Shown here piece after piece: positions 1 to 64,000 of a DNA stretch of 64,000 nt; position 1 is the stretch's first letter; the number at the start of each line of letters is the position of its first letter. The stretch comes from Candidatus Cryptobacteroides excrementipullorum (GTDB taxonomy: Bacteria; Bacteroidota; Bacteroidia; Bacteroidales; UBA932). Below the pieces are notes generated by a model. It was not told where the DNA came from. It saw only the letters and a list, made by a program, of their open reading frames with translations, and did no database searches. The stretch spans positions 1,135 to 65,134 of the forward strand of contig JADILZ010000041.1 of assembly GCA_017695065.1 (NCBI GenBank). Reading direction: 5' to 3'. Both the position numbers and the translations under genes were made by a program.

Positions 1-135
1 AACCTGAAGCGCACACTCCGCGACCACGGCATTTCCCATTCGACCCTCGAGATGGAGACTCCGGCTTCGCGGTGCTGCGAGTATGAGTGCAGCCGGTCAG
101 GGCATGATCATCAGGATATTGAAAATCCACGTTAA
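1..135 (+). CDS. C-terminal fragment of a probable cation diffusion facilitator (CzcD/ZitB-like) transporter; the 5' end lies outside the window
   Basis: Frame 1 reads NLKRTLRDHGISHSTLEMETPASRCCEYECSRSGHDHQDIENPR* to the stop at 133-135. The GIxHxTLEME block followed by a Cys/His-rich tail resembles CDF C-termini. Only 44 residues are visible. Confidence 0.4.
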   Translation, partial: NLKRTLRDHGISHSTLEMETPASRCCEYECSRSGHDHQDIENPR

Positions 136-144
136 CGTATCGAT

Positions 145-1149
145 ATGTTTGTGACAGTATCTGTAATTCTGACAGCGCTTGTTGCAGTCCTTGTCCTTGT
201 CGCCCTGGCGGCTGGGATCCTGTCTCTTTTCGGCTGCAGGTTCAGGCGCGTGTTTGTCCGAGGGCTGTGGTTCCTCCTGCTGCCCGTTCTCCTGTTTTTC
301 TACGGGATGCTTGTCGAGAGGAATATATATAAGGTGTCGGATGTAGAGGTCTCTTCTCCAGGGGTGCCTTTCGGTTTCGACGGGTACCGGATAGTCCAGA
401 TTTCCGACCTGCACCTCGCTTCTTTCCGTTTCAGGCCCAATTCCCTCGAAAGGGCGGTGAAGAAAATCAACTCTCTGGAGCCTGACCTGGTGCTCTTCAC
501 CGGGGATATGGTCACATCGCATCCATCCGAGATGGACGGTCTTGAAGATATACTGTCCGGAATAAAGGCAAGGGACGGCGTACTCTCGGTTCTCGGAAAC
601 CATGACTACTGCATCTACCACAGGTGGGCTTCCGATTCCCTGAGGGCGGAGGCTGTGAAGGAGGTGGTCAGACGCCAGGAGGCGATGGGGTGGAGAGTCC
701 TCATGAACTCCCATGCCGACTTTGTGCGCTGCGGCAAAACAGGGGATTCTTCCGGGCCGTGCGACACCATTTCGGTAGCAGGTGTGGAGAATATTTCTGA
801 GTCAGCCTATTTCCCGTCATACGGGGACCTGGACAAGGCAATGTCCGGTGTCAGGGGAAGTTTCCGTATCCTCATGACTCATGACCCGACACACTGGAGG
901 AAGGCGCTGTCCGGATATCCCTGCATAGACCTCACTCTGTCAGGGCATACACATGCCATGCAGTTCTCTGTCTTCGGATGGTCTCCCTCATCTCTGATGT
1001 TCCCCGAGAACAGGGGCCTGTATTCAGCAGACACCGGCGGGCACGAGAATCTCCTGTATGTGAACATCGGATTGGGCGAGACGGCGATTCCGTCGCGCAT
1101 CGGGACACCTCCCGAAATCACGCTCATCACCCTCCGCCATCGGGAATGA
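145..1149 (+). CDS. membrane-anchored metallophosphoesterase (calcineurin-like, YkuE-type)
   Basis: 334 aa with N-terminal TM helices. Metallophosphoesterase motifs are present: SDLHL, TGDMV, GNHD, GHTH. Confidence 0.85.
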   Translation: MFVTVSVILTALVAVLVLVALAAGILSLFGCRFRRVFVRGLWFLLLPVLLFFYGMLVERNIYKVSDVEVSSPGVPFGFDGYRIVQISDLHLASFRFRPNSLERAVKKINSLEPDLVLFTGDMVTSHPSEMDGLEDILSGIKARDGVLSVLGNHDYCIYHRWASDSLRAEAVKEVVRRQEAMGWRVLMNSHADFVRCGKTGDSSGPCDTISVAGVENISESAYFPSYGDLDKAMSGVRGSFRILMTHDPTHWRKALSGYPCIDLTLSGHTHAMQFSVFGWSPSSLMFPENRGLYSADTGGHENLLYVNIGLGETAIPSRIGTPPEITLITLRHRE

Positions 1150-1185
1150 AGAAGACCGGTACGGGACTTTCTGTCCTGATGTGTA

Positions 1186-2394
1186 TCAGTTCGTTTTCCC
1201 GGGGTATGCCTTAAGTCCTTCAGCCAGGCACTTTATTGCCTTTTCGAGCTCCGGTATTTCGAGAACGTACGCTATCCTTGCATAGTTGGTACCCTTGCCT
1301 GGGGTCTTGAAGAAGGATGCGGCCGGCGTGACCATCGTGGTCTCCCCGTTGTATCGGAACTCCTCGAGCATCCACCTTGCAAATTTCTCGGTATCGTCTA
1401 CCGGCAGTTCTGCCACAGTGTAGAATGCCCCCATCGGCATCGGGGTGTAAACTCCAGGTATCCTGTTCAGGTTCTCTATCATGAAGTCACGTCTCCTGAT
1501 GTACTCGGCACGTACGTCACGGATATACCCGTCAGGTGTGTCGAGGGCTCCTATGGAGGCTATCTGCCCCAGCACCGGAGGGCACAGACGGGCCTGTGCA
1601 TATTTCATGGCCGCCGCCATCACTTCCTTGTTGTGTGACACTATGCATCCTACGCGCACTCCGCACAGGTTGTATCTCTTGGATACGGAGTCGATGAGGA
1701 TGACGTTCTGTCCTGCCCCAGGTATGTTCATTGCCGAGAAATGCGGCTCGTCGGTGTAGCAGAATTCCCTGTAGACCTCGTCTGAGATGAGGAAAAGGTC
1801 ATGCTTTTTCACTATCTCCCCGAGAGCTGTCATGCTTTCCTTGCTGTAAAGGGTTCCGGTAGGGTTGCCGGGGTTGCAGATGAGGATTGCCTTTGTCCTG
1901 TCGGTTATGGCCTTCTCGAATTCCGCCATGTCCGGGAGCTGGAAGCCGTTCCTTATGTCTGTCGGTACAGCCTTCAGGGTGATGCCGTTCATGAATGCGA
2001 ACGTGTTGTAGTTGGTGTAGAACGGCTCGACCACAATGACTTCGTCACCTTCGTCGCAGGTTATTTCGAGGGACATCAGCACGGATTCGCTTCCGGCTAC
2101 CGTCACCAGGAGTTCGGGCACTTCTATATCTATACCTATTTTCCTGTAATACTTCTCTACAAGGCCTTCCCTGAGCTCCATCAGGCCGGCTGAGTTGGAG
2201 TATGAGACATTGGTCCCCTTGAAGTTCCTGACTGCATCCAGAGCGCATTCCGGAGAATTGATCTTGGAGTCAGGCTGTCCCATGTTCAGATGATAGACTT
2301 TCACTCCTTGTTTCTTGGCAGCGTCTGACAGAGGAATCAGCTTCCTTATGGCAGAAGCCGGCATTAGCTGGGCTTTCTGGGAAATTTGTACCAT
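1186..2394 (-). CDS. PLP-dependent aminotransferase, class I/II (aspartate/aromatic aminotransferase-like)
   Basis: Shows the SxSKxxxxxGxRxG lysine motif (SVSKRYNLCGVRVG) and NPGNPTG. The start was trimmed to MVQISQKAQLMPASAIRKL (ATG at 2394) inside the 1186-2430 ORF. Confidence 0.85.
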   Translation of the reverse strand: MVQISQKAQLMPASAIRKLIPLSDAAKKQGVKVYHLNMGQPDSKINSPECALDAVRNFKGTNVSYSNSAGLMELREGLVEKYYRKIGIDIEVPELLVTVAGSESVLMSLEITCDEGDEVIVVEPFYTNYNTFAFMNGITLKAVPTDIRNGFQLPDMAEFEKAITDRTKAILICNPGNPTGTLYSKESMTALGEIVKKHDLFLISDEVYREFCYTDEPHFSAMNIPGAGQNVILIDSVSKRYNLCGVRVGCIVSHNKEVMAAAMKYAQARLCPPVLGQIASIGALDTPDGYIRDVRAEYIRRRDFMIENLNRIPGVYTPMPMGAFYTVAELPVDDTEKFARWMLEEFRYNGETTMVTPAASFFKTPGKGTNYARIAYVLEIPELEKAIKCLAEGLKAYPGKTN

Positions 2395-2496
2395 ATCGAA
2401 TCGTATTAGAATTTTCTTAAACGATGGCAAAGTTAATATTTTTTATATGCGGATATGTTTTTACCCCAAAAAATTCCGGTAGTTTGATATTTTTTT

Positions 2497-2504
2497 TACC
2501 TTTG
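2497..2504 (+). promoter_or_regulatory. Bacteroides-type -7 promoter box (TACCTTTG = TAnnTTTG) upstream of the glutamine synthetase gene
   Basis: Exact TAnnTTTG lies 35 nt upstream of the ATG at 2539. No well-spaced -33 TTTG was seen. Confidence 0.35.
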
Positions 2505-2538
2505 CGCTCGTTCTTAAAAATTTAATCTTGTTCAATCT

Positions 2539-4713
2539 ATGGCTGCATTTAGACAAAGAGCTTTGGATGAGGCCGCTTCCCATACAGCGGAGCGCTTCTA
2601 TGTTGAAAAAGGGCCGGTATCTCATTACTTCGGCCAGAATGTATTTGATCTCGACAAGATGAGAGGATACATGTCCCAGCAGGCCTATGAAGCCGTCTTG
2701 TCTGCAGTGAAGTTCGGAGCAAAGCTTGACAGGAGCGTGGCTAACGAGATTGCTTCCGGGATGAAGTCCTGGGCCATCGAGATGGGAGCTACCCACTACA
2801 CTCACATGTTCCAGCCGCTTACAGACGCCACAGCAGAGAAGCATGAGGCCTTCATTTCGGTGAAGGACGGCAAGGCATTCGAGAAATTCAACGGCAGCGC
2901 ACTTGTCCAGCAGGAGCCTGATGCATCCAGCTTCCCTAACGGAGGACTGCGTAACACCTTCGAGGCCAGAGGCTATTCTGCCTGGGACCCGTCATCGCCG
3001 GTGTTTATCCTTGACGGTACACTGTGCATCCCGTCGGTGTTCGTCTCATATACGGGAGAGGCTCTCGACACCAAGGTGCCGAACCTCAAGTCCCTCCAGG
3101 TCCTCAGCGAGGCAGCCACGGCTGTGGCGAACCTTTTCGACGAGTCTGTCAAGAGCGTGAATGTCAATCTCGGTCTCGAGCAGGAATACTTCCTGATAGA
3201 CGAGTCCCTGTATAACGCCAGGCCGGACCTCGTGCTTTGCGACCGTACGGTTATCGGACATACCTCAGCCAAGGACCAGCAGCTCGAAGACCATTACTTC
3301 GGGGCTATCCCTTCCAAGGTGAGCGCCTTCATGAAAGACTTCGAGACAGAGGCATACAAACTGGGGATACTTCTCCAGACACGTCATAACGAAGTGGCTC
3401 CCAACCAGTTCGAATGTGCTCCGGTGTTCTGCGGCGCCACCAAGGCGATTGACCAGAACATGATGCTCATGATCATCATGCAGAAGGTCGCCGAGAAGCA
3501 CCACCTGAAGGTCATCTTCCATGAAAAGCCCTTCGACGGGGTGAACGGTTCCGGAAAGCACTGCAACTGGTCCATGGTCACAGACACGGGAGTGAATCTC
3601 CTTTCACCGGGGAAGACCCCGAACAAGAACCTCCAGTTCCTGTCATTCTATGCTGCTGTGGTTAACGCTGTCTATGAGCATAATTTCCTGCTGATGACCA
3701 GTGTGGCCACCCTCAGCAATTCATACCGCCTCGGAGGCCACGAGGCCCCGCCTGCGGTCATGTCCATCTTCTCGGGCTCGACTCTTTCCAGCATTTTCAA
3801 GGCAATCGACAACATGGAGACCCTCCCTGAGGCCGAGGCCGGTCTCGAGTCCATAAAGATAGTGAACTCCATCCCTGAGATATTCCCTGACAATACGGAC
3901 AGGAACAGGACATCTCCTTTTGCCTTCACCGGCAACAGGTTCGAGTTCCGTGCCGTAGGCTCTTCGCAGAATGTCGCTTCAGCCACATATATCCTTAATT
4001 CGATTGTAGCTGAGAGCCTCAGGAAATTCCGCAGTGAAGTTGATTCCCTCGTGTCAAAGGGAGAGGACCTCTCTACTGCAGTGATGAATGTAGTGAGGAA
4101 GTTCATACACGATTCGAGGAATATCATGTTCGAGGGGAACGGATACAGCAAGGAATGGGAGGCTGAAGCTGAGAAACGCGGCCTGAGGGCTGTAAGGAAT
4201 GTCCCTGAGGCTTATGAGGTATATCACGAGCAGAAGACAGTGGACCTTTTCTCAAAGCTCGGTGTACTCGCTCCGAATGAGGTCGAGGCCAGGTTTGAGG
4301 TGCTCAACGAGACATACGTGAAGAAGCTCCAGATTGAGGCCAGGGTGATAGGGGACATCTGTCTCAACCATGTCCTTCCTGCAGCCGTAAGGTATCAGAA
4401 CATCCTCATTGAAAACGTGCGCGGGGTGAAGGAGATTTTCGGGGACGAGTACAAGAGCCTCTGTTCTTCCGAGTTCTCGACCCTCAAGAAGATCTCCTGC
4501 CTGACCAATGCCATTTCGCATGATGTCGAGGAGCTCGTGGAGGCACGCAAGAGGGCCAACAGGATAGAGGACATCGCAGAAAGGGCCAAGGTATATTCAC
4601 ATGAAGTAAAGGATCTGATGGACAAAGTCAGATACAGTGCCGACCATCTCGAGATGATAGTTGATGACGAGATGTGGCCTTTGCCTAAGTACCGCGAACT
4701 TCTCTTCATCTGA
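2539..4713 (+). CDS. glutamine synthetase, type III (GSIII)
   Basis: The 724 aa length is typical of Bacteroidetes GSIII. Conserved blocks include GLEQEYFLID, NEVAPNQFE and HEKPFDGVNGSGKHCNWS. Confidence 0.9.
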   Translation: MAAFRQRALDEAASHTAERFYVEKGPVSHYFGQNVFDLDKMRGYMSQQAYEAVLSAVKFGAKLDRSVANEIASGMKSWAIEMGATHYTHMFQPLTDATAEKHEAFISVKDGKAFEKFNGSALVQQEPDASSFPNGGLRNTFEARGYSAWDPSSPVFILDGTLCIPSVFVSYTGEALDTKVPNLKSLQVLSEAATAVANLFDESVKSVNVNLGLEQEYFLIDESLYNARPDLVLCDRTVIGHTSAKDQQLEDHYFGAIPSKVSAFMKDFETEAYKLGILLQTRHNEVAPNQFECAPVFCGATKAIDQNMMLMIIMQKVAEKHHLKVIFHEKPFDGVNGSGKHCNWSMVTDTGVNLLSPGKTPNKNLQFLSFYAAVVNAVYEHNFLLMTSVATLSNSYRLGGHEAPPAVMSIFSGSTLSSIFKAIDNMETLPEAEAGLESIKIVNSIPEIFPDNTDRNRTSPFAFTGNRFEFRAVGSSQNVASATYILNSIVAESLRKFRSEVDSLVSKGEDLSTAVMNVVRKFIHDSRNIMFEGNGYSKEWEAEAEKRGLRAVRNVPEAYEVYHEQKTVDLFSKLGVLAPNEVEARFEVLNETYVKKLQIEARVIGDICLNHVLPAAVRYQNILIENVRGVKEIFGDEYKSLCSSEFSTLKKISCLTNAISHDVEELVEARKRANRIEDIAERAKVYSHEVKDLMDKVRYSADHLEMIVDDEMWPLPKYRELLFI

Positions 4714-4721
4714 ATCTGACA

Positions 4722-5360
4722 ATGTTTAAGGATAGCATCACCACTGAAGATCTCGAGAAGCTGGAACTTGCCAGCTTCCCGGGAAAGATTTTTGTCATCG
4801 ATACCGTGGGCGCCGAGTTCAACAGGGCCATCAACTATCTCAGGAGCCAGAAGATCATAGGCTTCGATACAGAGACACGACCATGCTTCTCTCCTGACCA
4901 GCCGCGTTACGGCGTTGCCCTGCTGCAGCTTTCCGGGCCCGAAAAGGCATATCTTTTCAGGATAAAGAGCATAGGGATGCACCGCAGGTTGTGCAGTCTT
5001 CTCGGAAGTGACAAGGTCATCAAGGTGGGGGCTGCCATCAACGACGACATCCGCGGTCTCCAGCGATACAGGGAATTTGCACCCAAGGCCTTCGTGGATC
5101 TGCAGAAGATGGTCACGGAGTTCGGGATCAGGGACAAGAGTGTGAAAAAGATGACGGCAATTATCCTGGGTTTCAGGATTTCCAAATCCCAGCAGCTTTC
5201 CAACTGGGAGGCTGATACTCTTTCCGAGTCGCAGGAGAAATATGCTGCAACTGATGCCTGGGTGTGCCGCGAGATGTATCTCAGACTCATGCAGGCCAGA
5301 AGGGAAATGTCTGAAAGCAAGGGGATTGTACCCCTTCCAAACCAATCTGATCGGAAATGA
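4722..5360 (+). CDS. 3'-5' exonuclease domain protein (DEDD/RNase D-like)
   Basis: Exo I motif IGFDTETRP is present, followed by LLQLS...YLFR and a YAATDAW Exo III-like motif. Confidence 0.8.
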   Translation: MFKDSITTEDLEKLELASFPGKIFVIDTVGAEFNRAINYLRSQKIIGFDTETRPCFSPDQPRYGVALLQLSGPEKAYLFRIKSIGMHRRLCSLLGSDKVIKVGAAINDDIRGLQRYREFAPKAFVDLQKMVTEFGIRDKSVKKMTAIILGFRISKSQQLSNWEADTLSESQEKYAATDAWVCREMYLRLMQARREMSESKGIVPLPNQSDRK

Positions 5361-6577
5361 CCAAGGTAATTTTGAAAAGGGGGAGGGAAGAGTCCCTGAG
5401 GCGCTTCCATCCGTGGGTGTTCTCAGGAGCCATCGCCCAGATAACAGGGAACCCTTCGGAGGGCGATATCGTCGGTGTGTATTCTTCTGACGGGACTTTC
5501 ATGGCATGGGGGCACTACCAGATAGGCTCTATAGCGGTACGTATCCTCAGCTTCGACTCTGATGTGCAGAGTCCGGACTTTTGGGAGATAATGATAAGGA
5601 GGGCCCTTTCTGTGCGGATTGCCGCAGGACTCGCCGCTGACCCGGAATCCGGTTCCGGGAGAAGCGAGGTGCGCACGGACTGCTACAGGCTTGTACATGG
5701 GGAGGGGGATAATCTCCCGGGGCTCATCATCGACTTCTATGACGGCGTGTGCGTCCTCCAGGCTCATTCAGTAGGGATGTTCCGGAGCAGGAAACAGATT
5801 TCAGACGCTCTCAGGAAAGTGTTCGGGGAGAGCCTGAAGGCCGTCTATGACAAGAGTTCGGGTACCGCCCCTTTCAAGGCCGGGCTTGACCTTGTTGACG
5901 GCTACATGTACAGGAGGGAAGGTTTTTCCTCAGACGAGTCGGCCGTCCTTGAGAACGGGCACAGGTTCATTGTAAACTGGGCATCCGGCCAGAAGACCGG
6001 CTTCTTTCTTGACCAGCGGGAGAACAGGGCCCTTGTGGAGAGGTACGCAAACGGGCGTTATGTTCTGAACCTTTTCTGCTATACCGGCGGATTTTCAGTC
6101 TATGCCCTTGCCGGAGGGGCCAGGCATGTGGATTCCGTTGACAGTTCCGCAAAGGCCATGGACCTTGTAGCCAGGAACGTACGTGAAAACGGATTTGATG
6201 AGAGCTGTCACACGGGATACTGCTGTGATGCAATTGACTTCCTGAAGACATGCCCGGAGGAAAAGTATGACCTTATGGTGGTGGATCCGCCTGCTTTCGC
6301 CAAGCACAGGGGGGCGCTGAAGAACGCATTGAGGGCATATCAGAGACTCAACGCATACGCCATATCCAAAGTAGCGCCTGGAGGACTGGTGTTCACATAC
6401 AGCTGTTCGCAGGTGGTGGATAAGGAGTCGTTCGCCCTTGCTGTCTTCAGTGCTGCAGCACAGACCGGCAGGAGCGTCAGAATACTTGACCGCCTGAACC
6501 AGCCTGCGGACCACTCAGTGAATATCTATCATCCGGAAGGGGAATATCTCAAGGGTCTTCTTCTTTATGTGGAATAG
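5357..6577 (+). CDS. rlmI: class I SAM-dependent 23S rRNA m5C methyltransferase (RlmI-like)
   Basis: PUA-like N-terminus (KRGREESLRRFHPWVFSGAI), then QKTGFFLDQRENR, the SAM-binding region LNLFCYTGGFSVYA and the DPPAF motif. Confidence 0.8.
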   Translation: MTKVILKRGREESLRRFHPWVFSGAIAQITGNPSEGDIVGVYSSDGTFMAWGHYQIGSIAVRILSFDSDVQSPDFWEIMIRRALSVRIAAGLAADPESGSGRSEVRTDCYRLVHGEGDNLPGLIIDFYDGVCVLQAHSVGMFRSRKQISDALRKVFGESLKAVYDKSSGTAPFKAGLDLVDGYMYRREGFSSDESAVLENGHRFIVNWASGQKTGFFLDQRENRALVERYANGRYVLNLFCYTGGFSVYALAGGARHVDSVDSSAKAMDLVARNVRENGFDESCHTGYCCDAIDFLKTCPEEKYDLMVVDPPAFAKHRGALKNALRAYQRLNAYAISKVAPGGLVFTYSCSQVVDKESFALAVFSAAAQTGRSVRILDRLNQPADHSVNIYHPEGEYLKGLLLYVE

Positions 6578-6664
6578 TCCTGTACCAGGTATCATGTTTG
6601 GCATGACAATTGCAATATACTATTGCGGTTTAGGAAATGAAAAGACAAGATTTAGAAAATAAGT

Positions 6665-6695
6665 TTTGTATTTCCGGAAAAAGTTCCTATATTTG
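6665..6695 (+). promoter_or_regulatory. Bacteroides sigma-ABfr-type promoter (TTTG-N19-TATATTTG) for tRNA-Cys
   Basis: TTTG lies at 6665-6668 and TAnnTTTG at 6688-6695 with a 19-nt spacer. The -7 box ends about 34 nt upstream of the tRNA 5' end. Confidence 0.55.
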
Positions 6696-6728
6696 CAGTC
6701 CGTTTTAAGGACGGGATATTTGAAATAA

Positions 6729-6799
6729 GGTGCTATGGCCGAGTGGTTAGGCAATGGTCTGCAAAACCATGCACAGCAGTTCGATTCTGCTTGGCACCT
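6729..6799 (+). tRNA. tRNA-Cys (anticodon GCA)
   Basis: A 71-nt cloverleaf folded by hand. Acceptor GGTGCTA pairs with TGGCACC. The anticodon stem ATGGT/ACCAT carries loop CTGCAAA. The T-arm is GCAGTTCGATTCTGC. No CCA is encoded. Confidence 0.9.
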
Positions 6800-6978
6800 C
6801 GACTTATTGGTTATTAGTTTTAGTGTTATTAATTATGTGGTTAGTATGAGTGGTCCCCGCGGGAGCGGCGACGGCTCATTTTTTTTATATAGTACCATCT
6901 CTACTTTGGATATTTTTCTGTACTCACTGTCAGGGTTGTCGGAAGCGTGGTCATGTCTTGCGGGAGACCCGGCTCCAG

Positions 6979-7563
6979 CTACAGCAGTCCGGCTTCATGG
7001 AACATTTTCCCGTATATTTCCGCTTTCTTTTCCAGCGCCAGAGGGTATGCCCTGGATGTGGATGGCATCCTGTAGAAACGCAGTTCCCTGCCTGATCGGG
7101 TGATATTCAATGGTGTCCACCCTCCTGTTGCAGGCTTTTCACATCCGAAGACGGAGCAGACTGTCTCTGTGGATTTCTCTCCGGTCGTGACCAGTGTCCT
7201 GCAGTCCGGAATCCTTTCCAGGAGCCCCTCCAGGTCAGTTGCCTCCACTATCTGCAGGAATTTGTCCGATGCGTTGTCTTTCAGCCTTATCACTTCCGAT
7301 GCGCTGTCATACAGTGCGATTCCCTTGTCGTTGCAGAATGCGGTGATAGAGTCCTTGTCGAAATGTTTCCTGTCCGGTGCGAAGAAATGCTCCTTGTCGG
7401 AAAAGAAAAGATATCCGACAATCCTCCACATGTCATTAATGAAGTTGGGGTAAAAGAAGTCCATCGACCATTTCTCCCTTTTCGGCGGGAAGCTCCCGAG
7501 CATAAGCACTTTTGCATCAGCCGGCAGGAATGGCTCTAAAGGATGTCTTTCAGGTGTCATCAT
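6979..7563 (-). CDS. uracil-DNA glycosylase superfamily protein (G/U-mismatch or deoxyinosine glycosylase-like)
   Basis: Contains the LMLGSFPP...FFYPNFINDMWRIVG motif block seen in Bacteroidetes UDG-family proteins. The start was trimmed to MMTPERH (7563). Confidence 0.7.
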   Translation of the reverse strand: MMTPERHPLEPFLPADAKVLMLGSFPPKREKWSMDFFYPNFINDMWRIVGYLFFSDKEHFFAPDRKHFDKDSITAFCNDKGIALYDSASEVIRLKDNASDKFLQIVEATDLEGLLERIPDCRTLVTTGEKSTETVCSVFGCEKPATGGWTPLNITRSGRELRFYRMPSTSRAYPLALEKKAEIYGKMFHEAGLL

Positions 7564-7676
7564 TCTTCCTCCTGTTTTATATGAAAATGTGTCAGAAGCG
7601 GCAATATGCTGAGTTGCTTGCATTTTACCCTTTCTGACACACTCTCGTTTATGCGGCACGGATCAGTGACCCGTCC

Positions 7677-9581
7677 TTATTTCAGCTTGTCCCCGTTCAT
7701 CGTTATCAGGAATTCTTCGTTCGATGCAGTCTTTTCAATCCTGTCTTTGAGGAATTCCATCGCCTCCACTGACGTCATGTCTGCCAGGTAGTTACGCAGG
7801 ATCCATATCCTGTTGCTCTGTTCCTGGGTGTACAGGAGGTCATCGCGGCGCGTGCTGCTCAGTGTCACGTCCACTGCCGGGAAGATTCTCTTGTTGGCGA
7901 GTTTCCTGTCCAGCTGGAGCTCCATGTTTCCTGTGCCCTTGAACTCCTCGAAGATAACGTCATCCATCTTGGACCCCGTGTCTGTAAGCGCAGTGGCAAG
8001 AATTGTGAGTGAACCGCCGTTCTCTATGTTCCTGGCCGCCCCGAAGAATCTTTTCGGCCTGTGCAGCGCATTTGCATCCACGCCGCCGGAGAGCACTTTC
8101 CCCGATGCAGGCTGTACGGTGTTGTATGCTCTTGCAAGTCTTGTTATGGAGTCGAGGAAAATGACCACGTCATGTCCGCATTCAACCATCCTCTTTGCTT
8201 TCTCGAGAACCATGTTGGCCACCTTCACATGTCTTTCCGCAGGTTCGTCAAATGTGGATGCAACCACTTCCGCCTTAACGCTGCGTGCCATGTCTGTCAC
8301 TTCCTCAGGACGTTCGTCAATGAGAAGGACGATGAGGTAGGCTTCAGGATGGTTGTCCGCAATCGCGTTTGCAATGGACTTGAGAAGCATTGTCTTACCT
8401 GTCTTCGGCTGGGCCACTATAAGGCCTCGCTGACCTTTCCCTATCGGTGTGAACATGTCCACGACCCTGCATGAGAGGTCATTGTGCCCGTTCCCGAGCA
8501 GGGTGAATTTCTCGTTAGGGAAAAGAGGGGTGAGGAAATCGAATGGAACCCTGTCCCTGATAAAGTCAGGGGTGCGGCCGTTGATGTATTTGATTCTGAC
8601 CAGAGGGAAATACTTGTCGCCTTCTTTTGGCGGCTTGATTTCACCTGTCACGGTGTCGCCTGTCTTGAGTGCGTTGGATTTGATCTGTCCCTGTGATACG
8701 TATATGTCGTCAGGGGAATTGAGATAGTTGTAGTCCGATGATCTGAGGAATCCGTACCCGTCCGGCATGATTTCAAGGACTCCGGTGGCTTCGATTACTC
8801 CGTCGAACTCTATTTTCGGCTGAGGCTGCGGCCGCTGCTGGTACTGTATCGGAAGTCTCTGCTGGTACTGCCTGTCCTGGATGTGCGGCGCCTGGCCGTT
8901 ATTGTTGTTGTACTGCTGCCCGTTGCCGTATTGCTGGCCACCCTGGTTCCTCCTGTCTCTCTGCACAGGCTGCATCTGCTGCTGTTTTGCTGCCGGAATC
9001 TGCTGCTGAGGATTCTGTACCGGCTGCTCTGCCTGCTGCTCGGTCGGCCTGGTGGCTGCTTCACTGTTCTGCTGTTCTGCCTGGCTGCCTGCATTGGCCT
9101 GGTTTTCAGGTTTCTGCTCAGGGCTTTCAGGCCTCTGGGCTTTTGCCTTACGGTTTCTCTTGTCTTCTTTTACCGCTTCCTGCTGTACCGTCTGGGTATC
9201 AGTCTGCTGTCCTTCTGCCGATACGGCAGGCGCTTCTTCCTGAGAAGCTGCTCTCGGCTTGCGTCCGCGTTTCTTTACGGACTTGTCTTCCTGTGATTTC
9301 TGAGGCCTGGATTCAGCTGTTTCTGCCGTCGGATCCTGCTTTGCCGTATCAGGCTTGGAATCAATATTCTGCTCTGATGCGGAAGCGTTCTTGCGTGGCC
9401 TGCCTCTTTTCTTGGCAGGTTTTTCCGGCGCTTTCTGGGAGTCAAGCACAGCTTCCTTGTCCATGATCTCGTAAATGAGAGAATCTTTGTCTTTTTTCTT
9501 CGCCCCTTTGATTCCGAGTTCCGCGGCAATGCCAAGGAGTTGCTCGTCATCCATCTCTTTCAGCTCAAAAATCTTGTGCAT
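7677..9581 (-). CDS. rho: transcription termination factor Rho with a ~210-aa low-complexity N-terminal insertion
   Basis: Canonical Rho core: the OB/RNA-binding region [15 protein letters not shown]-loop [12 protein letters not shown] and the [18 protein letters not shown] block. An insert lies between the N-terminal helix bundle and the OB fold. Confidence 0.95.
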
Positions 9582-9721
9582 ATAATAACGGTTATGAGAT
9601 CAGAAATCTGATCAAAATATGTAAATACAGAAAAAATAGTCAATAAAAATGACAGAAATTGCGGAAAAAACCCGCTCAGACTTCGCAAAGATAGGCAAAA
9701 ATATCTGAAAAACAATACCTG

Positions 9722-12475
9722 TCAATAATTATTGTCCCAGTAGCTGCTGCTTTTCTTGAATCTGAGCAGATCCGCCAATGCAGCCGCATTTGCTGCAATG
9801 CGGAAGCTCCAGCTTTCCCACTGTCCGTTAGGTACCCATGACACTGATATGTTGAAGCAGTGCAGGTCATACTGGGCGCTGAGCTGTGTAGTGGTCATTT
9901 TCATGGCCATTAGGTCGAATCCGGTAGTCAGGTTCAGAGACAATGCCGGAGTGAGCTTGACATTCCCTGTCACGCCAAGTGTCTGGGTGTGTCGGTGGTT
10001 GGTGATCAGCTGGTTGTTCGAATACTGGTAGTTTCTACTGTAACTATATGAATAACTGAGGTTTACTGACCATGGTGCACTTGGGTTCATATAATACACA
10101 TATCCTCCCGGTATGTATTCTCCGGTTATCGGGTGGTAGTAGATCCTCGTATAGTTGTCCGCCGGGCCGCTTCCTCCCGAGCCGTCATTCCCGTTTATCT
10201 TGCCTTCGCCTGAAAACGAGTAGGATACCGATGCGCTCGCGTTGGTGAGACGGACAGGTTTGCTCCATCCTTCAGTCTGGACGTTGAACTTGTTTATCCT
10301 CTGTCCTCTTTCATTGACTGCATACGGGTCGAATGTGGCGTTGGCGCTGATACCAACCTTTCCGAACACAGATGTGGACATAGTGAGGCCTATGTTGCTG
10401 AGTCTCATGGAGTCTGCAAGGAAGTTGTATCCGGTGGTAAGGTTGAGCTGGTCGATGAGCTTGATTTTTTTTGTACCTGCCCCGGTGGTGTCCCGCAGGT
10501 CCCTCACCTTGGCTTCGAGGTTGTTGCCGATGGAGAGGTTCATGCTGGCTGTCTTGCCTTTGCTTGGCGGTGAGTATATCTGTCCGGAGTAGATGTTATA
10601 GTCCTCGCTGTGCTGGACGCCCTCCTTGTCTGTGTAGGTGAGTGTTCTCCATCCGTTGAAATAGGTACCCTTCTCAGGGCTGAATGAGAACGACAGGCTC
10701 GGAGATACCACATGTCTGATAGCCTGCACCTTACGGTGCTTTCCAAAACTGAACATACCGTACAGTCTCGTGTTCATGGATATGCTTCCGGAATAGTTGT
10801 GTGTCGTTCCGAACGTGCTGAACTGTCCTCCTTCACGCTCTTCCACACTGTCAGTCTCCGGGTTGTAGTACCTTTCGGTCTTGTTGAAGAACCAGTTCAT
10901 CCCGTATGTTATGCTCGGGGTCACATTGATGTAGTTGAACAGTGAGAAATTCGGAAGGCCGATCTGGAAACTGTGCGTCATTCCGTTCTGGAACTTGTTC
11001 AGGAATCCCGGCTGGTTGAACTCCGATGCCTTGAAGTTGATCTTGTTCTGGAGCGTTGTGCTGTAGCCGAGGGAGAACTGCTCGTAGAACTTTTCTTTTC
11101 CTACCCTGTTCTTGCGCTTGAACGGATAGAACCTGCTCACGGAGAACGTAAGGTTAGGCAAGGTGAACGAGTATGAGCTGTCCCTCGAGTTCTGGCTGTG
11201 CAGGGCATTGATTGACAAGTTCATCTTCCCGTTCCAGTTCTTGGAGTATGATATGGATGATGATATCTGGTTCTGGAGGGCCTCGGTGACAGATGTCGAA
11301 TTGTATCTGCTGTTGGACGGGCTGGAGAAGTTCACCGAAGCGCTGAAAGTGGTTCCTGGACGTGCCTTTGAATCCTGTGAATGGCTCCATTTGACACCGA
11401 AGTTCCTGGTCTGGAAGAAGTCTGCGCTCCCTCGCTCTCCTGTCTGGTCGTTCGAGTATGTTATCGCGAGGTTACCGCTGAACTTGTAGTTGACCTTGTA
11501 TCTCGAGTTCAGGTCCACTGCCCATGACCCGAGCGTGTATATGTCGCCTGTCAGGGAAAGGTCGAAATAGTCCCCGAGCACGAAGTACATGCCCATGTCC
11601 CTCAGGTAGAAACCGCGGGATGACTCTTCTCCGAACGTCGGCATGAGCAGTCCGGTGGCCCTGTCAGGCCTTTTGGGGATGAATCCGAAAGGCAGCACAA
11701 TAGGGAAAAGGGGCACATCCTCGACTACCGGGTATGCTGGTCCGAAGACAGTCTTTTGTGACGGTTTTGTCATGACTTTCGCTGCGGTCAGGTGCAGGTA
11801 GTAATGAGGATGTTCGCAGTCGCAGACAGTATATTTGCCCTTGGTGATGTTGATGGACTGGTCCGGCATCATCTTTATGTTCTTCCCGTGCAGGATGCCT
11901 TCCTGTTCCTGGGTGACCATGTTTGTGATGACTGCCTTGCGGGTGTCGAAATTGTACCGGACCTCCTCCATCTCGTATGTCTTTCCGTTTTCCTCCATCT
12001 TCGGAAGCCCGGTAAATGTCCCGGTGGAGTCCTTTGTCCCCCTGGCGAACACTGTCTGTGTCTGGAGGTTGTACTCCATGTAATCCGCCGAGAGCTTCAT
12101 GTTTCCGTATGTGACTGTTACGTCTCCATAGTAGTAGATCATCCTTTTCCCGTCCGAGAAGTCCTCCACGATGGAGTCCCTTGCAGTGGAGAATGCCGGT
12201 CTTTCAAGCGAGCTTTTCCCCAGGAGGTCCAGCGAGTCGGCCCGTGCGACTGAATCAGCGAAGGCTATGGAGTCCCTTACTGCGCGGGCCGAGTCCGAAA
12301 TCATGCTTGTGGAGTCCCCGATAACCTGCTCTGCCGCCGGCTTTTCCCTCATTTTCTTTCGTCTCGATCTCCGGTCATCCTGGGATGAAACACTGAATGA
12401 GCTGATAATCAGGAAAAAAATAGCCCCGAATATCAGCTTCTCCATAGTTATATGCTTATTCCGCAAATTTTTCAT
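9722..12475 (-). CDS. lptD: LPS-assembly outer membrane protein LptD-like
   Basis: 917 aa with a signal peptide. An OstA-like N-terminal segment (GDVTVTYGNMKLSADYMEYNLQTQTVFARG) precedes a long beta-barrel-like region rich in Y/S/N. An alternative start is MEKLIF at 12445. Confidence 0.75.
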   Translation of the reverse strand: MKNLRNKHITMEKLIFGAIFFLIISSFSVSSQDDRRSRRKKMREKPAAEQVIGDSTSMISDSARAVRDSIAFADSVARADSLDLLGKSSLERPAFSTARDSIVEDFSDGKRMIYYYGDVTVTYGNMKLSADYMEYNLQTQTVFARGTKDSTGTFTGLPKMEENGKTYEMEEVRYNFDTRKAVITNMVTQEQEGILHGKNIKMMPDQSINITKGKYTVCDCEHPHYYLHLTAAKVMTKPSQKTVFGPAYPVVEDVPLFPIVLPFGFIPKRPDRATGLLMPTFGEESSRGFYLRDMGMYFVLGDYFDLSLTGDIYTLGSWAVDLNSRYKVNYKFSGNLAITYSNDQTGERGSADFFQTRNFGVKWSHSQDSKARPGTTFSASVNFSSPSNSRYNSTSVTEALQNQISSSISYSKNWNGKMNLSINALHSQNSRDSSYSFTLPNLTFSVSRFYPFKRKNRVGKEKFYEQFSLGYSTTLQNKINFKASEFNQPGFLNKFQNGMTHSFQIGLPNFSLFNYINVTPSITYGMNWFFNKTERYYNPETDSVEEREGGQFSTFGTTHNYSGSISMNTRLYGMFSFGKHRKVQAIRHVVSPSLSFSFSPEKGTYFNGWRTLTYTDKEGVQHSEDYNIYSGQIYSPPSKGKTASMNLSIGNNLEAKVRDLRDTTGAGTKKIKLIDQLNLTTGYNFLADSMRLSNIGLTMSTSVFGKVGISANATFDPYAVNERGQRINKFNVQTEGWSKPVRLTNASASVSYSFSGEGKINGNDGSGGSGPADNYTRIYYHPITGEYIPGGYVYYMNPSAPWSVNLSYSYSYSRNYQYSNNQLITNHRHTQTLGVTGNVKLTPALSLNLTTGFDLMAMKMTTTQLSAQYDLHCFNISVSWVPNGQWESWSFRIAANAAALADLLRFKKSSSYWDNNY

Positions 12476-12537
12476 AATTTTGCAAGATGCAAAAGTAATA
12501 CTAATTTCAAAAATTGCAAAACACAGAATCTTCTAAT

Positions 12538-13674
12538 ATGAGTCCAAAATACATTATTGCGGCGATCTGGCTCATCACCGCAGGTCTTTTCACGTTGTCC
12601 GATGCGGCAGCGCAGACAGCCGGACAGACAAAACCGAGGTTGAATACAGTGGTCATCGACCCGGGGCACGGCGGGAAAGACGCAGGCTGTGTCAGCAAAG
12701 ACGGCAGGACCTATGAAAAGAACCTTACCTTGTCCATAGCCAAGCAGCTCGGACAGAAGATCAAAGAAGAGTACCCTGAGGTCAAGGTCTATTATACTCG
12801 ATTGACAGACAGGTATATAACCCTTAATGAACGGGCTGATATAGCCAACAGGAACCATGCCGACCTTTTCATCTCCATCCACATAAACGCCAATACCAGC
12901 ACTTCTCCGAGCGGTTTCTCGGCCCATATTTTCGGACGCTCGAGCGGCAAGGACAGTGACTTGTTCAGGGGAAACATGGAACTGTGCCGGAGAGAGAATT
13001 CCGTTATCCTTCTTGAGGATGACTATTCCACCAACTATCAGGGTTTCGATCCGGAAGACCCGGAGTCATTCATTTTCTTCAATCTTATGCAGAATGCCTT
13101 TTATGAGCAAAGCCTCCTATTTGCAGGAGATGTCATAGAGTCTCTTTCCGGCGGGCCGATAGCGAAGAACAGGGGAGTGTCGCAGGATCCGTTCTTTGTG
13201 CTGTGGAAGACATCCATGCCTTCGGTACTGCTTGAGCTCGGCTTCATATCCAATGCAGCTGACCTTAAAGTGCTAAATTCTGAAAAGGGACGTTCGCAGA
13301 TAGCTTCACGGCTTTTCACGGCTTTCCGTAAATTCAAGACCAAGTACGACAGCAGCCTTGACTATTCTTCAACTTCCATCGCTCCTGCGGGGGCCGTATC
13401 CGGCAAAGAGCCTGAAGCCGCCGGGATGCACACCCTGTCTCATGGGGTGATGTACGGCATACAGATCATGGCGACAAGCCGTGACCTTCCTGAGGATGAC
13501 CGTTCGTTCAAAGGTTACAAGGCCCTTGAAGTCAAATCAGGTGACATATATAAATATATAGTGGAGGTGTCGTCGTCTGAACAGGAGCCGCGTGCCGCTC
13601 TCAAGGCAGTGGGCAGGAAGTTCCCCGGAGCGTTCCTTGTCAAGATCGAGGACGGCAAGGTATCACGGCTGTGA
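12538..13674 (+). CDS. N-acetylmuramoyl-L-alanine amidase (Amidase_3) with a C-terminal SPOR-like domain
   Basis: Has VVIDPGHGGKDAG and LFISIHINA motifs. The C-terminal YGIQIMATS...FLVKIEDGKV segment resembles a SPOR repeat. The start may instead be at 12514. Confidence 0.85.
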   Translation: MSPKYIIAAIWLITAGLFTLSDAAAQTAGQTKPRLNTVVIDPGHGGKDAGCVSKDGRTYEKNLTLSIAKQLGQKIKEEYPEVKVYYTRLTDRYITLNERADIANRNHADLFISIHINANTSTSPSGFSAHIFGRSSGKDSDLFRGNMELCRRENSVILLEDDYSTNYQGFDPEDPESFIFFNLMQNAFYEQSLLFAGDVIESLSGGPIAKNRGVSQDPFFVLWKTSMPSVLLELGFISNAADLKVLNSEKGRSQIASRLFTAFRKFKTKYDSSLDYSSTSIAPAGAVSGKEPEAAGMHTLSHGVMYGIQIMATSRDLPEDDRSFKGYKALEVKSGDIYKYIVEVSSSEQEPRAALKAVGRKFPGAFLVKIEDGKVSRL

Positions 13675-13794
13675 CTGTTCTTGCGGTTATGCCGTGAAAT
13701 CTGTCATTATATTGGAAAAAATCCAAACAACTTTTAAATTAGCATCCGATTTTAGAAGCTGTCGGGAATTTGGCCTGCGGTTTCAGTTGCTTAA

Positions 13795-14718
13795 ATGACA
13801 TTTGCTATGGGACATGGAAAAGAATACAAAATAGGGATTTTCGTACTGGCTGTGCTTCTGGTCTCTTTTTTCGTGATCAATTTTCTGAGAGGAAAGGATA
13901 TTTTCAACAGGGAGATGACCATAGTCTCGTCCTACAACGACGTTGAAGGACTTGTCCAGTCGGATCCTGTATATATAAAGGGATATAAGGCGGGAAGCGT
14001 CACATCTGTGGACTACAACACCGGGACCGGGATGTTCGACGTGTCATGCTCTGTCCTTAAGAAGTTCCGCATACCTTCGGATTCGAAGATGACCATATAC
14101 AGCAGGGACATAATGGGCGGGAAAGCTGTCCGTATAGACCTCGGATCTTCTTCGTCAGACGCCGGTGACGGGGATTTCCTCGCGCCGGCCTCACAGCCTG
14201 ACATGATCTCATCCCTTTCCTCCGGCATTCAGCCTCTTATTTCGAAAATCACCAGTACTGTGGATAACCTTGATTCCATCACAGCTTCTGTAAACAGCCT
14301 TCTCGGACAGGAAAACAGGGATAATATCAGCAAGGCAATAGCTGACCTGGAGTCCACTATGAAGGAGGCGCGCAGGATATCGTCTGTGATAGGGGGCAGG
14401 TCCGAGGAACTTGGGCTTTTCATAGACAATCTTGCGTCCGTCAGTGCCAGGCTTGATACCATTGCCGTCAAGACAGACAGGTCAATTGACGACATTGGAC
14501 AGGTGACTGCCGCTCTCAGCCGTTCTGATATCGACGGGCTGGTTTCATCTTTCCGGACATTCCTGGAAAGTCTCCAGGATCCTGACGGCACGATAGGGCG
14601 GCTCATGTCCGATGATTCCATGTACGAGTCGCTGGATTCTTTCATATCCGAGGCGGACAGTCTGCTCAGAAAGATCCAGGAAAATCCTAAAAAATATGTC
14701 AGGATATCGTTGTTCTAA
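13795..14718 (+). CDS. MlaD/MCE family protein
   Basis: A single N-terminal TM helix, then an MCE-like beta domain (VYIKGYKAGSVTSVDY) and a long helical C-terminus. Confidence 0.8.
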   Translation: MTFAMGHGKEYKIGIFVLAVLLVSFFVINFLRGKDIFNREMTIVSSYNDVEGLVQSDPVYIKGYKAGSVTSVDYNTGTGMFDVSCSVLKKFRIPSDSKMTIYSRDIMGGKAVRIDLGSSSSDAGDGDFLAPASQPDMISSLSSGIQPLISKITSTVDNLDSITASVNSLLGQENRDNISKAIADLESTMKEARRISSVIGGRSEELGLFIDNLASVSARLDTIAVKTDRSIDDIGQVTAALSRSDIDGLVSSFRTFLESLQDPDGTIGRLMSDDSMYESLDSFISEADSLLRKIQENPKKYVRISLF

Positions 14719-14989
14719 TTGAGTATTAAAATCTTCTGACTATTTTTCCAATTTGGAATTTTTAAAAATTGCTATACTTGTGATTATGCGTTAATTGTAG
14801 GTTGTATGGTTTTGTAATTCATTGATTTTTAATTATTTATAAATATACTTGGCGCCGGTTCGGATGTTTTTCGGCAAGTAAAAAAAAGATAATATACAAT
14901 AGCAACTGGAAAAAATTATTAGAAATTTTTCCTCACCTTTGTAACCGTTTTTCGATAATATCGTAACATTGACTTAACACAGAATCCGA
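14719..14989. promoter_or_regulatory. AT-rich intergenic region upstream of dnaA (dnaA promoter and possibly part of oriC)
   Basis: A 271-bp, very AT-rich non-coding stretch next to dnaA. It contains the palindrome TTCCAA-T-TTGGAA (14746-14758). No exact TTATCCACA box was seen by eye. Confidence 0.3.
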
Positions 14990-16420
14990 ATGATTACAGA
15001 GAAACATATCCTGGTGTGGAACCGCTGTCTCCAGATTATAGGGCAGATAGTGGAGCCGCAGCAGTTTTCGGTCTGGTTCAAGCCGATAAGGCCCGTTTCT
15101 CTGAAGGATTCTACGTTGACAATAGAGGTACCGACCGAGTTCTTCAGGGAGTATCTCGAGGAGTGTTTCCTCGATGTCCTGAAGAAGACCTTGAAAAGGG
15201 AGCTGGGTGCAGGAGCCAAGCTCCAGTACATGGTCAAGCCAGTCACAGTGCAGCCTGCCATGACATATCCGGCGGCTCACGGGCATCCTCCGGTCAACAA
15301 GGCCATCAATATCACAAGCGCCTATTCACAGGCGGCCAATCCAGGGCCTTTTGTCTTTCCGGGGACGGCAATGCACAGAATCCAGGTGAATCCTCAGCTG
15401 AATCCTGTGTACTGTTTCGGAAACCTTATAGAAGGTGAGTGCAACAAAATGGGCATCACTGCCGGAGAGAGCATTTCCGATGCTCCTGGCAAGACACCGT
15501 TCAACCCTCTTTTCCTCTTCGGAGGTCCAGGTCTTGGCAAGACACATCTTGCTCAGGCCATAGGTATAGCCATCAAGGAGAAATATCCTGACCTCGTGGT
15601 CCTTTATGTTCCGGCCAACAGGTTCAAGACACAGTACATGGATGCTGTCAATGTCAGGAACAAGCTTACGGACTTCCTTGCCTTTTATATGAAGATGGAT
15701 GTACTCATAGTGGATGATATCCAGGAGCTTGTGTCCCCGGGTACCCAGAATGCGTTTTTCCATATCTTCAACCATCTGCACCAGTCAGGAAAACAGCTGA
15801 TCTTCACATCGGACAGACCGCCGGTAGAGTTACAGAACTTTGAGGAGAGGCTTCTTTCAAGGCTCAAATGGGGGCTTTCGGTAGAACTTACCAGACCGGA
15901 TTTTTCCACCCGGCTTTCCATGCTGAAGGCTAGAAGCTTCAGGGAGGGTGTGTCGATAAGTGATGATGTGCTTATCTATCTCGCCACGAGGATCAAGTCC
16001 AATTTCAGGGAGCTTGAAGGTACTCTTATTTCCCTGATTGCAAACGCTACGCTCACCCATAAGGAAGTGACTGTCGCCATGGCGGAACGTGTTACGGAAA
16101 ATATTGTTGGCGAGCAGGATTCGGATATCACGATTGACAAGGTCCAGAGAGCTGTGTGCGAGTATTTCAATATTACAAGGGATGCCTTGCTCTCCAAGTC
16201 GAGGAAACGCCAGATTGTCCAGGCAAGACAGATTGCTATGTATATGAGCAGGAATCTTATCAACAACTGCTCCCTTGCAACTATCGGTGCCGAGATAGGA
16301 GGGAAGGACCATGCGACTGTGCTCCATGCATGCACTACGGTATCCGATCTGATGACCATTGACAAAGGATTCAGGCAGTACGTCACAGATATTGAAAAGA
16401 TGCTCGTGCCTGTACGATAA
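14990..16420 (+). CDS. dnaA: chromosomal replication initiator protein DnaA
   Basis: AAA+ Walker A GGPGLGKTHL, Walker B LIVDDIQ, and the domain IV signature IGGKDHATVLHA. Confidence 0.95.
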   Translation: MITEKHILVWNRCLQIIGQIVEPQQFSVWFKPIRPVSLKDSTLTIEVPTEFFREYLEECFLDVLKKTLKRELGAGAKLQYMVKPVTVQPAMTYPAAHGHPPVNKAINITSAYSQAANPGPFVFPGTAMHRIQVNPQLNPVYCFGNLIEGECNKMGITAGESISDAPGKTPFNPLFLFGGPGLGKTHLAQAIGIAIKEKYPDLVVLYVPANRFKTQYMDAVNVRNKLTDFLAFYMKMDVLIVDDIQELVSPGTQNAFFHIFNHLHQSGKQLIFTSDRPPVELQNFEERLLSRLKWGLSVELTRPDFSTRLSMLKARSFREGVSISDDVLIYLATRIKSNFRELEGTLISLIANATLTHKEVTVAMAERVTENIVGEQDSDITIDKVQRAVCEYFNITRDALLSKSRKRQIVQARQIAMYMSRNLINNCSLATIGAEIGGKDHATVLHACTTVSDLMTIDKGFRQYVTDIEKMLVPVR

Positions 16421-16432
16421 CCGCTAAATAAT

Positions 16433-17869
16433 ATGGATTCAAAAAGGGTTCTTGAGATTTTCAAGGAAATCACCCGGGTTCCGAGGGAATCCGGGCATGA
16501 AGAGTTGATCATATCTTATCTTCAGAGTTTCGCATCATCACACGGCCTGGAGTGCAGGACGGACAAGGCCGGGAATGTGCTCATCGTCAAGAAGGCGGCG
16601 GAAGGAAAGGAGAATGTGCCGGTAATAGTGCTGCAGAGCCATTCAGATATGGTCTGCGAGAAGAATTCCGGTGTCGAACACGACTTTTCAAGGGACCCTA
16701 TAAAATATGTCATCGAAGACGGCTGGATGGTGGCCAGGGATACTACCCTTGGGGCTGACTGCGGAATCGGGATGGCAGCGACTCTTGCAGCTCTTGAAGA
16801 TCCTGCCCCGACAGGACGGATTGAGGGACTTTTTACAGTGTCGGAAGAAACCGGACTTGACGGAGCAAAAGCACTGGAGCCTGATTTCATCACTGGGAAG
16901 ATATTGATAAACCTGGATTCGGAAGATGAAGGTGAGCTGTTCGTCGGATGCGCGGGAGGGATGGATACTACCGCGTATTTCAGATGCGGAACAAAAAAGT
17001 TATCAAAGGAAACAAAATTGTTGAAATTACGCATATTCAATGGATTGGGTGGTCATAGCGGGGATGATATTGACAAGGGGAGGTGTAATGCCGTACAGCA
17101 GCTTGCACGTTTTCTCTATTATGAATTGAAGACAGGTTTTGACTTGTGCAGCATTAACGGCGGCAACAAGAGGAATGCAATCGCACGCGAAGCCGAGGCT
17201 GTAATCTCTGTTTCTGATGCTGAGGCAGTTTCGAGCCGTTTCCTTTCTTTCGCGGACGATTTGAAGAGGGAATTCTCGGTGTCGGACCCTTGCGTACAGG
17301 CAGAGGCGTCGGTGCTTGAGGAGACCGTGCCGGAGGTGTTTGACAGGGATTGCGCATACAGGCTTGTGTCCGCCCTGTTTGCGGCTCCTCACGGTGTACT
17401 CGCGATGAGCATGGATATAGCGGGACTGGTGGAGACTTCCACAAACCTCGCTTCTGTAAGGACTGAGGCTCCCGGTCTTGTAAGGGTCGGGACCAGTCAG
17501 AGGTCGTCTGTCACTTCCGAACGCCATGCCGCTGCGGCTAAGGTGGAGGCCTGCCTTTCGCTGGCTGGCGCCCAGGTCAGCCACGAATCCGAGTATCCTG
17601 GCTGGAAGCCAGACCTTTCTTCCGGGCTGCTCAAGGTGTGCAGGGAGTCGTACAGGAAGCTTTTTTCGGCAGAGCCTGTCGTCCGTGCCATCCATGCGGG
17701 CCTGGAATGTGGTCTTTTCCTTGACAAGTATCCGGGTCTGGACATGATTTCTTTCGGCCCGACTCTGAAGGGTGTGCATGCCCCGGGTGAAAGACTCGAC
17801 CTGAAATCTCTCGACAAGTTCGTCGTCTTCCTCGACGATGTGCTTGCATCATACGCCGGTAATGCATAG
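16433..17869 (+). CDS. pepD: aminoacyl-histidine dipeptidase (Xaa-His dipeptidase, M20C)
   Basis: IPRESGHEE at the N-terminus, HSDMV, GADCGIGMA, and the end block ECGLF...MISFGPTLKGVHAPGERL. Confidence 0.9.
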   Translation: MDSKRVLEIFKEITRVPRESGHEELIISYLQSFASSHGLECRTDKAGNVLIVKKAAEGKENVPVIVLQSHSDMVCEKNSGVEHDFSRDPIKYVIEDGWMVARDTTLGADCGIGMAATLAALEDPAPTGRIEGLFTVSEETGLDGAKALEPDFITGKILINLDSEDEGELFVGCAGGMDTTAYFRCGTKKLSKETKLLKLRIFNGLGGHSGDDIDKGRCNAVQQLARFLYYELKTGFDLCSINGGNKRNAIAREAEAVISVSDAEAVSSRFLSFADDLKREFSVSDPCVQAEASVLEETVPEVFDRDCAYRLVSALFAAPHGVLAMSMDIAGLVETSTNLASVRTEAPGLVRVGTSQRSSVTSERHAAAAKVEACLSLAGAQVSHESEYPGWKPDLSSGLLKVCRESYRKLFSAEPVVRAIHAGLECGLFLDKYPGLDMISFGPTLKGVHAPGERLDLKSLDKFVVFLDDVLASYAGNA

Positions 17870-17895
17870 TCATCAACCTTAATCGTATATCAGCC

Positions 17896-18534
17896 ATGCC
17901 ACTTGTAGCTCCATCGATGCTTTCTGCTGACTTCCTTCATCTTGAGAAGGATGTTGAACTTGTGAACAGGTATGCGGACTTTTTCCACCTGGACATCATG
18001 GACGGGGTCTTCGTACCGAATATCTCATATGGTTTCCCTGTGGTGGAGGCTATTGCTTCCAGGGCGGAGAAACCGATGGACGCGCATCTGATGATTGTCC
18101 GTCCGGAAAAATATGTGGAGAGATTTGCTGCCACAGGTGTACGGATGCTGAGTGCCCATCTCGAGACCATGGAAGAGCCTCGCAGGGTGATGGACCTTAT
18201 CAGGTCCTTTGGTGTAAGAGCAGGTATTGCGTTCAATCCTGACATGCCCGTAGAGAAGGTTTTTCCGTATCTCCGGTACTGTGATTTCGTGCTTGTCATG
18301 TCTGTGTTCGCCGGATTCGGAGGACAGAAGTTCATAGAGGACACTTACGGGAGGATCCGTACATTGAAGGCTGAGATCCTCCGTCTGGGAGCCGAAGTGA
18401 AGATTGAGGTTGACGGCGGCGTATCCCCTTCAAATGCAAGGGCTCTGGCAGAAGCAGGCGCCGATATCCTTGTCGCTGGAAGTGCTGTTTTCAAGGCTCA
18501 GGACCCTGCAGGTGTCATCTGCTCCATGAAGTAG
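17896..18534 (+). CDS. rpe: ribulose-phosphate 3-epimerase
   Basis: APSMLSADF, HLDIMDG.FVPN, and the VDGG...AGADILVAGSAVF blocks. Confidence 0.95.
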   Translation: MPLVAPSMLSADFLHLEKDVELVNRYADFFHLDIMDGVFVPNISYGFPVVEAIASRAEKPMDAHLMIVRPEKYVERFAATGVRMLSAHLETMEEPRRVMDLIRSFGVRAGIAFNPDMPVEKVFPYLRYCDFVLVMSVFAGFGGQKFIEDTYGRIRTLKAEILRLGAEVKIEVDGGVSPSNARALAEAGADILVAGSAVFKAQDPAGVICSMK

Positions 18535-18553
18535 CTGCCTCCGGGCAGGCTTG

Positions 18554-19321
18554 TCATAATTTCCTGTTCCCGATAAGGTAGCCTATCTCCTTGAATGAGA
18601 ATTCCTTGATTTTCCCGCCTTCTGTTTCTACCATAAGGCGTGCTGTATCGGAAATCCCTCTGATTATTCCTTTGAAAACACTGCCGTCCGAGCAGTCCGT
18701 GTAGCTGTGCATCTCGTCTTTCCTGTACATTGATCCGAGATACGCTTCACGGAGAGTATGCGGGGAACGGAACGCCTCTTCAAGACGGGAGCAGATTCTG
18801 GCAACGGCTTTGAGCAGTTCATTCCCGACATCATACGCCTTTCCGGTGAGCATGGTAAGCGAGACAGGGTTCGGCAATTCGGCAGGGAAGTCTTTCTGGT
18901 TGAGATTCAGTCCGGCACCGGCGATGCAGCTTGTAATTCTCTCTCCGCTGACAGTATTTTCTATTAGTATCCCGCAGATTTTCCTGTCACCGGCATATAT
19001 GTCGTTAGGCCACTTTATCCTGGCACGGACATTTTCTTCTCCGAGATAGTCTTTTATGCCAAGGGCCACCGCTTCGCTTATGACAAATTGGCAGTTGGCC
19101 GGGAGTTCCTGTCGGAATTCAGGGCCGAACCTCATCACTATGCTGAATGTGAGGTTGCTGCCGGCCTCGCTTTTCCATGTATTGCCCCTCTGTCCACGCC
19201 CTGCGGTCTGTTCTCTGGCTGCGATTACAGACATTGCCGGCAGTCCGGAAAGCAGCCTTTTGGCCTGATTGTTCGTGGAATCTATGGAGTCGTACCATAT
19301 TATGTCTGTCATATTTTTCAT
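18554..19321 (-). CDS. birA: biotin--[acetyl-CoA-carboxylase] ligase
   Basis: QTAGRGQRGNTW signature and KWPNDIY...KICGILIE. There is no N-terminal HTH, so this is a group I enzyme. Confidence 0.85.
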   Translation of the reverse strand: MKNMTDIIWYDSIDSTNNQAKRLLSGLPAMSVIAAREQTAGRGQRGNTWKSEAGSNLTFSIVMRFGPEFRQELPANCQFVISEAVALGIKDYLGEENVRARIKWPNDIYAGDRKICGILIENTVSGERITSCIAGAGLNLNQKDFPAELPNPVSLTMLTGKAYDVGNELLKAVARICSRLEEAFRSPHTLREAYLGSMYRKDEMHSYTDCSDGSVFKGIIRGISDTARLMVETEGGKIKEFSFKEIGYLIGNRKL

Positions 19322-19377
19322 TGGTGCAGATTTTGTTTATATTTGCGACTGCAAATTTAACAGAAGAAAATTCAAAT

Positions 19378-19734
19378 ATGAACCATAACAGCGAACTTGA
19401 TGTCATAGCTGACGCAATGCTCGAAAAAAAAGGCAACAATGTCGTTGCCCTTGACCTGAAAAACATCGGGACAGCAATATCGGATTATTTTATTGTATGC
19501 AGTGCGGACTCGACTACCAATGTCATGGCGATAGCCGACAATATCGAGGACAGGATGGCGGAAAAATGCCACCGGAAGGCTTTGCGTTCCCAGGGACGTG
19601 AAAATGCACTGTGGATTATAGTTGACTATGGTGATATAGTCGTGCACGTGTTCCAGACCCAGTACAGGGAATTCTACAGGCTCGAGGATCTGTGGGCCGA
19701 TGCAGAGCGGACAGAGTATTCAGGGGAAAACTGA
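19378..19734 (+). CDS. rsfS: ribosome silencing factor RsfS
   Basis: KKGNNVVALDL...SDYFIVCSADSTTNVMAIADNIE...WIIVDYGDIVVHVF. The start was set to the ATG at 19378 inside the 19177-19734 ORF. Confidence 0.9.
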   Translation: MNHNSELDVIADAMLEKKGNNVVALDLKNIGTAISDYFIVCSADSTTNVMAIADNIEDRMAEKCHRKALRSQGRENALWIIVDYGDIVVHVFQTQYREFYRLEDLWADAERTEYSGEN

Positions 19735-19764
19735 TCCCGGGTTAAAAATCTTTTATTTCAAGGA

Positions 19765-21810
19765 ATGAGTACAGTCGGAAATGACAGGCCCTCCCAGGGG
19801 GGCGGAGCTCCGCAGAGAAAAAGACCTGTGCGGATAGGCTTTAATTTTTCATGGTTTTACATAATCCTCATATTCGGAATTATCTGGATGTTCTTCAACC
19901 AGGGCGGGGCGAACCCCCAGAAAATCGAATGGGAGGATGTCAAGACACAGATAGAGGCGGGCGATGTGAAGGAGATCACCTTCATCAGGAATGATTTCGA
20001 AGGAAGGGTCACCATCAAGCCGGACAGGCTTGCCAAATATGCTGATAAATTCGGGGGAGTGGTGCCGAAGAAGTCTCCCCATTTCATATTCCTCGTATCT
20101 ACAAGTTTCAATCCCGAGGAGACCTTCGGGCAGCTGAACAGCTCTCTTCCGGAAGAGGACAGGTTCCGGGTGGTGGTCGAGAATGACAGCAAGTTCTGGA
20201 GCACACTGCTCGAGTGGCTTCTTTTCCCTATCCTCCTCATCCTGATGTGGGTATTCATGTTCAGGGGAATGAACCGCGGTATGACCGGCAACGGAGGTCC
20301 GGGCGGAATCTTCAATGTCGGCAAGTCCACGGGAAAACTTGCAGAGAAGGAAAATATCAAGGTTTCATTCAAGGATGTGGCCGGGCTTGAAGGCGCGAAG
20401 GAGGAGGTCATGGAGATTGTGGACTTCCTCAAGAATCCGAAGAAATATACCGCCCTCGGCGGCAAGATTCCAAAGGGAGCCCTGCTTGTAGGGCCTCCGG
20501 GTACCGGAAAGACCCTGCTTGCCAAGGCTGTGGCGGGAGAGGCGAATGTGCCGTTCTTCTCCATTTCAGGCTCGGATTTCGTGGAGATGTTTGTTGGTGT
20601 GGGGGCTTCCAGGGTGAGAGACCTTTTCCGTCAGGCAAAGGAGAAGTCTCCGTGCATAGTGTTCATAGACGAGATAGATGCCGTAGGACGCGCAAGGGGC
20701 AAAAATGTTGGATTCTCATCAAATGACGAGCGCGAAAATACTCTCAACCAGCTTCTTACAGAGATGGATGGCTTTGATTCCAACTCCGGTGTCATCATAC
20801 TTGCGGCCACCAACAGGGCGGATATACTGGACAAGGCGTTGCTTCGTGCCGGCCGTTTCGACCGTCAGATTCATGTGGACCTCCCTGACCTGAAGGAGCG
20901 TGTCGAGATTTTCAATGTGCACTTGAAGAATCTCAAGATAGAACCTGGATTTGACGTGGAGTTCCTGGCGAAGCATACCCCGGGATTTTCCGGTGCTGAC
21001 ATAGCCAACGTGTGCAACGAGGCTGCACTTACTGCAGCAAGGCGGAACAAGAAGATAATCGACAAGCAGGATTTCCTCGATGCGGTGGACAGGATTGTCG
21101 GCGGACTTGAGCGCAAGACCATGATAATCACTCCTGAGGAGAAGAGGTCCATTGCCCACCACGAGGCAGGACACGCCACAGTAAGCTGGTTCCTGAAATA
21201 TGCCAACCCTCTTTTCAAGGTGACTATAGTCCCGAGAGGACAGGCTCTAGGTGCCGCATGGTATCTTCCGGAGGAGAGAAAACTTGAGACCAGGGAGCAG
21301 ATGATTGACGAGATGTGCGCCCTTCTGGGAGGACGTGTCGCCGAGGAAATCGTCAATGGCCAGCCTTCTACCGGGGCTCTCAATGATCTGGAACGTCTTA
21401 CGAAAACAGCCTATGCCATGGTTACATACTATGGAATGAGTGAAAAGGTTGGCACTGTATCGTTCTATGATTCCACAGGATCGAGGGGATATGAGCTTTC
21501 CAAGCCATACAGTGAAAAGACGGCTGAGACAATCGACCGTGAAGTGAAGGACCTCATCCAGTCAATCCATGACAGGACCTACAAGATACTCATGGACCAT
21601 AAGGAGGGCTTCGAGCAGCTTGCTGCCCAGCTTCTTGACAAGGAGGTGATTTTCGCTGACGACCTTGAAAAGATATTCGGCAAGAGGCCGTGGGGTACAC
21701 GCGAGGACGAGCTCGAGACGAAAAACCCTGATGAAGGGAATGATGCTTCTGCAGCAGATGCCGGTGAGGTGGAGGATGTGCAGGGAAAAGAAATGGCAGA
21801 TGAAAAATAA
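19765..21810 (+). CDS. ftsH: ATP-dependent zinc metalloprotease FtsH
   Basis: [25 protein letters not shown] region, HEAGHA zinc site, two N-terminal TM segments. Confidence 0.95.
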
Positions 21811-22651
21811 AAACTTGATAGTCAGGACTCTTTCAGGGGCAGGCTTCGTGGCGGTAATGCTGGCGGGCCTGCTTCTGGATAAATTTTTATTTGCAGCTCT
21901 CATGCTGTTCATCATGGTCACGATGATGCATGAGTTCTTCAAGATGACGATGGGGGACGAATACCGTTTTTCGAGGTCCCTTGCGATTTTCGCTGGTGTA
22001 ACCCTGTTCTGCCTTACATTCTTTTACCGCGGCCATGTGTGGAACTTTCCTGGACGGCTAGTGATCCTGGCTGTGATCCCTTTGTTTCTCGTTATGGTCA
22101 ACTCATTGTATGTCAAGGATAAGACGGACTTTGGCAAGTTTGCTAACCTCTATACGGCCATTCTTTATATCGCCGTGCCGATGACACTTACCAATTTTGC
22201 GGTTTTTTCTTCTGACGGAACTTTTTCCGGCCTGCTTCTCCTGTGTTTCTTCATAATAATATGGTCTTCGGATGTCGGAGCCTATCTTTTCGGGATAACC
22301 TTGGGTCAGCGTTTCGGCAAGAAACTTTTCCCGGAGGTCTCCCCGAAGAAGTCATGGGTCGGTTTCTGGGGCGGGTTCATGATGTCAGTCATAGTGGCGG
22401 TAGTGCTTTATCTGACAGGTCTCTTCCCACAGTCGTACAGCTTGACCAAATGCATTGTGCTTGCTGTAATAATGAATGTCTCAGGTGTGTATGGAGACCT
22501 TGTCGAATCCCAGTGGAAAAGGCACTATGCACTGAAGGATTCGGGACGGATCATCCCTGGACACGGGGGGATGCTCGACAGGTTCGACAGTGCCCTGTTT
22601 GCCATTCCGATGGGAGTCATATACCTGCTCATATACAATATTCTTTGGTAG
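21800..22651 (+). CDS. cdsA: phosphatidate cytidylyltransferase
   Basis: Polytopic membrane protein with the C-terminal signature SQWKRHYALKDSGRIIPGHGGMLDRFDS. The ATG at 21800 overlaps the ftsH stop by 11 nt. Confidence 0.85.
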   Translation: MKNKNLIVRTLSGAGFVAVMLAGLLLDKFLFAALMLFIMVTMMHEFFKMTMGDEYRFSRSLAIFAGVTLFCLTFFYRGHVWNFPGRLVILAVIPLFLVMVNSLYVKDKTDFGKFANLYTAILYIAVPMTLTNFAVFSSDGTFSGLLLLCFFIIIWSSDVGAYLFGITLGQRFGKKLFPEVSPKKSWVGFWGGFMMSVIVAVVLYLTGLFPQSYSLTKCIVLAVIMNVSGVYGDLVESQWKRHYALKDSGRIIPGHGGMLDRFDSALFAIPMGVIYLLIYNILW

Positions 22652-22709
22652 CGCCTGCTGTATATAATGTATTTTTTGTAAATTTGCAACGGAAAAATTA
22701 AAACAGGAC

Positions 22710-23360
22710 ATGACAATTCACAGAGACGGTCGTGGTACAATACTTTGCATCTGGGCGTTCTGCGCTCTGATGATATTCATCGTCCTACGTTTTATCGATT
22801 GCGTCTTCGTTTCATATCCCCTTGCCGGTGCCCTGATTTTTTTCATGGGTTTTGTCCTCTATTTTTTCCGGGTCCCTGACAGGGAGGCTGTAGCAAGTGA
22901 GAGGGCAGTCACTTCAGTGGCTGACGGGGAAGTAGTGATAATCGACAGGGTATATGAAAGCGAGTATATAAAGGGTGAGTGCATCCAGGTGTCGGTCTAT
23001 ATGGATTTTTTCAATGTCCATGTCAATTTCTGGCCGATTTCAGGTGAGGTCACCTACTACAAATATCATCCCGGGAAGTATCTCCTGGCTTTTCTTCCAA
23101 AGGCATCGGAGCTCAATGAGCATACCTCGGTCGCCGTGCGTAACATGTATGGCGAGGTATTCTTCAAGCAGCTTGCCGGCACTTTCGCACGTCGCATTGT
23201 ATGCTATGCGAAAGTAGGCAACACCAGTGAGCGCGGATCCCAGTGCGGCATAATCAAGTTCGGATCCCGGATAGACATGTATCTTCCTCTTGATGCCAAA
23301 ATCAAGGTAAAGCTCGGAGATGAGGTACGGGCCTGTGAAACAGTTATAGCTGAACTATAA
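22710..23360 (+). CDS. psd: phosphatidylserine decarboxylase family protein (short form)
   Basis: FGSRIDMYLP resembles the G-S self-cleavage motif. The size and position after cdsA are typical for Bacteroidetes. Confidence 0.8.
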   Translation: MTIHRDGRGTILCIWAFCALMIFIVLRFIDCVFVSYPLAGALIFFMGFVLYFFRVPDREAVASERAVTSVADGEVVIIDRVYESEYIKGECIQVSVYMDFFNVHVNFWPISGEVTYYKYHPGKYLLAFLPKASELNEHTSVAVRNMYGEVFFKQLAGTFARRIVCYAKVGNTSERGSQCGIIKFGSRIDMYLPLDAKIKVKLGDEVRACETVIAEL

Positions 23361-23501
23361 AATGAACGGAATCACATCAGATCAGAACAATTCCGCCATG
23401 TCAATCTGTGGCGAATCGGACGACTCAGTCCCCTTGTCGGGCAAATGCCCGACCGGAATCAGGCAGGTAAGTAGGCTTTACAGTCTAGGAAAGGAGGATT
23501 T

Positions 23502-24833
23502 ATGGATGAAATAGTCATCATCTTTGCGCTTATCCTGCTAAACGGCGTCTTCTCAATGTCGGAGATAGCGCTTATTTCAGCGAGAAAATCGAGTCTGCAG
23601 ACGGATGCAGACAAAGGCCAGAAATCGGCCAAGACAGCCTTGAAACTTGCATCGGACCCAGACAAGTTCCTGTCTGCCATCCAGATGGGTATCACTTTGA
23701 TTGGTATCCTTACCGGTATCTTCTCCGGCAACAAGATAGCTGAAGAGCTTACTGCCGTGCTTGCAAGGGCCGGCATGTCGCTCGGACCTGCATCTGCCGT
23801 GGCGCAGACTATCATTGTCATCATTGTGACGTATTTCACCATTTTGCTTGGAGAGCTCGTCCCCAAGAGGATAGCAATGAGTGCGTCAGAGAGGGTGGCG
23901 AAGATTGTGGCCAGGCCTATGAGAGCGATATCGTTGATAACATCTCCTTTCGTATGGCTTCTGTCGAAAAGTACTGCCGGAGTCCTGAAGGTCCTGGGAG
24001 TCAAGGCACAGGAGTCGAAGGTGACGGAGGAGGAGATAAAGTCAATCATCCAGGAAGGTACTGATGAAGGTGAGGTATCGCCTGTGGAACAGGATATAGT
24101 GGACAGGGTGTTTGCACTTGGAGACCTGAAAGTGAGCACCATAATGACACTCCGCAATGACATCATTTACCTGGATCTGGAAATGAGCGACGAGGAGATC
24201 AGGCATACTATAGAAGAAAATATCTTCGAGGCCTATCCTGTTGTGGACGGCGACCTGGACCATGTGGTCGGGGTGCTCTCCCTTAAGGATTTTGTGCTCA
24301 ATGTGGGAAAAGAGGAGCTGAAGCTGGACAAGATGATACATTCCCCGGTATATTTCCACGAGAACATGAATGTCTATACTGTCCTTGAGGACATGAAACG
24401 CAAGAAGATAAGCCGTGCCCTCGTCTGTGACGAATTCGGGTCATGCAGCGGAATCATCACCCTTAAGGATATAATGGAGGCTCTGATAGGTACAGTGAAT
24501 GACGACCATCAGAAGGAGCCGGATATTGTCGCCCGTCTTAACAATGACGGCTGGATAGTGGACGGCCAGTGCTCCATGTATGACTTCATCATGCATTTCG
24601 ACCTGGATGACGAGGTGCAGGACTATGAATACACTACGGTTGCCGGACTTATCCTTGACCTGCTCGACCATGTCCCTGTTCCAGGCGAGAAGGCCACATG
24701 GGGCAACTTCGAGTTCGAGGTGGTGGACATGGACGGAGCAAGGATAGACAAGGTCATTGTGAAGGACACCAGGGCTGGCCGGCAGACGGATTCCCAAGCG
24801 GGTAAATCCGGGGACTCCGGCCAGGAACGGTAA
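23502..24833 (+). CDS. hemolysin/CNNM family protein (DUF21 - CBS pair - CorC_HlyC)
   Basis: N-terminal DUF21 TM region (LNGVFSMSEIALISARK), tandem CBS region, and a C-terminal transporter-associated domain (FEFEVVDMDGARIDKVIV). Confidence 0.85.
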   Translation: MDEIVIIFALILLNGVFSMSEIALISARKSSLQTDADKGQKSAKTALKLASDPDKFLSAIQMGITLIGILTGIFSGNKIAEELTAVLARAGMSLGPASAVAQTIIVIIVTYFTILLGELVPKRIAMSASERVAKIVARPMRAISLITSPFVWLLSKSTAGVLKVLGVKAQESKVTEEEIKSIIQEGTDEGEVSPVEQDIVDRVFALGDLKVSTIMTLRNDIIYLDLEMSDEEIRHTIEENIFEAYPVVDGDLDHVVGVLSLKDFVLNVGKEELKLDKMIHSPVYFHENMNVYTVLEDMKRKKISRALVCDEFGSCSGIITLKDIMEALIGTVNDDHQKEPDIVARLNNDGWIVDGQCSMYDFIMHFDLDDEVQDYEYTTVAGLILDLLDHVPVPGEKATWGNFEFEVVDMDGARIDKVIVKDTRAGRQTDSQAGKSGDSGQER

Positions 24834-24848
24834 GGCTTAGCCGGCCGG

Positions 24849-26195
24849 TCAGACTCCGTAAGAAGAGTCTTTCCCGATGAGCTCAAGCAGACAGTCGATA
24901 GCCTCGGTCTCGGGTACATGCCTCATGACCGGGGTTTTACCTTTATATATGGAGACCTTGTGGTCGCCTTCGCCTACATACCCCCAGTCGGCGTCAGCCA
25001 TCTCTCCCGGGCCGTTGACGATGCAGCCCATGACAGCTATGACCATACCTTTCAGATGGGCTGTACGCCGTTTCACCTCGTTGAAGGTCTCTTCGAGGTT
25101 ATACATTGTCCTTCCGCATCCCGGGCAGGCTATGTATTCGGGCCTGTAGAATTTCCTTCTGGCTGCCTGCAGCAGTTCGTCGCACAGGTATGCGGAGAGC
25201 CCTGACTGTACGATATCCTCTTCCTTGCCGTCGCTGCCTGTGAATGTACCCTGGATCTTCACATCGTCTATTTTCCTGTCAAGTAGCATCTTGCCGAAGT
25301 CGCACGTCATATCGAGCATAAGCCTTTCCCTTGACGGGGAGCGGTATGTGGCTATGGCCACATTATCTTCAAGATTCAGGGACACCATTGACGAGTGAAG
25401 CCTGTGGTCATAACGGTCTGCGAGGTATTTCGCCACCGGGATTTCATTCACAGGGTCCTCCGTAAGCGATACTCTGATGGTGTTCCCGATCCCCTCGGAC
25501 AGAAGTGCTGAGATTCCGGCTGCCGATTTGATTCGTCCTGAGTCCCCGTTGCCGGCCTCTGTCACACCTACATGAAGAGGGAAGAGCACGCCCCTTTCCT
25601 CCATTGCCTTGTAAAGCAGCCTATAGGCTTCCACCATGACGACTGTGTTGCTGGATTTCAGTGATACGACGATGTTGTAGAAGTTGTGCGATATGCACAT
25701 ATCTATCCATTCCATTGCCGCTTCCTTCATCGCGAAAGGGGTATTGCCGTACAGCCCTGTGATTCTCGGTCCGAGGGAGCCGTGGTTGAGTCCGATCCTT
25801 ATCGCTGTCCCGTTCTGCCTGCACACCTCGACAAGCCTTGCGAACTGTGCCTGTGCCTGGGCATGGTCCCTGTGGAAATTTCCGGGATTTATCCGTACCT
25901 TTTCCACTATCCCGGCGGCTTCAATTGCAATTTCCGAAGAGAAATGGACATCTGCCACCAGCGGTGTCGTTATACCCTCAGCCCTGAGTGCGGCCTTGAT
26001 TTCCCTGAGTGCCTCGACTTCCCTGTGACCTGGCACAGTGAGCCTGATGAGCTGCGCCCCTGCTTCGTGCAGTGCCCTGCACTGTGCTATGGAAGCCCTT
26101 ACATCGGCCGTGTGGGTGTTGCACATTGACTGTACTACAATAGGGCAGTCCGCCCCTATCATGACATTTCCTGCCTTGGCTGTTATTATTTTCAT
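24849..26195 (-). CDS. ispG: 4-hydroxy-3-methylbut-2-en-1-yl diphosphate synthase (flavodoxin) IspG
   Basis: PIVVQSMCNT, IRLTVPG, RINPGN, GLNHGSL, and the C-terminal cluster motif ACPGCGRT...VMGCIVNGPGE. Confidence 0.9.
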   Translation of the reverse strand: MKIITAKAGNVMIGADCPIVVQSMCNTHTADVRASIAQCRALHEAGAQLIRLTVPGHREVEALREIKAALRAEGITTPLVADVHFSSEIAIEAAGIVEKVRINPGNFHRDHAQAQAQFARLVEVCRQNGTAIRIGLNHGSLGPRITGLYGNTPFAMKEAAMEWIDMCISHNFYNIVVSLKSSNTVVMVEAYRLLYKAMEERGVLFPLHVGVTEAGNGDSGRIKSAAGISALLSEGIGNTIRVSLTEDPVNEIPVAKYLADRYDHRLHSSMVSLNLEDNVAIATYRSPSRERLMLDMTCDFGKMLLDRKIDDVKIQGTFTGSDGKEEDIVQSGLSAYLCDELLQAARRKFYRPEYIACPGCGRTMYNLEETFNEVKRRTAHLKGMVIAVMGCIVNGPGEMADADWGYVGEGDHKVSIYKGKTPVMRHVPETEAIDCLLELIGKDSSYGV

Positions 26196-26224
26196 AATGT
26201 AGTTCTTTGTTAAAGGTCTGTCTG

Positions 26225-27226
26225 TCAGTTTTCCTGCTTAGCATCCATTTCAGGTGTCCCGGCATCCAGGGAACGGATGAGTCCCACCTGCTCCCTTGCT
26301 TCACGTCTAAGCTGGTGCTTTGTCTTCCCGACCCTCTTTGTGAGCTGGAAATGGATACCTGCGGAGAAGATAATGTTCGACGGGTAACTGAACCTGTAGA
26401 AGTAGTTGCTGTAATAGTCAGGCTGGTGCAGTGTCCCCATGGAGTACTTGTACATGGCTGTGAAATGTATCTCCACCGGATCGAACACGAACGCGAATCC
26501 TCCTCCTCCCTTGATTCCGTAGTCGAATCTCTTGTCTGTATCTACAAATCCTGTTGCCACATCATCCGGAATCCCTTCCCCTGTGCGCGTGACGTTGAGC
26601 CTGTAGCCGGCAAAAAATCCGATATTCGCTATCAGTTTCATTTTCCAGAAGTCGAAGTGCAGGTGCGCGAGCAGAGGCACCTCGATCACATCCATGACGG
26701 CGCTCCTGACTCCTGAATAGCGTCCTCCGAGGTCCGGCCACGTCTCGGTTTCAGGGTCTGCCTTGAACTGGTAGCCTTCCCTTGCATAGTATATACCTGC
26801 CTGGAAGCCGAAATATGGCATGTATCCGAACATTTTCCCGTATCTCGTGTATGTGATTCCGAAATTGACCGGATAGAACACCGAGCTCTGTCTCATGTTC
26901 GGGTTCCACATTACGCTGCTCAGGCTCACTCCGTACTGTATCCCTACCATAGAATAGTCGTTGATGACTATCTTCTCCTTTATGTCAATGGAGTCGAGGT
27001 ATGCATCAAGACTGTCTGCAGCAGGCAGCCTGAGGCCGAAACCTGCCGTGCTGCTGTCTGCCATCTCCACGCTTTTTAGTGTGGCGGCGCTATCTGCCAT
27101 GACCTTTACTGCCTTCTGTCTCTTCTCCCGCCTCTGTCCGTATACTGTGCTCTGGCTGAAAAGGAGTACGGCCAGCAGGAATGCCGCCGTCGGAACTGCT
27201 GATGCAAATATACTTTTCATACTCAT
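26225..27226 (-). CDS. outer-membrane beta-barrel protein (PorT/OmpA-beta-barrel-like)
   Basis: Signal peptide, alternating aromatic/glycine beta-strand pattern, and an aromatic residue near the C-terminal strand. No specific family was recognised. Confidence 0.55.
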   Translation of the reverse strand: MSMKSIFASAVPTAAFLLAVLLFSQSTVYGQRREKRQKAVKVMADSAATLKSVEMADSSTAGFGLRLPAADSLDAYLDSIDIKEKIVINDYSMVGIQYGVSLSSVMWNPNMRQSSVFYPVNFGITYTRYGKMFGYMPYFGFQAGIYYAREGYQFKADPETETWPDLGGRYSGVRSAVMDVIEVPLLAHLHFDFWKMKLIANIGFFAGYRLNVTRTGEGIPDDVATGFVDTDKRFDYGIKGGGGFAFVFDPVEIHFTAMYKYSMGTLHQPDYYSNYFYRFSYPSNIIFSAGIHFQLTKRVGKTKHQLRREAREQVGLIRSLDAGTPEMDAKQEN

Positions 27227-29019
27227 TTGAACATTTCTCCCACATCAATACTTTGCGTCAGCTCAGTCTTCTCAGGTATATCAATGAATGCTGTCCCGTC
27301 GTCGAGCTTGTAGAACATGACTTTTTCCGGCTGTTTCCTTTCGAGGAGGTTTCCGGTGTCCACTATACCGTTCCTGTTGACATCCTCTGTAAGCCTTATG
27401 GAGTATTTGCCGGCTTTGAGGTATGGGAAAGACAGGGTCTGGTCACTCTCGATTATGTAGCTTCTGAGCACCTGGTCCCTCTTTTCGTTGAGCATGTCCA
27501 CTATGTACTTGTTGCGTACATTGGAAAGCGAGAGGGTGAGAGAACTGAGTGTCTCGTCGTTAGGAAGTGTGACGCTGACTTCCAGGCTGTCGTTGTACAG
27601 CCCGTTGATGTCCTTGAACTTCTTGCCAGGGATATTCAGGAAATATTCATATCCCGGAAGGAGCTTCTCTTCAGGACGTATCACGTACCTGCGCAGGTTG
27701 AGAGTGTCCTGAGTGACTGTGAACTTTCCTTTGCTTTCCTGCTGGCGTGGGTTCAGATACCTGAAGGTGACGGAATCGAAGGCCGTCTCCACCACAGGGT
27801 ACTTGAATTCAACCACGAACCCGGTCTGTTCCACCTTGTCAGGCTCTGCAGATACGGAGAATACAGCTGTCGTGTCCTCTTTCTTTATATCCTTCTTTGC
27901 ACTCTTCCTCACATTCAGCTCCTTTGGCTTGGCGAGCTTTATCTCCTCTACGAAAGGGACGAGCTTGCCAAGTGTATCCGTTTTCAGATAATCCACGTTA
28001 AGAAACAGGGTGTCAGGCTGTTCTGCAGGGTCGTTTATCCATATCTCCAGGCTGTCCTGCTCAATGTTGAACTGGGTTATGATCTTTTCATGCGGTATGC
28101 CTTTGATCCATAGCGAGTCGATCTTTGCATACGGGGCCATGAATGTGATGTATGCGGTCCGTTCTCCGATGCGCTCATAATTGGTTATCATCTGAGTGGA
28201 AGGAGTCTCCTTGAACATGTTGAGCTCATACTGTGTATTGCGTGCCAGACATGCAAGTGTGTCCGTCATCAGATATTTCTGGAGTTCAGGGATGGAATCC
28301 CTCACTACGGAAACCGGCCTGATGAGTGAATCGAAGAATGCGACCTGTTCGGTGGTTGCATCGTATTTGTTGTCATAATTCGCGTCCATGACAGCGAACA
28401 GCCTGTACACGGTATCCTGTATGTTCCTCAGGCAGAAGAACCCCCAGTCATCAGTCTTTCCGGCTGCCACCGGACGCCGGAGGAATATGGCAGAGTCCGC
28501 CTGGTCCTTGTACAGCATGACAGTAGCGCCCTTTACCGGCATGAGCGTGTTGCAGTCCTGCACAATACCGGTTATATACATAGAGTCAAGCACGGCTCCT
28601 GTGGAGAATGCCAGGTTGTAGCCGGGGTACATGTTCCCCTCGTTGTTGTCAGCTATCGCATTGGTGAGGTCGAGGGTGTATGTCTTGTTGGAGTCGAGGT
28701 CTGACTCGAAAGAGATTATCAGGCTCTTTCCCTTGATCTTGTATTTCGGGGATTTCTCCATCGGAGGTGAAAGGAATATGCTCTGCTGGTCCTTCACCAC
28801 GACATACTCGTTGAATGTGAAGGTGAGCTGTGTCTTGTGTACTGGCACCATGGTCGTCCCTGGATATGGGAACAGCTTGGTGATTACCGGGGGGATGGTA
28901 TCTTTCGGCCCCCCGGAAGGGGGAGTGGTGGTGTTGGCGCAAGAATGCGAGAACATCATCGTCCCGAGCACCAGCCCTATTGGAATCACGGGAAAGTATT
29001 TCTCCAAAAACCTGTTCAT
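27223..29019 (-). CDS. Ig-like (SbsA/Big-type) domain lipoprotein
   Basis: Lipobox FSHSC, then the PPSGGPKDTIPPVI...TFTFNEYV pattern common to Bacteroidetes Ig-like domain lipoproteins. It overlaps the downstream gene by 4 nt, so the two are probably co-transcribed. Confidence 0.55.
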   Translation of the reverse strand: MNRFLEKYFPVIPIGLVLGTMMFSHSCANTTTPPSGGPKDTIPPVITKLFPYPGTTMVPVHKTQLTFTFNEYVVVKDQQSIFLSPPMEKSPKYKIKGKSLIISFESDLDSNKTYTLDLTNAIADNNEGNMYPGYNLAFSTGAVLDSMYITGIVQDCNTLMPVKGATVMLYKDQADSAIFLRRPVAAGKTDDWGFFCLRNIQDTVYRLFAVMDANYDNKYDATTEQVAFFDSLIRPVSVVRDSIPELQKYLMTDTLACLARNTQYELNMFKETPSTQMITNYERIGERTAYITFMAPYAKIDSLWIKGIPHEKIITQFNIEQDSLEIWINDPAEQPDTLFLNVDYLKTDTLGKLVPFVEEIKLAKPKELNVRKSAKKDIKKEDTTAVFSVSAEPDKVEQTGFVVEFKYPVVETAFDSVTFRYLNPRQQESKGKFTVTQDTLNLRRYVIRPEEKLLPGYEYFLNIPGKKFKDINGLYNDSLEVSVTLPNDETLSSLTLSLSNVRNKYIVDMLNEKRDQVLRSYIIESDQTLSFPYLKAGKYSIRLTEDVNRNGIVDTGNLLERKQPEKVMFYKLDDGTAFIDIPEKTELTQSIDVGEMFK

Positions 29020-29119
29020 CGTATCAATTTTAACGTCAGTTCGACGAATTAATTTTAAAAGTAAATATTCAAAACCACAACTATAATGACCGGAATCCGT
29101 CGTGCTGACAGGCGGATGT

Positions 29120-31342
29120 CTATACGTCGGACCTGACCACGCTTTGCACCCCTTCTATCTTGTTCAGTTTCTTGATCAGCTTCTCAAGGTCTTCCTTGTC
29201 ATGTACATAAAGGTCAATGTAGCCTTCGAATATCCCTTCCTCGGTGCCTAAACAGAATTTCCTGATATTCACGCTCATGACCAGTGAAATATACCTGGAA
29301 ATCTCGTTTATTATGCCTATCCTGTCCAGGCCTTTCAGGGAGAGTCTCACAAGGAACGACTGGTCGGAGTCCTTTTCCCATACAGGCATGACAATGCGGT
29401 CTCCGTGCTTGGCGGCAATGCTGTTGGCCACGCTGCATGTCTTCTTGTGCACTGTCACCGTACCGTCCGAGGCGAGGAATCCAACTACGCTGTCACCCGG
29501 TATAGGGTTGCAGCAGTTGGCTATCACGTACCGGTGCCTGGTGTCGCTTTCGTCGTTGATGACATAGCTGTGCTTCTTCTCCTTGTTCTTGAACCACGGG
29601 AATCCCCAGGACTTGCCCTGTTTCTCCTCGCTCTTCTTTACGATTTCCTCCAGGTTGTTCAGCTTCAGCATGCCTATCCCCACCCTGAAGTAGAGCTCGT
29701 CCATGTCGTCCTCGAAAATTTCATATCCGTTAAGCAAGGCTTTCACGGTGCTGTCGTTCAGCTTGACTCCTATGGCATTGAGCTGCTCTTCCACCATCTT
29801 CCTGCCGACATTTATGCTCTCCTGCCTTTCGCCCTTGAGGTAGTCCATCACGATATTCTTGGCTTTCCTGGTCTTGAGGAACTGCAGCCATTCCCTTTTC
29901 GGTTTCTCTGTCTCGGCTGTGATGATTTCCACCTGGTCTCCCGTCTTCAATACATATGAAAGAGGCTCGAGCTTCATGTTTACCTTGGCTGCTATGGCCT
30001 TGTTGCCGATTTCGGAATGGATGGAATATGCAAAGTCCAGTGCCGTGGCTCCTTTCGGGATACGCTTCTGCTCACCTTTCGGGGTGAAAACGAATATATC
30101 AGTGGTAGTGAGGTCGTTGTGGATGATGTCCAGGAGCTCGAGCGCGTTCACGTCCGGATTCACGAGGATTTCCTTGACCTTGCTTATCCAGCTGTCCATT
30201 TCATTCTCGTTCTCGTCCACGAAGCCGTCTTTCTTATAGGTCCAGTGCGCCGCGATACCGCGTTCCGCGATGTCATTCATCCTTGTGGTGCGTATCTGCA
30301 CCTCTATCCAGATGCCCGAATGGCTCATCAGAGTGCAGTGCAGGGCTTCATATCCGTTGTTCTTGGGATGTTTCACCCAGTCACGGATACGGTCGCTCTT
30401 GTATTTGTATATTCCTGTTATTATTGAGAATACATGGTAGCACTGGTCACGTTCGCTGTCGGTGGACCCGGCATCCGGGTTGAATATGATCCGCACGGCA
30501 TACAGGTCATACACCTGCTCGAAGGTTATGCCCTTGGTGATCATCTTATGCCAGATGGAGTACGGAGTCTTGACCCTCTTCTTTATCTCAAAGTCGAATC
30601 CGGCGGTCCTGAGTGCCTTGTCTATAGGCTTTATGAATTCGTCTATCTCCTTTTCCTTGTCATTGATGTTCCGGTTTATCTTTTCCGAGATCTCGTTGAA
30701 AGCCTGGGGTTCCTTGTATCTCAACCAGATGTCCTCCATCTCCGACTTTACTTCATACAGGCCGAGCCTGTGGGCCAGAGGAATGAATATGAACATGGTC
30801 TCGCTGAGGATCTTGTCCCTCTTGTATTCCGGCATGAACTCGATGGTACGGCAGTTGTGGAGCCGGTCTGCCAGCTTGATGAGGACGACGCGGACATCAT
30901 CGTTGAGAGTCAGGAGAATACGCTTGAAGTTCTCCGCCTGTATGCTGTTCTGCTTGGCCTTGTCCTCATTGTCGAGCACGGTCTTTATCTTGGTGAGCCC
31001 TTCCACCAGGGAGGCAATCTTGTCCCCGAAAATGTTCCGGATGTCATCCACCGTATAGTCCGTGTCCTCAACCACATCATGCAGGAGCGCGGCGCAGATG
31101 GACTTGTATCCGAGCCCGATGTTGCTTACAACGATCTGGGCTACGGCGATCGGGTGGAGTATGTACGGCTCTCCGGAACGCCTGCGCACGCCCTTGTGCG
31201 CCTCGTTTGCAAACTCAAAGGCCTTCTGCACCATGTCCAGCTCGCTCTGGTTGGCGCACCGTTTCCTCGCAGCCTCTTTCAGATCAGCGTAATCGCGTGC
31301 AATGACCGCGTAGTCCTGTTGTGTAAATTCTGAGATAGCCAT
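29120..31342 (-). CDS. bifunctional (p)ppGpp synthetase/hydrolase (RelA/SpoT homologue)
   Basis: HD domain (HPIAVA...LLHDVVEDT), synthetase block (YKSIH-like: GYEALHCTL...IEVQIRT), and TGS and ACT regions. Confidence 0.95.
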   Translation of the reverse strand: MAISEFTQQDYAVIARDYADLKEAARKRCANQSELDMVQKAFEFANEAHKGVRRRSGEPYILHPIAVAQIVVSNIGLGYKSICAALLHDVVEDTDYTVDDIRNIFGDKIASLVEGLTKIKTVLDNEDKAKQNSIQAENFKRILLTLNDDVRVVLIKLADRLHNCRTIEFMPEYKRDKILSETMFIFIPLAHRLGLYEVKSEMEDIWLRYKEPQAFNEISEKINRNINDKEKEIDEFIKPIDKALRTAGFDFEIKKRVKTPYSIWHKMITKGITFEQVYDLYAVRIIFNPDAGSTDSERDQCYHVFSIITGIYKYKSDRIRDWVKHPKNNGYEALHCTLMSHSGIWIEVQIRTTRMNDIAERGIAAHWTYKKDGFVDENENEMDSWISKVKEILVNPDVNALELLDIIHNDLTTTDIFVFTPKGEQKRIPKGATALDFAYSIHSEIGNKAIAAKVNMKLEPLSYVLKTGDQVEIITAETEKPKREWLQFLKTRKAKNIVMDYLKGERQESINVGRKMVEEQLNAIGVKLNDSTVKALLNGYEIFEDDMDELYFRVGIGMLKLNNLEEIVKKSEEKQGKSWGFPWFKNKEKKHSYVINDESDTRHRYVIANCCNPIPGDSVVGFLASDGTVTVHKKTCSVANSIAAKHGDRIVMPVWEKDSDQSFLVRLSLKGLDRIGIINEISRYISLVMSVNIRKFCLGTEEGIFEGYIDLYVHDKEDLEKLIKKLNKIEGVQSVVRSDV

Positions 31343-31350
31343 GTCAGTCG

Positions 31351-32277
31351 TCAGTTTTCAATGTTATAGTTGTCAACGTTCTGGTATGCATACGACAGTT
31401 CCGCCCCGAAAAGGATGATGAACCACCCGAAATTCATCCAGAACATGAAAAGGGGTATTGCCGCCACTGCTCCGTAAACCATGTTAAGCCTTGTCACGAA
31501 GACCTGTGTCCCGAGGTACAGGTACTGCAGGACGGTAAAGGCGAGGCCGGAAATGACAGCTGACCTGAGCGCGTTGCTGTACATGACCCTTGCGTTCGGG
31601 ATGAACTTGTACATGGCCGAGAAGGTGAGTGTGGCGATTATGTAGAATATGACCCATCCGAGGAAGGATGAGAAAGTCTCCATGGATTTGATGTCCAGCC
31701 CTGTGCTTTCCAGGAGATTCGAGTAGATGATCGATCCTGAAAAGAACAGCATGATGATGAACGGGGAAATGACGAGTATCAGGACATAGAATGAGAACCT
31801 CTTGAAGAAGTTCCTGGACTTGTGGACTTTCCAGACGTTGTTGAATACCCTTTCCACCGACATCATCATCCAGAACACCAGCCAGATGAAGAGCAGTGCG
31901 CTCACCAGTCCCATTGTGCTCGAGCGTGCCGTGGTGATGATGTTGTCCGCGAAGCCGAGGACCATGTCGATGACGTTCTGGTTGTCGCTGAAGTTTGCAT
32001 AGAGGAGTTCCTTGAGCCTGTCCGAAATGCCGAGCCCTCCTGTGACAACGAATGTAACGGCGATGAAAGGGACTACTGACATTGTCCCGAAAAAGCTCAG
32101 GGCCACCGCCTGAAAGCCGATTTTCTGGGCAGAAAACGTCTTTAGCGTGAGAATCAGTATCTTGGTGTACTTGACCGCACTCGCCTTAAATCTGGAAAGT
32201 TCCTCAATGTCGATTTTCCAGATGTCTTCCGTGAGAAATTTCTTGGACTTCCTGTATGTGCTGCTTACCCTGTTCAT
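31351..32277 (-). CDS. YihY/BrkB family membrane protein
   Basis: Six predicted TM helices and the YGA/GAELSYA-type C-terminal motif (FILFGAELSYAYQ). The start was trimmed to MNRVSSTYRK (32277) so that it no longer overlaps ligA. Confidence 0.8.
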   Translation of the reverse strand: MNRVSSTYRKSKKFLTEDIWKIDIEELSRFKASAVKYTKILILTLKTFSAQKIGFQAVALSFFGTMSVVPFIAVTFVVTGGLGISDRLKELLYANFSDNQNVIDMVLGFADNIITTARSSTMGLVSALLFIWLVFWMMMSVERVFNNVWKVHKSRNFFKRFSFYVLILVISPFIIMLFFSGSIIYSNLLESTGLDIKSMETFSSFLGWVIFYIIATLTFSAMYKFIPNARVMYSNALRSAVISGLAFTVLQYLYLGTQVFVTRLNMVYGAVAAIPLFMFWMNFGWFIILFGAELSYAYQNVDNYNIEN

Positions 32278-32296
32278 CCTTTTTTGCCTCCTTGAA

Positions 32297-34543
<2,247 letters not shown>

Positions 34544-34688
34544 TCATCCGGCCCGGAATACGTGCAGATTTTACAGGACAAATGTGGTTTTTTTCATTAA
34601 ATTGGATAATTTTGCACCGCCGTCCGGAAATGGCTTCCGGAGCGGATATTGACAGACAGTATTAACATCAATTAAATAAGGTTTAGAT

Positions 34689-35924
34689 ATGAAAGATGCA
34701 GTAATTATCCTCTGCGGTGGCGGTCCTGCCCCCGGAATGAACTCAGTGTCAATGAGTGTGGCAAAAACATTCCTTTCCAAAGGTTACAGGGTGATCGGGC
34801 TCCACGGCGGCTATTCCGGACTCTTCAGCAAGAACGCACGTACCGAGGATCTGGATTTCTTCAAGGCCGACCGTTATTTCAACAGGGGAGGCTCTTACCT
34901 CGAGATGAGCCGTTTCAAGCCTACTGACAAGGACTTCGAGGAGAACTTCAACCTCGACCTTTTCAAGGACAACAACATCAAGCTCCTGGTCACAATCGGC
35001 GGCGACGATACTGCCTCTACTGCCAACAGGATTTCCAAGTTCCTTGCAGCCAAGAACTATCCTATCGCCAACATCCACTGTCCGAAGACCATCGACAACG
35101 ACCTTCCTCTTCCGAACAACACTCCTACTTTCGGATACAACTCCGCCAAGAATGAAGGCGCGCATCTCGCAAGGACCATCTATGAGGATGCACGCACTTC
35201 CGGCAACTGGCTTATCATCTCCGCAATGGGACGTACATGCGGAAGTCTTGCACTCGGGATCGGCGAGGCCACACACTGCCCTATGACCATCATCCCGGAG
35301 ATGTTCAACAAGACACAGATGACTCTCGAGAAGATCATCAGGCTTTCCGTTTCTGCCATTCTCAAGAGGAAGATAATGGGTGTCAATTACGGTACAATCG
35401 TGGCTGCCGAAGGCCTTTTCCACAATGACGAGGTCGCCAAGGAGGCTGCCGAGGCCGGAATCCACTTCACATACGACGAGCACGGGCATCCGGAGCTCGG
35501 CAAGATCTCAAAGGCAGTGCTTTTCAACGACCTTCTCGAGAAAGAGTTCAAGAAACTCGGCCTCAAGGTCAAGAGCCGTCCTGTGGAGATAGGATATGAT
35601 GTACGTTGCCAGGACCCTGTGGCATACGACCTTACATACTGCACAGAGCTTGCCATGGGTGTTTACCAGCTCTTCAGCGAAGGCAAGACAGGCTGCATGG
35701 TATACATAGATTCATATGGTAACGTATCTCCTCTGTATCTGTCTGATCTCCAGGATCCTGAGACAGGAAAGATTCCTCCTAGGGTAGTGGACATCAACGC
35801 AGGTACCGCACAGAACTACTACAAGTACATCGCGCACTACATCACCGAGGCCGACTATGAGGCCGCCAAGGCATACGTAAGCGATCCTGAGGCATACGAC
35901 TTCAAGAAGATCCTCGGCTGGTAG
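34689..35924 (+). CDS. pfp: 6-phosphofructokinase, probably pyrophosphate-dependent (PFP/PPi-PFK)
   Basis: GGGPAPGMN, IGGDDT and PKTIDNDL. The Asp and Lys at the two positions where ATP-PFKs have Gly are the established PPi-specificity signature. Confidence 0.8.
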   Translation: MKDAVIILCGGGPAPGMNSVSMSVAKTFLSKGYRVIGLHGGYSGLFSKNARTEDLDFFKADRYFNRGGSYLEMSRFKPTDKDFEENFNLDLFKDNNIKLLVTIGGDDTASTANRISKFLAAKNYPIANIHCPKTIDNDLPLPNNTPTFGYNSAKNEGAHLARTIYEDARTSGNWLIISAMGRTCGSLALGIGEATHCPMTIIPEMFNKTQMTLEKIIRLSVSAILKRKIMGVNYGTIVAAEGLFHNDEVAKEAAEAGIHFTYDEHGHPELGKISKAVLFNDLLEKEFKKLGLKVKSRPVEIGYDVRCQDPVAYDLTYCTELAMGVYQLFSEGKTGCMVYIDSYGNVSPLYLSDLQDPETGKIPPRVVDINAGTAQNYYKYIAHYITEADYEAAKAYVSDPEAYDFKKILGW

Positions 35925-35962
35925 AGTATTAAAGTCGCATACTGACTACAAATAAATAAAAG

Positions 35963-36010
35963 AAGGTGACCCCAAGTCTTTCATTTGACTCTTGGGGTCA
36001 CCTTTTTTAT
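35963..36010. terminator. bidirectional rho-independent terminator between the convergent pfp and the 196-aa ORF
   Basis: Perfect 14-bp stem AAGGTGACCCCAAG / CTTGGGGTCACCTT with a 14-nt loop. A T-run follows on the + strand and an A-run precedes it, giving a T-run on the - strand. Confidence 0.75.
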
Positions 36011-36087
36011 TGGGATACTTGCCCAGCATAAATAATTATAGTGTAATTGAGATAAGCCGCTTTAATACTGCTCTCTTTACTTCCTCG

Positions 36088-36678
36088 TCACGACAGCGGC
36101 TTCTTTTTCCCGGCAGCAGGGGCAAGCCGGACCTTCTGGAATCTGTAACCGTCTTTTTTAAGCTGGATGGCCGCACCGATACGGAACATCGCACGGGTGG
36201 TGCGGGCAAAGATATGGAATGCCATGGATGTCTGTCTTTCAATGCCTTCGTGTCTGATGCGGGAGACAGCATGCTGGGTGCAGGCAAGTAGCGTCCTTGA
36301 GATGACGCCGGCCTCTGTCGAGCCGGTGCCGAGTCCCAGAATATCCTGTACGATATGGTCGTCCATGTCGTCAAAGCCACGCGGACCGTGCAGGGCTGTG
36401 TATTTCTCGCTGTGGTGCTTTCCCCAGTCGATATCCCACCATTTGGCTACAGCCATGCCGATGTATCCCGCCCAGCCGATGGCTGCCTCGGGGAAAGAGT
36501 CCAGGTTCGGGACGGCTTCGGACATGTATTCCGGGGCAAACTCCTTCCATTTGCCGTCTATGTCTTCGGAAGAAAGCAAGGTGCCGTCGAGCATCCCGAG
36601 CGAGGTGCATACTCTGAGCAGCTCTTCCGTCAGCGAGAGCTCGTAATTGTCAAGAAATTCTATGTCTTTGTTTTCCAT
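36088..36678 (-). CDS. hypothetical protein (196 aa)
   Basis: A clean ORF between the terminator and queE with codon usage like its neighbours. No family was recognised. Confidence 0.5.
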   Translation of the reverse strand: MENKDIEFLDNYELSLTEELLRVCTSLGMLDGTLLSSEDIDGKWKEFAPEYMSEAVPNLDSFPEAAIGWAGYIGMAVAKWWDIDWGKHHSEKYTALHGPRGFDDMDDHIVQDILGLGTGSTEAGVISRTLLACTQHAVSRIRHEGIERQTSMAFHIFARTTRAMFRIGAAIQLKKDGYRFQKVRLAPAAGKKKPLS

Positions 36679-36708
36679 TGCGGTGGCTTTTATTATCCTT
36701 GATTGCAG

Positions 36709-37293
36709 TTATCTGATCCCCGTCAGCTTGTGCGTCTGAAGCGAGAGCCGCCAGTGGGGATGTTCGAGGCAGTACCGTATAGACTCCTCCAGAAACTGCC
36801 TGTCTGTTTCAGGATTGCCGGTGTCGCACGGCTGAATGAAGTGGTGCCTGGCGGCGATGTCGGAGTATATGCTCATGTCCTGGCCGTGGTAAACCACCTT
36901 GAGCTCATCACATTCCGTTATGCGTAGAGGCGGGTCCGGCTGAAGGTCGAACTTCGGTGACAGCGTGATCCAGTCAATGTTTTCCGGCAGGGGAGTGGTG
37001 CCGTTGGTTTCGATGGCTGCGGATTTGCCGAGGCTGTGTATGGCCTGGATGAACTCCCTGTCAATGGACAGGGATGGCTCACCTCCGGTGAGCACCACAT
37101 GCCCTGAGGGGTATTTCTCCACCTCTTCCATGATTTCGGGGCAGGTGAGCATGCGGCCGTTGCTGTGGTCCGTGTCGCAGAACGGACATCTGAGGTTGCA
37201 TCCCGAAAAGCGGATGAAGACTGACGGGGTTCCGGTGAAAAACCCTTCTCCCTGAAGGGAATAGAAAATCTCGTTGATCTTGTAGGTCTTCAT
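36709..37293 (-). CDS. queE: 7-carboxy-7-deazaguanine synthase QueE (radical SAM)
   Basis: EIFYSLQGEG...IRFSGCNLRCPFCDT (CxxxCxxC radical-SAM cluster), adjacent to queD. Confidence 0.9.
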   Translation of the reverse strand: MKTYKINEIFYSLQGEGFFTGTPSVFIRFSGCNLRCPFCDTDHSNGRMLTCPEIMEEVEKYPSGHVVLTGGEPSLSIDREFIQAIHSLGKSAAIETNGTTPLPENIDWITLSPKFDLQPDPPLRITECDELKVVYHGQDMSIYSDIAARHHFIQPCDTGNPETDRQFLEESIRYCLEHPHWRLSLQTHKLTGIR

Positions 37294-37643
37294 ATCGCAG
37301 CCGATTCAAATCCTGGTTTCACATATACCGCGGTGTTGCCCTCGGACTCCTGGAACATCACCTTGTAGCAATGCGGGACCTGGTCGCATATCCACCGCGA
37401 CAGGTTCTCTGCCGTGGGATTGAAATCCAGTATCCCGTTCAGGAGACAGTGGTCGAGCCTGCTGCTTACCGCTTCCTTTATGTGCTTGAAATCCACGACC
37501 ATACCGTTTCCGTCAAGCTCTTCGGAGCAACAGAATACGGTCACGATGGCGTTGTGTCCGTGGAGTCTTGTGCATTTGCTCTCGTAATCAAGTGAAAGAC
37601 TGTGGGCAAAAGCTATTTCCAGACGTTTCGAAACGTAGTACAT
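37290..37643 (-). CDS. queD: 6-carboxy-5,6,7,8-tetrahydropterin synthase QueD
   Basis: 117 aa with FAHSL...CTRLHGHN and the MVVDFKHIK pattern typical of PTPS/QueD. It overlaps queE by 4 nt. Confidence 0.9.
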   Translation of the reverse strand: MYYVSKRLEIAFAHSLSLDYESKCTRLHGHNAIVTVFCCSEELDGNGMVVDFKHIKEAVSSRLDHCLLNGILDFNPTAENLSRWICDQVPHCYKVMFQESEGNTAVYVKPGFESAAI

Positions 37644-37685
37644 ACGGTCTTTTTAATGGTTGGACATCAGTTTGTTACAGCTCTG

Positions 37686-37985
37686 TCAGCATCCGCTCCC
37701 GTCCAGGCTGCATGACGCCCCCTGTTCGGCCGGTCTTGATCTGAGACCGGCTTCTTCCGGCACGAGTGTGACTGTGCCGTCCTCGAGGACAAAGCACGGT
37801 ATTCCTGCAAGCCCTTCCTTTTTCGCCTCGTCGAACGCCTTGCTGCTGTCCCTGAGCCTGAGGAATTCTTTCAGATTGCGTACATGTGCCCCGATGTCTA
37901 TGATCTCGTATTTCCCGTTCCCTTCGACCTGTTCCTTCACGTAAGTACAGTCCGGGCAGGTGTCCATTCCATATATTTTTATCAT
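37686..37985 (-). CDS. glutaredoxin/NrdH-like small redox protein
   Basis: MIKIYGMDTCPDCTYV (CPxC in a thioredoxin-fold context) and a GIPCFVLEDG beta-strand. The start was trimmed to 37985. Confidence 0.7.
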   Translation of the reverse strand: MIKIYGMDTCPDCTYVKEQVEGNGKYEIIDIGAHVRNLKEFLRLRDSSKAFDEAKKEGLAGIPCFVLEDGTVTLVPEEAGLRSRPAEQGASCSLDGSGC

Positions 37986-38073
37986 TGTCAAGAATACGTT
38001 TAAAATTTCAGGATGCAAAAATAATCAAAAGGAGGGAAATATGAAGCATAATACCTCACCCGTGGATTCCGTG

Positions 38074-38667
38074 TCAGAAATTTACGGCCAGTCCTATCCC
38101 GTTTTTCTGTGCTCCGCAGGAGAGCATGACAGGGAGCCGGGCATAGTTGCATGACTTGACGATACCGTTCATCCTCTTTTTATAGACACAGAATACGGCT
38201 GTGCCGGCGGCAAGTCCCAGTATGCCTGTTCCTGTGGCAATCAGTCCGGCCATTGTGACCTGGTAGAAGCGGTAATTGAAGTCGATTTCCGCCTTTTCCC
38301 CTGTCATTGCTGCGAGCGGGATCGTGAAGATCATCCCGATTCCTGTGGCCATTCCTTCGAGGAACATTCCCGCCGCTCCTACGCCGAGGGTGACGAGCCC
38401 GGCTCCTGTAAGGGCCCCGAATCCTATGAGCATTCCTTTCCCGGCGTTGAACCCTTTACGGGTGCTTTCATAATATGAATACGGTATTTCTGCGGTCTCC
38501 GCCAGGAGCGAGCAGACTTCCTCCGCAGAAAGTTTTGTCTCCCCGGAATACAGGTCAGCCCCTTTGCGGCTGATTGTGCCGTAGTCCATGCAATACTGTG
38601 CCGAAGCAGTATGTACTCCGGCTGTCATTCCGGCAATGAACACCAGTATGAAAACGATTTTTCTCAT
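38074..38667 (-). CDS. hypothetical membrane protein with signal peptide
   Basis: MRKIVFILVFIAGMTAGVHTASAQ signal sequence followed by Gly-rich TM segments. This is only the 3' third of the 38074-39243 ORF. Confidence 0.55.
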   Translation of the reverse strand: MRKIVFILVFIAGMTAGVHTASAQYCMDYGTISRKGADLYSGETKLSAEEVCSLLAETAEIPYSYYESTRKGFNAGKGMLIGFGALTGAGLVTLGVGAAGMFLEGMATGIGMIFTIPLAAMTGEKAEIDFNYRFYQVTMAGLIATGTGILGLAAGTAVFCVYKKRMNGIVKSCNYARLPVMLSCGAQKNGIGLAVNF

Positions 38668-38699
38668 TTTTTCTGTATCTTTTTGGAAATGAAAGGATT

Positions 38700-39077
38700 T
38701 CAGATATTCAGCTGTACATCTCTCCCGAACGGTGTCAGGGACAGCCCGGCCATCTTGAAATGCTGTCTGGCGAACGGTATTCCGATGATGGTGATGAAAA
38801 GGAGGATTCCGAAGAAGATATGTGTGAGCCAGGCCCAGAGTCCTCCGAAAATTATCCATATAAGGTTCATCGGAATACGGATGCACCCTGTCGGCCCGTC
38901 GGTCCTCCTGACTTCCGCCCCGAATGGCCACAGGCACAGCAGCCCTATCTTGAAGGTCTGCAGGGCGAATGGTATGCCTATGATGGTGACGGCGAGCGCG
39001 AGACTTCCTGTGAAATAGCCTATGGCGGCCTCGAGCCCTCCGAATATCCACCACAGCAGGTTTCCTATTATTCTCAT
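38700..39077 (-). CDS. YccF domain-containing inner membrane protein
   Basis: Duplicated motif GNLLWWIFGG...IIGIPFALQ / NLIWIIFGGLW...IIGIPFARQ, characteristic of YccF. Confidence 0.85.
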   Translation of the reverse strand: MRIIGNLLWWIFGGLEAAIGYFTGSLALAVTIIGIPFALQTFKIGLLCLWPFGAEVRRTDGPTGCIRIPMNLIWIIFGGLWAWLTHIFFGILLFITIIGIPFARQHFKMAGLSLTPFGRDVQLNI

Positions 39078-39098
39078 GATGTTTTAAGTATTTGTTTT

Positions 39099-40034
39099 CT
39101 AAAGTTCCGTGACAAGTGTCCAGTCTGTAAATACGGAATATCCGCCAGAGAAGCACCCGGCTCCTCCTGCCACATTGGTGTAGGCGAATGTGACCGGTGC
39201 CAGCCCGATGAATCCGAGCGCGTTGTTCGCCTTGTCTATGCATGCGGTCTCGTAGCGAAGCCTTTCAGGGGAGACACTCTGTACCTCGACGCGAAGATAA
39301 AGCTTTTTCCCCACATCGATGGACGGCAGGGGAGCAGTCACTTCAAATTCCTTGCGCCCGCCCTCGAAGGTGTCGTCGTAAATCCCGTAATACCGGTATC
39401 CGTCCTCCCATGTGACATCGAACGGTCCTACGTCCATGAAGGACGATTCCGGAGTATTACCGAAAGTCAGTTCAAGCCCGGCTCCGGAATAATTGTCATC
39501 AGGACGGGTAAAGGACGATTCGGTCCTGAAGCACACGGCATAGGCATCTTCGCTGCCGGCATTGTCCGTAATCGAGAACCTGATTCTGAGGTTGTCCCCG
39601 TCAATCGAGCCTTCCGCCTGCACCTCAGCCGGTTTTCTCGGTATGACTGTTCCGGAAGACGCCGTCGGGAAGCCCCCGGATTCGGCTGTGACAGTGAACT
39701 CGTCCCCTTCTTCCGCTGGATATGAGTCCGCAATGAGTCCGAAGAAGTCCTTTATCGTGATATAATCCTTTGTATCAATTAGTTCCGAATTCCTGTATAT
39801 CTTCAGGGTGCATCTTGCTTCCTCGTCGAATTCCCGCTTGCCGGCTGCGGAGGGCACACCGTACAGATACATCTGGAAACTCCCTGTCCCCGGTTCGGAC
39901 GGGTCGGTCCTGACATACCCGTCTATCAGGAACAGCGGGTCAGAGTCCAAGCCCCTGAAATCGAACTCCACTTCGCAGGAGGTGGCCCACAGCAGGCAGA
40001 GCGCTGACATTGCGATATGTATGTTTCTATTCAT
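39099..40034 (-). CDS. DUF4249-like lipoprotein (partner of the upstream TonB-dependent receptor)
   Basis: Lipobox WATSC, size about 310 aa, and a position 3 nt downstream of a TonB-dependent receptor, as in the common Bacteroidetes TBDR-DUF4249 pairs. Confidence 0.6.
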   Translation of the reverse strand: MNRNIHIAMSALCLLWATSCEVEFDFRGLDSDPLFLIDGYVRTDPSEPGTGSFQMYLYGVPSAAGKREFDEEARCTLKIYRNSELIDTKDYITIKDFFGLIADSYPAEEGDEFTVTAESGGFPTASSGTVIPRKPAEVQAEGSIDGDNLRIRFSITDNAGSEDAYAVCFRTESSFTRPDDNYSGAGLELTFGNTPESSFMDVGPFDVTWEDGYRYYGIYDDTFEGGRKEFEVTAPLPSIDVGKKLYLRVEVQSVSPERLRYETACIDKANNALGFIGLAPVTFAYTNVAGGAGCFSGGYSVFTDWTLVTEL

Positions 40035-40037
40035 TGT

Positions 40038-42209
40038 TCAGAATTTTAAGGTGTAGCTGAAGGACGGTATGATCGGGAATATCGCCCGTCCGGTCCCGTA
40101 GAGGCTCTTGTCCTCGCGTTCATTGACGGCGACAAAGACGACATTCTTCCTGCAGTATGCGTTGTATATACCTATGTTCCAGATGTGCTCCTTGCCTCTC
40201 TTTGACACCTTCCTGAAATTTGCCCCGAGGTCGAGACGGTGGTAGTCGGGCAGGTTGACATTGTTCGGTCTGGTGTATATGCGGTCAAACACCTCTCCCG
40301 GGTTGTAGATGTGGGTGGCGACGGTCATCCACCCGCCGCTGTTGTAGTTCCACGAGGCATAGAGGTCCACCGCCCTGCTGACTTTCCACCTGAGCGCCAG
40401 GGTGAGCTTGTGCCTGTTGTCATACCTGTGCGGATACCAGTCATGCCAGAGCGCATCAAATCTCCTCTGGCTCCAGGAAAGGGTGTAGTATGCTGTCATC
40501 CAGAGCTTTTCGGAGCTCCATCCGAACTCCGTCTCAAGGCCGTAGGAACGGCCTTTCCCTTTGTTGAAAGATGTCTCCCATGTGTCGAGCGGAGGGAAGA
40601 GCGTGTTTGCTCCGGAGTATTCGATAAGGTTGTCCATGGTCTTGTACCATCCTTCGATGTTCAGCCTGAAATTGTGCGGCAGTGTGCAGTATATTCCTCC
40701 GGCGACCTGCCTGGAATGCATCGGGGCGATTTCGGGTGTGGACGGGAGCCAGCAGTTTGTCGGGATGTCCAGGTATGTGGTCGAGACCAGATGAGCGAAC
40801 TGGTTCATTTCTGTGTATGATACCTTCAGGTCCACGCCGCTGCAGCACTCCACGCTCAGGGAGACCCTGGGCTCCAGTCTGTTCCATATCTTCCCGGATA
40901 CCCCGTACAGCGCGTATCTGAGTCCGAGGTCCACTGACAGCCTGTCCAGAAGCGTTATCCCGTCCTCTGCATAGAGGGCGAACTCGCTCCCGGTATAGTG
41001 CCTGGACGAGCTGCTCTCGTCCTGCACCGTGCCGTTTGTCACGGTGCTGTGCCTTGAAGGGTCGTATATATGGAACTGATACGAGGCCCCGAATCTGACA
41101 TGATGCGACCTGAGAGGCCGCCAGCTGAAATCGGTATTCCATGCTATGTCGTTGACCCTGGAATAGTTGGTCTCGTCCATTGAATTGTTTTGCTCGGTCT
41201 TGTCGTATTCCCACGAGTGCCACCGGTACTGTACGTCGGCATTGCTGCCCGTGTAGTACAGCACGCTTTTCATCTTCAGGTTGTCAAGTATCCTGTACCT
41301 CCAGTTCAGCGAGGCGAGGGTGTTGCCCCAGGCAATGTCTGTATGGAGGTTGTCCGTACCTGATACCGTGATGTATTCCCCGTCTTCGTAAATGTTTTCG
41401 GACTGCTGTGTGTCCAGTTTAAGTTTCAGGTGGTCCCGTCCGTGGTAGAATTTCAGGGACAGGATGTTGTCTTCGCTGAACTTGTGCGTGAGGGATGCGT
41501 TCATGTCGTAGAACGAGTATGTCCCGCCTATGGTCTCGCCGTTCTTGTTCCTTCTGTTCACTATCGAGATGACCGGAGCAAGCACCGCGTCCATCCAGCT
41601 CCGTCTGAAGGCCAGGTTGAATGATGTCTTTCCTTTTATTATCGGCCCTTCGAACTGGAGGCGGCCGTCGATGAGCCCGATCATGAATGTCCCACGGTAT
41701 TTCTCGAAATCCCCGTCTCGTGTGGTGATATCCACCACAGAGCTCATCCTTCCGCCGTATCTGGCCGGGAATCCGCTCTTGTAGAAATCCAGGTGTCTGA
41801 CGATGTCTGTGTTGAAAGAGGAGAACAGCCCGCCCAGGTGGCTTATCTGGTACATCGGCACCCCGTCAAGAAGGAAAAGGTTGTCGGAACCCTCTCCGCC
41901 ATGGACGTAGAGCCCTGACATGAGTTCGGTCCCGGAGCTGACTCCGGGCAGGTTCTGCAGTGTCTTTATCAGGTCAGGGGAGCTGAACACCACGTTGCCG
42001 TATATGAAGTCGGCTTCTTCCAGCCGCGTATGGCCTGTCTGGCTGCGTGCCGTTTCCTCCACATATTTGTCAGCCGTGATTTTCGCCTCCGTGATGCTGT
42101 CCCTCTTTTCTTCGACCTTCAGCGTGTCCTGAGGTGCGGCGGCCGTACAGACCGCAGTGCCGGATACAAACAGCAATACTGCGCAAATCACGTTTAAGAA
42201 ATGTATCAT
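40038..42209 (-). CDS. TonB-dependent outer membrane receptor
   Basis: Signal peptide, plug-domain block (LQNLPGVSSG...LYVHGG...NLFLLDGVPMY), a long beta-barrel and a C-terminal aromatic residue (F). Confidence 0.85.
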   Translation of the reverse strand: MIHFLNVICAVLLFVSGTAVCTAAAPQDTLKVEEKRDSITEAKITADKYVEETARSQTGHTRLEEADFIYGNVVFSSPDLIKTLQNLPGVSSGTELMSGLYVHGGEGSDNLFLLDGVPMYQISHLGGLFSSFNTDIVRHLDFYKSGFPARYGGRMSSVVDITTRDGDFEKYRGTFMIGLIDGRLQFEGPIIKGKTSFNLAFRRSWMDAVLAPVISIVNRRNKNGETIGGTYSFYDMNASLTHKFSEDNILSLKFYHGRDHLKLKLDTQQSENIYEDGEYITVSGTDNLHTDIAWGNTLASLNWRYRILDNLKMKSVLYYTGSNADVQYRWHSWEYDKTEQNNSMDETNYSRVNDIAWNTDFSWRPLRSHHVRFGASYQFHIYDPSRHSTVTNGTVQDESSSSRHYTGSEFALYAEDGITLLDRLSVDLGLRYALYGVSGKIWNRLEPRVSLSVECCSGVDLKVSYTEMNQFAHLVSTTYLDIPTNCWLPSTPEIAPMHSRQVAGGIYCTLPHNFRLNIEGWYKTMDNLIEYSGANTLFPPLDTWETSFNKGKGRSYGLETEFGWSSEKLWMTAYYTLSWSQRRFDALWHDWYPHRYDNRHKLTLALRWKVSRAVDLYASWNYNSGGWMTVATHIYNPGEVFDRIYTRPNNVNLPDYHRLDLGANFRKVSKRGKEHIWNIGIYNAYCRKNVVFVAVNEREDKSLYGTGRAIFPIIPSFSYTLKF

Positions 42210-42408
42210 CAGTTAAACAGATTACCGTTGGTTGTCAGAGGGTTGCCCTGAAAGTTCCGCTGGGCGCCCCTGCAAAGGCGGTAAAGATACGATTTTTTAT
42301 AAAAAAAGATGTAATGGCAACTAAGAGATTTTTTTGCGGACAGGTAATAAAAAAAAATTGTAATTTTGAAAAATTTGTCGGATTGACTTTATTGAAAAGT
42401 GATTTTAT

Positions 42409-44364
42409 ATGTATATGAATTGTCCAACTGTTGTTCTTACGGCTCTTCTGGCGTCATTGCCTGTTTTCGGGCAGGGCAGAGGAGACGGACCTGTGCTCTC
42501 CAGTCCGGAATTCGCAGGCGCTGACTGTGTGGTGCTGCTCGACAGCACAGCGGTCCAGGTGTCCGAGACCGGATCCGGTAGCTTCACTATCCACAGAAAA
42601 TTCAAGGTGCAGACCGAGGCAGGTGCTGTGGCCAACCATGTGGTAAGGTATGATTATGATCCTCTTACGGCTTTTGCCGAGTTCCGGCACGCTACTGTCC
42701 ACAAGGCTGACGGGACGGCGGAAAACATTGACATAGAAGAGGCTGCGTATGACTATGCCGCTCCGGCAAGGGCTATATACTGGGGCGCGAGGCAGATAAT
42801 GCTCGACCTGGGAAGGCTGGAGCCGGGTGATGTGGTCGAATACGAGATTTCAAAGAAAGGGTTCACATACGCCCTCCTGTCAGACGGTCAGGACGACTCC
42901 CGTTTCATCCCTCCGATGCGCGGGCAGTTCTATGACATAGTGCCTTTCTGGGTGTCCGATCCGACGGTACGCAAGGTTTACCGGGTGTCTGTCCCGATGT
43001 CTAAGGAAATGCAGTTCCAGTTCTATCAGGGAGAGTGCACTTCTTCAGTACGTTTCGGGGACGGCTGCAGGATATACACGTTCTCCAAGGACGGGATTCT
43101 CCCGTTCAGGAGGGAGCCCAATATGGTGGATCTTTACGATGCTGCCCCGAAGCTGATGATGTCATCCACCTCGAGCTGGAAGGACAAGTCGTTGTGGTTC
43201 AATAAAGTCAATGAGGACTACGGAAGTTTCGAGCCTACTCCTGAGGCTCAGGCGAAAGTGGACTGGCTGATCAGGGGGAAGAAGACCGAGATGGAGAAGA
43301 TATCCGTCCTTACGCACTGGGTGGCCGACAATATCCGGTATGCCGGCATCACTATGGGCAAGGGAGAGGGCTATACCCTGCACAAGACAGAAATGAACTT
43401 CACTGACCGATGCGGTGTATGCAAGGACATAGCCGGGACGCTGATTTCGTTCCTGAGGATGGCCGGGTTCGAGGCCTATCCTGCGATGACAATGGCAGGA
43501 AGCCGTGTGGAGTCCATTCCAGCCGACCATTTCAACCACTGTGTCGCCGTGGTCAAGCTCTCGGACGGGACTTATATGCCGCTCGACCCTACGTGGGTGC
43601 CGTTCTGCAGGGAGCTGTGGAGCAGCGCCGAGCAGCAGCAGAACTACCTGCCGGGTGTCCCTGAGGGCTCTGACCTGTGCATGACTCCTGTTTCGGCTCC
43701 GGAAAACCACTATGTCCGCATCAAGGCCGACAACAGGCTTTCCGCCGACGGTATTCTCACAGGTACGTTCACGATATCGGCTGAGGGCCAGTCCGACAGC
43801 AACATACGCCGCATCTTCACCACAGGTTGGCAGAGCGACTGGAAACGCTCCATGGAGAGCCAGCTTCTTGCTGTCTCTCCCAATGCGAGGCTTCTCGGTG
43901 TGGACTGGGGGAAAGACCCCAAAGACTACCAGGCCGCTCCGATAAAGATCACTTTCCGGTATGAAATCCCGGGCTATGCGCTGAAGGGTGACGGAGAGCT
44001 TCTTTTCAAGCCGATGGTAATGAACAACCTTTACAACCAGGTGAAATCATACCTCCGCATAGATACCGGCAAGGAGGAGCGCAGGTACGGGTTCAAGGAT
44101 TCGTGCTCACGCCTGGTGGAACTGGACGAGACTGTACAGCTTCCGGACGGATATGTGATGGAGACTGCACCGAGGTCTGACAACATGACAGGCGTGGCGG
44201 CTGATTTCGAGGGTTCCCTTACATCCTCAGGCGGAACAGTGGCGCTTCATCAGAGACTCGCCCTGAAAAAGCGTGTGTATGAGGCCGCTGACTGGGACAA
44301 CTTCCGTGAAGCCGTGGATACGCACAAGTCTTATGGAGATTATATCATACTGAAACAGAACTGA
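42409..44364 (+). CDS. DUF3857 + transglutaminase-like domain protein
   Basis: Signal peptide and a transglutaminase core Cys context (RCGVCKDIAGTLISFLRMAGFEAY...HFNH). Architecture matches Bacteroidetes DUF3857/TGase proteins. Confidence 0.7.
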   Translation: MYMNCPTVVLTALLASLPVFGQGRGDGPVLSSPEFAGADCVVLLDSTAVQVSETGSGSFTIHRKFKVQTEAGAVANHVVRYDYDPLTAFAEFRHATVHKADGTAENIDIEEAAYDYAAPARAIYWGARQIMLDLGRLEPGDVVEYEISKKGFTYALLSDGQDDSRFIPPMRGQFYDIVPFWVSDPTVRKVYRVSVPMSKEMQFQFYQGECTSSVRFGDGCRIYTFSKDGILPFRREPNMVDLYDAAPKLMMSSTSSWKDKSLWFNKVNEDYGSFEPTPEAQAKVDWLIRGKKTEMEKISVLTHWVADNIRYAGITMGKGEGYTLHKTEMNFTDRCGVCKDIAGTLISFLRMAGFEAYPAMTMAGSRVESIPADHFNHCVAVVKLSDGTYMPLDPTWVPFCRELWSSAEQQQNYLPGVPEGSDLCMTPVSAPENHYVRIKADNRLSADGILTGTFTISAEGQSDSNIRRIFTTGWQSDWKRSMESQLLAVSPNARLLGVDWGKDPKDYQAAPIKITFRYEIPGYALKGDGELLFKPMVMNNLYNQVKSYLRIDTGKEERRYGFKDSCSRLVELDETVQLPDGYVMETAPRSDNMTGVAADFEGSLTSSGGTVALHQRLALKKRVYEAADWDNFREAVDTHKSYGDYIILKQN

Positions 44365-44371
44365 CAGGATT

Positions 44372-46120
44372 ATGAAACATATCATATATAAGATCATGGC
44401 AGCCGCCATCCTGCTGACTTTGGCTGCTCTGTACGCGGACGCCGCTCCGGCTTCCGAGGCGGAATACAGGAAGCTGTCAAAAGCCTGGACACTGAATCCT
44501 GACGGCAGTCAGGAATACCGCTTCAGCATGGAGCTGACACTTTTCACCCATACCGCCATGAACAGTACGTATGGAGAGAGTTTTATCGTATATGACCCTG
44601 AATACCAGACACTGAATATTAATTCCTCCTATACTGTCCGCAAGGACGGGACCATAGTGGAGACCCCGCCCAACGCCTTTGTGGAAGTCCTCCCCGCGGC
44701 CGCTGCCGGCGCTCCTGCATACAACCGTCTGAAAGAGATGGTCGTAGTCCATACAGGACTGGAGCTTGGTGCGACCATTGTCCTGGACTATACCGTCACG
44801 AGCAAGGCCGGGTATCTCCCGGGACTTGACATATCCGGGCCTGTGGAGCAGTCTTCCCCTGTGAGGGAATATACGCTCTCGGTATCAGTACCGGAGGGGA
44901 CTGCCCTGGATTACAGCCTATCAGACCTCAGGACGAAGCCTTCCGAAGACTCTTCCGCAGGTCTCAGGACCTTGACATGGAAGCTGCGCAATGTGAAGGC
45001 CGCCTCTCGTCTTCCGGATACATATCACTTTGATTCTCCGTATTTTGAAGCCAATACCCTTGCTTCTTTAGGTGCTGTGGCAGGCATAGTTTCCAGACAG
45101 CTTGACGATGGGGAGAGCAGCCCTGTCCTGAAGTCACTTGCAGCGGAAATCACCCGGGACGCCTCTGACGATACAGGAAAGCTGAAAGCCATATATGCCC
45201 ATATCCGCAACGGATATGCCCACATACCTCTCGGGCTGGGGACATGCGGCTACAGGATACGCCCGGCGGAAGAGGTGGCTGGCTCTGCATACGGCACAGA
45301 TGCCGAGCTGGTAAATGTGCTCCAGGGGCTTCTTGAAGCCGCGGGGCTGGAGGCTGATGTATGCGCGGCCTATGCCAGGCCGGATACGGCTGGGGCTGGG
45401 CTTGCCGGCCTGTCTCTGTATGTCCGTACTGAAGCAGACGGGCGGGAATATATGCTCGGCCCTTCGACACAGGCCACACGCAGGATAGCCCTGCTGAGGC
45501 AGTACTGCCCTGCATTGGACCTGTCTGCAGGAGAGGTGGAACCTCCTGCATATCAGGATGCTGCGATTACAGGCATATACGATATGACACTTGAGGGGGA
45601 CAGGGTTTCAGTAAGGAGCGAGGTGTCCGTATCCGACTTTTTCCTTGATCCGGAGGGCACAGCTGCAGGGATGATTACATCAGGGGACAGTGACGCTGCC
45701 GTTACACGCTCAGGGAAGTCCTCCTCGTTTGCATGGTCTTCAGGACATGATGCGGAAAGGGCAGGGGAGTATATGATAGTCCATCTGCCGGACTGCCCGT
45801 TCGGAGCGGCCCATGACACTTGGCTGTACGGAGGAAGCGCGCGTGACATCACCCTTACCCTGCCGGCTGCGTATGACGAGTCGTACACGTACCGCATCTC
45901 CCTCGGGGACAAGACCTTGTGCACTCCGGAGACGACCCTGGAAATCAGCAATGATGCCGGATTTCTCGAGATTTCCGTCAAGGAGGAGGACGGCTGCGCA
46001 GTGGTGACCCGCACCCTGAAACTGTCCGGCCCGCAGATCAGTCCTGACGTATATCCGGACTACCTGGAGCTTATGAGGGTATGGTCGGACCATAACCGTA
46101 CTTCAGTATTGCTGAAATAG
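44372..46120 (+). CDS. DUF3857/DUF3858-like secreted protein (paralogous partner of the preceding gene, no catalytic Cys motif recognised)
   Basis: Signal peptide. It starts 7 nt after the upstream stop and has the same overall layout as the upstream gene. Confidence 0.55.
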   Translation: MKHIIYKIMAAAILLTLAALYADAAPASEAEYRKLSKAWTLNPDGSQEYRFSMELTLFTHTAMNSTYGESFIVYDPEYQTLNINSSYTVRKDGTIVETPPNAFVEVLPAAAAGAPAYNRLKEMVVVHTGLELGATIVLDYTVTSKAGYLPGLDISGPVEQSSPVREYTLSVSVPEGTALDYSLSDLRTKPSEDSSAGLRTLTWKLRNVKAASRLPDTYHFDSPYFEANTLASLGAVAGIVSRQLDDGESSPVLKSLAAEITRDASDDTGKLKAIYAHIRNGYAHIPLGLGTCGYRIRPAEEVAGSAYGTDAELVNVLQGLLEAAGLEADVCAAYARPDTAGAGLAGLSLYVRTEADGREYMLGPSTQATRRIALLRQYCPALDLSAGEVEPPAYQDAAITGIYDMTLEGDRVSVRSEVSVSDFFLDPEGTAAGMITSGDSDAAVTRSGKSSSFAWSSGHDAERAGEYMIVHLPDCPFGAAHDTWLYGGSARDITLTLPAAYDESYTYRISLGDKTLCTPETTLEISNDAGFLEISVKEEDGCAVVTRTLKLSGPQISPDVYPDYLELMRVWSDHNRTSVLLK

Positions 46121-46190
46121 ATAAGTGATTAATTATAAAAGTTTTTTAAATAAATTAATCCGTCATTACGACGCTTGAACAATCAAAGAA

Positions 46191-46688
46191 ATGAAAAAAA
46201 TTCTTGTAATCCTGCTCTCCGCACTCATCGCATTGCCTGCATTCGCCCAGGAGAGCCTGAAAAAAGTGTATGATGAAAGCATCGACCCGATGGAGCAGAT
46301 AGACAACGCTCTTCAGAAGGCAGGAGCCGAGGGCAAGTTCGTTGTCTGCCAGGTGGGCGGGAACTGGTGCCCGTGGTGCCTGCGCTTCGCTGATTTCATC
46401 ACAAAGGACGTTGAGATAAGCGAGCTGATAGACAATAATTTCGTTTACATCCACGTGAATTACAACCCGCGCAAATCGTCCGGCAACTCTGCTGAGACTG
46501 CCGCGATGATGAAACGTCTGGGTAACCCAGCCCGCTTCGGTTTCCCTGTCTTCGTGGTCCTGGACGCGGGCGGTAATGTCCTCCACATCCAGGATTCCGG
46601 CCTTCTGGAAAAGGACAAGAGCTATGACCGCGCCAAAGTCCTCCGCTTCTTCGGCAACTGGACCCCGGACGCCGTGAAGGGCAAGTAA
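46191..46688 (+). CDS. secreted thioredoxin-fold protein
   Basis: Signal peptide and the WCPWC active site (GGNWCPWCLRF). Confidence 0.8.
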   Translation: MKKILVILLSALIALPAFAQESLKKVYDESIDPMEQIDNALQKAGAEGKFVVCQVGGNWCPWCLRFADFITKDVEISELIDNNFVYIHVNYNPRKSSGNSAETAAMMKRLGNPARFGFPVFVVLDAGGNVLHIQDSGLLEKDKSYDRAKVLRFFGNWTPDAVKGK

Positions 46689-46710
46689 ATCGTTGTACAG
46701 AGGTTATCCT

Positions 46711-46857
46711 ATGAAACAGATAGAGGTGGTAGCCGCCGTGATAAAGGACGGCAACAGGATTTTCGCGACACAGCGAGGATACGGTGAATTCAAGGATATG
46801 TGGGAATTCCCCGGCGGGAAAGTCCCACTTGAAAGTAAGAGCAAGTCGTTGAAATGA
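46711..46857 (+). pseudogene. 5' fragment of a Nudix (MutT-like) hydrolase gene, truncated after codon 38
   Basis: Translates MKQIEVVAAVIKDGNRIFATQRGYGEFKDMWEFPGGKV, then unrelated PLESKSKSLK*. The first 38 residues align with the N-terminus of the intact Nudix CDS at 59511-59903 (MKTIEVVAAIIRKDDKIFATQRGYGEWKDYWEAPGGKV). Confidence 0.7.
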
Positions 46858-46958
46858 TTTGGAAGGCTAATTATTGCATAACTACCTACTAATCAACGCC
46901 TACAAGCCGCTAATTCCAAATCTACCTCTTACAACAAATTTCAATAGCTAGCCATTAT

Positions 46959-46986
46959 GGGGACAAAAATAATTGTTTTTGTCCCC
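46959..46986. repeat. perfect 11-bp inverted repeat (GGGGACAAAAA-TAATTG-TTTTTGTCCCC) 41 nt upstream of the integrase start
   Basis: Read directly from the sequence. A TAnnTTTG box (TACCTTTG, 46996-47003) follows. Confidence 0.7.
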
Positions 46987-47026
46987 GCTATTTTGTACCT
47001 TTGTAGTAGAAAAAATAGACTGGATT

Positions 47027-48391
47027 ATGGCATCAGTGACGCTCACTCTTTCGTCCAAGACGAACAAAGACACCGGCAAGGCGGAAGTCCTCCTCCGCTA
47101 CCGCAATACTCGTGCGGTGGCCCTTCGCGGCCACTCCCGCACCTTCATCCTTCCCAAATTCTTCGTGGATGGAAAAATCGTCATCAAAGCCCGTGTCATC
47201 ACCCCGGAAATCCAGGAAGCCCTTGATGCCAAATCCCAGGTGGACCTCATAAGTGCCCACGTCATCGACAAAGGCAACAGCATCCCCGTAGAGGACTTCA
47301 CCCAAGACTGGCTGCAGGATACCATCGACCGCTACCTCTATCCGGAGAAATACATAGAAGATGAAGACACCGCCCTTGCCTTCCAGGACAAAACGGCCGA
47401 TTATCTCAAATACACCAAACTGTCAAAAAAGAGAGAGGAAAACTACGGCATCATCTTCCAGATTGTCTATAGATACGAGATGTACTCCGGCAAACGCCTG
47501 ATGCTGGACACCATGACCCCGGAAGATCTCTCCGCCATCGAAGAGTTCATGCGCACCGAACATACCCTCTTCACCGTCACCGGAAAATACTTTCACCGCA
47601 AATTCAAGCCGGTTCCGCGCTACGAATACACCTGGACGCACACCGTCCACGGTCGCGCCCCGCTTGGAAGGAGTGAGAATTCCATCGTTTATTATATGAA
47701 GGCTATCCGTGCCTACTGGCACTGGCTGCTGGACATGGGTTACACCACCAACAATCCCTTCAAACAATACTCCACAGGCTCCCAGAATTATGGCACGCCC
47801 TACTACCTCACCACCGAGGAAAGAGACATCTATTACAAAGCAAAGCTGGATGACGAAGAGCTTGCTCTTGCCCGCGACATATTCGTCTTCCAGTGCTACG
47901 TAGGCTGCCGTATCAGTGACCTGTTCAACCTCACTCCGGAAAACATCGTCAAGAGCCCCAACGGACTCTCCGTACAATACATTCCGGAGAAGACCAAGAA
48001 AGACCGCCAGCGCACCGTCAAGGTCTATCTGGCCCCCACCGCCATTGAGATTATGAAGCGCCACAAGGGCGAAGATCCGGAGCACCTCTTCCCCCGTATG
48101 CATAACTGGAAGCTTAACACCTCCATCCGGGAAGGGCTGCATGAAGCCGGTATCGACCGCGTGGTCACCACAATCAATCCAAAGACCGGAGCCTCCGAGC
48201 AGCACCCCATTTGTGACGTAGCCAGCTCCCACATGGCCCGCCGTACCTTCATCGGCAACCTCTACAAGAAAGTAAAAGACCCCAACCTCGTCGGAAAACT
48301 CTCCGGCCACTGCGAGGGCTCCCGTGCCTTCGCCCGCTACCGCGACATCGACGATGATATGATCAAGGAAATGACTGACCTGCTCGATTAA
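47027..48391 (+). CDS. tyrosine-type site-specific integrase (Bacteroides mobile-element type)
   Basis: Catalytic residues in context: GCRISDL (Arg I), SHMARRTF (His-x-x-Arg), GHCEGSRAFARY (His/Tyr). The N-terminal arm-type domain starts MASVTLTL at ATG 47027. Confidence 0.9.
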   Translation: MASVTLTLSSKTNKDTGKAEVLLRYRNTRAVALRGHSRTFILPKFFVDGKIVIKARVITPEIQEALDAKSQVDLISAHVIDKGNSIPVEDFTQDWLQDTIDRYLYPEKYIEDEDTALAFQDKTADYLKYTKLSKKREENYGIIFQIVYRYEMYSGKRLMLDTMTPEDLSAIEEFMRTEHTLFTVTGKYFHRKFKPVPRYEYTWTHTVHGRAPLGRSENSIVYYMKAIRAYWHWLLDMGYTTNNPFKQYSTGSQNYGTPYYLTTEERDIYYKAKLDDEELALARDIFVFQCYVGCRISDLFNLTPENIVKSPNGLSVQYIPEKTKKDRQRTVKVYLAPTAIEIMKRHKGEDPEHLFPRMHNWKLNTSIREGLHEAGIDRVVTTINPKTGASEQHPICDVASSHMARRTFIGNLYKKVKDPNLVGKLSGHCEGSRAFARYRDIDDDMIKEMTDLLD

Positions 48392-48395
48392 AGAT

Positions 48396-49265
48396 ATGAA
48401 TCCGATATTCAACTCCCTGAAGGCCCTCTCAGCGGCGGCAAACGAAGTCCTGCCGCTGCTGGAGACCCACGACTACCGCGAAGAAGCCAAGCACGTCAAG
48501 GACGCGAAACTGCCGCTGAGGATGATGCCCAAAACCATCCAGGAGATCTTCAACTCCGTGATGCGCTACATCATCCCCGTAATGGGCGACGAAGACCCGC
48601 TTCCCGGCGATGCCCTTCTGACCAGCGACAACATGACCATCTTCTCCGACAACCTCACCGTCACCGGAGACACACAGCTGGCCCATCAGTTCCAGTTCGT
48701 CCAGATAGAGCCGATTCAGGCCGTGGCCGACGAATTCACGGAACTCGGCCTACACCAGCAGGCCACGCTCCTGGAGAATGTATGCCGATTCGCACGGACC
48801 ATCCGGCAGGCCCATAACGCCGCTCCTTTCGGCAATACAGGGAGAGACCTCGCCCCGGTTCACTACGTCCTGGCGCTCAGTCCGGAGGAACTCAGCCAGC
48901 GGGAAGAAGAAGACAAGATGCTCTTCACCCAGTTCTGCTCCGTCTTCGTCAAGGACATTTTCTCCCTGGAGCAGAAAAAAGACCTGTACGTCGCCCTGCA
49001 GAACGTCATTGCCGATACCACCGAAAAGAAGCCCCACCTGGTGGTGATGACCGTCATTCTCCTGCTGCGCAACCGGAAGGCATACAAGAGCCCCATCCCG
49101 GGCAAGCTCAACTCCGTCCGCGAAACCGTCTTCCATTCCCTCGGCTTAGACCCCAAGTCCTGCCATACCTACGGCGACAAGTCCATCTTGAGGGGCGGCA
49201 AACCCTCCCTTGAAAAGTACAAACCCAAAGCCGAGGACATTTTGAAATCCACAGTTGGGAACTGA
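48396..49265 (+). CDS. hypothetical protein (289 aa)
   Basis: Starts 4 nt after the integrase stop, shares its GC3-rich codon usage and ends at a terminator. No family was recognised. Confidence 0.5.
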   Translation: MNPIFNSLKALSAAANEVLPLLETHDYREEAKHVKDAKLPLRMMPKTIQEIFNSVMRYIIPVMGDEDPLPGDALLTSDNMTIFSDNLTVTGDTQLAHQFQFVQIEPIQAVADEFTELGLHQQATLLENVCRFARTIRQAHNAAPFGNTGRDLAPVHYVLALSPEELSQREEEDKMLFTQFCSVFVKDIFSLEQKKDLYVALQNVIADTTEKKPHLVVMTVILLLRNRKAYKSPIPGKLNSVRETVFHSLGLDPKSCHTYGDKSILRGGKPSLEKYKPKAEDILKSTVGN

Positions 49266-49306
49266 CCCAAATTCCATTTTTGGAAACTTTGGGCAAAACC
49301 TTTGTA

Positions 49307-49335
49307 AACCGCTTGCTATCAAGCGGTTATTTTTT
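49307..49335 (+). terminator. rho-independent terminator after the int/289-aa ORF unit
   Basis: 9-bp stem AACCGCTTG / CAAGCGGTT with a 4-nt loop, followed by ATTTTTT. Confidence 0.65.
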
Positions 49336-49518
49336 GCGTCAAAATACTTGAAAAAAGATTTTTTGGGAATTTCAAGCCCGTTTTTCAACGCCTTACATTT
49401 GTCATGCATTACGATGGAAACGGAAGTAAAGCAGTCGTTCCGGACGATGTAGCCACTGCCTTCAATGGCAACCGCTTTTACTGCTTCGCGGGTGGCTTAA
49501 CCATTAAATCTAAGCATT

Positions 49519-49848
49519 ATGACGCAAGATTTAATCTCCCTCGCCGAGCAGTATCCGGGCCTTACCGTCCAGATCAAGCTCGATGACCTTCTCAAAGCCG
49601 GTCGAACGCTGACCGGCGAGATCCTGGACTACATCGCCGCCCACGGCGCCCAGGCCCCCGTACCCGCTGCGCAGCAGGACGAACTCCTCACCTGCGAGGA
49701 AGCCTGCCGCAAGCTCAGCGTCTCCAACACCACCTTGTGGCGCATGGCGCAGAGCGGACTCCTCACGCCCGTAAAAGTAGGTGTCCAGAACCGTTACCGG
49801 CTCTCCGACATCGCCGAACTCATCAGCAAAAAAGGAGGCAGGGTATGA
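49519..49848 (+). CDS. excisionase/AlpA/MerR-type helix-turn-helix DNA-binding protein
   Basis: The C-terminal half LLTCEEACRKLSVSNTTLWRMAQSGLLTPVKVGVQNRYRLSDIAELI matches the excisionase-family HTH pattern. Confidence 0.75.
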   Translation: MTQDLISLAEQYPGLTVQIKLDDLLKAGRTLTGEILDYIAAHGAQAPVPAAQQDELLTCEEACRKLSVSNTTLWRMAQSGLLTPVKVGVQNRYRLSDIAELISKKGGRV

Positions 49849-50051
49849 GAAAGCCAATGAAAGGAAGTGAGCTTATGCACCGACTCATCCTCAACGACCC
49901 CAACGACCCGTATGTCCAGCTGTTTCGCCGCTGTCCCTTCGTCCAGATTCTGATGCTCCAGCAGGGTTACATGACCCCCGACGAGCTAACGGACGAAGAG
50001 CGCGAACGCATCGGTAACATCATTGATCTGGAGGACCTGCCCCATGACTAA
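49845..50051 (+). CDS. small hypothetical protein (68 aa)
   Basis: ATGA overlap with the upstream stop and an 8-nt overlap with the downstream start, suggesting translational coupling within the module. Confidence 0.45.
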   Translation: MRKPMKGSELMHRLILNDPNDPYVQLFRRCPFVQILMLQQGYMTPDELTDEERERIGNIIDLEDLPHD

Positions 50052-51075
50052 GGAATACCTCCTCTCCAAGACCCTCGGAGGTGCCGATATCATCCAGCAC
50101 CTCATCCGCAAGGAATTCCCGGACCACATCATGCACGTCAAAGGCCAGGACTGCGGCGAATGCCCCGATCCGGTTTGGGCCGATGGCAGCATCATCCAGG
50201 TAACCCTGGACCGCATTCCCATTGAGGGCACCAAGATGGCCGAGTACCGCGCCCGGTATCACTATCCCGATGGCCAGATGCTGGACGGCGATGCCATCGC
50301 CCTGGCTATGGCCTACTACCACCATCGCGGGGAAGACCTCTCCCTGGAGCAGCTCATTGCCCGCCTGGCGGAAGAACTCTACGTCAAGGAACCGCGCAAG
50401 CCCTTCTTCAAAGAGCCTGAGCCCGAGCAGGTGCCGGAACCGAAGCCCAAAGCGCCGGAAGTCGCGCCCTGTCCCAGGATGAGCTTTTTCCGCCGGCCCA
50501 TCCGCAACACGCGACCCTGTCGCGATGCATCCCCGCAGGATGTCTATAAGTATTTGGTGAGCGACTATGCGAAAGCCAATACCGAGACACTCCGCTGCAT
50601 CAAAGACCCGAAGGAACGTAGCAGGTTCAAGTCCCAGAACTTTGATTACGTGACGCCTGGAGGAATCTTCCACAGCCGGAAAGAGTCCGACCTGGTCAAG
50701 GCCAGCGGCTACATGGTCATCGACTTCGACCACATTTCCGACCCAGAAGGCCTGGTGCTCCTGCTGGCCAACGAAGAGAATTTCGAGACCATCCTGGCCT
50801 TCCGTTCTCCTTCCGGTGATGGCGTCAAATGGTTCGTAGCGCTTCCGCCCGATGCCAAAAAGCCCGACGGAACGCCCTTCACCTACGGCGAGTTCTTCAC
50901 CATTCTCAGTAACTATGTCCGTCATGCCTACGGCTACGAAGCAGACCCTTCCGGCAAAGACGTCTGCCGTGCATGCTTCCTGCCGCACGACCCGGACGCA
51001 TTCCTCAACCCGTTTTACCTCGAAGACAATTATGAATACGACATCACAAGATTTCTTGATGGATCTGCTGAGTGA
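50044..51075 (+). CDS. VirE/BT4734-like N-terminal domain protein (primase-associated)
   Basis: The block SFFRRPIRNTRP...DVYKYLVSD...FKSQNFDYVTPGGIFHSRKESDLVKASGYMVIDFDHI resembles the BT4734/VirE-N family usually found upstream of DUF3987 genes in Bacteroides islands. Assignment is from memory of the family. Confidence 0.55.
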   Translation: MTKEYLLSKTLGGADIIQHLIRKEFPDHIMHVKGQDCGECPDPVWADGSIIQVTLDRIPIEGTKMAEYRARYHYPDGQMLDGDAIALAMAYYHHRGEDLSLEQLIARLAEELYVKEPRKPFFKEPEPEQVPEPKPKAPEVAPCPRMSFFRRPIRNTRPCRDASPQDVYKYLVSDYAKANTETLRCIKDPKERSRFKSQNFDYVTPGGIFHSRKESDLVKASGYMVIDFDHISDPEGLVLLLANEENFETILAFRSPSGDGVKWFVALPPDAKKPDGTPFTYGEFFTILSNYVRHAYGYEADPSGKDVCRACFLPHDPDAFLNPFYLEDNYEYDITRFLDGSAE

Positions 51076-52858
51076 GGGCGATAAGCCCTCCTCCCAGCAG
51101 GCCCAGGCTCCTGTCAACCATCCCTCCGCCCCGGTGCCCTCCACGGACACCGGAGCCCGGGTGAAAGCCCTAATCGCCGCTCTGAAAGCCGCCGGTACGG
51201 ACATCACCGCCGACTACAACGACTGGCTCAAGGTGGGCTTTGCCCTGGCCGGAGAGTTCGGTGAATCCGGGCGTGGATACTTCCACGCCATCAGCTCCCT
51301 CTACCCGGGGTATGACCAGGCCGAAAGTGACACTAAGTACACCGAGTGCCTGAAATCAGACTCCGGCAGGACGGATATAAGTACCCTCTTCTATCTTGCG
51401 AAAAATCAGGGTGTTACCCTCGAACGACCCGCGAACGCGCCGGGAACGAGCCACGACATACCACGCAAAAAAGGTCAAAGTGACAAAAATGTCCCTTTGT
51501 CCCTTTTGGAAGATGACCCAGAAGAAATGCCGCTCTTGCCGGTGTTCCCCGAGTCCATCTTCCCGTCTCTTCCCAGCCTGCTCAAAGAAGTCACGGATCT
51601 GATGATTACCGACCAGGAACGCAGCCTTGTTCTCATCGGAAGCATCGCAACAATCAGTTCAGCCCTGCTGCCCTTCAGAACCGTGTATTTCGGCAAGACC
51701 ATTTATCCCAATATGTATTTGTTTGTTCCCGGTCCCGCAGGTGCTGGCAAGGGAAAGCTCGACTTCTGCCTGCGGCTGGTCATGCCCATTCACAAGGAGA
51801 AGTTGGAGCGCTGGAATACGGCCAAAGACGAATACCGCAAGGAATACGCCCGTTACAAACGTCAGAAAAAAGGTGAGAACATCGACCCGCCGGAGAAACC
51901 TCCCATCCAAATGCTTCGTGTTCCGGCCAACAGTTCCGCCACCTCGTTCGCGCAAGCAATGGCGGAGAACGGCAACCTACTGATGTTTGAGACCGAGGGC
52001 GACACCGTGGTCAATTCGTTCTCCAGCGATTTCGGCAACTACAGCGATTCGTTCCGCAAGGCCTTTGCCCACGAGAGTTTCGGGTATTTGCGCCGCGGAG
52101 ACGACGGAGAAGAGAAGGAAATCGACAATCCGCGCCTTTCCACGGTTTTGTCGGGCACGCCGGAGCAAGTGAAATCGCTCATCAGAGATGCCGAAAACGG
52201 GCTCCTTTCACGGTTCATGTTTTTCTGCATCAACGCCACGCCCGAGTGGATGGACGGTTTCGATTCCTATGGCAGCGATGCTCCGCTGGAGGATACCTTT
52301 AACGCCATCGGTGCCAGGTTCTGCGCCTTCGCCAAGACTTTGGAGGACACGCCAACGATCCGGTTCAGTCTCTCGCTCCCGCAGATTGGAAAGTTCAACG
52401 ATTTCTTCAAGGCCGAGAAGCAGCGGATGCAGGATGTCAATGGCGACCGCTATTCTGCCAGCTCCCACCGCTTGGCCTGGTGCTTCCTGCGGGTTGCGAT
52501 GGTGCTTACGGCGCTGCGAATGATGGATTCCGGTGACGTGAGGGAAATAGTTGGATGTGCGGACGTTGACTTCGATGCCACCCTGGAGATCATCCGCGTG
52601 ATTTCGGTCCACAACGACTACATTTTCAACGTTCTTGACCGGGAGCGACCGGAGGGAATCGCCGTGGCCGATTCTTACTCTGCCGCAACCAGGAAGACGA
52701 TTCTGGCGGCTCTGCCGGGTTATTTCAAGACGGACGATATGAAGGACGTGGCTCGGAAAATCGGCAAGACGTTGCGAACGGTAAGGCGACAGGTCGCGCG
52801 GGCAATCCAGGCCGGCGAGGTCAAGCAAGTGAAGCACGGCGAATACAAGAAACTGTAG
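51032..52858 (+). CDS. PriCT-2 + DUF3987 protein (primase C-terminal / helicase-like replication protein)
   Basis: PriCT-2-like segment ITADYNDWLKVGFALAGEFGESGRGYFHAIS, then a DUF3987-like region with a P-loop-like VPGPAGAGKGK. The start was set to MNTTSQDF (51032). Confidence 0.7.
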   Translation: MNTTSQDFLMDLLSEGDKPSSQQAQAPVNHPSAPVPSTDTGARVKALIAALKAAGTDITADYNDWLKVGFALAGEFGESGRGYFHAISSLYPGYDQAESDTKYTECLKSDSGRTDISTLFYLAKNQGVTLERPANAPGTSHDIPRKKGQSDKNVPLSLLEDDPEEMPLLPVFPESIFPSLPSLLKEVTDLMITDQERSLVLIGSIATISSALLPFRTVYFGKTIYPNMYLFVPGPAGAGKGKLDFCLRLVMPIHKEKLERWNTAKDEYRKEYARYKRQKKGENIDPPEKPPIQMLRVPANSSATSFAQAMAENGNLLMFETEGDTVVNSFSSDFGNYSDSFRKAFAHESFGYLRRGDDGEEKEIDNPRLSTVLSGTPEQVKSLIRDAENGLLSRFMFFCINATPEWMDGFDSYGSDAPLEDTFNAIGARFCAFAKTLEDTPTIRFSLSLPQIGKFNDFFKAEKQRMQDVNGDRYSASSHRLAWCFLRVAMVLTALRMMDSGDVREIVGCADVDFDATLEIIRVISVHNDYIFNVLDRERPEGIAVADSYSAATRKTILAALPGYFKTDDMKDVARKIGKTLRTVRRQVARAIQAGEVKQVKHGEYKKL

Positions 52859-52868
52859 CTGAAAGGAG

Positions 52869-52899
52869 CCCCGGGCGGCAGTTCGGGGTTTTCCTTTTT
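52869..52899 (+). terminator. possible rho-independent terminator separating the replication module from the R-M cargo
   Basis: CCCCG...CGGGG 5-bp GC stem with a 10-nt loop, followed by TTTTCCTTTTT. Confidence 0.4.
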
Positions 52900-52964
52900 G
52901 CTTGATTTATTGTAAGTTGAGTGTACGGCGGACACTTTAAATTTTATAATCGGAGGAAAATGCG

Positions 52965-52972
52965 TATATTTG
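52965..52972 (+). promoter_or_regulatory. Bacteroides-type -7 box (TATATTTG) upstream of the R-M operon
   Basis: Exact TAnnTTTG lies 43 nt upstream of the M1 ATG (53015). A T-rich but inexact -33 region sits about 20 nt upstream. Confidence 0.4.
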
Positions 52973-53014
52973 TTAGTTTTAACAGCAAATCAAGCACTTT
53001 CGGGAGATTTTTAT

Positions 53015-54148
53015 ATGAATGTAGTATCGCTATTCGCCAACATTGGTATAGGTGAGGCTTATTTGAAGAGCCTCGGCTTCGATGTTGTTGTGGCTAACGA
53101 ACTGGAGCCCAGACGGGTTGATATATATAGGCAGATCTATCCTAACACCAACATGATATGCGGGGACATCACTGACAAGAAAGTATATTCCAGCATTCGT
53201 AAAGCATGTGAGAAGCAAAAGATAGACGTTATAATGGCAACCCCTCCTTGCCAGGGAATGAGCACGGCAGGTAAACAAGACGAGTTCGACGTAAGGAATG
53301 AATTGTTTCTTTATGCCGTTCAACTGATAAAGGATGTCAAGCCCGATTATTTCATTTTTGAAAACGTTCCCGGGTTTATGACGACATACATCAAATACAA
53401 CGAAGAGAAACGTCTTATCCCCGATGTGATCAAAGAGTTGCTCAGGACAACCTATTCCATGTCTTTCAACATTATTGACACGCAGGATTATGGCGTTCCA
53501 CAGTCTCGTTCGAGAATGATTCTCTTAGGGACCAGACGGCGGGTCGCTCACAAATGGAATATGCCCGAATCCGAACCCGATGTCAAGACTCTCGAGGATG
53601 CTATCGGAGACCTTCCTATACTCGATCCCTTTGTTTACGATGTTTCGGAGGAAGAGATGCTCAAGGTCTTCCCCAACTACAAGAAAAGGGAAAAGGCCGC
53701 ACTGAAGATTTCACCCTGGCATGTACCGCCCCACCATATTCTTCGTCAAGTCATAACTATGCAGCACACGCCTACCGGCTGCTCAGCATTTGACAATGAA
53801 AAGTACAAGCCGAGGAAGAAAAACGGCGAGATAGTCAAGGGATTTCACAATACCTACTCGAGACAGAGGTGGGATGTCCCGGCCTACACTATCGCAATGA
53901 GCAACAACCAGATCTCCACGCAGAATAGTGTACACCCGGGTCGCTATCTCGGGAAAGACGCCAACGGCGACGACATCTACTCAGATCCTCGTGTCTTCAC
54001 GGTATATGAACTGATGCGGATAATGAGTATCCCGGACGATTGGCCCATCCCTACAACCGTGAGCAAGCAGTATTTAAGGCATATCATTGGCGAAGGCGTT
54101 CCTTCGCTCCTGATACGAAAGATATTTGAACAGATTCAAAATGGCTAA
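53015..54148 (+). CDS. DNA (cytosine-5)-methyltransferase, subunit M1 of an LlaJI-type R-M system
   Basis: Motif I LFANIGIGE, motif IV ATPPCQGMS, motif VI ENVPGF, motif VIII QSRSRMILLG, and the motif X region IGEGVPSLL. Confidence 0.9.
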   Translation: MNVVSLFANIGIGEAYLKSLGFDVVVANELEPRRVDIYRQIYPNTNMICGDITDKKVYSSIRKACEKQKIDVIMATPPCQGMSTAGKQDEFDVRNELFLYAVQLIKDVKPDYFIFENVPGFMTTYIKYNEEKRLIPDVIKELLRTTYSMSFNIIDTQDYGVPQSRSRMILLGTRRRVAHKWNMPESEPDVKTLEDAIGDLPILDPFVYDVSEEEMLKVFPNYKKREKAALKISPWHVPPHHILRQVITMQHTPTGCSAFDNEKYKPRKKNGEIVKGFHNTYSRQRWDVPAYTIAMSNNQISTQNSVHPGRYLGKDANGDDIYSDPRVFTVYELMRIMSIPDDWPIPTTVSKQYLRHIIGEGVPSLLIRKIFEQIQNG

Positions 54149-55286
54149 ACGAGCAAAACTTAGAGGACTCTCCCTGTTCGCCAATGTGGGCATTGCAGAA
54201 GCTTATCTGAAAGAAATTGGCGTCGATATGCTCGTGGCCAACGAACTTCTACCAGAACGTGCGCGGTTCTATCAGGACGTGTATCCAGAAACGCACATGG
54301 TCACTGGAGATATTACCGACGACAAGCTTCGCACGGCTATCGTCAACGAGGCAAAGAAGAAGAAAGTTAACTTCATCATGGCCACCCCTCCCTGTCAGGG
54401 AATGAGCCGTGTGGGCAAAATGGATAAGGACGATGTGCGCAACCAACTTATTTATTATGCGGTTGACGTAATTCTGCGGCTGAAACCGGAATTCGTGCTC
54501 ATTGAGAACGTCACGACGATTTTGACGACCAAGATCAAGGTTGACGGCAAAGAAATGCTTATTCCCGAATACCTGAAGGGTGTGCTGGGTGAAGATTACG
54601 TCTTCAATTCTCAATCAAAAGTCAGGGCGATGGATTATTCCATTCCGCAGATGCGTTTAAGGAATATCTATCTGCTTGTACGGAAGGACAAAAATATCAC
54701 TTGGGAATTCCCGGCAAGGACACCTATCGTCACCCTTGAAGACGCCATTGGGAATTTGCCAGACGTAGATCCCTATCTACGTGATGGCTATGATGTCACC
54801 CTGGCTCATTTCCCCGATTTCGAACGCAAGAAAGCTGCTGCTGCAGCCGTTTCGAAATGGCATAGGCCCCCTGTCCACTCATGGCGACTGGTCGAGTGGA
54901 TGATGCATACTCCGACCAATGATTCGGCTATTTTCAATCCAGTACACTATCCTCGCAAGACAGATGGGACCAGGGTATCCGCCCACTACAATCAATATCG
55001 CCGCTTGGCGTGGAATACACCTTGCCGTGCTTTGACCCAGAACAATGGAGTCATTTCTTCCCTTGCCTGCGTTCATCCAGGCAGGCCATATACCGTTAAT
55101 GGCGAGGTCTTATACACAAATCCCCGCGTCCTAACGATATACGAAGTTATGATTGTATCCTCTCTGCCTCTCGATTGGCCTATACCTGAATGGGCAAACG
55201 AGAATTTGATACGAAAGGTCATCGGTGAAGGCATTCCTTCAAGATTGATCAAAGTAATAGTTGAAGAACTCTTATCAAAAATATAG
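54141..55286 (+). CDS. DNA (cytosine-5)-methyltransferase, subunit M2 of an LlaJI-type R-M system
   Basis: LFANVGIAE, ATPPCQGMS, ENV, QMRLRNIYLL, IGEGIPSRL. It overlaps the M1 stop by 8 nt. Confidence 0.9.
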   Translation: MAKRAKLRGLSLFANVGIAEAYLKEIGVDMLVANELLPERARFYQDVYPETHMVTGDITDDKLRTAIVNEAKKKKVNFIMATPPCQGMSRVGKMDKDDVRNQLIYYAVDVILRLKPEFVLIENVTTILTTKIKVDGKEMLIPEYLKGVLGEDYVFNSQSKVRAMDYSIPQMRLRNIYLLVRKDKNITWEFPARTPIVTLEDAIGNLPDVDPYLRDGYDVTLAHFPDFERKKAAAAAVSKWHRPPVHSWRLVEWMMHTPTNDSAIFNPVHYPRKTDGTRVSAHYNQYRRLAWNTPCRALTQNNGVISSLACVHPGRPYTVNGEVLYTNPRVLTIYEVMIVSSLPLDWPIPEWANENLIRKVIGEGIPSRLIKVIVEELLSKI

Positions 55287-55288
55287 TT

Positions 55289-57148
55289 ATGGGAAGTCTT
55301 ATCATGCCTAAGCATACAGGGCTCGTATCCGAGTTTCAAACTCCTCTGAAAGTATGCTACGATAGAAAGGACGTCAACAACGGCTGGGTGGAAAATGGTC
55401 ACGCCAAGCAAGGTATAGATGGTTTTACATTGTATTTATACCAGGAGTATCATGCGGCCAATGCTCTGGGGCACAGTACCCCCAAGAACGATAATTCCGA
55501 TTATACGAAGGATGCTCAGCTTCCTTTGTATTTCGGTTTTATGGAAATCTCTGAAACCCGTTCCAAAGCCCTGCGTAGAATCACTCCAAGCGGAATTGAA
55601 ATGTATGAGGCCCTCGTTGCCAATGACAAGGACAAGATATACTCTTTGTTTATCAACGCCTTGGAAAGTATGACTTTCGGGCGGAACAATAGTGGCTGCG
55701 AGAATTCGGATTCCGATCTGGAGGCCCCGAATATTCTATTGATTAGTTCGGTGATTCTTGGAGGCATCAAGAGGAAGGAATACTATTACATCCTCGAATT
55801 CATGGACGAGAATGGATGTGACCTTTCCAACGCGCTGTCTAAAGTGGCGTATTACAGAAAGAAACAAGAAGACATTCCCGATACGGCTGTGACATATACT
55901 GACGCCAAATTCATTCCCTTCTGGGTGTCTTTAGGCTTCCTTACGGACGCATCCGATGGAAGGCTGCACATCTCATCCGATGTCTTTAATCGCTATGCAG
56001 CGCGAATAATGCGCTTGCGTATCAAGAATACAGAGACACCCAAGAAGCGAAAGATTTACAGCCCCGATGGGACGATGCAGAAGATTTATTACGGTTGTCC
56101 CGGAACCGGAAAGTCCTTCAAGATCAAGGAAGAAATTGAAGGAGTTGACGGTGAACTCGCTGTATATTTTGACGACAAGGGAAAGAAAATCGACACGCCC
56201 GATACGAAAGAGGAGCGGATCGGCAAGCCGAGCAATATATTCCGTACCACCTTCCATCCAGACTATGATTATGCTACATTTGTAGGCTCATATAAGCCCG
56301 TCATGGAAGTGGTCAAGGAGAAGACTGAAAACCAAAAGGAGGAAAAAGAACTGGGCTATTCTTTTGTTCCACAGGTATTTACAAAAGCTTATATTCGAGC
56401 CTATAACTCAAAGAAGGACAAAACTTTATCGAGTGACGAAAAGAATGTGTACCTAATTATTGAAGAAATCAATCGTGGTAATTGTGCGCAGATTTTCGGA
56501 GACCTTTTCCAGTTGCTTGACCGCAAAGGTGGTGTTTCAGAATTCCCGGTCGTCCCTGATACAGAGCTAATCAATTATCTGAATAAGGAAGGCATTCCGG
56601 GTAATACAATTAGATTGCCTGAGAACCTTCATATTCTGGCCACAATGAATACCTCTGACCAGAGTTTGTTCCCAATGGATTCAGCTTTCAAGAGGCGCTG
56701 GTCGATGGAGTACATTCCGATTAACCTCCAGCAAGAGATTGCCCAAAAATACACTTTCAGAGTTAAAGGAAAGGAGTATTCATGGGTCAAATTCCTCGAA
56801 AAAGTCAACCCCCTCATTCGCAAGGCTACGGACAGCGAGGATAAGCAGATGGGCGAATTCTTCATCAAAGGCGACATTTCCGAGGAAGATTTCAAGAACA
56901 AGGTAATGTTCTACCTCTGGAATGACGTGTGCAAGGATCTCTACTCCGCCAGTCGCATTTCTCCGTTATACTTTATGCGCAGCGACGATGCCGAAGGGAA
57001 TAAGAACGTTTTCACTTTTGCCGAGCTTTACGGGAAAGGACGTTACGAGGATGACACCAAAGATTACACAGCCCCTGTTGATTTGCTTGAGGGTTTCATC
57101 ACCAAGAAACTGGGCCTTACCCACTTACCCGCTCAGAACCAGGAATAA
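55289..57148 (+). CDS. McrB-family AAA+ NTPase (LlaJI R1-like restriction subunit)
   Basis: YYGCPGTGKSF Walker A, LIIEEINRGNCAQIFGDLFQLLDR, and ILATMNTSDQSL...DSAFKRRW, the McrB/GTPase signature blocks. The ~270-aa N-terminal domain was not recognised. Confidence 0.85.
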   Translation: MGSLIMPKHTGLVSEFQTPLKVCYDRKDVNNGWVENGHAKQGIDGFTLYLYQEYHAANALGHSTPKNDNSDYTKDAQLPLYFGFMEISETRSKALRRITPSGIEMYEALVANDKDKIYSLFINALESMTFGRNNSGCENSDSDLEAPNILLISSVILGGIKRKEYYYILEFMDENGCDLSNALSKVAYYRKKQEDIPDTAVTYTDAKFIPFWVSLGFLTDASDGRLHISSDVFNRYAARIMRLRIKNTETPKKRKIYSPDGTMQKIYYGCPGTGKSFKIKEEIEGVDGELAVYFDDKGKKIDTPDTKEERIGKPSNIFRTTFHPDYDYATFVGSYKPVMEVVKEKTENQKEEKELGYSFVPQVFTKAYIRAYNSKKDKTLSSDEKNVYLIIEEINRGNCAQIFGDLFQLLDRKGGVSEFPVVPDTELINYLNKEGIPGNTIRLPENLHILATMNTSDQSLFPMDSAFKRRWSMEYIPINLQQEIAQKYTFRVKGKEYSWVKFLEKVNPLIRKATDSEDKQMGEFFIKGDISEEDFKNKVMFYLWNDVCKDLYSASRISPLYFMRSDDAEGNKNVFTFAELYGKGRYEDDTKDYTAPVDLLEGFITKKLGLTHLPAQNQE

Positions 57149-57160
57149 TATATAAGCCCG

Positions 57161-58933
57161 ATGCTCGTCTATTTCGAAGGATACTATTACCCTGACAAAT
57201 CGGTCTTCGACAAGATCAAAGTTGAAGATCCCGATAAATATGTTGTGCCGGTTCAGCGCGATAGAAAAGGGTGGTATGTAGAGCATATCGGTTATTTGTT
57301 TGTATCCATGGAGGGCGGTGGAGAACCGGTCTTCATTCTTCCCAAAAACTTCTTAAAGAACGATACGGCCCATCCTGAGGAGGGTCTGACGTTGCTTGGT
57401 ATGCCCGGAGTCAAGCCGGAAAAAGTATTCGATTCAGACCCAGAAAAGAATATTCTTTCACAGCGCGGCCAGGAAACCTTTTTGCCAGAATTAAGTCTTT
57501 GGCTCTTCCGCGCAATGTCTCGATACCGTGAAGAGCGGGAAAAGGAGAAAACGGAGATTCAGAAAGATGAGCTGTACTACCGCGCCCCAGATCACGGGGC
57601 ATATGACCGTGATTTTCTAAGTACAGCCATTCATCTTATTGACTTCCTCTCCGACCATCGAAACCTATTCACGCAGATTAGCAAGATAAACAACTCGGGC
57701 CGTGCCGCGGTTGACTGGTCTAAAACCATTCAGCAACATCCGTTCATCAAGGGTGGCAAACCGTATTATCTTGATCTCCGCATCAAGGACAAAGCCATCA
57801 ACATCGATGAGGAGCTTATTGTCCTTTACTACTCTGTTCTCAGATACCTCAAGGAGAAGTTCCATTTCCGTATCAACTACGGTGAGATCAATTACCCGCT
57901 TAAAACCCGCTCGGAGATTCAGAACTATCTGGATACGGGCGTAGGCAAGCGCCGGATGCGCGACATGAAGGGGAAATACTTCCGAGATGACCTTTTGGAG
58001 TTATGGGCTCTTTTGGACGCGTTTTTCGATTGCAACATCAGCCGAGACGACAAAGATCCCATAAAAGAGTGCCTTGTAACCAAGCAATTCCACAAGGTCT
58101 TCGAAAGGATGGTTGATGCTCTCATTAGCAACTCTGACAAACTTGAGCGCTTGAAGAACCAGAAGGACGGGAAACTGGTTGACCATCTTTTCCTTTACAA
58201 ATCCCTCGTTGGTTCGAAGCACACCATCTACTACATCGGTGACAGCAAATACTATCCTGACGCCAACCATGCAGAAGATGTCGCTCTTTACAAGCAGTTC
58301 ACTTATGCCCGTAATGCTATCCAGTACAATATAGATCAGTATTATATCCATCACAAGAAGAATCCTGACGCCATCCGCTACCGAGACAAGGATACGGAAG
58401 GGTATAACGTCACGCCCAACTTCTTCATCTGCCCGAAGATAGAAGCAGGCAACCTCGATTTTACGCAGCATTCTTTTGCTGCCGCATCATGGGAATACGA
58501 GCCTAACAGACATTTTGAAGATCGTCTGTTTGATCGTGACACACTCCTGCTAAGAGAGTATGAAATCAACCTCATTTTTCTTATTGCAGCTTACGGCGCT
58601 TATGAAGACTGCTGGACTGACAGTCTCCACAAAACCATTCGGGAAGACATGATCGATTTCCTTAACGAGACCTATAATTTCTTCAAGATAGAGCCGATGG
58701 ATTATCCTGTCTCCTCCCAAAATGGCCTGATAGACAAATGGCCGTTCACCAAAGTATTTCGCCGCACTCTTGAAGGAAAGGCCTACAAAGAGGACGAGGA
58801 CTCTAAGGACATCATCCTCGCCTTTGAAAAGAAAACCGAAACGGGTAAAAAAGACTACAAATTCGTCCACGATGAAATCAAGGACTATGTCATTGGCGGC
58901 AGTATTGATGATCCTATACCCCTGAAGCCGTGA
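57161..58933 (+). CDS. LlaJI-family / McrC-like restriction endonuclease subunit (R2)
   Basis: It follows the McrB-like gene in M1-M2-R1-R2 order. It has a PD-(D/E)xK-like YYIGDSKYY motif, as in McrC/LlaJI R2. The family assignment rests on context plus this motif. Confidence 0.7.
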   Translation: MLVYFEGYYYPDKSVFDKIKVEDPDKYVVPVQRDRKGWYVEHIGYLFVSMEGGGEPVFILPKNFLKNDTAHPEEGLTLLGMPGVKPEKVFDSDPEKNILSQRGQETFLPELSLWLFRAMSRYREEREKEKTEIQKDELYYRAPDHGAYDRDFLSTAIHLIDFLSDHRNLFTQISKINNSGRAAVDWSKTIQQHPFIKGGKPYYLDLRIKDKAINIDEELIVLYYSVLRYLKEKFHFRINYGEINYPLKTRSEIQNYLDTGVGKRRMRDMKGKYFRDDLLELWALLDAFFDCNISRDDKDPIKECLVTKQFHKVFERMVDALISNSDKLERLKNQKDGKLVDHLFLYKSLVGSKHTIYYIGDSKYYPDANHAEDVALYKQFTYARNAIQYNIDQYYIHHKKNPDAIRYRDKDTEGYNVTPNFFICPKIEAGNLDFTQHSFAAASWEYEPNRHFEDRLFDRDTLLLREYEINLIFLIAAYGAYEDCWTDSLHKTIREDMIDFLNETYNFFKIEPMDYPVSSQNGLIDKWPFTKVFRRTLEGKAYKEDEDSKDIILAFEKKTETGKKDYKFVHDEIKDYVIGGSIDDPIPLKP

Positions 58934-59514
58934 GCGCGGTCTCTCCACAGCGGTCATTCATCATGTCACAAGTTCACTCCAAGAACACGACTCCGGAGAA
59001 GATTGTGAGGGCCGAGTTGTGGCACAGAGGTTACCGGTATCGGCTCAATGACAAGCGCCTGCCCGGCAGGCCCGACCTCGTGCTGCCCAAGTACCGCGCT
59101 GTCATCTTCATCAACGGCTGCTTCTGGCACGGCCATAAAGGCTGCTCTAAGTTTACCGTTCCCAAGACAAACGAAGAATTCTGGCGCGAGAAGGTTGCCC
59201 AGAACATCGCCCGCGACGAAATCAATGCTCAGCGCCTCGATACACTTTCCTGGACAGTCATCACCGTCTGGGAGTGCGAACTGTCGAAGAAGAACCGCGA
59301 TGCCACCATTGCCCGCATAGAGTCCGATTTACGGGCCGCAAAGGCCAAATACGACAAATGGACCGCCCTCCGCCGCGAGAGCCGTGAATACGCCCGAGAA
59401 CAGGCCAGAAAGCATCGTGAAATCCTCGCCCAGGTCGAAGCAGAACTGAATCTGCCAAAAAGCCTCCGCCGCTACGCAAAGAAAGCCGAACAGATTACAG
59501 AAGAATCCTTATGA
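58930..59514 (+). CDS. vsr: very short patch repair endonuclease Vsr with a ~45-aa charged C-terminal extension
   Basis: RSFIMSQVHSKNTTPEKIVRAELWHRGYRYRLN...LPGRPDLVLPKYRAVIFINGCFWHGH...WECE. The GTG start overlaps the R2 stop (GTGA). Confidence 0.9.
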   Translation: MSAVSPQRSFIMSQVHSKNTTPEKIVRAELWHRGYRYRLNDKRLPGRPDLVLPKYRAVIFINGCFWHGHKGCSKFTVPKTNEEFWREKVAQNIARDEINAQRLDTLSWTVITVWECELSKKNRDATIARIESDLRAAKAKYDKWTALRRESREYAREQARKHREILAQVEAELNLPKSLRRYAKKAEQITEESL

Positions 59515-59903
59515 AGACGATAGAAGTAGTTGCAGCCATCATCCGCAAGGATGACAAGATATTCGCCACCCAGCGGGGCTACGGTGAATGGAAAGACTAT
59601 TGGGAGGCCCCAGGTGGTAAGGTCGAGCCGGGCGAAAGCCCCATCCAGGCACTCCGGCGCGAGATACGAGAGGAACTGGACACTGAAATCAGTGTCGATA
59701 AATTCCTTACGACAATTGAATGGGACTATCCTAAGTTTCACCTCACGATGCACTGCTATATGTGCTCCCTGCTGAATGACGCACTGCATCTGAATGAGCA
59801 CGAGGCCGCCCGCTGGCTGGGAGTTGATGACCTTCGCAGTGTCAATTGGCTCCCAGCCGACGACCAGCTTCTTCCTCTTATTGAGAGGGAGCTTTCGATT
59901 TAG
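59511..59903 (+). CDS. Nudix hydrolase (MutT-like (deoxy)nucleoside triphosphate pyrophosphohydrolase)
   Basis: Nudix box GGKVEPGESPIQALRREIREELD. The ATG overlaps the vsr stop (ATGA). Confidence 0.85.
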   Translation: MKTIEVVAAIIRKDDKIFATQRGYGEWKDYWEAPGGKVEPGESPIQALRREIREELDTEISVDKFLTTIEWDYPKFHLTMHCYMCSLLNDALHLNEHEAARWLGVDDLRSVNWLPADDQLLPLIERELSI

Positions 59904-60534
59904 TGTCCACTACGACATATCCGCCAGCCGAGTCAAACTCTACCCATCGACCTTTGCCCAATTTTATGCGGGCGATTCTGTGTTCCTCTTTGGGGATTAC
60001 GATTTCATCGTCAGTCAGGCCGATATACTTAAGTAGGTCCTGAACTGTTGCCGGCCCCCCTTTTTGATGCTGCAGCTCATACTTGCAGTGCCTGAGTTTG
60101 TCGCTGGCCAGCTGGTCGCGAAGTGTAGTAGCACGAAGGCGCCATCCGGTGACCATCTCGTAGCCCTTCTTGCCACATTTGCATTCATACTCCAGATCCA
60201 CACGGCCACTAAGCGGAGAGCCAACATACCGGTAAGGGAAAATGGCTTTTTCGCACTTCGGACAAGTTACCTGGAATAATTCCGGATACTCCATGTTACA
60301 ACGTATGAATGACCCAAGCCAAACTGGATCAGGAGCCATCTCAATCGCTTTTCCGGCGATGCAATAAACCATCTCCGGGTACAGGGGGATGAAGTAGAAA
60401 CGGTCGATGTCCTTCCATTCATCGAAGCTGGCGTAAATCACGCCGGCGTTGCGGTAGAACACTTTGGTGTGGAGCATCTGCTCCTTGGTAGGACGAGGTC
60501 CGCCCTGCCTGAAGAAATTGTACTTGTCTTGCAT
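59878..60534 (-). CDS. hypothetical protein with an internal Cys4 zinc-ribbon-like motif (218 aa)
   Basis: CPKCEK...x23...CKCGKKG. The start was trimmed to MQDKYNFF (60534) within the 59878-60873 ORF. It converges on the Nudix gene and overlaps its end by 26 nt. Confidence 0.45.
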   Translation of the reverse strand: MQDKYNFFRQGGPRPTKEQMLHTKVFYRNAGVIYASFDEWKDIDRFYFIPLYPEMVYCIAGKAIEMAPDPVWLGSFIRCNMEYPELFQVTCPKCEKAIFPYRYVGSPLSGRVDLEYECKCGKKGYEMVTGWRLRATTLRDQLASDKLRHCKYELQHQKGGPATVQDLLKYIGLTDDEIVIPKEEHRIARIKLGKGRWVEFDSAGGYVVVDTKSKAPSQ

Positions 60535-60690
60535 GATACAGACTTTTTTTGATTGAACATCCGCATCGTTTTGCCACCGTGGCAGTCTGGCTCGCTCGGT
60601 TGGCGCTCCTCTGGGGAGACTCTTGATGCACGATGCAAAAGTAAGTAGAATTTCGTAAATTTGCAATCTAACACCAAAACACATAATAAC

Positions 60691-60900
60691 ATGGCAACAA
60701 TCTATACAGTAATATGCCCCAAGTGTGGCCACAAGTTTGAGGTCACTAAAGGTATCCTGATGAGCGAAGCGAATCTTGACCCCGTCCCTGAAGAACGCAA
60801 AGAGGAAACTCCGTTCAAGTGCCCTGTATGCGGTCTTGAGATGTCGACGCAGGACGAGGACTTCAACCAGCACTGCGAGTCGGTGATAATGGCTGACTGA
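60691..60900 (+). CDS. small zinc-ribbon protein (69 aa)
   Basis: CPKCGHKF...x32...CPVCGLEM, two CxxC pairs. A TAAATTTG -7 box lies at 60656-60663. Confidence 0.55.
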   Translation: MATIYTVICPKCGHKFEVTKGILMSEANLDPVPEERKEETPFKCPVCGLEMSTQDEDFNQHCESVIMAD

Positions 60901-60903
60901 CCG

Positions 60904-61608
60904 ATGGCCATGCAGAACGTCTATACCGAAGAAGAACTGTACTGGAGCCGCGGAGGCAACACCGGTACTCTTCCTGAACGTATAACTCCGTCACAGGTCA
61001 ATGTCCTGGCCGATGGGGAAATCTTCGTCTTTGGCAGCAATTTTCAGGGCCGACATATGGGCGGCGCTGCACGCGTTGCTCAGGAGAAATACGGAGCCGT
61101 CTGGGGTATAGGAGAAGGCCTGCAGGGCCAATCCTACGCCATACCGACGATGGAAGGCCTGGAGAATCTCGCTCCGGCCGTCCAGCGCTTCACCTCCTTC
61201 GCCCGGCAGCACAAAGAATTGAAGTTCTTCGTCACCGCCATCGGCTGCGGCATTGCCGGCTATCAGCCCGAAGAGATTGCGCCTATGTTCCTGAATGCGG
61301 CCTATCTGCCGAATGTCTTCCTGCCGCTGTCCTTCTGGAAGATCATCATGCATATCCCCGGCGCAGAGGAAAGTGTCCGGTCCTTCGCCCAGTCCGTCTT
61401 GGATGTCTGCCGATACGCCCACCGCAACAATCCGCCCACCTGGACCACCGCCACCGACGAAGCCCTCTTCAACGGCCTTGAGCGCGACCAGCACTGGCAG
61501 CTCGGCATCCTCCTGGGAATCATTTCGCCGGCTGATGAAGAGCCGCAGACGAAGGAACTGCCGGCAGAACTCAAGCAGAAGATCCTTGACGCATTGAAGA
61601 AGGCCTGA
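60904..61608 (+). CDS. A1S_2505-like phage-associated protein with a ~100-aa C-terminal extension
   Basis: IFVFGSNFQGRHMGGAARVA...GLQGQSYAIPT...FFVTAIGCGIAGY matches my recollection of the A1S_2505 family of phage non-structural proteins (GSNxxGxHGxGAA / SYAIPT / TxIGCGLAG). Confidence 0.55.
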   Translation: MAMQNVYTEEELYWSRGGNTGTLPERITPSQVNVLADGEIFVFGSNFQGRHMGGAARVAQEKYGAVWGIGEGLQGQSYAIPTMEGLENLAPAVQRFTSFARQHKELKFFVTAIGCGIAGYQPEEIAPMFLNAAYLPNVFLPLSFWKIIMHIPGAEESVRSFAQSVLDVCRYAHRNNPPTWTTATDEALFNGLERDQHWQLGILLGIISPADEEPQTKELPAELKQKILDALKKA

Positions 61609-61676
61609 CAATTTACGTCAGATGCAAAAAGAAACGACATTTGTAATACAAGATAACCCCCAAAACAGATATAGCC

Positions 61677-61964
61677 ATGATGGATTTACGCGACTACACG
61701 GCCATCTATAAGGATGCTGATAGACAAATCCTTGTAAACAAGTCTGAGTTTAACTATAGCCTCGTTGCTAAGGATGGAGATGCTTTTACCGAGATTCTTG
61801 TTTCAGCCGAGGAAATTGATAATTCGATGACGTTCCCTGAGGCCGAAAAAATGTCCTGGAAGAAGCAGTTCGAACTCTTGTTTGGCAATAAGAATGGTTT
61901 CGATGGCCTCATCAAGTATTGTGACGAGAACGAGATCTCAACACAGATTCTGAACTGGGACTAA
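61677..61964 (+). CDS. hypothetical protein (95 aa)
   Basis: ORF only. It lies on the same strand within the cluster and has lower GC than its neighbours. Confidence 0.4.
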   Translation: MMDLRDYTAIYKDADRQILVNKSEFNYSLVAKDGDAFTEILVSAEEIDNSMTFPEAEKMSWKKQFELLFGNKNGFDGLIKYCDENEISTQILNWD

Positions 61965-61997
61965 TCTGGACGTCCATAGTTGCATGATTAAAAACAC

Positions 61998-62705
61998 ATG
62001 AACATGAAAAAGGTCTTACAATACACCCTCCTGCTGGTCATCGCCATTGTTTCGCTTTCTGCCTGTAAATCAAATGAGCAGAAAGCAGCAGCATTAATCA
62101 AGGATTACATGTTCAAGAATCTCTTTGATTATGAGAGTTATGAGCCAATAGAGACATCTATAGATAGCGCTTATAACCAGCCTATGATGAATAGTCAGAT
62201 TCTTGCTCTTGCCTTTGATTCGGTAGAGAAAGAGAAAGAAGCAGAAGAGCATCATGAAGAATATGAAGACGCATCTCGTACTAGGGATATTTGGAGCGGC
62301 GGTTGGTCCTCATACAGCACAAAGGAATATAATAAAGCTCGTAAGAAAGCAATAGAAGAGCTCATTGCCTCGATTGAGGGCACTAGGGCATCTGTCAGAA
62401 ACTTGAAGCAGATCAAATCTATGGCCGATACGCTTTCATCAGGATTTATCGGATGGTCTGCCATCCATAGTTTCAGGTGTAATACGCAGGGTGGTAATAA
62501 AACTATCGGGAACTATCTCTTCATCTTCGATAAAAGTTTCAAAACCATCCTCAATGTATTTGATGCCAATGACGAAGAACTGGTTGCAGCTATAGATAAA
62601 ATCGGGACAGCCCAGGCTATGACCGACGAACAGTTTATGGAGCTGGAAGAGCAGTTTACTGGCCAGATTACCCAACTGCAAGACGGGTTAGCCAAAATAA
62701 AATAG
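61998..62705 (+). CDS. hypothetical lipoprotein (235 aa)
   Basis: Signal peptide plus lipobox (LLLVIAIVSLSAC). The remainder was not recognised. Confidence 0.6.
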   Translation: MNMKKVLQYTLLLVIAIVSLSACKSNEQKAAALIKDYMFKNLFDYESYEPIETSIDSAYNQPMMNSQILALAFDSVEKEKEAEEHHEEYEDASRTRDIWSGGWSSYSTKEYNKARKKAIEELIASIEGTRASVRNLKQIKSMADTLSSGFIGWSAIHSFRCNTQGGNKTIGNYLFIFDKSFKTILNVFDANDEELVAAIDKIGTAQAMTDEQFMELEEQFTGQITQLQDGLAKIK

Positions 62706-62787
62706 TCATTAACGTTCTGGTCTGAGCCTGGGAATAGCAGTTCTTCGGGTCAAGACCATAATAGGGAAAACAGTTTGATGCTAAAAG

Positions 62788-63324
62788 ATGGAGATTGGGC
62801 TTAATCATATACATAGAACCTATGGTTTCCCGCCACTGTTGTGCGATGAACCAAGAATCTTGATTCTGGGCACACTGCCTGGTGGGGAATCACTGGAGCA
62901 TCGGCAATACTACTATTCCAATTCCAACCGGATTTGGAAGGTGTTGTGCCACATTAAAGGAGAGCCGATGCCGATAGCCTATGCCCAGAAACAGGCCCTG
63001 CTTGCGAAGTATCACATCGTCCTCTGGGACTACTACGAATCCGCTATCCGGCCAGATAGCAGCAATGACAAAGACATCCGGGACGGTCATCCCAACGATA
63101 TACCAGCCTTCCTTGCCGCTCATCCTACCATCAAGACCATTGGCATCAACGGATTTGGGAAGTACAAAGACTTCGGCCGCAAGATTGCGAGAGAGCTGGC
63201 GCAAATACCGGCCCTTGCCGATGTCCGTGTACTCCGGCTTCCGGAAACCAGTGGAAGCAACAAGAACTACGGCTGGGGATATGTAGAAAACCTTGCCCGG
63301 GAATGGGCACATATCTTTGACTGA
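62788..63324 (+). CDS. UDG-superfamily DNA glycosylase (family-6 / hypoxanthine-DNA-glycosylase-like)
   Basis: ILILGTLPGGESL...QYYYSNSNRIWKVL matches the GxxPGxxS...YYxxxxNxFW pattern of DNA-deoxyinosine (hypoxanthine) glycosylases. ETSGSN lies near the C-terminus. Confidence 0.65.
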   Translation: MEIGLNHIHRTYGFPPLLCDEPRILILGTLPGGESLEHRQYYYSNSNRIWKVLCHIKGEPMPIAYAQKQALLAKYHIVLWDYYESAIRPDSSNDKDIRDGHPNDIPAFLAAHPTIKTIGINGFGKYKDFGRKIARELAQIPALADVRVLRLPETSGSNKNYGWGYVENLAREWAHIFD

Positions 63325-63329
63325 CGCTT

Positions 63330-63689
63330 ATGTACGAGAATGAATCAGCTGCTGTCCGTGCGGGAATAGACTTTCTGCAGGCTCTGACCGAGAAAGATTA
63401 CCTCCTCGATCCCACCTTCGATGTCCTGGATCTGGAGCAGAAGCTGATTGAGATTCAGGCCGATGTCAACTTCCTCATCTCCAACCTGCCAGTTGAGGCC
63501 ATTGACGATGACCAGGAGAGGGAGGAAGAGTATCCCGGCGATTTCGAAGACGGCGAAGAACTGGAGGACGAAGTGGTGGAATGCGAGAAGCTGATTGCTC
63601 AAGCTACGGGGCTCCTGGCCGCAGTCCGCGAGCATTATCTGCCAAGTCCATCAATCCAGCCGTTGTGGTTTGATGTAGAAATAGAATGA
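63330..63689 (+). CDS. hypothetical, strongly acidic protein (119 aa)
   Basis: By hand count, about 33 Asp/Glu versus about 6 Lys/Arg. It starts 5 nt after the glycosylase stop. Its last 9 codons and stop lie inside the first CRISPR repeat. Confidence 0.45.
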   Translation: MYENESAAVRAGIDFLQALTEKDYLLDPTFDVLDLEQKLIEIQADVNFLISNLPVEAIDDDQEREEEYPGDFEDGEELEDEVVECEKLIAQATGLLAAVREHYLPSPSIQPLWFDVEIE

Positions 63690-63879
63690 ATTACAACGAA
63701 GCCGCAGCCGTGGCACTGAACAAAGCAGTCGTGGTTTGATGTAGAAATAGAATGAATTACAACTGCAGGATAGACACCCCAGTCCGCTCTACAGTTGTGG
63801 TTTGATGTAGAAATAGAATGAGTAATAACGCAGATGTACTGTACATACAGCATCATCGTGTTGTGATTTGATGTAGAAA
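63662..63879 (+). CRISPR. CRISPR mini-array: three full 36-nt repeats plus one decayed terminal repeat, with three 30-nt spacers
   Basis: Repeats lie at 63662-63697, 63728-63763 (1 mismatch), 63794-63829 (3 mismatches) and 63860-63879 (first 20 nt only, 1 mismatch). The consensus is GTTGTGGTTTGATGTAGAAATAGAATGAATTACAAC. The spacers are exactly 30 nt and unrelated to one another. Confidence 0.85.
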
Positions 63880-64000
63880 AGCCATATGTGTCCGGTAAAA
63901 ATCCGGACTAGTTATTATAAAGTATAACAATTAAAATAAAGTAGGTTCGGTAGAACCATCCGGTTCATTGACAATATTGCAGTTAGGTTTACAGAACAGT

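Follow-up and report, generated by a model that had tools for sequence, protein, structure and literature searches.

Known SAM riboswitches almost always control genes for the biosynthesis, salvage or transport of Met, Cys or SAM. SAM lyase of phages has reportedly been named as a strategy against both BREX and R-M. For control of an Abi toxin by an RNA acting in cis, the abiF motif offers a precedent (bioRxiv 10.1101/2025.04.15.648962), and a P3 loop-linker topology, PK-2, has been described for SAM-IV (PMC6890682). The locus analysed here lies in a window of 64,000 nucleotides (the whole stretch of DNA under study), in which an earlier note had delineated seven open reading frames, here named g1 to g7, between a LlaJI-like R-M/Vsr cassette on the left and a CRISPR array on the right. 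All seven are present, with the same calls in independent metagenome assemblies, and their placement between cassette and array is confirmed. The description nevertheless left out a NUDIX gene, a riboswitch in front of g1, the truncation of g7, the encoding of the g7 end by a CRISPR repeat, and an array devoid of leader and cas genes. Of these features, the riboswitch is a new result that had been overlooked.

The riboswitch, a SAM-I/IV aptamer (RF01725; 60535-60634, minus strand), lies directly before g1 (59878-60534, minus strand). The match scores 57.5 bits (gathering score 41.1; E 5e-8) and covers model positions 1-99 of 99; its 3' tail abuts the g1 start codon, and the aptamer reaches to 19 nt from the AUG. 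The pairing of riboswitch and gene is constant, as RF01725 lies directly 5' of all full-length g1 homologues for which upstream DNA is available, in 23 other loci (L006-L009, L011-L022, L024, L025, L028, L037, L057, L059, and L061) whose proteins are 35-78% identical. In the alignment of g1 loci, compensatory changes occur at four base pairs of the aptamer and the linker CAAAAAAAGTCTGTATCATG is conserved. A motif search also found the box TACTTTTG (60636-60643, minus strand), a TAnnTTTG sequence, which is the Bacteroidetes -7 consensus, and a similar box is found at the corresponding position of the alignment in most of 18 g1 loci. This box appears placed to start transcription at aptamer P1, and transcription of g1 probably begins from it. 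In 16 of the 18 loci, the P3 loop can also form a PK-2-like pairing of 4-5 bp with the linker; the fifth pair varies between C:G, U:A, and A:U, and the topology is like that of SAM-IV (PMC6890682).

Such a pairing could link nucleotides at about -12 to -8 of g1 to the P3 loop; bound SAM would then occlude the translation start, and the g1 protein would be produced mainly at low SAM. Because the aptamer ends so close to the AUG and the PK-2-type pairing is possible, we infer a SAM-OFF switch. Nevertheless, minimum-energy folds without ligand would predict a SAM-ON switch, since in 12 of the 18 loci they pair the P1 3' strand and the P4 5' strand with the last 9 nt ahead of the AUG.

The g1 protein (218 aa) contains seven Cys, four of which are invariant as CPxC...CxC, and the homologue alignment shows two further invariant motifs, APDPVWLGSF and GSPLSGRV.LE, while a C-terminal extension of 47 aa is present in few of the aligned homologues. 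The family comprises at least 425 homologue clusters, with a typical length of about 171 aa, and is confined to rumen/gut Bacteroidales. Among 1.8 billion representative proteins it forms only 105 clusters at 50% identity, and no more than 22 of 185,579 species-representative genomes contain it; by this last count, g1 is not a core metabolic gene. No match to g1 was obtained with Pfam, NCBIfam, PHROG, or PADLOC profiles, nor in the PDB by sequence or fold, and none of the family clusters carries a Pfam family or a functional name. An AF2 model of low confidence (pLDDT 64) gives Foldseek matches to the zinc ribbon alone; g1 is a small Zn-ribbon protein from a family of no known fold. Since the gene 3' of g1 points the opposite way in many loci, g1 is a stand-alone, single-gene unit under riboswitch control.

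The defence-gene setting that had been noted for the whole cluster holds for one of the seven, g1, which recurs beside defence genes in many unrelated loci. In the window and in L007, L009, and L013, g1 adjoins a LlaJI-like R-M system and a NUDIX gene in the same g1/NUDIX/R2/R1 arrangement, with vsr present in all of these except L013. Elsewhere, the neighbours include an HpaII endonuclease, Vsr, and Abi_2 (L016), PDC-S37/Hhe (L018, E=0), HKD+Snf2 (L006, 1e-123), a type IIG enzyme, GmrSD, and ArdC (L028-36), a 660-aa N6-methyltransferase (N6_Mtase/Eco57I; L061), and AbiEii with a SNF2 helicase (L059 and L060). Several other loci show ordinary neighbours (MFS transporter, acyltransferase, LRR proteins), and one lineage (L057, L058, and probably L010) has a gene for a 496-aa homocysteine S-methyltransferase downstream of g1, as would suit a simple role in methionine metabolism. 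In raw counts, defence or R-M genes adjoin g1 in about ten independent loci and metabolic genes in one lineage.

Taken together, g1 would be a SAM-gated Zn-ribbon protein with a role either in defence that relies on methylation or in the homeostasis of SAM. The reading that we tentatively prefer, with less than even confidence, is that g1 couples the SAM level to the neighbouring restriction/defence modules. It could act as a safeguard when methylation lags behind restriction, or could alternatively respond to SAM depletion. A plain role in SAM/methionine homeostasis seems to us about as likely as this defence link. In its full form, in which g1 is an ordinary member of a SAM/methionine regulon (Met/SAM supply, sparing, or salvage) and its defence neighbours are incidental, accessory genes pooling in variable regions, we consider it a serious possibility that falls short of an even chance. 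The usual targets of SAM riboswitches, the adjoining homocysteine S-methyltransferase, the non-defence neighbours of several loci, and the absence of the family from the phage and plasmid collections searched, to which IMG/VR can be added, are all consistent with it. It has to accommodate, however, a small, soluble protein unlike any known enzyme or transporter, the very sparse occurrence among species representatives, and a metabolic neighbour in a single lineage against the roughly ten independent defence or R-M loci.

The residence of g1 in defence islands and the SAM-OFF switch predicted via PK-2 would also be compatible with a guard-type effector, in which a phage SAM lyase depletes SAM, the riboswitch opens, and g1 arrests the cell or blocks the phage. 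Both the lyase as an anti-BREX/anti-R-M strategy and the RNA-controlled Abi toxin of the abiF motif provide a rationale for such a response. We nevertheless regard it as quite unlikely, given that g1 has no toxin-like domain, that ordinary methionine starvation would trigger it too, that new host translation would be needed during infection, and that the ligand-free folds contest the SAM-OFF direction.

The modules adjacent to g1 in the window belong to a variable island. The LlaJI-like R-M cassette (52970-59514, plus strand) encodes two C5-methyltransferases (both PF00145), a 619-aa McrB-like R1 protein (AAA_5 at 1.1e-5), a 590-aa R2, and Vsr (TIGR00632 at 2.7e-39), with matches to MTase_II (2.4e-152) and REase_II (2.9e-66). 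The NUDIX (MutT-like) gene (59511-59903, plus strand; PF00293 at 8.7e-20, PADLOC PDC-S07 at 9e-47) shares 4 nt with the end of vsr, to which it is translationally coupled, and 26 nt with the 3' end of g1, with which it is convergent. At the left edge of the island lies a 5' remnant of a chromosomal NUDIX gene, about 41 codons long (46711-46835, plus strand), and a tyrosine integrase gene at 46973 marks the start of variable DNA in which integrase, BT4734_N, and PriCT_2+DUF3987 domains are encoded. The related strain L044 is 98% identical to the window up to 46820 and then continues into an intact NUDIX gene, to which the island NUDIX shows only 62% aa identity. At this point L044 carries another island, which encodes a GajB-like UvrD helicase and a PLD nuclease; this bears out the earlier view that this DNA is variable and rich in defence genes.

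Variability extends into the cluster itself. A segment of 2.09 kb (59894-61986), containing the NUDIX 3' end, g1, the riboswitch, g2, g3, and g4, is missing from the close relatives L073 and L074. By blastn, L073 positions 1-255 correspond to window 59639-59893 (85%) and 930-2604 to window 61987-63661 (97%), with 675 nt of other DNA in place of the variable segment. In both relatives, g5-g6-g7 directly follow NUDIX. Given that g5-g7 occur there independently of g1-g4, that g3 is found elsewhere, that the block recurs in same-strain contigs only, and that the GC content of the individual genes varies between 0.42 and 0.58, the cluster is a mosaic in which three or more pieces of different history are combined, at the right-hand side of the variable island. 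The pieces would be g1, g2-g4, and g5-g6-g7, in a rumen Bacteroidales host genome. A mosaic that includes a SAM-riboswitch-controlled g1, a truncated g7, and an array remnant is probably the best explanation of the locus as a whole.

The earlier note had instead proposed that the seven genes act as one block, a defence, anti-defence, or superinfection-exclusion system. Several features agree with this proposal, namely the tight spacing of the plus-strand genes (3, 68, 33, 82, and 5 nt from g2 through g7), six co-directional genes behind a single promoter-like box, an island rich in defence genes, the phage-associated domain of g3, and the PHROG match of the g5 lipoprotein. The box, TAAATTTG (60656-60663, plus strand; motif search), lies 27 nt 5' of the g2 start codon and probably serves as the promoter of g2-g6; the plus strand carries no further TAnnTTTG from g2 up to 63312. 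Nevertheless, the block is restricted to same-strain contigs and occurs in no other locus, a failure of co-occurrence by which the proposal is largely refuted; only the contexts partly agree, g1 and g3 being mostly found in defence or mobile-element settings. The annotations also speak against it, with g6 a confident DNA-repair enzyme, g7 a broken membrane protein, and PADLOC models giving no meaningful E-value for any of g1-g7. With, in addition, g6-g7 in a core chromosomal context and g3 at 90% identity among different neighbours, a single seven-gene system is very improbable.

Genes g2-g4 appear to be strain-specific small genes, probably in one operon with g5 and g6. The g2 protein (60691-60900, plus strand; 69 aa, two CxxC pairs) shows only sub-threshold matches to zinc-ribbon families in profile searches and weakly matches Bacteroides phage genes annotated as hypothetical (E 9e-3). 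The g4 protein (61677-61964, plus strand; 95 aa, acidic) matched no family in Pfam, NCBIfam, PADLOC, or PHROG profiles and no phage protein. In a less sensitive test, both genes were found in same-strain contigs only. The g3 protein (60904-61608, plus strand; 234 aa) belongs to the A1S_2505 family (NCBIfam NF049995 A1S_2505_Nterm, 2e-41, 140.6 bits, cut-off 45; phrog_2072 at 2e-34), with a phage-associated N-terminal domain (about residues 38-150) and a C-terminal helical extension. It has 3687 homologues, of which those at 90% and 77% identity lie in different gene settings, beside DpnII R-M or BREX. The 471 phage records that match the domain are, among those listed, annotated as hypothetical or unannotated.

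These matches raise the question of whether g2-g7 remain from a former prophage or conjugative element and act singly as anti-defence or exclusion factors, with g3 as an ADP-ribose macro-like enzyme and g5 as an exclusion lipoprotein. The phage genomes that share the g3 domain, the g3 homologues found among HNH, GIY-YIG, RNase_T, and PIF1-helicase genes, the macro domains that recur among weak g3 Foldseek matches, and the phage-related matches of g5 (phrog_21933 at 7e-8; one faecal phage contig at 28% identity) would fit this origin. The macro-like assignment of g3, however, failed a profile test (hhalign probability 0.18, with a domain pLDDT <50), viral contig scans with g3, g5, and g7 gave no close match, g5-g7 are conserved with chromosomal neighbours, and phage structural or replication genes are absent. 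We consider this origin unlikely.

The g5-g6-g7 genes form a conserved trio encoding a lipoprotein, a glycosylase, and a tail-anchored membrane protein. The g5 protein (61998-62705, plus strand; 235 aa) has a signal peptide and an LSAC lipobox, as read from its sequence, and is 95-96% identical in L073 and L074, with the same neighbours. The g6 protein (62788-63324, plus strand; 178 aa) is confidently annotated, by homology, as a family-6 UDG, a hypoxanthine-DNA glycosylase acting in DNA repair (TIGR04274 DNA-deoxyinosine glycosylase, 3.9e-30, 104.9 bits, cut-off 80; PDB 2l3f at 4.9e-16). The g6-g7 pair retains an identical 5-nt spacing in L068-L074, and in L068-72 it is followed by chromosomal housekeeping genes (PAD_porph, MntP, and FAD-oxidase).

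The g7 gene (63330-63689, plus strand; 119 aa, pI 4.05) is a copy, truncated at the 3' end, of a gene for an acidic, tail-anchored membrane protein. The 268 homologues cover 89-93% of the query and have a normal length of about 153 aa; full-length relatives (150-161 aa) start with an acidic domain at the N-terminus, continue with a linker rich in Pro, Ala, and Thr and a KKKR patch, and end in a C-terminal transmembrane helix. The match to the intact allele stops at 63661, the first CRISPR repeat begins at 63662, and this repeat encodes g7 codons 111-119 and the stop codon. The gene has been cut at the point where it joins what is left of the distal part of a type II-C CRISPR array.

The array (63662-63882, plus strand) consists of three full 36-nt repeats, three 30-nt spacers, and one degenerate terminal repeat. 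There is no leader at the array and no cas homologue within the window, and no exact protospacer for its spacers was found in IMG/VR. The identical repeat occurs in L075 downstream of cas9-cas1-cas2 and a leader, which, together with the lack of cas genes in the window, identifies the array as a remnant of type II-C. The same spacers are present in all contigs that reach each spacer.

All seven open reading frames (g1 to g7) that the earlier note had placed at 59878-63689 are present, and the same genes are called in independent metagenome assemblies. The minus-strand gene g1 (59878-60534) encodes a protein of 218 aa with no Pfam, NCBIfam, PHROGs or PADLOC match. On the plus strand, g2 encodes a 69-aa double-CxxC zinc ribbon whose family matches are all sub-threshold, g3 a 234-aa protein matching NF049995 (A1S_2505_Nterm) at 2e-41 as well as phrog_2072, g4 a 95-aa protein of no family, g5 a 235-aa protein that carries a lipoprotein signal and matches PHROG weakly, g6 a 178-aa DNA-deoxyinosine glycosylase, and g7 a 119-aa protein (pI 4.05) of no family. 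The g3 protein belongs to the A1S_2505 family (140.6 bits, cut-off 45) and g6 to TIGR04274. Both reported flanks were also found: on the left, two C5-methyltransferases, a 619-aa AAA_5 protein, a 590-aa protein, Vsr and NUDIX, and on the right, an array of 36-nt repeats and 30-nt spacers with three full repeats and one degenerate repeat. The GC content across the seven genes ranges from 0.42 (g4, g5) up to 0.58 (g3), and a scan for sigma-70-type promoters and terminators gave no signal above shuffled expectation. The sole tRNA gene in the window, tRNA-Cys (GCA) at 6729-6800, has no relation to these genes.

The position of the seven genes had suggested a candidate defence, anti-defence or superinfection-exclusion function. 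This interpretation is supported in part, as the genes lie in variable island DNA and g1 is often found beside defence genes, but the seven genes do not behave as a unit. When the seven proteins were compared by tblastn with 74 fetched comparison loci (L-numbers), the full block was recovered only in same-strain contigs, and a single seven-gene system is therefore essentially excluded. Only partial sets occur elsewhere, namely g5-g6-g7 in L073/L074, g6-g7 in L068-L072, and g1 with a g3-like gene in L016. In L073/L074, from a close relative, NUDIX is directly followed by g5 (96%), g6 (97%) and a full-length g7 (99%), with 675 nt of other DNA in place of window 59894-61986, which holds g1, its riboswitch, g2, g3 and g4. 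In the more distant L068-L072, a 384-aa protein with a g3-like domain and a 241-aa protein precede g6 (79%) and a full-length g7 (96%), after which PAD_porph, MntP, a Nudix gene and an FAD-oxidase gene provide a chromosomal context. The surroundings of g3 homologues that are 90% and 77% identical are altogether different: a DpnII R-M system and a GIY-YIG gene lie near one set, and BREX, a PIF1-type helicase, RNase_T and an HNH gene accompany the other. Neither g2 nor g4 was found beyond same-strain contigs in the fetched loci, the family libraries or the phage collection. The seven genes are thus a mosaic. A PADLOC check (PADLOC-DB v2) matched no defence model to any of them and returned only two chance-level matches (E 0.004 and 0.003).

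The g6 protein is a repair enzyme, scoring 104.9 bits against TIGR04274 (equivalog cut-off 80) and matching PDB 2l3f at 4.9e-16; like other family-6 UDG hypoxanthine-DNA glycosylases it is an ordinary repair enzyme with no unusual feature, except that its gene forms a conserved pair with g7. The two genes (62788-63689; also L068-L074) keep a constant 5-nt spacing, and a promoter-like box for g7, TATCTTTG, lies at 63312-63319 within the end of g6, just before g7. A macro domain was considered for g3 and rejected, with no Pfam match, an hhalign probability of 0.18 and Foldseek E values above 0.3 on a low-confidence model; a literature search on the function of A1S_2505 returned nothing. No match was found for g1 or g4 in the phage collection or for g1 in the plasmid collection, and no close relatives of g3, g5, g7 or the g1 family were found among IMG/VR viral contigs. 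The six genes other than g1 are ordinary or uncharacterised filler, and the informative feature between the two defence loci is a non-coding RNA in the 156-nt gap between g1 and g2.

This RNA is the only regulatory one returned when the window was scanned with Rfam. It lies on the minus strand at 60535-60634 and matches the SAM-I/IV aptamer (RF01725) in full, over model positions 1-99 of 99, with 57.5 bits (gathering score 41.1; E 5e-8). The g1 start codon (60534) follows directly on its 3' tail. A -7 box of the Bacteroidetes type, TACTTTTG, lies at 60636-60643 on the minus strand, where it would set the transcription start at P1, and a second promoter-like box, TAAATTTG (60656-60663, plus strand), faces g2, so that the apparent intergenic gap is a divergent promoter pair plus a riboswitch. 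An RF01725 match lies immediately 5' of the g1 homologue, on the same strand, in 23 other loci (L006-L009, L011-L022, L024, L025, L028, L037, L057, L059, L061). Every full-length g1 homologue with upstream DNA carries it, down to a protein identity to g1 of 35-41%; L010, with 73 nt of upstream DNA, is too short to judge, and the fragmentary g1 matches L023, L026 and L027 show no RF01725 match. A metabolite-sensing RNA class is thus coupled without exception, in 24 loci including the window, to a protein family without prior description.

When 18 leaders are aligned, the -7 box proves conserved and the linker, CAAAAAAAGTCTGTATCATG, almost invariant, and 4 of the 23 predicted pairs, in P2 and at the base of P3, are kept by compensatory double changes. 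A short helix of 4-5 bp between the P3 loop (CAGAN) and this linker (NUCUG) is possible in 16 of the 18 loci; its fifth pair varies between C:G, U:A and A:U. The topology of this possible helix would be that of PK-2 in SAM-IV (PMC6890682), a pairing of the P3 loop with the 3' end beyond the final hairpin. As the helix would form about 8-12 nt before the AUG, and as there is no terminator, we infer that the g1 leader is a translational switch in which SAM would turn g1 OFF. In 12 of the 18 loci, on the other hand, the ligand-free minimum-energy fold pairs the P1 3' strand and the P4 5' strand with the 9 nt that precede the AUG, an alternative helix that would compete with the aptamer and predict the opposite sign; the assignment of SAM as the OFF signal is tentative. 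In the window (60552-60600, minus strand), the two strands, GAUGCGGAU, pair with GUCUGUAUC, which abuts the AUG.

Variant SAM-I/SAM-IV RNAs have been described by Weinberg et al. 2010 (PMC2864571). The g1 leader agrees with SAM-I/IV regulons (RF01725) in its full-model match above the gathering score, its position as a same-strand 5' leader before the start codon, and its covarying helices. It differs in that the gene under its predicted control encodes an accessory Zn-ribbon protein family instead of a recognisable Met/Cys/SAM enzyme or transporter, and in that this family often resides in defence islands. The predicted regulation is of a known kind, here with an unusual genomic habitat and an uncharacterised effector. 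Since the riboswitch points to the signal to which g1 would answer, ahead of any function for the protein, this orphan family is unusually tractable.

The g1 family comprises at least 425 homologue clusters, whose members typically have about 171 aa and are 55-78% identical; neither a Pfam family nor a functional name is attached to them. Among 185,579 species-representative genomes it was found in 22 loci, and the genomes that carry it are nearly all rumen or gut Bacteroidales MAGs. The AF2 model of g1 has a pLDDT of 64, and Foldseek against the PDB gave nothing below E 0.1; only the zinc ribbon of the model shows a structural likeness, to the zinc ribbon of NrdR. A cytochrome c match from a PDB profile search was rejected as spurious. 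A profile search of 1.8 billion representative proteins for remote homologues or fusions returned 105 clusters, and Pfam searches with the longest distant matches were uninformative.

In its genomic setting g1 is a single-gene unit, with the next gene on the opposite strand in many loci, and its neighbours are variable yet strikingly often defence genes. The arrangement g1/NUDIX/R2/R1 (R1 and R2 being the 619-aa and 590-aa proteins of the left-flank cassette) occurs in four loci, the window, L007, L009 and L013, with vsr also present in the first three. In L016, an HpaII endonuclease, Vsr and Abi_2 lie near g1, and in L018 Abi_2 and a 1415-aa PDC-S37/Hhe protein (E=0). L006 carries an AAA_15 ATPase and an HKD+Snf2 protein (1e-123), and L059 and L060 carry AbiEii and a SNF2 helicase. 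In L028-L036, ArdC and an SSB-like gene lie on one side of g1, and a 1454-aa type IIG enzyme and GmrSD on the other. L061 has a 660-aa N6-methyltransferase near g1 with a 323-aa protein between them, whose VVECKS motif suggests a putative PD-ExK nuclease. In three loci, a family-less protein of 348-366 aa (63% identical among the three) is encoded upstream of the riboswitch-g1 unit; it is adjacent to the unit in L007 (4700-5767) and L013 (4764-5810), and in L037 (5687-6787), which has no R-M cassette, an Endonuclease_NS gene lies between.

Some g1 loci have ordinary neighbours, and in one lineage g1 lies upstream of a homocysteine S-methyltransferase gene. This last arrangement counts in favour of the main rival explanation, in which g1 is a factor of ordinary SAM/methionine homeostasis and shares variable regions with defence genes only by coincidence, an explanation which we regard as a serious one, if short of probable. 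No second riboswitch was found ahead of the homocysteine S-methyltransferase gene in L057. Should g1 be such a factor, it would still be a new member of the SAM regulon in abundant rumen bacteria.

The frequent defence neighbours point to a different family of readings, which we put forward tentatively, at somewhat below an even chance. Here g1 would be made mainly at low SAM and would tie the SAM level to adjoining methylation-dependent defence modules, either to guard the cell against self-restriction or to respond to SAM depletion. The location of g1 beside a SAM-consuming R-M system raises the question of whether defence islands read the SAM level, in order to avoid self-restriction or to detect depletion by phage. 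Phage SAM lyases are an anti-R-M and anti-BREX strategy. In its most specific form, in which g1 belongs to a defence-island RNA metabolite sensor that shuts down self-restriction at low SAM or guards against depletion by a phage SAM lyase, the reading is less likely than not; if it is true, restriction or defence would have its first riboswitch-controlled component in g1. Among the papers in the library searched, none links a SAM riboswitch with restriction-modification.

A known parallel is found in C. difficile, where the abiF motif (RF03085) precedes AbiF and acts by premature termination and as an antitoxin (bioRxiv 10.1101/2025.04.15.648962). Both are structured 5' leaders controlling a gene of a defence island, but the abiF leader has no known metabolite ligand, whereas the g1 leader belongs to a validated metabolite-sensing class; moreover, the abiF leader is an antitoxin and no toxicity is known for g1. 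The proposed sensor would also share with PrrC and PARIS, which guard against anti-restriction by sensing the phage protein directly, the concept of a second-line element beside R-M that responds once the first line is disabled. It would differ from them in that the signal might be the metabolite itself, read by RNA.

The R-M cassette to the left of g1 (52970-59514, Vsr included) resembles LlaJI systems, with two C5-methyltransferases, an AAA+ (McrB-like) R1 and then a candidate R2. The order M1-M2-R1-R2 (M1 and M2 being the methyltransferases), followed by vsr and NUDIX, was read from the sequence. Both methyltransferases match PF00145, and the 619-aa protein matches AAA_5; MTase_II and REase_II were matched at 2e-152 and 3e-66. 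The 590-aa candidate R2 has no Pfam, NCBIfam or PADLOC match. The g1 gene is part of no described LlaJI system, and it also occurs without the cassette, beside other defence types. The earlier note had not listed the MutT-like NUDIX gene (59511-59903), a match to the PADLOC candidate PDC-S07 (9e-47) that shares 4 nt with vsr and 26 nt with the 3' end of g1. It accompanies the LlaJI-like cassette in L007, L009 and L013, together with vsr in L007 and L009. A plausible role for such a NUDIX protein is the clearing of 5-methyl-dCTP or damaged dNTPs. In the window, vsr and NUDIX (58930-59903) are translationally coupled by an ATGA overlap, and the NUDIX protein of L073 and L007 carries a fused additional domain of about 95 to 185 aa at its C-terminus.

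The cassette and the seven genes lie in a variable island. The contig L044, which comes from another sample, matches the window at 98% identity as far as 46820, a point within a NUDIX gene. Past this breakpoint L044 has an intact NUDIX and then a GajB-like UvrD helicase and a PLD nuclease, whereas the window continues with a tyrosine integrase, an HTH_17 gene, the replication genes BT4734_N and PriCT_2+DUF3987, and the R-M cassette. The island therefore extends from 46.8 kb to the end of the window, with its right end beyond it. With different islands at the same point, the site looks like an island hot spot. A search for att-type direct repeats between 46.1-47.05 kb and 59.4-64 kb gave only chance 11-12-mers. 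The NUDIX gene at 59511-59903 is only 67% identical in nucleotides and 62% in amino acids to the chromosomal gene of L044 over its whole length, which indicates that it is the island's own gene and rules out an insertion into the chromosomal NUDIX gene that the element then restored. The chromosomal gene is represented only by the 5' remnant at 46711-46820; this truncated remnant (46711-46835, with the breakpoint at 46820) marks the left edge of the island.

At the other end of the block, g7 is truncated by the CRISPR array. The 268 homologues of g7 have 150-161 aa; their acidic N-terminal domain, which g7 shares, is followed by a Pro/Ala/Thr-rich linker, a KKKR patch and, as a tail anchor, a C-terminal transmembrane helix. 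Homology to the intact allele stops at 63661 and the first repeat starts at 63662, so that the last nine codons and the stop codon of the window g7 are supplied by the repeat. An identical repeat is found in L075, a contig with a complete type II-C locus (269-6145) that can serve as a reference for this array type. The locus encodes a 1214-aa Cas9 (RuvC_III, HNH_4, Cas9_a), Cas1 and Cas2, followed by a 128-nt leader and at least 13 identical repeats, which identifies the window array as type II-C. A Cas13b (type VI-B) origin, guessed from the 36/30-nt geometry and the GTTG...CAAC repeat ends, is rejected because the repeat goes with cas9-cas1-cas2.

Compared with type II-C CRISPR-Cas9 loci such as that of L075, the window array lacks cas genes and a leader, has only three fixed spacers, and has its first repeat fused to g7. 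A tblastn search of the whole 64 kb found no cas9, cas1 or cas2, and g7 coding sequence occupies the place before the first repeat where a leader would lie. The contig itself runs only 23 nt past the window. The repeat at the far end is degenerate, contigs from different samples share the same three spacers as far as each extends, and no exact protospacers for these were found in IMG/VR. Together, these features identify the array as what is left of the distal part of a type II-C array, which a rearrangement has joined to g7. Directly after the degenerate repeat, L053 diverges from the window, and two different sequences follow (63883-64000 in the window, and that of L053). Three contigs of the window form extend this far (L001/L048, L052), and all of them break off at one and the same base some 23 nt outside the window, which, together with the divergence of L053, suggests an insertion or repeat element or a structural variant at this point. 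A lone copy of the array repeat, with no array, is found in a further comparison locus (L077, 480-515, minus strand), where it is followed by hairpin and T-run sequences.

Follow-up and report, generated by a model that had tools for sequence, protein, structure and literature searches.

Protein inhibitors of UDGs that mimic DNA include Ugi (PBS1/2), p56 (phi29) and SAUGI (staphylococcal SCCmec). To our knowledge, the protein inhibitors known for UDGs act on family-1 UNG, and none acts on family 6. The prototype of family 6, the hypoxanthine-DNA glycosylases (HDG), is from Methanosarcina barkeri, and we know of no partner described for HDG so far. In the literature, family 6 is characterized as the UDG family that has no activity on uracil and works on hypoxanthine (PMC5387724). 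UDG-fold glycosylases are also documented anti-phage effectors, at times with an operon partner: Brig1, Brig2 and Brig3 are anti-phage UDG-fold glycosylases, and Brig3 forms a two-gene operon with BapA, a glucosyl hydrolase by which the range of substrates is extended (PMC11078745; 10.1101/2025.10.29.685425; 10.64898/2026.02.25.707755). Here we describe a locus of Candidatus Cryptobacteroides excrementipullorum in which a family-6 glycosylase gene is followed by a gene for a small, very acidic protein. The window analyzed is a 64,000-nucleotide stretch of contig JADILZ010000041.1, which continues for only 13 nt beyond it.

The gene at 62788..63324 (+ strand) encodes a 178-aa protein that is very probably a family-6 UDG-superfamily hypoxanthine (deoxyinosine) DNA glycosylase. 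It scores 104.9 bits against TIGR04274, for which the cut-off is 80 (residues 13-158 aligned with positions 1-138 of the 150-position profile), bearing out the UDG-superfamily identity proposed in an earlier reading of the DNA made without database searches (the sequence-only reading). The score against Pfam UDG is 23.0 bits, slightly below the gathering score of 24.3; the nearest solved structure in the PDB is 2l3f_A (E=4.9e-16), and the match to MUG is weak. The HDG alignment (A4) contains 33 invariant columns, and the blocks LILG-x-x-PG and N-R-x-W are invariant across 17 relatives. The gene shows a dN/dS of 0.07-0.19, and an AF2 model of a fused relative contains an alpha/beta domain with pLDDT 80-93. 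Judging by family membership, the enzyme should excise hypoxanthine, or possibly another non-canonical purine.

With its score above the equivalog cut-off and its match to 2l3f_A, the window protein resembles family-6 HDG; it differs in its genetic setting. True orthologues were found in 6 of the 60 other species sampled in the genus: the gene is accessory and sporadic, and its surroundings in the window are variable and rich in defence genes. It also differs in having a dedicated partner gene, with relatives fused either to that partner or, in some related loci, to a 186-aa N-terminal domain that has no match in Pfam, NCBIfam or the PDB. The genome moreover encodes a more widespread paralogue elsewhere. 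This second UDG-family member, which the sequence-only reading had placed at 6979-7563, is a weak HDG relative of a type found in 35/60 species of the genus, but at 34 bits it falls below the TIGR04274 cut-off.

The pair of HDG and acidic gene is accessory and lies among defence-type genes, in agreement with the accessory region proposed earlier. A Vsr gene is present upstream in the window, and among the genes of related loci are McrBC, BREX, Pbe, and WYL together with a DEDD exonuclease. The block in common with the closest full-length loci (61987..63661, + strand; 97% DNA identity) consists of a lipoprotein-like ORF, HDG and the acidic gene, and its flanks differ between strains on both sides. 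The lipoprotein-like ORF (61998-62705, + strand) has a weak PG1828-type signal and matches phrog_21933. PADLOC, with a library older than the Brig proteins, returned no match for the glycosylase/acidic cassette. HDG, a probable UDG-fold glycosylase, is like Brig1-3 encoded by a mobile, sporadic accessory gene near defence systems (6/60 species; Vsr; McrBC, BREX, Pbe, WYL), and Brig3-BapA shows that a glycosylase and its operon partner can cooperate. Unlike the Brig proteins, HDG belongs to a recognized repair family. Unlike BapA, which is an enzyme, the acidic partner carries no catalytic signature and appears from its sequence to be non-enzymatic.

The HDG stop codon (TGA) is followed by a 5-nt spacer, cgctt (63325..63329, + strand), and by the ATG of the acidic ORF (63330-63689); both ORFs and the 5-nt gap given by the sequence-only reading were read directly in the sequence. 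The spacer is conserved as cgcYt in related HDG loci. An earlier hand count of about 33 Asp/Glu and about 6 Lys/Arg proved exact (33 D/E and 6 K/R in 119 aa), and the net charge of the protein is about -27. Because 268 homologs were found and the N-terminal domain (N-domain) shows a dN/dS of 0.03-0.06, the acidic ORF is far beyond chance and is a genuine gene under strong purifying selection. Its family is undescribed and unnamed. The family comprises 66 clusters among 1.8 billion representatives, occurs in 13/401 species of the genus and is absent from 400/400 other genomes of the order; its hosts are a few gut/rumen Bacteroidales. No family match was found in Pfam, NCBIfam, PHROGs or PADLOC (the one PADLOC match, at 13.7 bits, is meaningless), and searches of the ESM Atlas by features and by shape recovered only the protein's own cluster and generic syntaxin-like bundles. 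Membrane-anchored small acidic proteins encoded 3' of HDG in two loci (L014, L015) were considered as remote relatives and rejected (hhalign probability <1%).

Members of the acidic family are ~150 aa at native length, and all full-length members share a conserved acidic three-helix N-domain. In the anchored sub-family, the N-domain is followed by a linker, a KKKR patch and a hydrophobic C-terminal membrane helix (17-residue Kyte-Doolittle window 2.2-3.5), and the native protein is predicted to hold its N-domain at the cytoplasmic face of the membrane via this C-terminal tail anchor. In a sister sub-family, ~25% identical to the anchored one, the N-domain is followed by a soluble helical C-domain with no anchor. 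The genuine part of the window gene consists of codons 1-111 (63330..63661, + strand), which encode the three-helix N-domain and the first linker residues, as delimited by homology to the full-length member P0001, synteny and AF2. The AF2 model (pLDDT 80) has helices at residues 3-21, 32-52, 55-67 and 73-103, and the N-domain includes the motifs MYENE, NLPVE and ELEDEVVEC.

The 119-aa ORF of the sequence-only reading is a real gene but does not represent the native protein, the window copy having been truncated by a CRISPR remnant. It is 99% identical to P0001 through residue 111, after which (nt 63661/63662) family homology stops exactly at the start of a 36-nt CRISPR repeat; DNA synteny with L001 and L002 likewise stops at 63661. 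The final eight residues of the ORF and its stop (LWFDVEIE plus stop; 63662..63689, + strand) are encoded by repeat 1 and replace the native linker, KKKR patch and C-terminal membrane helix. Codons 112 to ~150 (~40 C-terminal residues) are lost from the window copy, N-domain residues 1-105 are whole, and the missing 3' end is found nowhere in the genome. The identical chimeric protein occurs on 19 contigs from independent samples. This exact recurrence across different samples and assemblers, together with the lack of the 3' end in the genome, rules out an assembly artefact at the junction, and the truncation is almost certainly real. A second, independent anchor-less allele of the acidic gene is also common. 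Since two independent truncations lose the anchor only, and a soluble sub-family exists, these comparisons suggest that the N-domain is the functional core of the family.

The repeat belongs to an orphan remnant of a type II-C CRISPR array (63662..63882, + strand; 66-nt periodicity), with 36-nt repeats at 63662-63697, 63728-63763 and 63794-63829, a degenerate terminal repeat from 63860, and three 30-nt spacers at 63698-63727, 63764-63793 and 63830-63859. The 36-nt repeat, 30-nt spacers and degenerate cas-distal repeat are those of type II-C arrays, whereas the remnant retains three spacers only, lies in a genome with no cas1 or cas9 match, and is joined on its cas-proximal side, from the first base of a repeat, to the acidic gene in one reading frame. 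An identical repeat adjoins cas9-cas1 in L011 (Cas9 RuvC_III and HNH; Cas1), and a near-identical repeat builds a 17-repeat array in L010. No Cas1 (PF01867), no Cas9 (TIGR01865) and no further copy of the repeat was found in the 97.8%-complete genome. The same three spacers are present in all strains; the array is frozen, a dead remnant. The search for spacer targets gave no convincing phage match. In the related arrays L010 and L011, 23 spacers were compared with the acidic gene and the genome and none matched, and production of the junction by a spacer matching the acidic gene is unsupported. We propose that recombination with a type II-C array removed codons 112 to ~150 of the acidic gene in the source genome, an event that would have produced the soluble 119-aa protein with its repeat-encoded end.

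The tight coupling of the two genes noted in the window extends beyond it. HDG ends 3-5 nt before the acidic ATG in 6/6 species of the genus with an intact long-loop member, and HDG adjacency is seen both in species with the anchored type (G000, G663, G477 and G618) and in those with the soluble type (G735 and G569). A divergent acidic member, P0124, also has HDG upstream in the same 5-nt arrangement. Three natural HDG-acidic fusions (P0184, P0186 and P0187; 413-416 aa; 76-100% mutual identity) match TIGR04274 with 108 bits and continue into a complete partner of the soluble type (33% identity, E=6e-28). Sequence comparison supports a genuine pairing of HDG with the acidic gene that evolution has maintained.

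Co-occurrence across genomes is nonetheless partial. In a search for related loci with the closer acidic-family alignment (A2), HDG lies upstream of the acidic gene in 17 of the 32 metagenomic loci with enough upstream DNA; in the other 15 of 32, HDG is absent and the acidic gene instead follows McrC, BrxL/WYL or PbeC-like genes. No partner accompanies the HDG orthologues with 74% and 63% identity, and short-loop and remote acidic relatives adjoin HIRAN/UmuDC or other genes. Because partner-less HDG orthologues and HDG-less acidic loci both exist, neither gene needs the other, and the strict co-occurrence of a toxin-antitoxin-like obligate pair, as in the toxin/antidote dependency once suggested for this locus, fails. 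Behind HDG alleles with a mutual dN of 0.18, the acidic N-domain is nearly unchanged (dN ~0.02), as it also is behind McrC, BrxL/WYL and PbeC-like genes. Values of dS are discordant at the same loci (L003, acidic 0.67 versus HDG 2.6; L027, acidic 0.56 versus HDG 0.09), and homology among loci begins only ~7 nt before the acidic ATG. From the discordant dS and this point of onset we conclude that the adjacency has been repeatedly re-made by recombination, and it could in part be a recombination hot spot effect. That HDG and the acidic protein work together is probable.

Like Ugi, p56 and SAUGI, the acidic partner is small, very acidic and genetically linked to a UDG-superfamily enzyme, and by analogy it could plausibly act by competing with DNA through its charge. 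The known inhibitors, in contrast, target the family-1 UNG of another genome or host and are not operon-mates of their target, whereas the acidic family is natively membrane-anchored or bears an extra domain and is at times fused to the enzyme. The likeness to known DNA mimics suggested in the sequence-only reading holds for small size and strong acidity but does not extend further: in neither sequence nor fold does the N-domain match Ugi, p56, SAUGI, Ocr or ArdA. In a profile search of the PDB with the acidic protein, the best matches were to coiled coils (E 0.26), and Foldseek against the PDB and BFVD found nothing at E<=0.001 for the N-domain, returning generic three-helix bundles only. An AF2 model of the fusion P0184 (pTM 0.48) has no confident inter-domain packing and a disordered acidic loop. 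A complex prediction with HDG and the acidic N-domain, each supplied as an alignment, scored 0.00 without controls and is counted neither for nor against an interaction.

We propose that HDG and the acidic partner make up a small accessory operon of two genes, and that the N-domain of the partner carries a flexible Asp/Glu loop. Most likely, the partner would physically bind the product of the gene immediately before its own and restrain it by charge, as a brake or tether. Acting as a brake rather than as an activator, the acidic loop would compete with DNA for the basic DNA-binding face of the enzyme, and a base-excising, potentially genotoxic protein would thereby stay away from the chromosome until required; at other loci, the proteins braked in this manner would be McrBC- or WYL-type DNA binders. 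A generic charge-based interaction fits, because the partner is found behind varied DNA-binding proteins. As a whole explanation this operon model is tentative, and the narrower claim that the partner is an inhibitory DNA-like competitor is doubtful. The partner-less HDG orthologues, the HDG-less loci, the repeatedly re-made adjacency, the lack of confident packing in the fusion, the lack of a mimic-like fold and the family-1 targets of the known inhibitors count against a brake, as does the fusion itself, since an enzyme fused to its own inhibitor would be unusual. Any role in phage defence is likewise putative.

The recombination described above is also what would be expected of an acidic membrane protein that is functionally independent of HDG (e.g., in abortive infection or stress) and sits at a hot spot where DNA-targeting cassettes (HDG, McrBC, BREX, Pbe) swap upstream, the highly conserved 5' end of the acidic gene serving as the homologous anchor for swaps. 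The upstream genes vary while the acidic gene DNA stays very similar, the homology starts at ~7 nt from the ATG with discordant dS between the two genes, both flanks are variable, and the family is sporadic (13/401 species). Independence is somewhat unlikely: it leaves the three maintained in-frame fusions unexplained, as well as HDG adjacency in six species, across two sub-families only ~25% identical and with the gap constant at 3-5 nt. These fusions would be more natural for a positive adaptor or tether than for an inhibitor, and the tail-anchor architecture with a cytoplasmic N-domain is also consistent with a partner that recruits or localizes HDG and other DNA enzymes, activating or targeting them, for example at a membrane-proximal entry site of phage or conjugative DNA or as a scaffold for downstream repair. 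However, members lacking the anchor have been retained, both as a soluble sub-family and as two truncated alleles, which makes membrane location dispensable; the interaction is itself putative, and we regard an adaptor as improbable.

The truncated window copy could also be a decaying, functionless pseudogene, whatever the intact family does, having lost ~40 C-terminal residues including the anchor and gained a foreign eight-residue tail. This is unlikely in view of the whole conserved N-domain (1-105), the persistence of the chimeric allele unchanged on 19 contigs from independent samples, the common second anchor-less allele and the natural anchor-less sub-family. A net charge of about -27 and a position among restriction-type genes, beside a CRISPR remnant, would suit a classical toxin/antidote pair or an anti-restriction or anti-CRISPR factor (an Ocr/ArdA-like mimic directed against the defences of other cells or elements), both of which the sequence-only reading had raised, and we consider these very unlikely. 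HDG orthologues without partner and partners without HDG argue against the former. As for the latter, the acidic gene is co-oriented and tightly coupled behind defence genes and not in the leading region of an invading element; its product resembles neither Ocr nor ArdA nor known Acr folds and has no match in PHROGs or PADLOC; and the adjoining array, a dead remnant joined by deletion, is no functional neighbour.

In a broader version of the brake proposal, the acidic family would be a portable, usually membrane-anchored "safety catch", and HDG an antiviral enzyme acting on a modified purine instead of in housekeeping repair. The partner would then be a generic DNA-like decoy encoded behind unrelated effectors (HDG, McrBC, the BREX-associated WYL regulator, the Pbe ATPase), which it would keep switched off at the membrane and let go upon infection or DNA damage. 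This version is distinctly unlikely as it stands.

The anti-phage role of UDG-fold glycosylases has been recognized only recently, and the locus described here bears on the question of how cells shield their own DNA from such enzymes. It pairs, in two small proteins, a family-6 glycosylase with a dedicated, conserved, sometimes fused and apparently non-enzymatic partner of a new family. If the partner does gate access to DNA by charge mimicry, and does this for several unrelated defence enzymes, defence islands would be shown to use a regulatory principle that is new, and the acidic partner would be the first protein regulator of a family-6 UDG. Even if it does not, the annotation stands: HDG as an accessory gene, a small protein family that is new, and a documented truncation of a gene by recombination with a CRISPR array.

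The first gene of the pair, at 62788-63324 on the forward strand, encodes a 178-aa protein. It scores 104.9 bits on NCBIfam TIGR04274 (DNA-deoxyinosine/hypoxanthine glycosylase, UDG family 6; cut-off 80) and matches PDB 2l3f_A, the solved structure of a family-6-like protein, with E=4.9e-16; on Pfam UDG it scores slightly below threshold. These matches uphold the placement of the product, here HDG (hypoxanthine-DNA glycosylase), in the UDG superfamily by the sequence-only reading. Family 6 is the sole UDG family with a reported absence of uracil activity (PMC5387724). An HDG orthologue is present in only 6 of the 60 other species of the genus sampled. Since a UDG-superfamily paralogue at 6979-7563 (TIGR04274, 34 bits) was found in 35 of 60 species, it is reasonable to regard HDG as an additional, non-housekeeping copy, as had been proposed.

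The acidic ORF follows on the same strand at 63330-63689, with 5 nt (cgctt) between the HDG stop and its ATG. Its 268 homologs in a 5.8-billion-protein collection, and a dN/dS of 0.03-0.06 over the N-terminal 105 codons, demonstrate a genuine gene and rule out a chance frame. The positions of both ORFs, their spacing and the strongly acidic composition (exactly 33 Asp/Glu and 6 Lys/Arg in 119 aa) were confirmed, but the 119-aa product is not the native protein. Almost every homolog has 149-161 aa, and the alignments cover only the first ~89-93% of the query. Compared with the full-length homolog P0001, the window protein is 99% identical through residue 111 and then ends in LWFDVEIE-stop; the DNA is 97% identical to L001 and L002, the full-length loci nearest to it, over 61987-63661, with identity ending at 63661. 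The ORF is thus a chimera truncated by an adjoining CRISPR repeat.

Alignment of the native anchored proteins shows, from N to C terminus, an acidic N-domain (residues 1-105, with conserved motifs M-Y/F-E-N-E, NLP-V/Y-E and ELEDEVVEC), a Pro/Ala/Ser/Thr-rich linker, a KKKR-type basic patch and a hydrophobic helix (Kyte-Doolittle 2.2-3.5, 17-residue window), because of which the native product is predicted to sit in the membrane by a tail anchor, with its N-domain in the cytoplasm. The family has two main architectures, a ~150-aa tail-anchored type and a ~235-aa soluble type in which the same N-domain precedes a helical C-domain (well folded in an AF2 model, pLDDT >90); the two types share only ~25% identity. 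Further relatives include a short-loop variant and remote ~98-aa proteins. AF2 models the N-domain as an antiparallel three- to four-helix bundle (pLDDT 80), with lowest confidence in the acidic stretch. No family in Pfam, NCBIfam, PHROG or PADLOC covers the protein, and fold and profile searches with the N-domain matched only generic Habc/spectrin-like bundles and coiled coils, with none of Ugi, p56, SAUGI, Ocr or ArdA among the matches. The family is a rare, sporadic accessory gene in one group of uncultured Bacteroidales, as it comprises only 66 clusters in a profile search of 1.84 billion representatives, was not found in 400 genomes of 236 genera sampled across the order, and is carried by 13 of 401 species in the window's genus; the name of one homolog reads just 'Bacteroidales bacterium'.

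The glycosylase and its acidic partner form a real, conserved module, as the sequence-only reading suspected. In the genus-wide sample, HDG lies directly upstream with a 3-5-nt gap in each of the six species that have an intact long-loop member, four of the anchored type (G000, G663, G477 and G618) and two of the soluble type (G735, G569). The divergent member P0124 has HDG at the identical 5-nt spacing, and HDG ends 5 nt before the acidic ATG in 17 of 32 JGI/ENA metagenomic loci with sufficient upstream DNA. This spacing is a co-transcription geometry. Three proteins of 413-416 aa with 76-100% mutual identity (P0184, P0186, P0187) are in-frame fusions, in which residues 5-159 match TIGR04274 (108 bits) and residues 163-400 start with the partner's own Met-Phe-Glu-Asn-Glu and align with the soluble sub-family (233 residues, 33% identity, E=6e-28). 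Adjacency conserved over deep divergence, together with a maintained fusion, is a classical sign of joint action.

A further fusion of HDG is unexplained. Contigs from digesters and activated sludge (L047-L052, L056) encode it with an extra N-terminal domain of ~186 aa, as in the 364-aa ORF at L049:1901-2995 (TIGR04274 at residues 199-345); at L003:9489-10049 this domain is its own gene, two genes downstream, past a PAD_porph/agmatine-deiminase-like gene. It has zero matches in Pfam, NCBIfam and PDB.

A strict, toxin/antidote-like dependency is contradicted by both genes. HDG orthologues occur without the partner in species genomes G070 (74% identity) and G075 (63% identity), and the other 15 of the 32 metagenomic loci carry a near-identical acidic gene behind McrC (7-nt gap), BREX PglZ-BrxL with a WYL regulator (2-nt gap) or a PbeC-like ATPase (46-nt gap), at ~3001 in each of L031, L033/L039 and L054. 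Homology across the HDG, McrC and other loci starts only ~7 nt ahead of the acidic ATG, and these final 7 nt (gacgcYt) are identical behind HDG and McrC, marking a sharp recombination boundary. Synonymous divergence of the two genes is discordant between the same locus pairs (window 62788-63659 against L003, L027, L030 and L073; dS is 0.67 for the acidic gene and 2.6 for HDG against L003, and 0.56 and 0.09 against L027), indicating that recombination repeatedly re-assorts the upstream gene. Compared with the neighbouring genes, the acidic gene shows unusually high conservation at the DNA level.

The short-loop relative lies between a HIRAN-like ORF and UmuD/UmuC, a setting of DNA-damage tolerance and not of a glycosylase. 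At L009:620-2998 (species G021) the order is a 291-aa ORF that we read as WYL-like, a putative HIRAN-like ORF (neither with an NCBIfam family), the acidic gene (141 aa, tail-anchored), UmuD (NF007621, 118 bits) and a Y-family-polymerase-like ORF. Two HDG orthologues, in L014 and L015, lack the family and are nevertheless followed by unrelated small membrane-anchored acid-rich proteins (L014:785-1342, 185 aa, tail-anchored; L015:2013-2504, 163 aa with an N-terminal TM); hhalign found no homology of these to the family, and they may reflect analogy or coincidence.

The junction in the window, at 63661/63662, falls precisely at the first base of a 36-nt CRISPR repeat, with copies starting at 63662, 63728 and 63794, a half-degenerate copy at 63860 and 30-nt spacers between them. 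The same repeat forms a larger array adjoining Cas9 (RuvC_III and HNH) and Cas1 in L011, a cow Bacteroidia MAG, and Ca. Cryptobacteroides avicola (L010) has an array with 17 copies of a near-identical repeat. As both arrays end cas-distally in a degenerate repeat, like that of the window, what the window carries is left over from the cas-distal end of a type II-C array. Its genome (97.8% complete, 111 contigs) contains no match to Cas1 or Cas9, no further repeat copy and no copy of the missing 3' end of the acidic gene. Misassembly was ruled out, since 19 contigs, obtained from independent samples with different assemblers, encode the exact chimera, and all of them carry the same three spacers. 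Acquisition of a spacer from the acidic gene, followed by spacer-protospacer recombination that eliminated the cas operon along with most of the array, would yield this exact junction; none of the 23 spacers of the L010 and L011 arrays matches the gene. Beyond the array, window 63880-64000 diverges completely from another strain (L066:2110-2381) ~22 nt into the terminal degenerate repeat, and most contigs of the window lineage stop ~330 nt past the acidic gene, which suggests either an element present in several copies or another breakpoint right of the array.

Another truncation, of independent origin (P0016, 121 aa, 7 contigs), likewise lost the anchor alone; at L069:5001-7270 the protein ends in the linker, and a DEDD 3'-5' exonuclease and WYL/WCX regulator pair is inserted on the opposite strand. 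Because its N-domain is intact, its allele widespread and a natural soluble sub-family exists, the window partner may still function as a soluble version; that this anchor-less copy is decaying appears improbable.

We conclude that HDG and its partner are probably coupled functionally in some way. The partner is non-enzymatic, natively membrane-anchored and tolerant of other DNA-binding proteins as neighbours, and an inhibitor or DNA-mimic role is a plausible candidate. Our best, still tentative, reading is that its acidic loop might bind the DNA-binding face of the enzyme encoded upstream, so that the partner would serve as a brake or tether, reducing self-damage by a base-excising or DNA-cleaving enzyme. 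One near-invariant N-domain stands behind HDG alleles 25% apart, and behind McrC and WYL neighbours, which is more in keeping with a generic electrostatic, DNA-like interaction than with a specific interface shaped by co-evolution. The same observation suits equally well the main rival, that the partner is functionally independent of HDG, which we consider rather doubtful. An AF2 model of the fusion gave no confident domain packing (pTM 0.48), with the acidic loop disordered. The fusions would favour a positive adaptor, in our view an unlikely role. A toxin/antidote or anti-restriction/anti-CRISPR role is highly improbable, given that HDG and the partner do not strictly co-occur, that the acidic gene sits behind defence genes, and that the adjacent array is a dead, deletion-joined remnant.

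The region around the pair is variable and defence-rich, with Vsr, a Nudix gene and a homolog of an A1S_2505-type phage non-structural protein upstream and the CRISPR remnant downstream. For this homolog, the 234-aa ORF at 60904-61608, the match is to the N-terminal domain of A1S_2505 (NF049995, 140.6 bits); a small Zn-ribbon ORF lies ahead of it, and the closest relatives (L001) have other sequence in place of this stretch. UDG-fold glycosylases are established anti-phage effectors, including Brig1 (PMC11078745), Brig2 (10.1101/2025.10.29.685425) and Brig3 with its operon partner BapA (10.64898/2026.02.25.707755). Like these systems, the window locus pairs an accessory UDG-fold enzyme with a partner; unlike them, it has an enzyme from a recognised repair family and a non-catalytic partner. 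HDG and its partner thus represent a glycosylase cassette whose partner is of a new type, narrow in distribution, and a clean two-protein system that is testable.

Follow-up and report, generated by a model that had tools for sequence, protein, structure and literature searches.

At the right-hand edge of a 64,000-nt stretch of Candidatus Cryptobacteroides excrementipullorum DNA (GCA_017695065.1, JADILZ010000041.1:1135-65134; the whole stretch is referred to here as the window) lies a CRISPR array of only three spacers, joined directly to a short open reading frame. The locus raises the question of which CRISPR type the array belongs to, how it came to lie where it does, and whether it is still of use to the cell. 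A sequence-only reading of the same DNA had described it as a mini-array whose left-hand 63.6 kb contain no recognisable cas gene, had read its geometry as that of Cas13b (type VI-B) arrays, and had offered type II-C as the alternative.

The repeats themselves are real. Four copies occur in the window, all on the + strand and with a start-to-start period of exactly 66 nt, and the 20-nt 5′ core (three mismatches or fewer) is found four times in the window against zero times in each of 100 dinucleotide-preserving shuffles. Relative to repeat 1 (63662..63697; GTTGTGGTTTGATGTAGAAATAGAATGAATTACAAC), repeat 2 (63728..63763) has one mismatch, T3C in the window's lineage, and starts with GTTG in L002, L004, L006 and L014; repeat 3 (63794..63829) keeps the 5′ 20 nt intact and carries three changes in its 3′ part (positions 29, 31 and 33). 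Spacer 1 (63698..63727), spacer 2 (63764..63793) and spacer 3 (63830..63859) are each 30 nt long, and a degenerate terminal (trailer) repeat 4 (63860..63882), present as the first 23 nt only in the window's lineage, closes the array. Our recount agrees with the sequence-only reading on three copies of a 36-nt repeat, on spacers of exactly 30 nt with the sequences it quoted, and on a gradient of 0, 1 and 3 mismatches towards the right. The fourth copy is decayed as it described, but has 23 nt in common with a fuller version of the repeat in L006 and not merely the first 20. The terminal stem of about 11 bp that it noted does fold in silico (−7.9 kcal/mol, z = −3.2), although most members of the repeat family have a stem of only 5–6 bp. 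Tandem Repeats Finder did not report the array in the window, but this is normal where unique spacers lie between the copies.

The type of the array was read from loci that carry the same repeat elsewhere. A scan with GTNGTGNTTTGATGTAGAAA against one genome per species gave at least 119 genome stretches matching the 5′ core, nearly all from Bacteroidales, and among the matches listed the hosts are Alistipes, Rikenellaceae, Tidjanibacter, Prevotella, Muribaculaceae and Ca. Cryptobacteroides. The consensus of this family is GTTGTGGTTTGATGTAGAAA followed by 16 variable 3′ nucleotides, usually ending in CAAC, with the 5′ 20 nt conserved; spacers in its arrays are 29–30 nt long, a range that the 30-nt spacers of the window fit. 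At 13 of 16 inspected loci the array lies downstream of a Cas1-like ORF of ~296 aa on the same strand, and a Cas9-like protein of ~1,200 aa (start ...GLDLGTNSIGWA) is encoded upstream of the Cas1-like ORF where the locus extends so far. NCBIfam/Pfam profiles identified the proteins of one such locus, L104, as Cas9 (TIGR01865, 448 bits), Cas1 of the NMENI subtype (295 bits) and Cas2.

Repeats of L104 and L041 agree with window repeat 1 at 35 of 36 positions, and those of two complete II-C loci agree with it at all 36. L160, found by scanning metagenomes with the exact 36-mer, contains cas9-cas1-cas2 and at least 14 repeats identical to repeat 1. L173 (GCA_021153285.1), reached through a 99%-identical Cas9, is a complete locus consisting of tracrRNA, cas9, cas1, cas2, leader (~125 nt) and an array with ten identical repeats and a terminal repeat cut to its first 19 nt. 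In both L173 and L174, cas9, cas1 and cas2 alone stand before the array, with no csn2 and no cas4, hence the family is II-C and not II-A or II-B. Its Cas9 has >6,000 homologs at E ≤ 1e-100, including in Alistipes and Tidjanibacter MAGs. With high confidence, the window array is an orphan fragment of a type II-C (Cas9) array; what had been offered as the alternative type is the one whose genes adjoin the exact 36-mer in L160 and L173.

Conversely, there is next to no chance that the array belongs to an RNA-targeting type VI-B (Cas13b) system. It resembles VI-B arrays such as that of Prevotella sp. P5-125 in its 36-nt repeat, its 30-nt spacers and its GTTG...CAAC ends, and the last eight nucleotides of the PspCas13b repeat are presumably those of the window repeat as well. 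The likeness to PspCas13b remarked on in the sequence-only reading holds for the GTTGTGG and ATTACAAC ends, the first 7 nt of the window repeat being common to the published 5′ 23 nt of the PspCas13b repeat, but goes no further, as by our own count (those 23 nt per PMC11512209) the two agree at only 18 of 36 positions and the interior is unrelated. Moreover, the repeat family, including the exact 36-mer, adjoins cas9-cas1-cas2 wherever cas genes are visible, a matching tracrRNA exists, the long form of the terminal stem is not kept across the family, and the window is without any ORF of at least 1,000 aa. A 36/30 geometry with GTTG...CAAC ends thus does not identify Cas13b; the type is decided by the genes adjoining the same repeat elsewhere and by the tracrRNA, and the effector of this repeat family is Cas9 with a tracrRNA. 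With the Cas13b reading also goes the remark that such an orphan arrangement is out of the ordinary among RNA-targeting systems.

The sequence-only reading had proposed a search for an anti-repeat, and the family does have a tracrRNA. A conserved RNA gene with the layout TTCTACATCTTAYCACAAT-AAGGCTATATGCCGAAGG-hairpin-terminator is present in ~30 family loci, and in all four that were position-checked (L104, L021, L029 and L173) the tracrRNA gene with the anti-repeat TTCTACATCTTAYCACAAT lies directly upstream of cas9 and is read from the opposite strand. Pairing between the anti-repeat TCTACATCTTAYCACAAT and the repeat covers repeat nucleotides 1–8 and 11–18, with a 2-nt internal mismatch between the two blocks. 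From this pairing it follows that the crRNA sense is the + strand of the window and that only the 5′ ~20 nt of the repeat matter, and it accounts for the conservation pattern of the family, in which the 5′ part is kept and the 3′ part is variable. The tracrRNA gene was not found in the 64-kb window with a covariance model run with filters off: the maximum score, 15 bits, came from the array's own complement, the best hit outside the array reached 11 bits (E = 2.8), and an untrained control locus scored 90 bits. An 18-mer resembling the anti-repeat at 46921, followed by a hairpin, was considered as a tracrRNA and rejected, having three mismatches and being unscored by the covariance model.

The protein-coding part of a II-C locus is likewise missing from the window. 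Searches of the whole window (tblastn) with the Cas9 and Cas1 of the repeat family gave only hits with E > 1, bearing out the earlier observation of a genuine mini-array with no cas gene to its left. Of the ten largest ORFs checked, one encodes the primase of the island and the others are housekeeping genes, for LptD, RelA/SpoT, LigA, GlnA-III, FtsH, Rho, a TonB-dependent receptor, a DUF3857/transglutaminase protein and a Big_5-domain protein. No cas9-cas1-cas2 set lies beside the array in the 63.6 kb to its left or in a right flank that covers just 141–272 nt. A leader before repeat 1 is also absent from the window, because repeat 1 is fused straight onto the coding sequence of a truncated gene.

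This truncated gene (ORF 63330..63689, + strand) forms the left edge of the array. It is a 3′-truncated copy of a conserved gene for an acidic, tail-anchored protein of ~150 aa, in in-frame fusion with repeat 1, which supplies the last nine codons. The 268 homologs detected are typically 149–161 aa long and align only with the first ~106–111 residues of the ORF; in P0001, the nearest homolog that is intact (99% identical), the protein goes on with ...ETTPAPSKPTQTKKKKDIDWSFLWIIIFLGILIAGAILS, in which a lysine-rich stretch precedes a C-terminal transmembrane helix. Nucleotide homology of L163 and L164 to the window ends exactly at 63661, and repeat 1 begins at the next base. Since homologs are longer and the homology of L163 and L164 stops at this point, the edge at 63661/63662 is a breakpoint that destroyed the gene. 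The idea that breaks recur near the 3′ end of this 150-aa gene was considered and dropped, as the short homolog P0016 is a point nonsense mutant with no rearrangement. In-place deletion of a cas operon at this locus is unsupported, since no cas locus or repeat sequence lies near the intact 150-aa gene among the relatives examined. The three genes adjoining the array are found among ordinary chromosomal genes in relatives.

On a larger scale, the array is placed at the far end of a ~17-kb strain-variable segment (46821..63661, + strand) between two conserved anchors, ~217 nt short of the right border. The comparison with L142, an island-free variant which is 98% identical to the window up to 46820 and then diverges, confirms what the sequence-only reading had described as an accessory stretch following an integrase. 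The left border is marked by a 5′ fragment of the native NUDIX gene (46712..46820, + strand), and the integrase (46973-48391, + strand) heads the segment. Genes from 46821 are the integrase, HTH_17, a BT4734-like gene and a PriCT_2/DUF3987 primase, then two type II C5 methyltransferases, an LlaJI-type restriction enzyme, a 590-aa protein and Vsr, among which is an LlaJI-like restriction-modification system with Vsr; the right part ends in the truncated ORF, preceded by another NUDIX gene and a deoxyinosine glycosylase. Neither att repeats nor a second insertion site of the segment were found, and none of the contigs shows a simple empty site, L142 carrying other genes that replace the whole segment. 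An island end at the second NUDIX gene (59.5 kb) was rejected because the two NUDIX genes are homologous over their full length (67%) and L142 diverges already from 46821.

The right end of the array differs between lineages. In L006 the fourth repeat is complete but degenerate (27/36 by eye); the window shares its first 23 nt, and throughout the window lineage (L001, L005, L011 and L013) the repeat is cut after nucleotide 23 with other DNA beyond. As the bona fide terminal repeat of L173 also keeps just 19 nt, repeat 4 of the window is a normal trailer repeat, and the break in it sits just past the tracrRNA-pairing part. From here on (63883..64000) the window departs from L006, and the lineage-specific DNA that replaces the rest of repeat 4 contains a terminator-like hairpin on the + strand (63890-63908), beyond which a gene on the minus strand reaches in with its 3′ end (stop near 63931, from a gene call on L005). 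This right-flank DNA has no match in plasmids, and neither right flank has homology, as DNA or protein, to what adjoins complete arrays. A distance of 217 nt separates the L006 array from the stop codon of a convergent conserved gene, and the final 55 nt of this contig are identical to the end of L142.

A complete cas operon just right of position 64000, which would make this an ordinary array end, is very unlikely. The idea draws on the fact that every assembly of the window lineage breaks there, so that the DNA known beyond repeat 4 amounts to 118 nt in the window and 141 nt in the longest contigs; the 15 contigs with the exact 178-aa or 119-aa proteins all run on for no more than 465 nt beyond the ORF. 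In JGI metagenomes, a 39-mer taken from the right anchor had no match, and the helicase of the island-free variant led to one 4.9-kb contig, ending short of the right anchor. However, the cas genes of the family, where visible, lie upstream of the array, and here the upstream side is a truncated gene; the degenerate repeat of L173 is at the end away from the cas genes; the L006 array runs through its 217 nt into the stop of a convergent conserved gene common to the island-free variant; and the window flank holds the end of a gene on the minus strand, the last 30 residues of which resemble no Cas protein of the fetched loci.

The junction between ORF and repeat is present in ten independent assemblies, of which six contain all three spacers in full and a seventh (L004) reaches part of spacer 3, and in every assembly that reaches them the spacers have the same identity and order, with a single SNP in spacer 1 (L006) and no variation in spacer 2. 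Segregating sites number three in the 221 nt of the array and 28 in 1,664 nt of flanking genes. Polymorphism in the array is hence no higher than in its flanks, with no sign that the array is under special constraint or decays more quickly.

A search for spacer targets, also suggested in the sequence-only reading, succeeded for spacer 3 and not for the other two. Spacer 3 matches a DUF4134 (TraE-type) conjugation gene at 27 of 30 positions, with 14 perfect PAM-proximal nucleotides and three mismatches; the matches lie in 12 IMG/VR contigs and in two plasmids, one from Phocaeicola and one recorded for P. distasonis. The target gene adjoins the DUF4133 and DUF87 conjugation genes of Bacteroidales conjugative elements. 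Read on the gene strand, the spacer encodes TMMLYVQYIC, where targets have TMMLYVLYIC and TMMLYVQYII, and because it encodes this DUF4134 family motif the match is real. The protospacers share CACCAC as their 3′ flank, the next base being G in the hits that match at 27/30 and A in L147. For spacers 1 and 2, no credible protospacer was detected in phages and plasmids (BLAST), in IMG/VR (exact match only) or in conjugative-element loci.

Taken together, we lean towards a fragment that is mainly a non-functional, decaying remnant with frozen spacers. The sequence is most probably the trailer end of a II-C array, with three old spacers, three repeats and a degenerate terminal repeat, which a DNA rearrangement probably parted from its cas9-cas1-cas2 genes, tracrRNA gene and leader. 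It sits in an uncultured animal-gut Bacteroidales host, with ~217 nt between it and the right border of the variable segment, and its right end was broken a second time in the window's lineage. The sequence-only reading had suggested a mini-array that borrows a Cas effector from elsewhere; both edges look instead like rearrangement scars, the gene on the left being truncated and the terminal repeat on the right broken. With neither Cas1-Cas2 nor a leader alongside, new spacers would not be gained by the normal route, and on its own the fragment is presumably inert. Against a remnant, polymorphism in the array is not above that of its flanks, all three spacers keep a usable downstream 5′ segment, the array has the same sense strand as the upstream operon, and the target of spacer 3 is biologically sensible. 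The array may be transcribed by read-through, as the upstream genes are on the same strand with no terminator before it, and a cognate Cas9 may well be encoded elsewhere in the host genome. If the family Cas9 and tracrRNA were present there, up to three working crRNAs could result, one of them against a conjugative-element gene.

These observations give some substance to the view that the fragment is a working array at a distance, whose read-through transcript is processed by a tracrRNA and Cas9 encoded elsewhere in the genome, although we consider this doubtful. Such an array would defend the cell against conjugative elements, or its integrase-headed island against rival elements. Active II-C systems have the very sequence of repeat 1, the 5′ 20 nt that pair with the tracrRNA are intact or one base off after every spacer, the upstream ORFs on the same strand are complemented by a terminator-like hairpin after the array, and spacer 3 hits the DUF4134 conjugation gene with a perfect 14-nt seed. 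The array is also stably present in all assemblies of the locus, the Cas9 family is very large, and surveys find that such arrays often match cas systems in trans (PMC7145637). Yet no Cas9 or tracrRNA is tied to the host organism, and the cognate Cas9 (99% identical to that of L160) was not found in the same samples as the mini-array, being seen solely in others. Moreover, neither the destroyed gene on the left nor the broken end on the right looks like a selected design, spacer 3 meets its targets with three mismatches, and spacers 1 and 2 have no known target. The narrower proposal that the island wields the fragment as a weapon, its read-through RNA joining a resident II-C Cas9 and tracrRNA so that the island, or its host, excludes DUF4134-bearing conjugative elements, is unlikely; if true, an integrative island would here carry a type II mini-array that acts wholly in trans. 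Were a cognate Cas9 present, the locus would be of moderate interest as a small example of a type II array acting at a distance against conjugative elements.

A role as an RNA decoy or anti-CRISPR is highly improbable. Repeat-bearing transcripts would here titrate the resident Cas9-tracrRNA, as proposed for viral solitary repeat units, a concept reviewed in PMC11656645. The fragment is cas-less and lies within a variable, integrase-headed segment, and solitary copies of the same repeat exist elsewhere (e.g. L162), but its three spacers are regular 30-mers and a plausible protospacer is known for one of them or more, which gives it the look of an array fragment, and the neighbouring cargo is defence (restriction-modification) and not counter-defence. 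Reading the locus as mainly a decaying II-C remnant agrees with what is found in the rest of the family, where cas-less fragments are common and have already been reported. Among the fetched genome loci, L035, L077, L093 and L125 are cas-less arrays of three to four repeats, and solitary repeats recur too, including an exact copy of the window repeat in L162. In L035, L048 and L105 the tracrRNA gene, as its reverse complement, lies right against the remnant, a layout which suggests that recombination between anti-repeat and repeat might delete the cas operon. The present case shows the II-C arrays of gut Bacteroidales splitting into cas-less pieces at variable defence hot spots, by which strain tracking and the assignment of hosts from CRISPR sequences can be led astray.

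Known systems place the fragment in context. The orphan array reported in Alistipes shahii has the same repeat core (PMC6390457); like the window array it is cas-less, and the first 19 nt of the two repeats are identical, but it numbered 36 spacers in the assembly of a transplant-donor sample, with a nine-spacer subset in the recipient, whereas the window array has three that never vary. Orphan and distant arrays are frequent and some are usable in trans (Bernheim et al. 2019, PMC7145637). The window array is similarly short, away from cas genes and possibly usable by a compatible type II system, although, unlike those arrays, both its edges are visibly rearranged. CRISPR2 of Enterococcus faecalis, which works with the cas9 encoded at CRISPR1, is alike in the same respects. 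It has been described as an orphan locus (PMC4580645). Mini-arrays of viruses and mobile elements exploit host Cas proteins against rival elements (reviewed in PMC11656645), and the window array resembles them in being very short, with repeats identical to those of a cellular system, a position in a variable integrase-headed segment and one spacer that matches a mobile element. It differs from them in that the adjoining genes are chromosomal in relatives, a gene was destroyed at the left junction, and the element targeted is conjugative and unrelated, not a sibling. Compared with the II-C loci of Bacteroidales, the window array lacks cas9, cas1, cas2, tracrRNA and leader, has only three spacers and follows a truncated, unrelated gene. 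It nevertheless shares with them a 36-nt repeat identical to that of L160 and L173, the family-wide 5′ 20-nt core, complementarity to the tracrRNA and, as in L173 where only the 5′ ~19 nt are kept, a terminal repeat that has been cut short.

Among the matches listed, three loci with the same repeat family as the window's array (L035, L048 and L105) carried the tracrRNA gene as its reverse complement, with a short array or a solitary repeat immediately after it. In reverse complement, the anti-repeat reads ATTGTGGTAAGATGTAGAA, which is identical to the 5′ end of the repeat at 16 of 19 positions; the two lie in direct orientation flanking cas9-cas1-cas2. Judged from this sequence layout, recombination between ATTGTGGTAAGATGTAGAA and the repeat is suggested as a route by which the cas operon would be lost, so that a tracrRNA and a mini-array remain.

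A complete II-C array in Bacteroidales bacterium SIG151 (L041) has a repeat identical to the window's at 35 of 36 positions, and a truncated tyrosine-integrase gene (a 3′ fragment) lies just past its last repeat, ~100–400 nt beyond the trailer end of the array. This integrase fragment is 76% identical to window positions 48230–48358. Locus L162 (JAEIGA010055351.1) possessed one solitary 36-nt repeat, an exact match to the window's, at locus positions 480–515 (minus strand) and in an unrelated gene context; it belongs to the same metagenome record set as L160, which encodes a complete cas9-cas1-cas2 locus.

The variable segment, at the far end of which the window's array lies, starts within a native NUDIX gene (5′ fragment at 46712–46820), interrupting it at about codon 37, and carries a full NUDIX homolog of its own (59511–59903). 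In the island-free variant L142, the alternative segment includes what remains of this native gene, followed in the list of its contents by a 138-aa gene, a UvrD protein resembling helicase IV, and a PLD-like gene that is split. The sole tRNA of the window, tRNA-Cys (GCA; 6729–6800, plus strand), does not adjoin the integrase segment and is therefore not its insertion site. The stretch that separates the integrase gene from the island border contains an 18-mer resembling the tracrRNA anti-repeat, with three mismatches, and after it a strong hairpin, GGGGACAAAAATAATTGTTTTTGTCCCC (46921–47000, plus strand). As a tracrRNA this candidate was rejected, the tracrRNA covariance model returning no score for it.

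Further into the segment is a LlaJI-like restriction-modification cassette (52970–59514, plus strand), which includes a Vsr nicking endonuclease as well as two type II C5 methyltransferases and a 619-aa AAA_5/REase_II protein with a putative partner of 590 aa. A SAM-I/IV riboswitch was also detected within the segment (60535–60634, minus strand; 57.5 bits, above the gathering score). It overlaps a long ORF at 59878–60873 and lies upstream of a shorter 218-aa gene which is called at that place on other contigs.

Beside the array, the gene portion at 63330–63661 and its homologs P0001–P0120 form a conserved family of ~150-aa proteins with a very acidic body and a C-terminal end made up of a lysine-rich stretch and then a transmembrane helix. 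The family had no match in Pfam or NCBIfam. In the window and in P0001–P0120, its gene is always preceded by a UDG-like/deoxyinosine glycosylase gene. The family gene is pseudogenised in several lineages: P0016 carries a nonsense mutation, and P0080 and P0093 are further short variants.

Twelve IMG/VR contigs of 29–79 kb (L148–L159), catalogued as viral, carry the DUF4134 protospacer, the conjugation-gene match of spacer 3, in the same allele as a Parabacteroides plasmid region. That plasmid region encodes DUF4133, DUF4134 and DUF87 conjugation genes plus an integrase. The twelve contigs may represent conjugative elements and not viruses.
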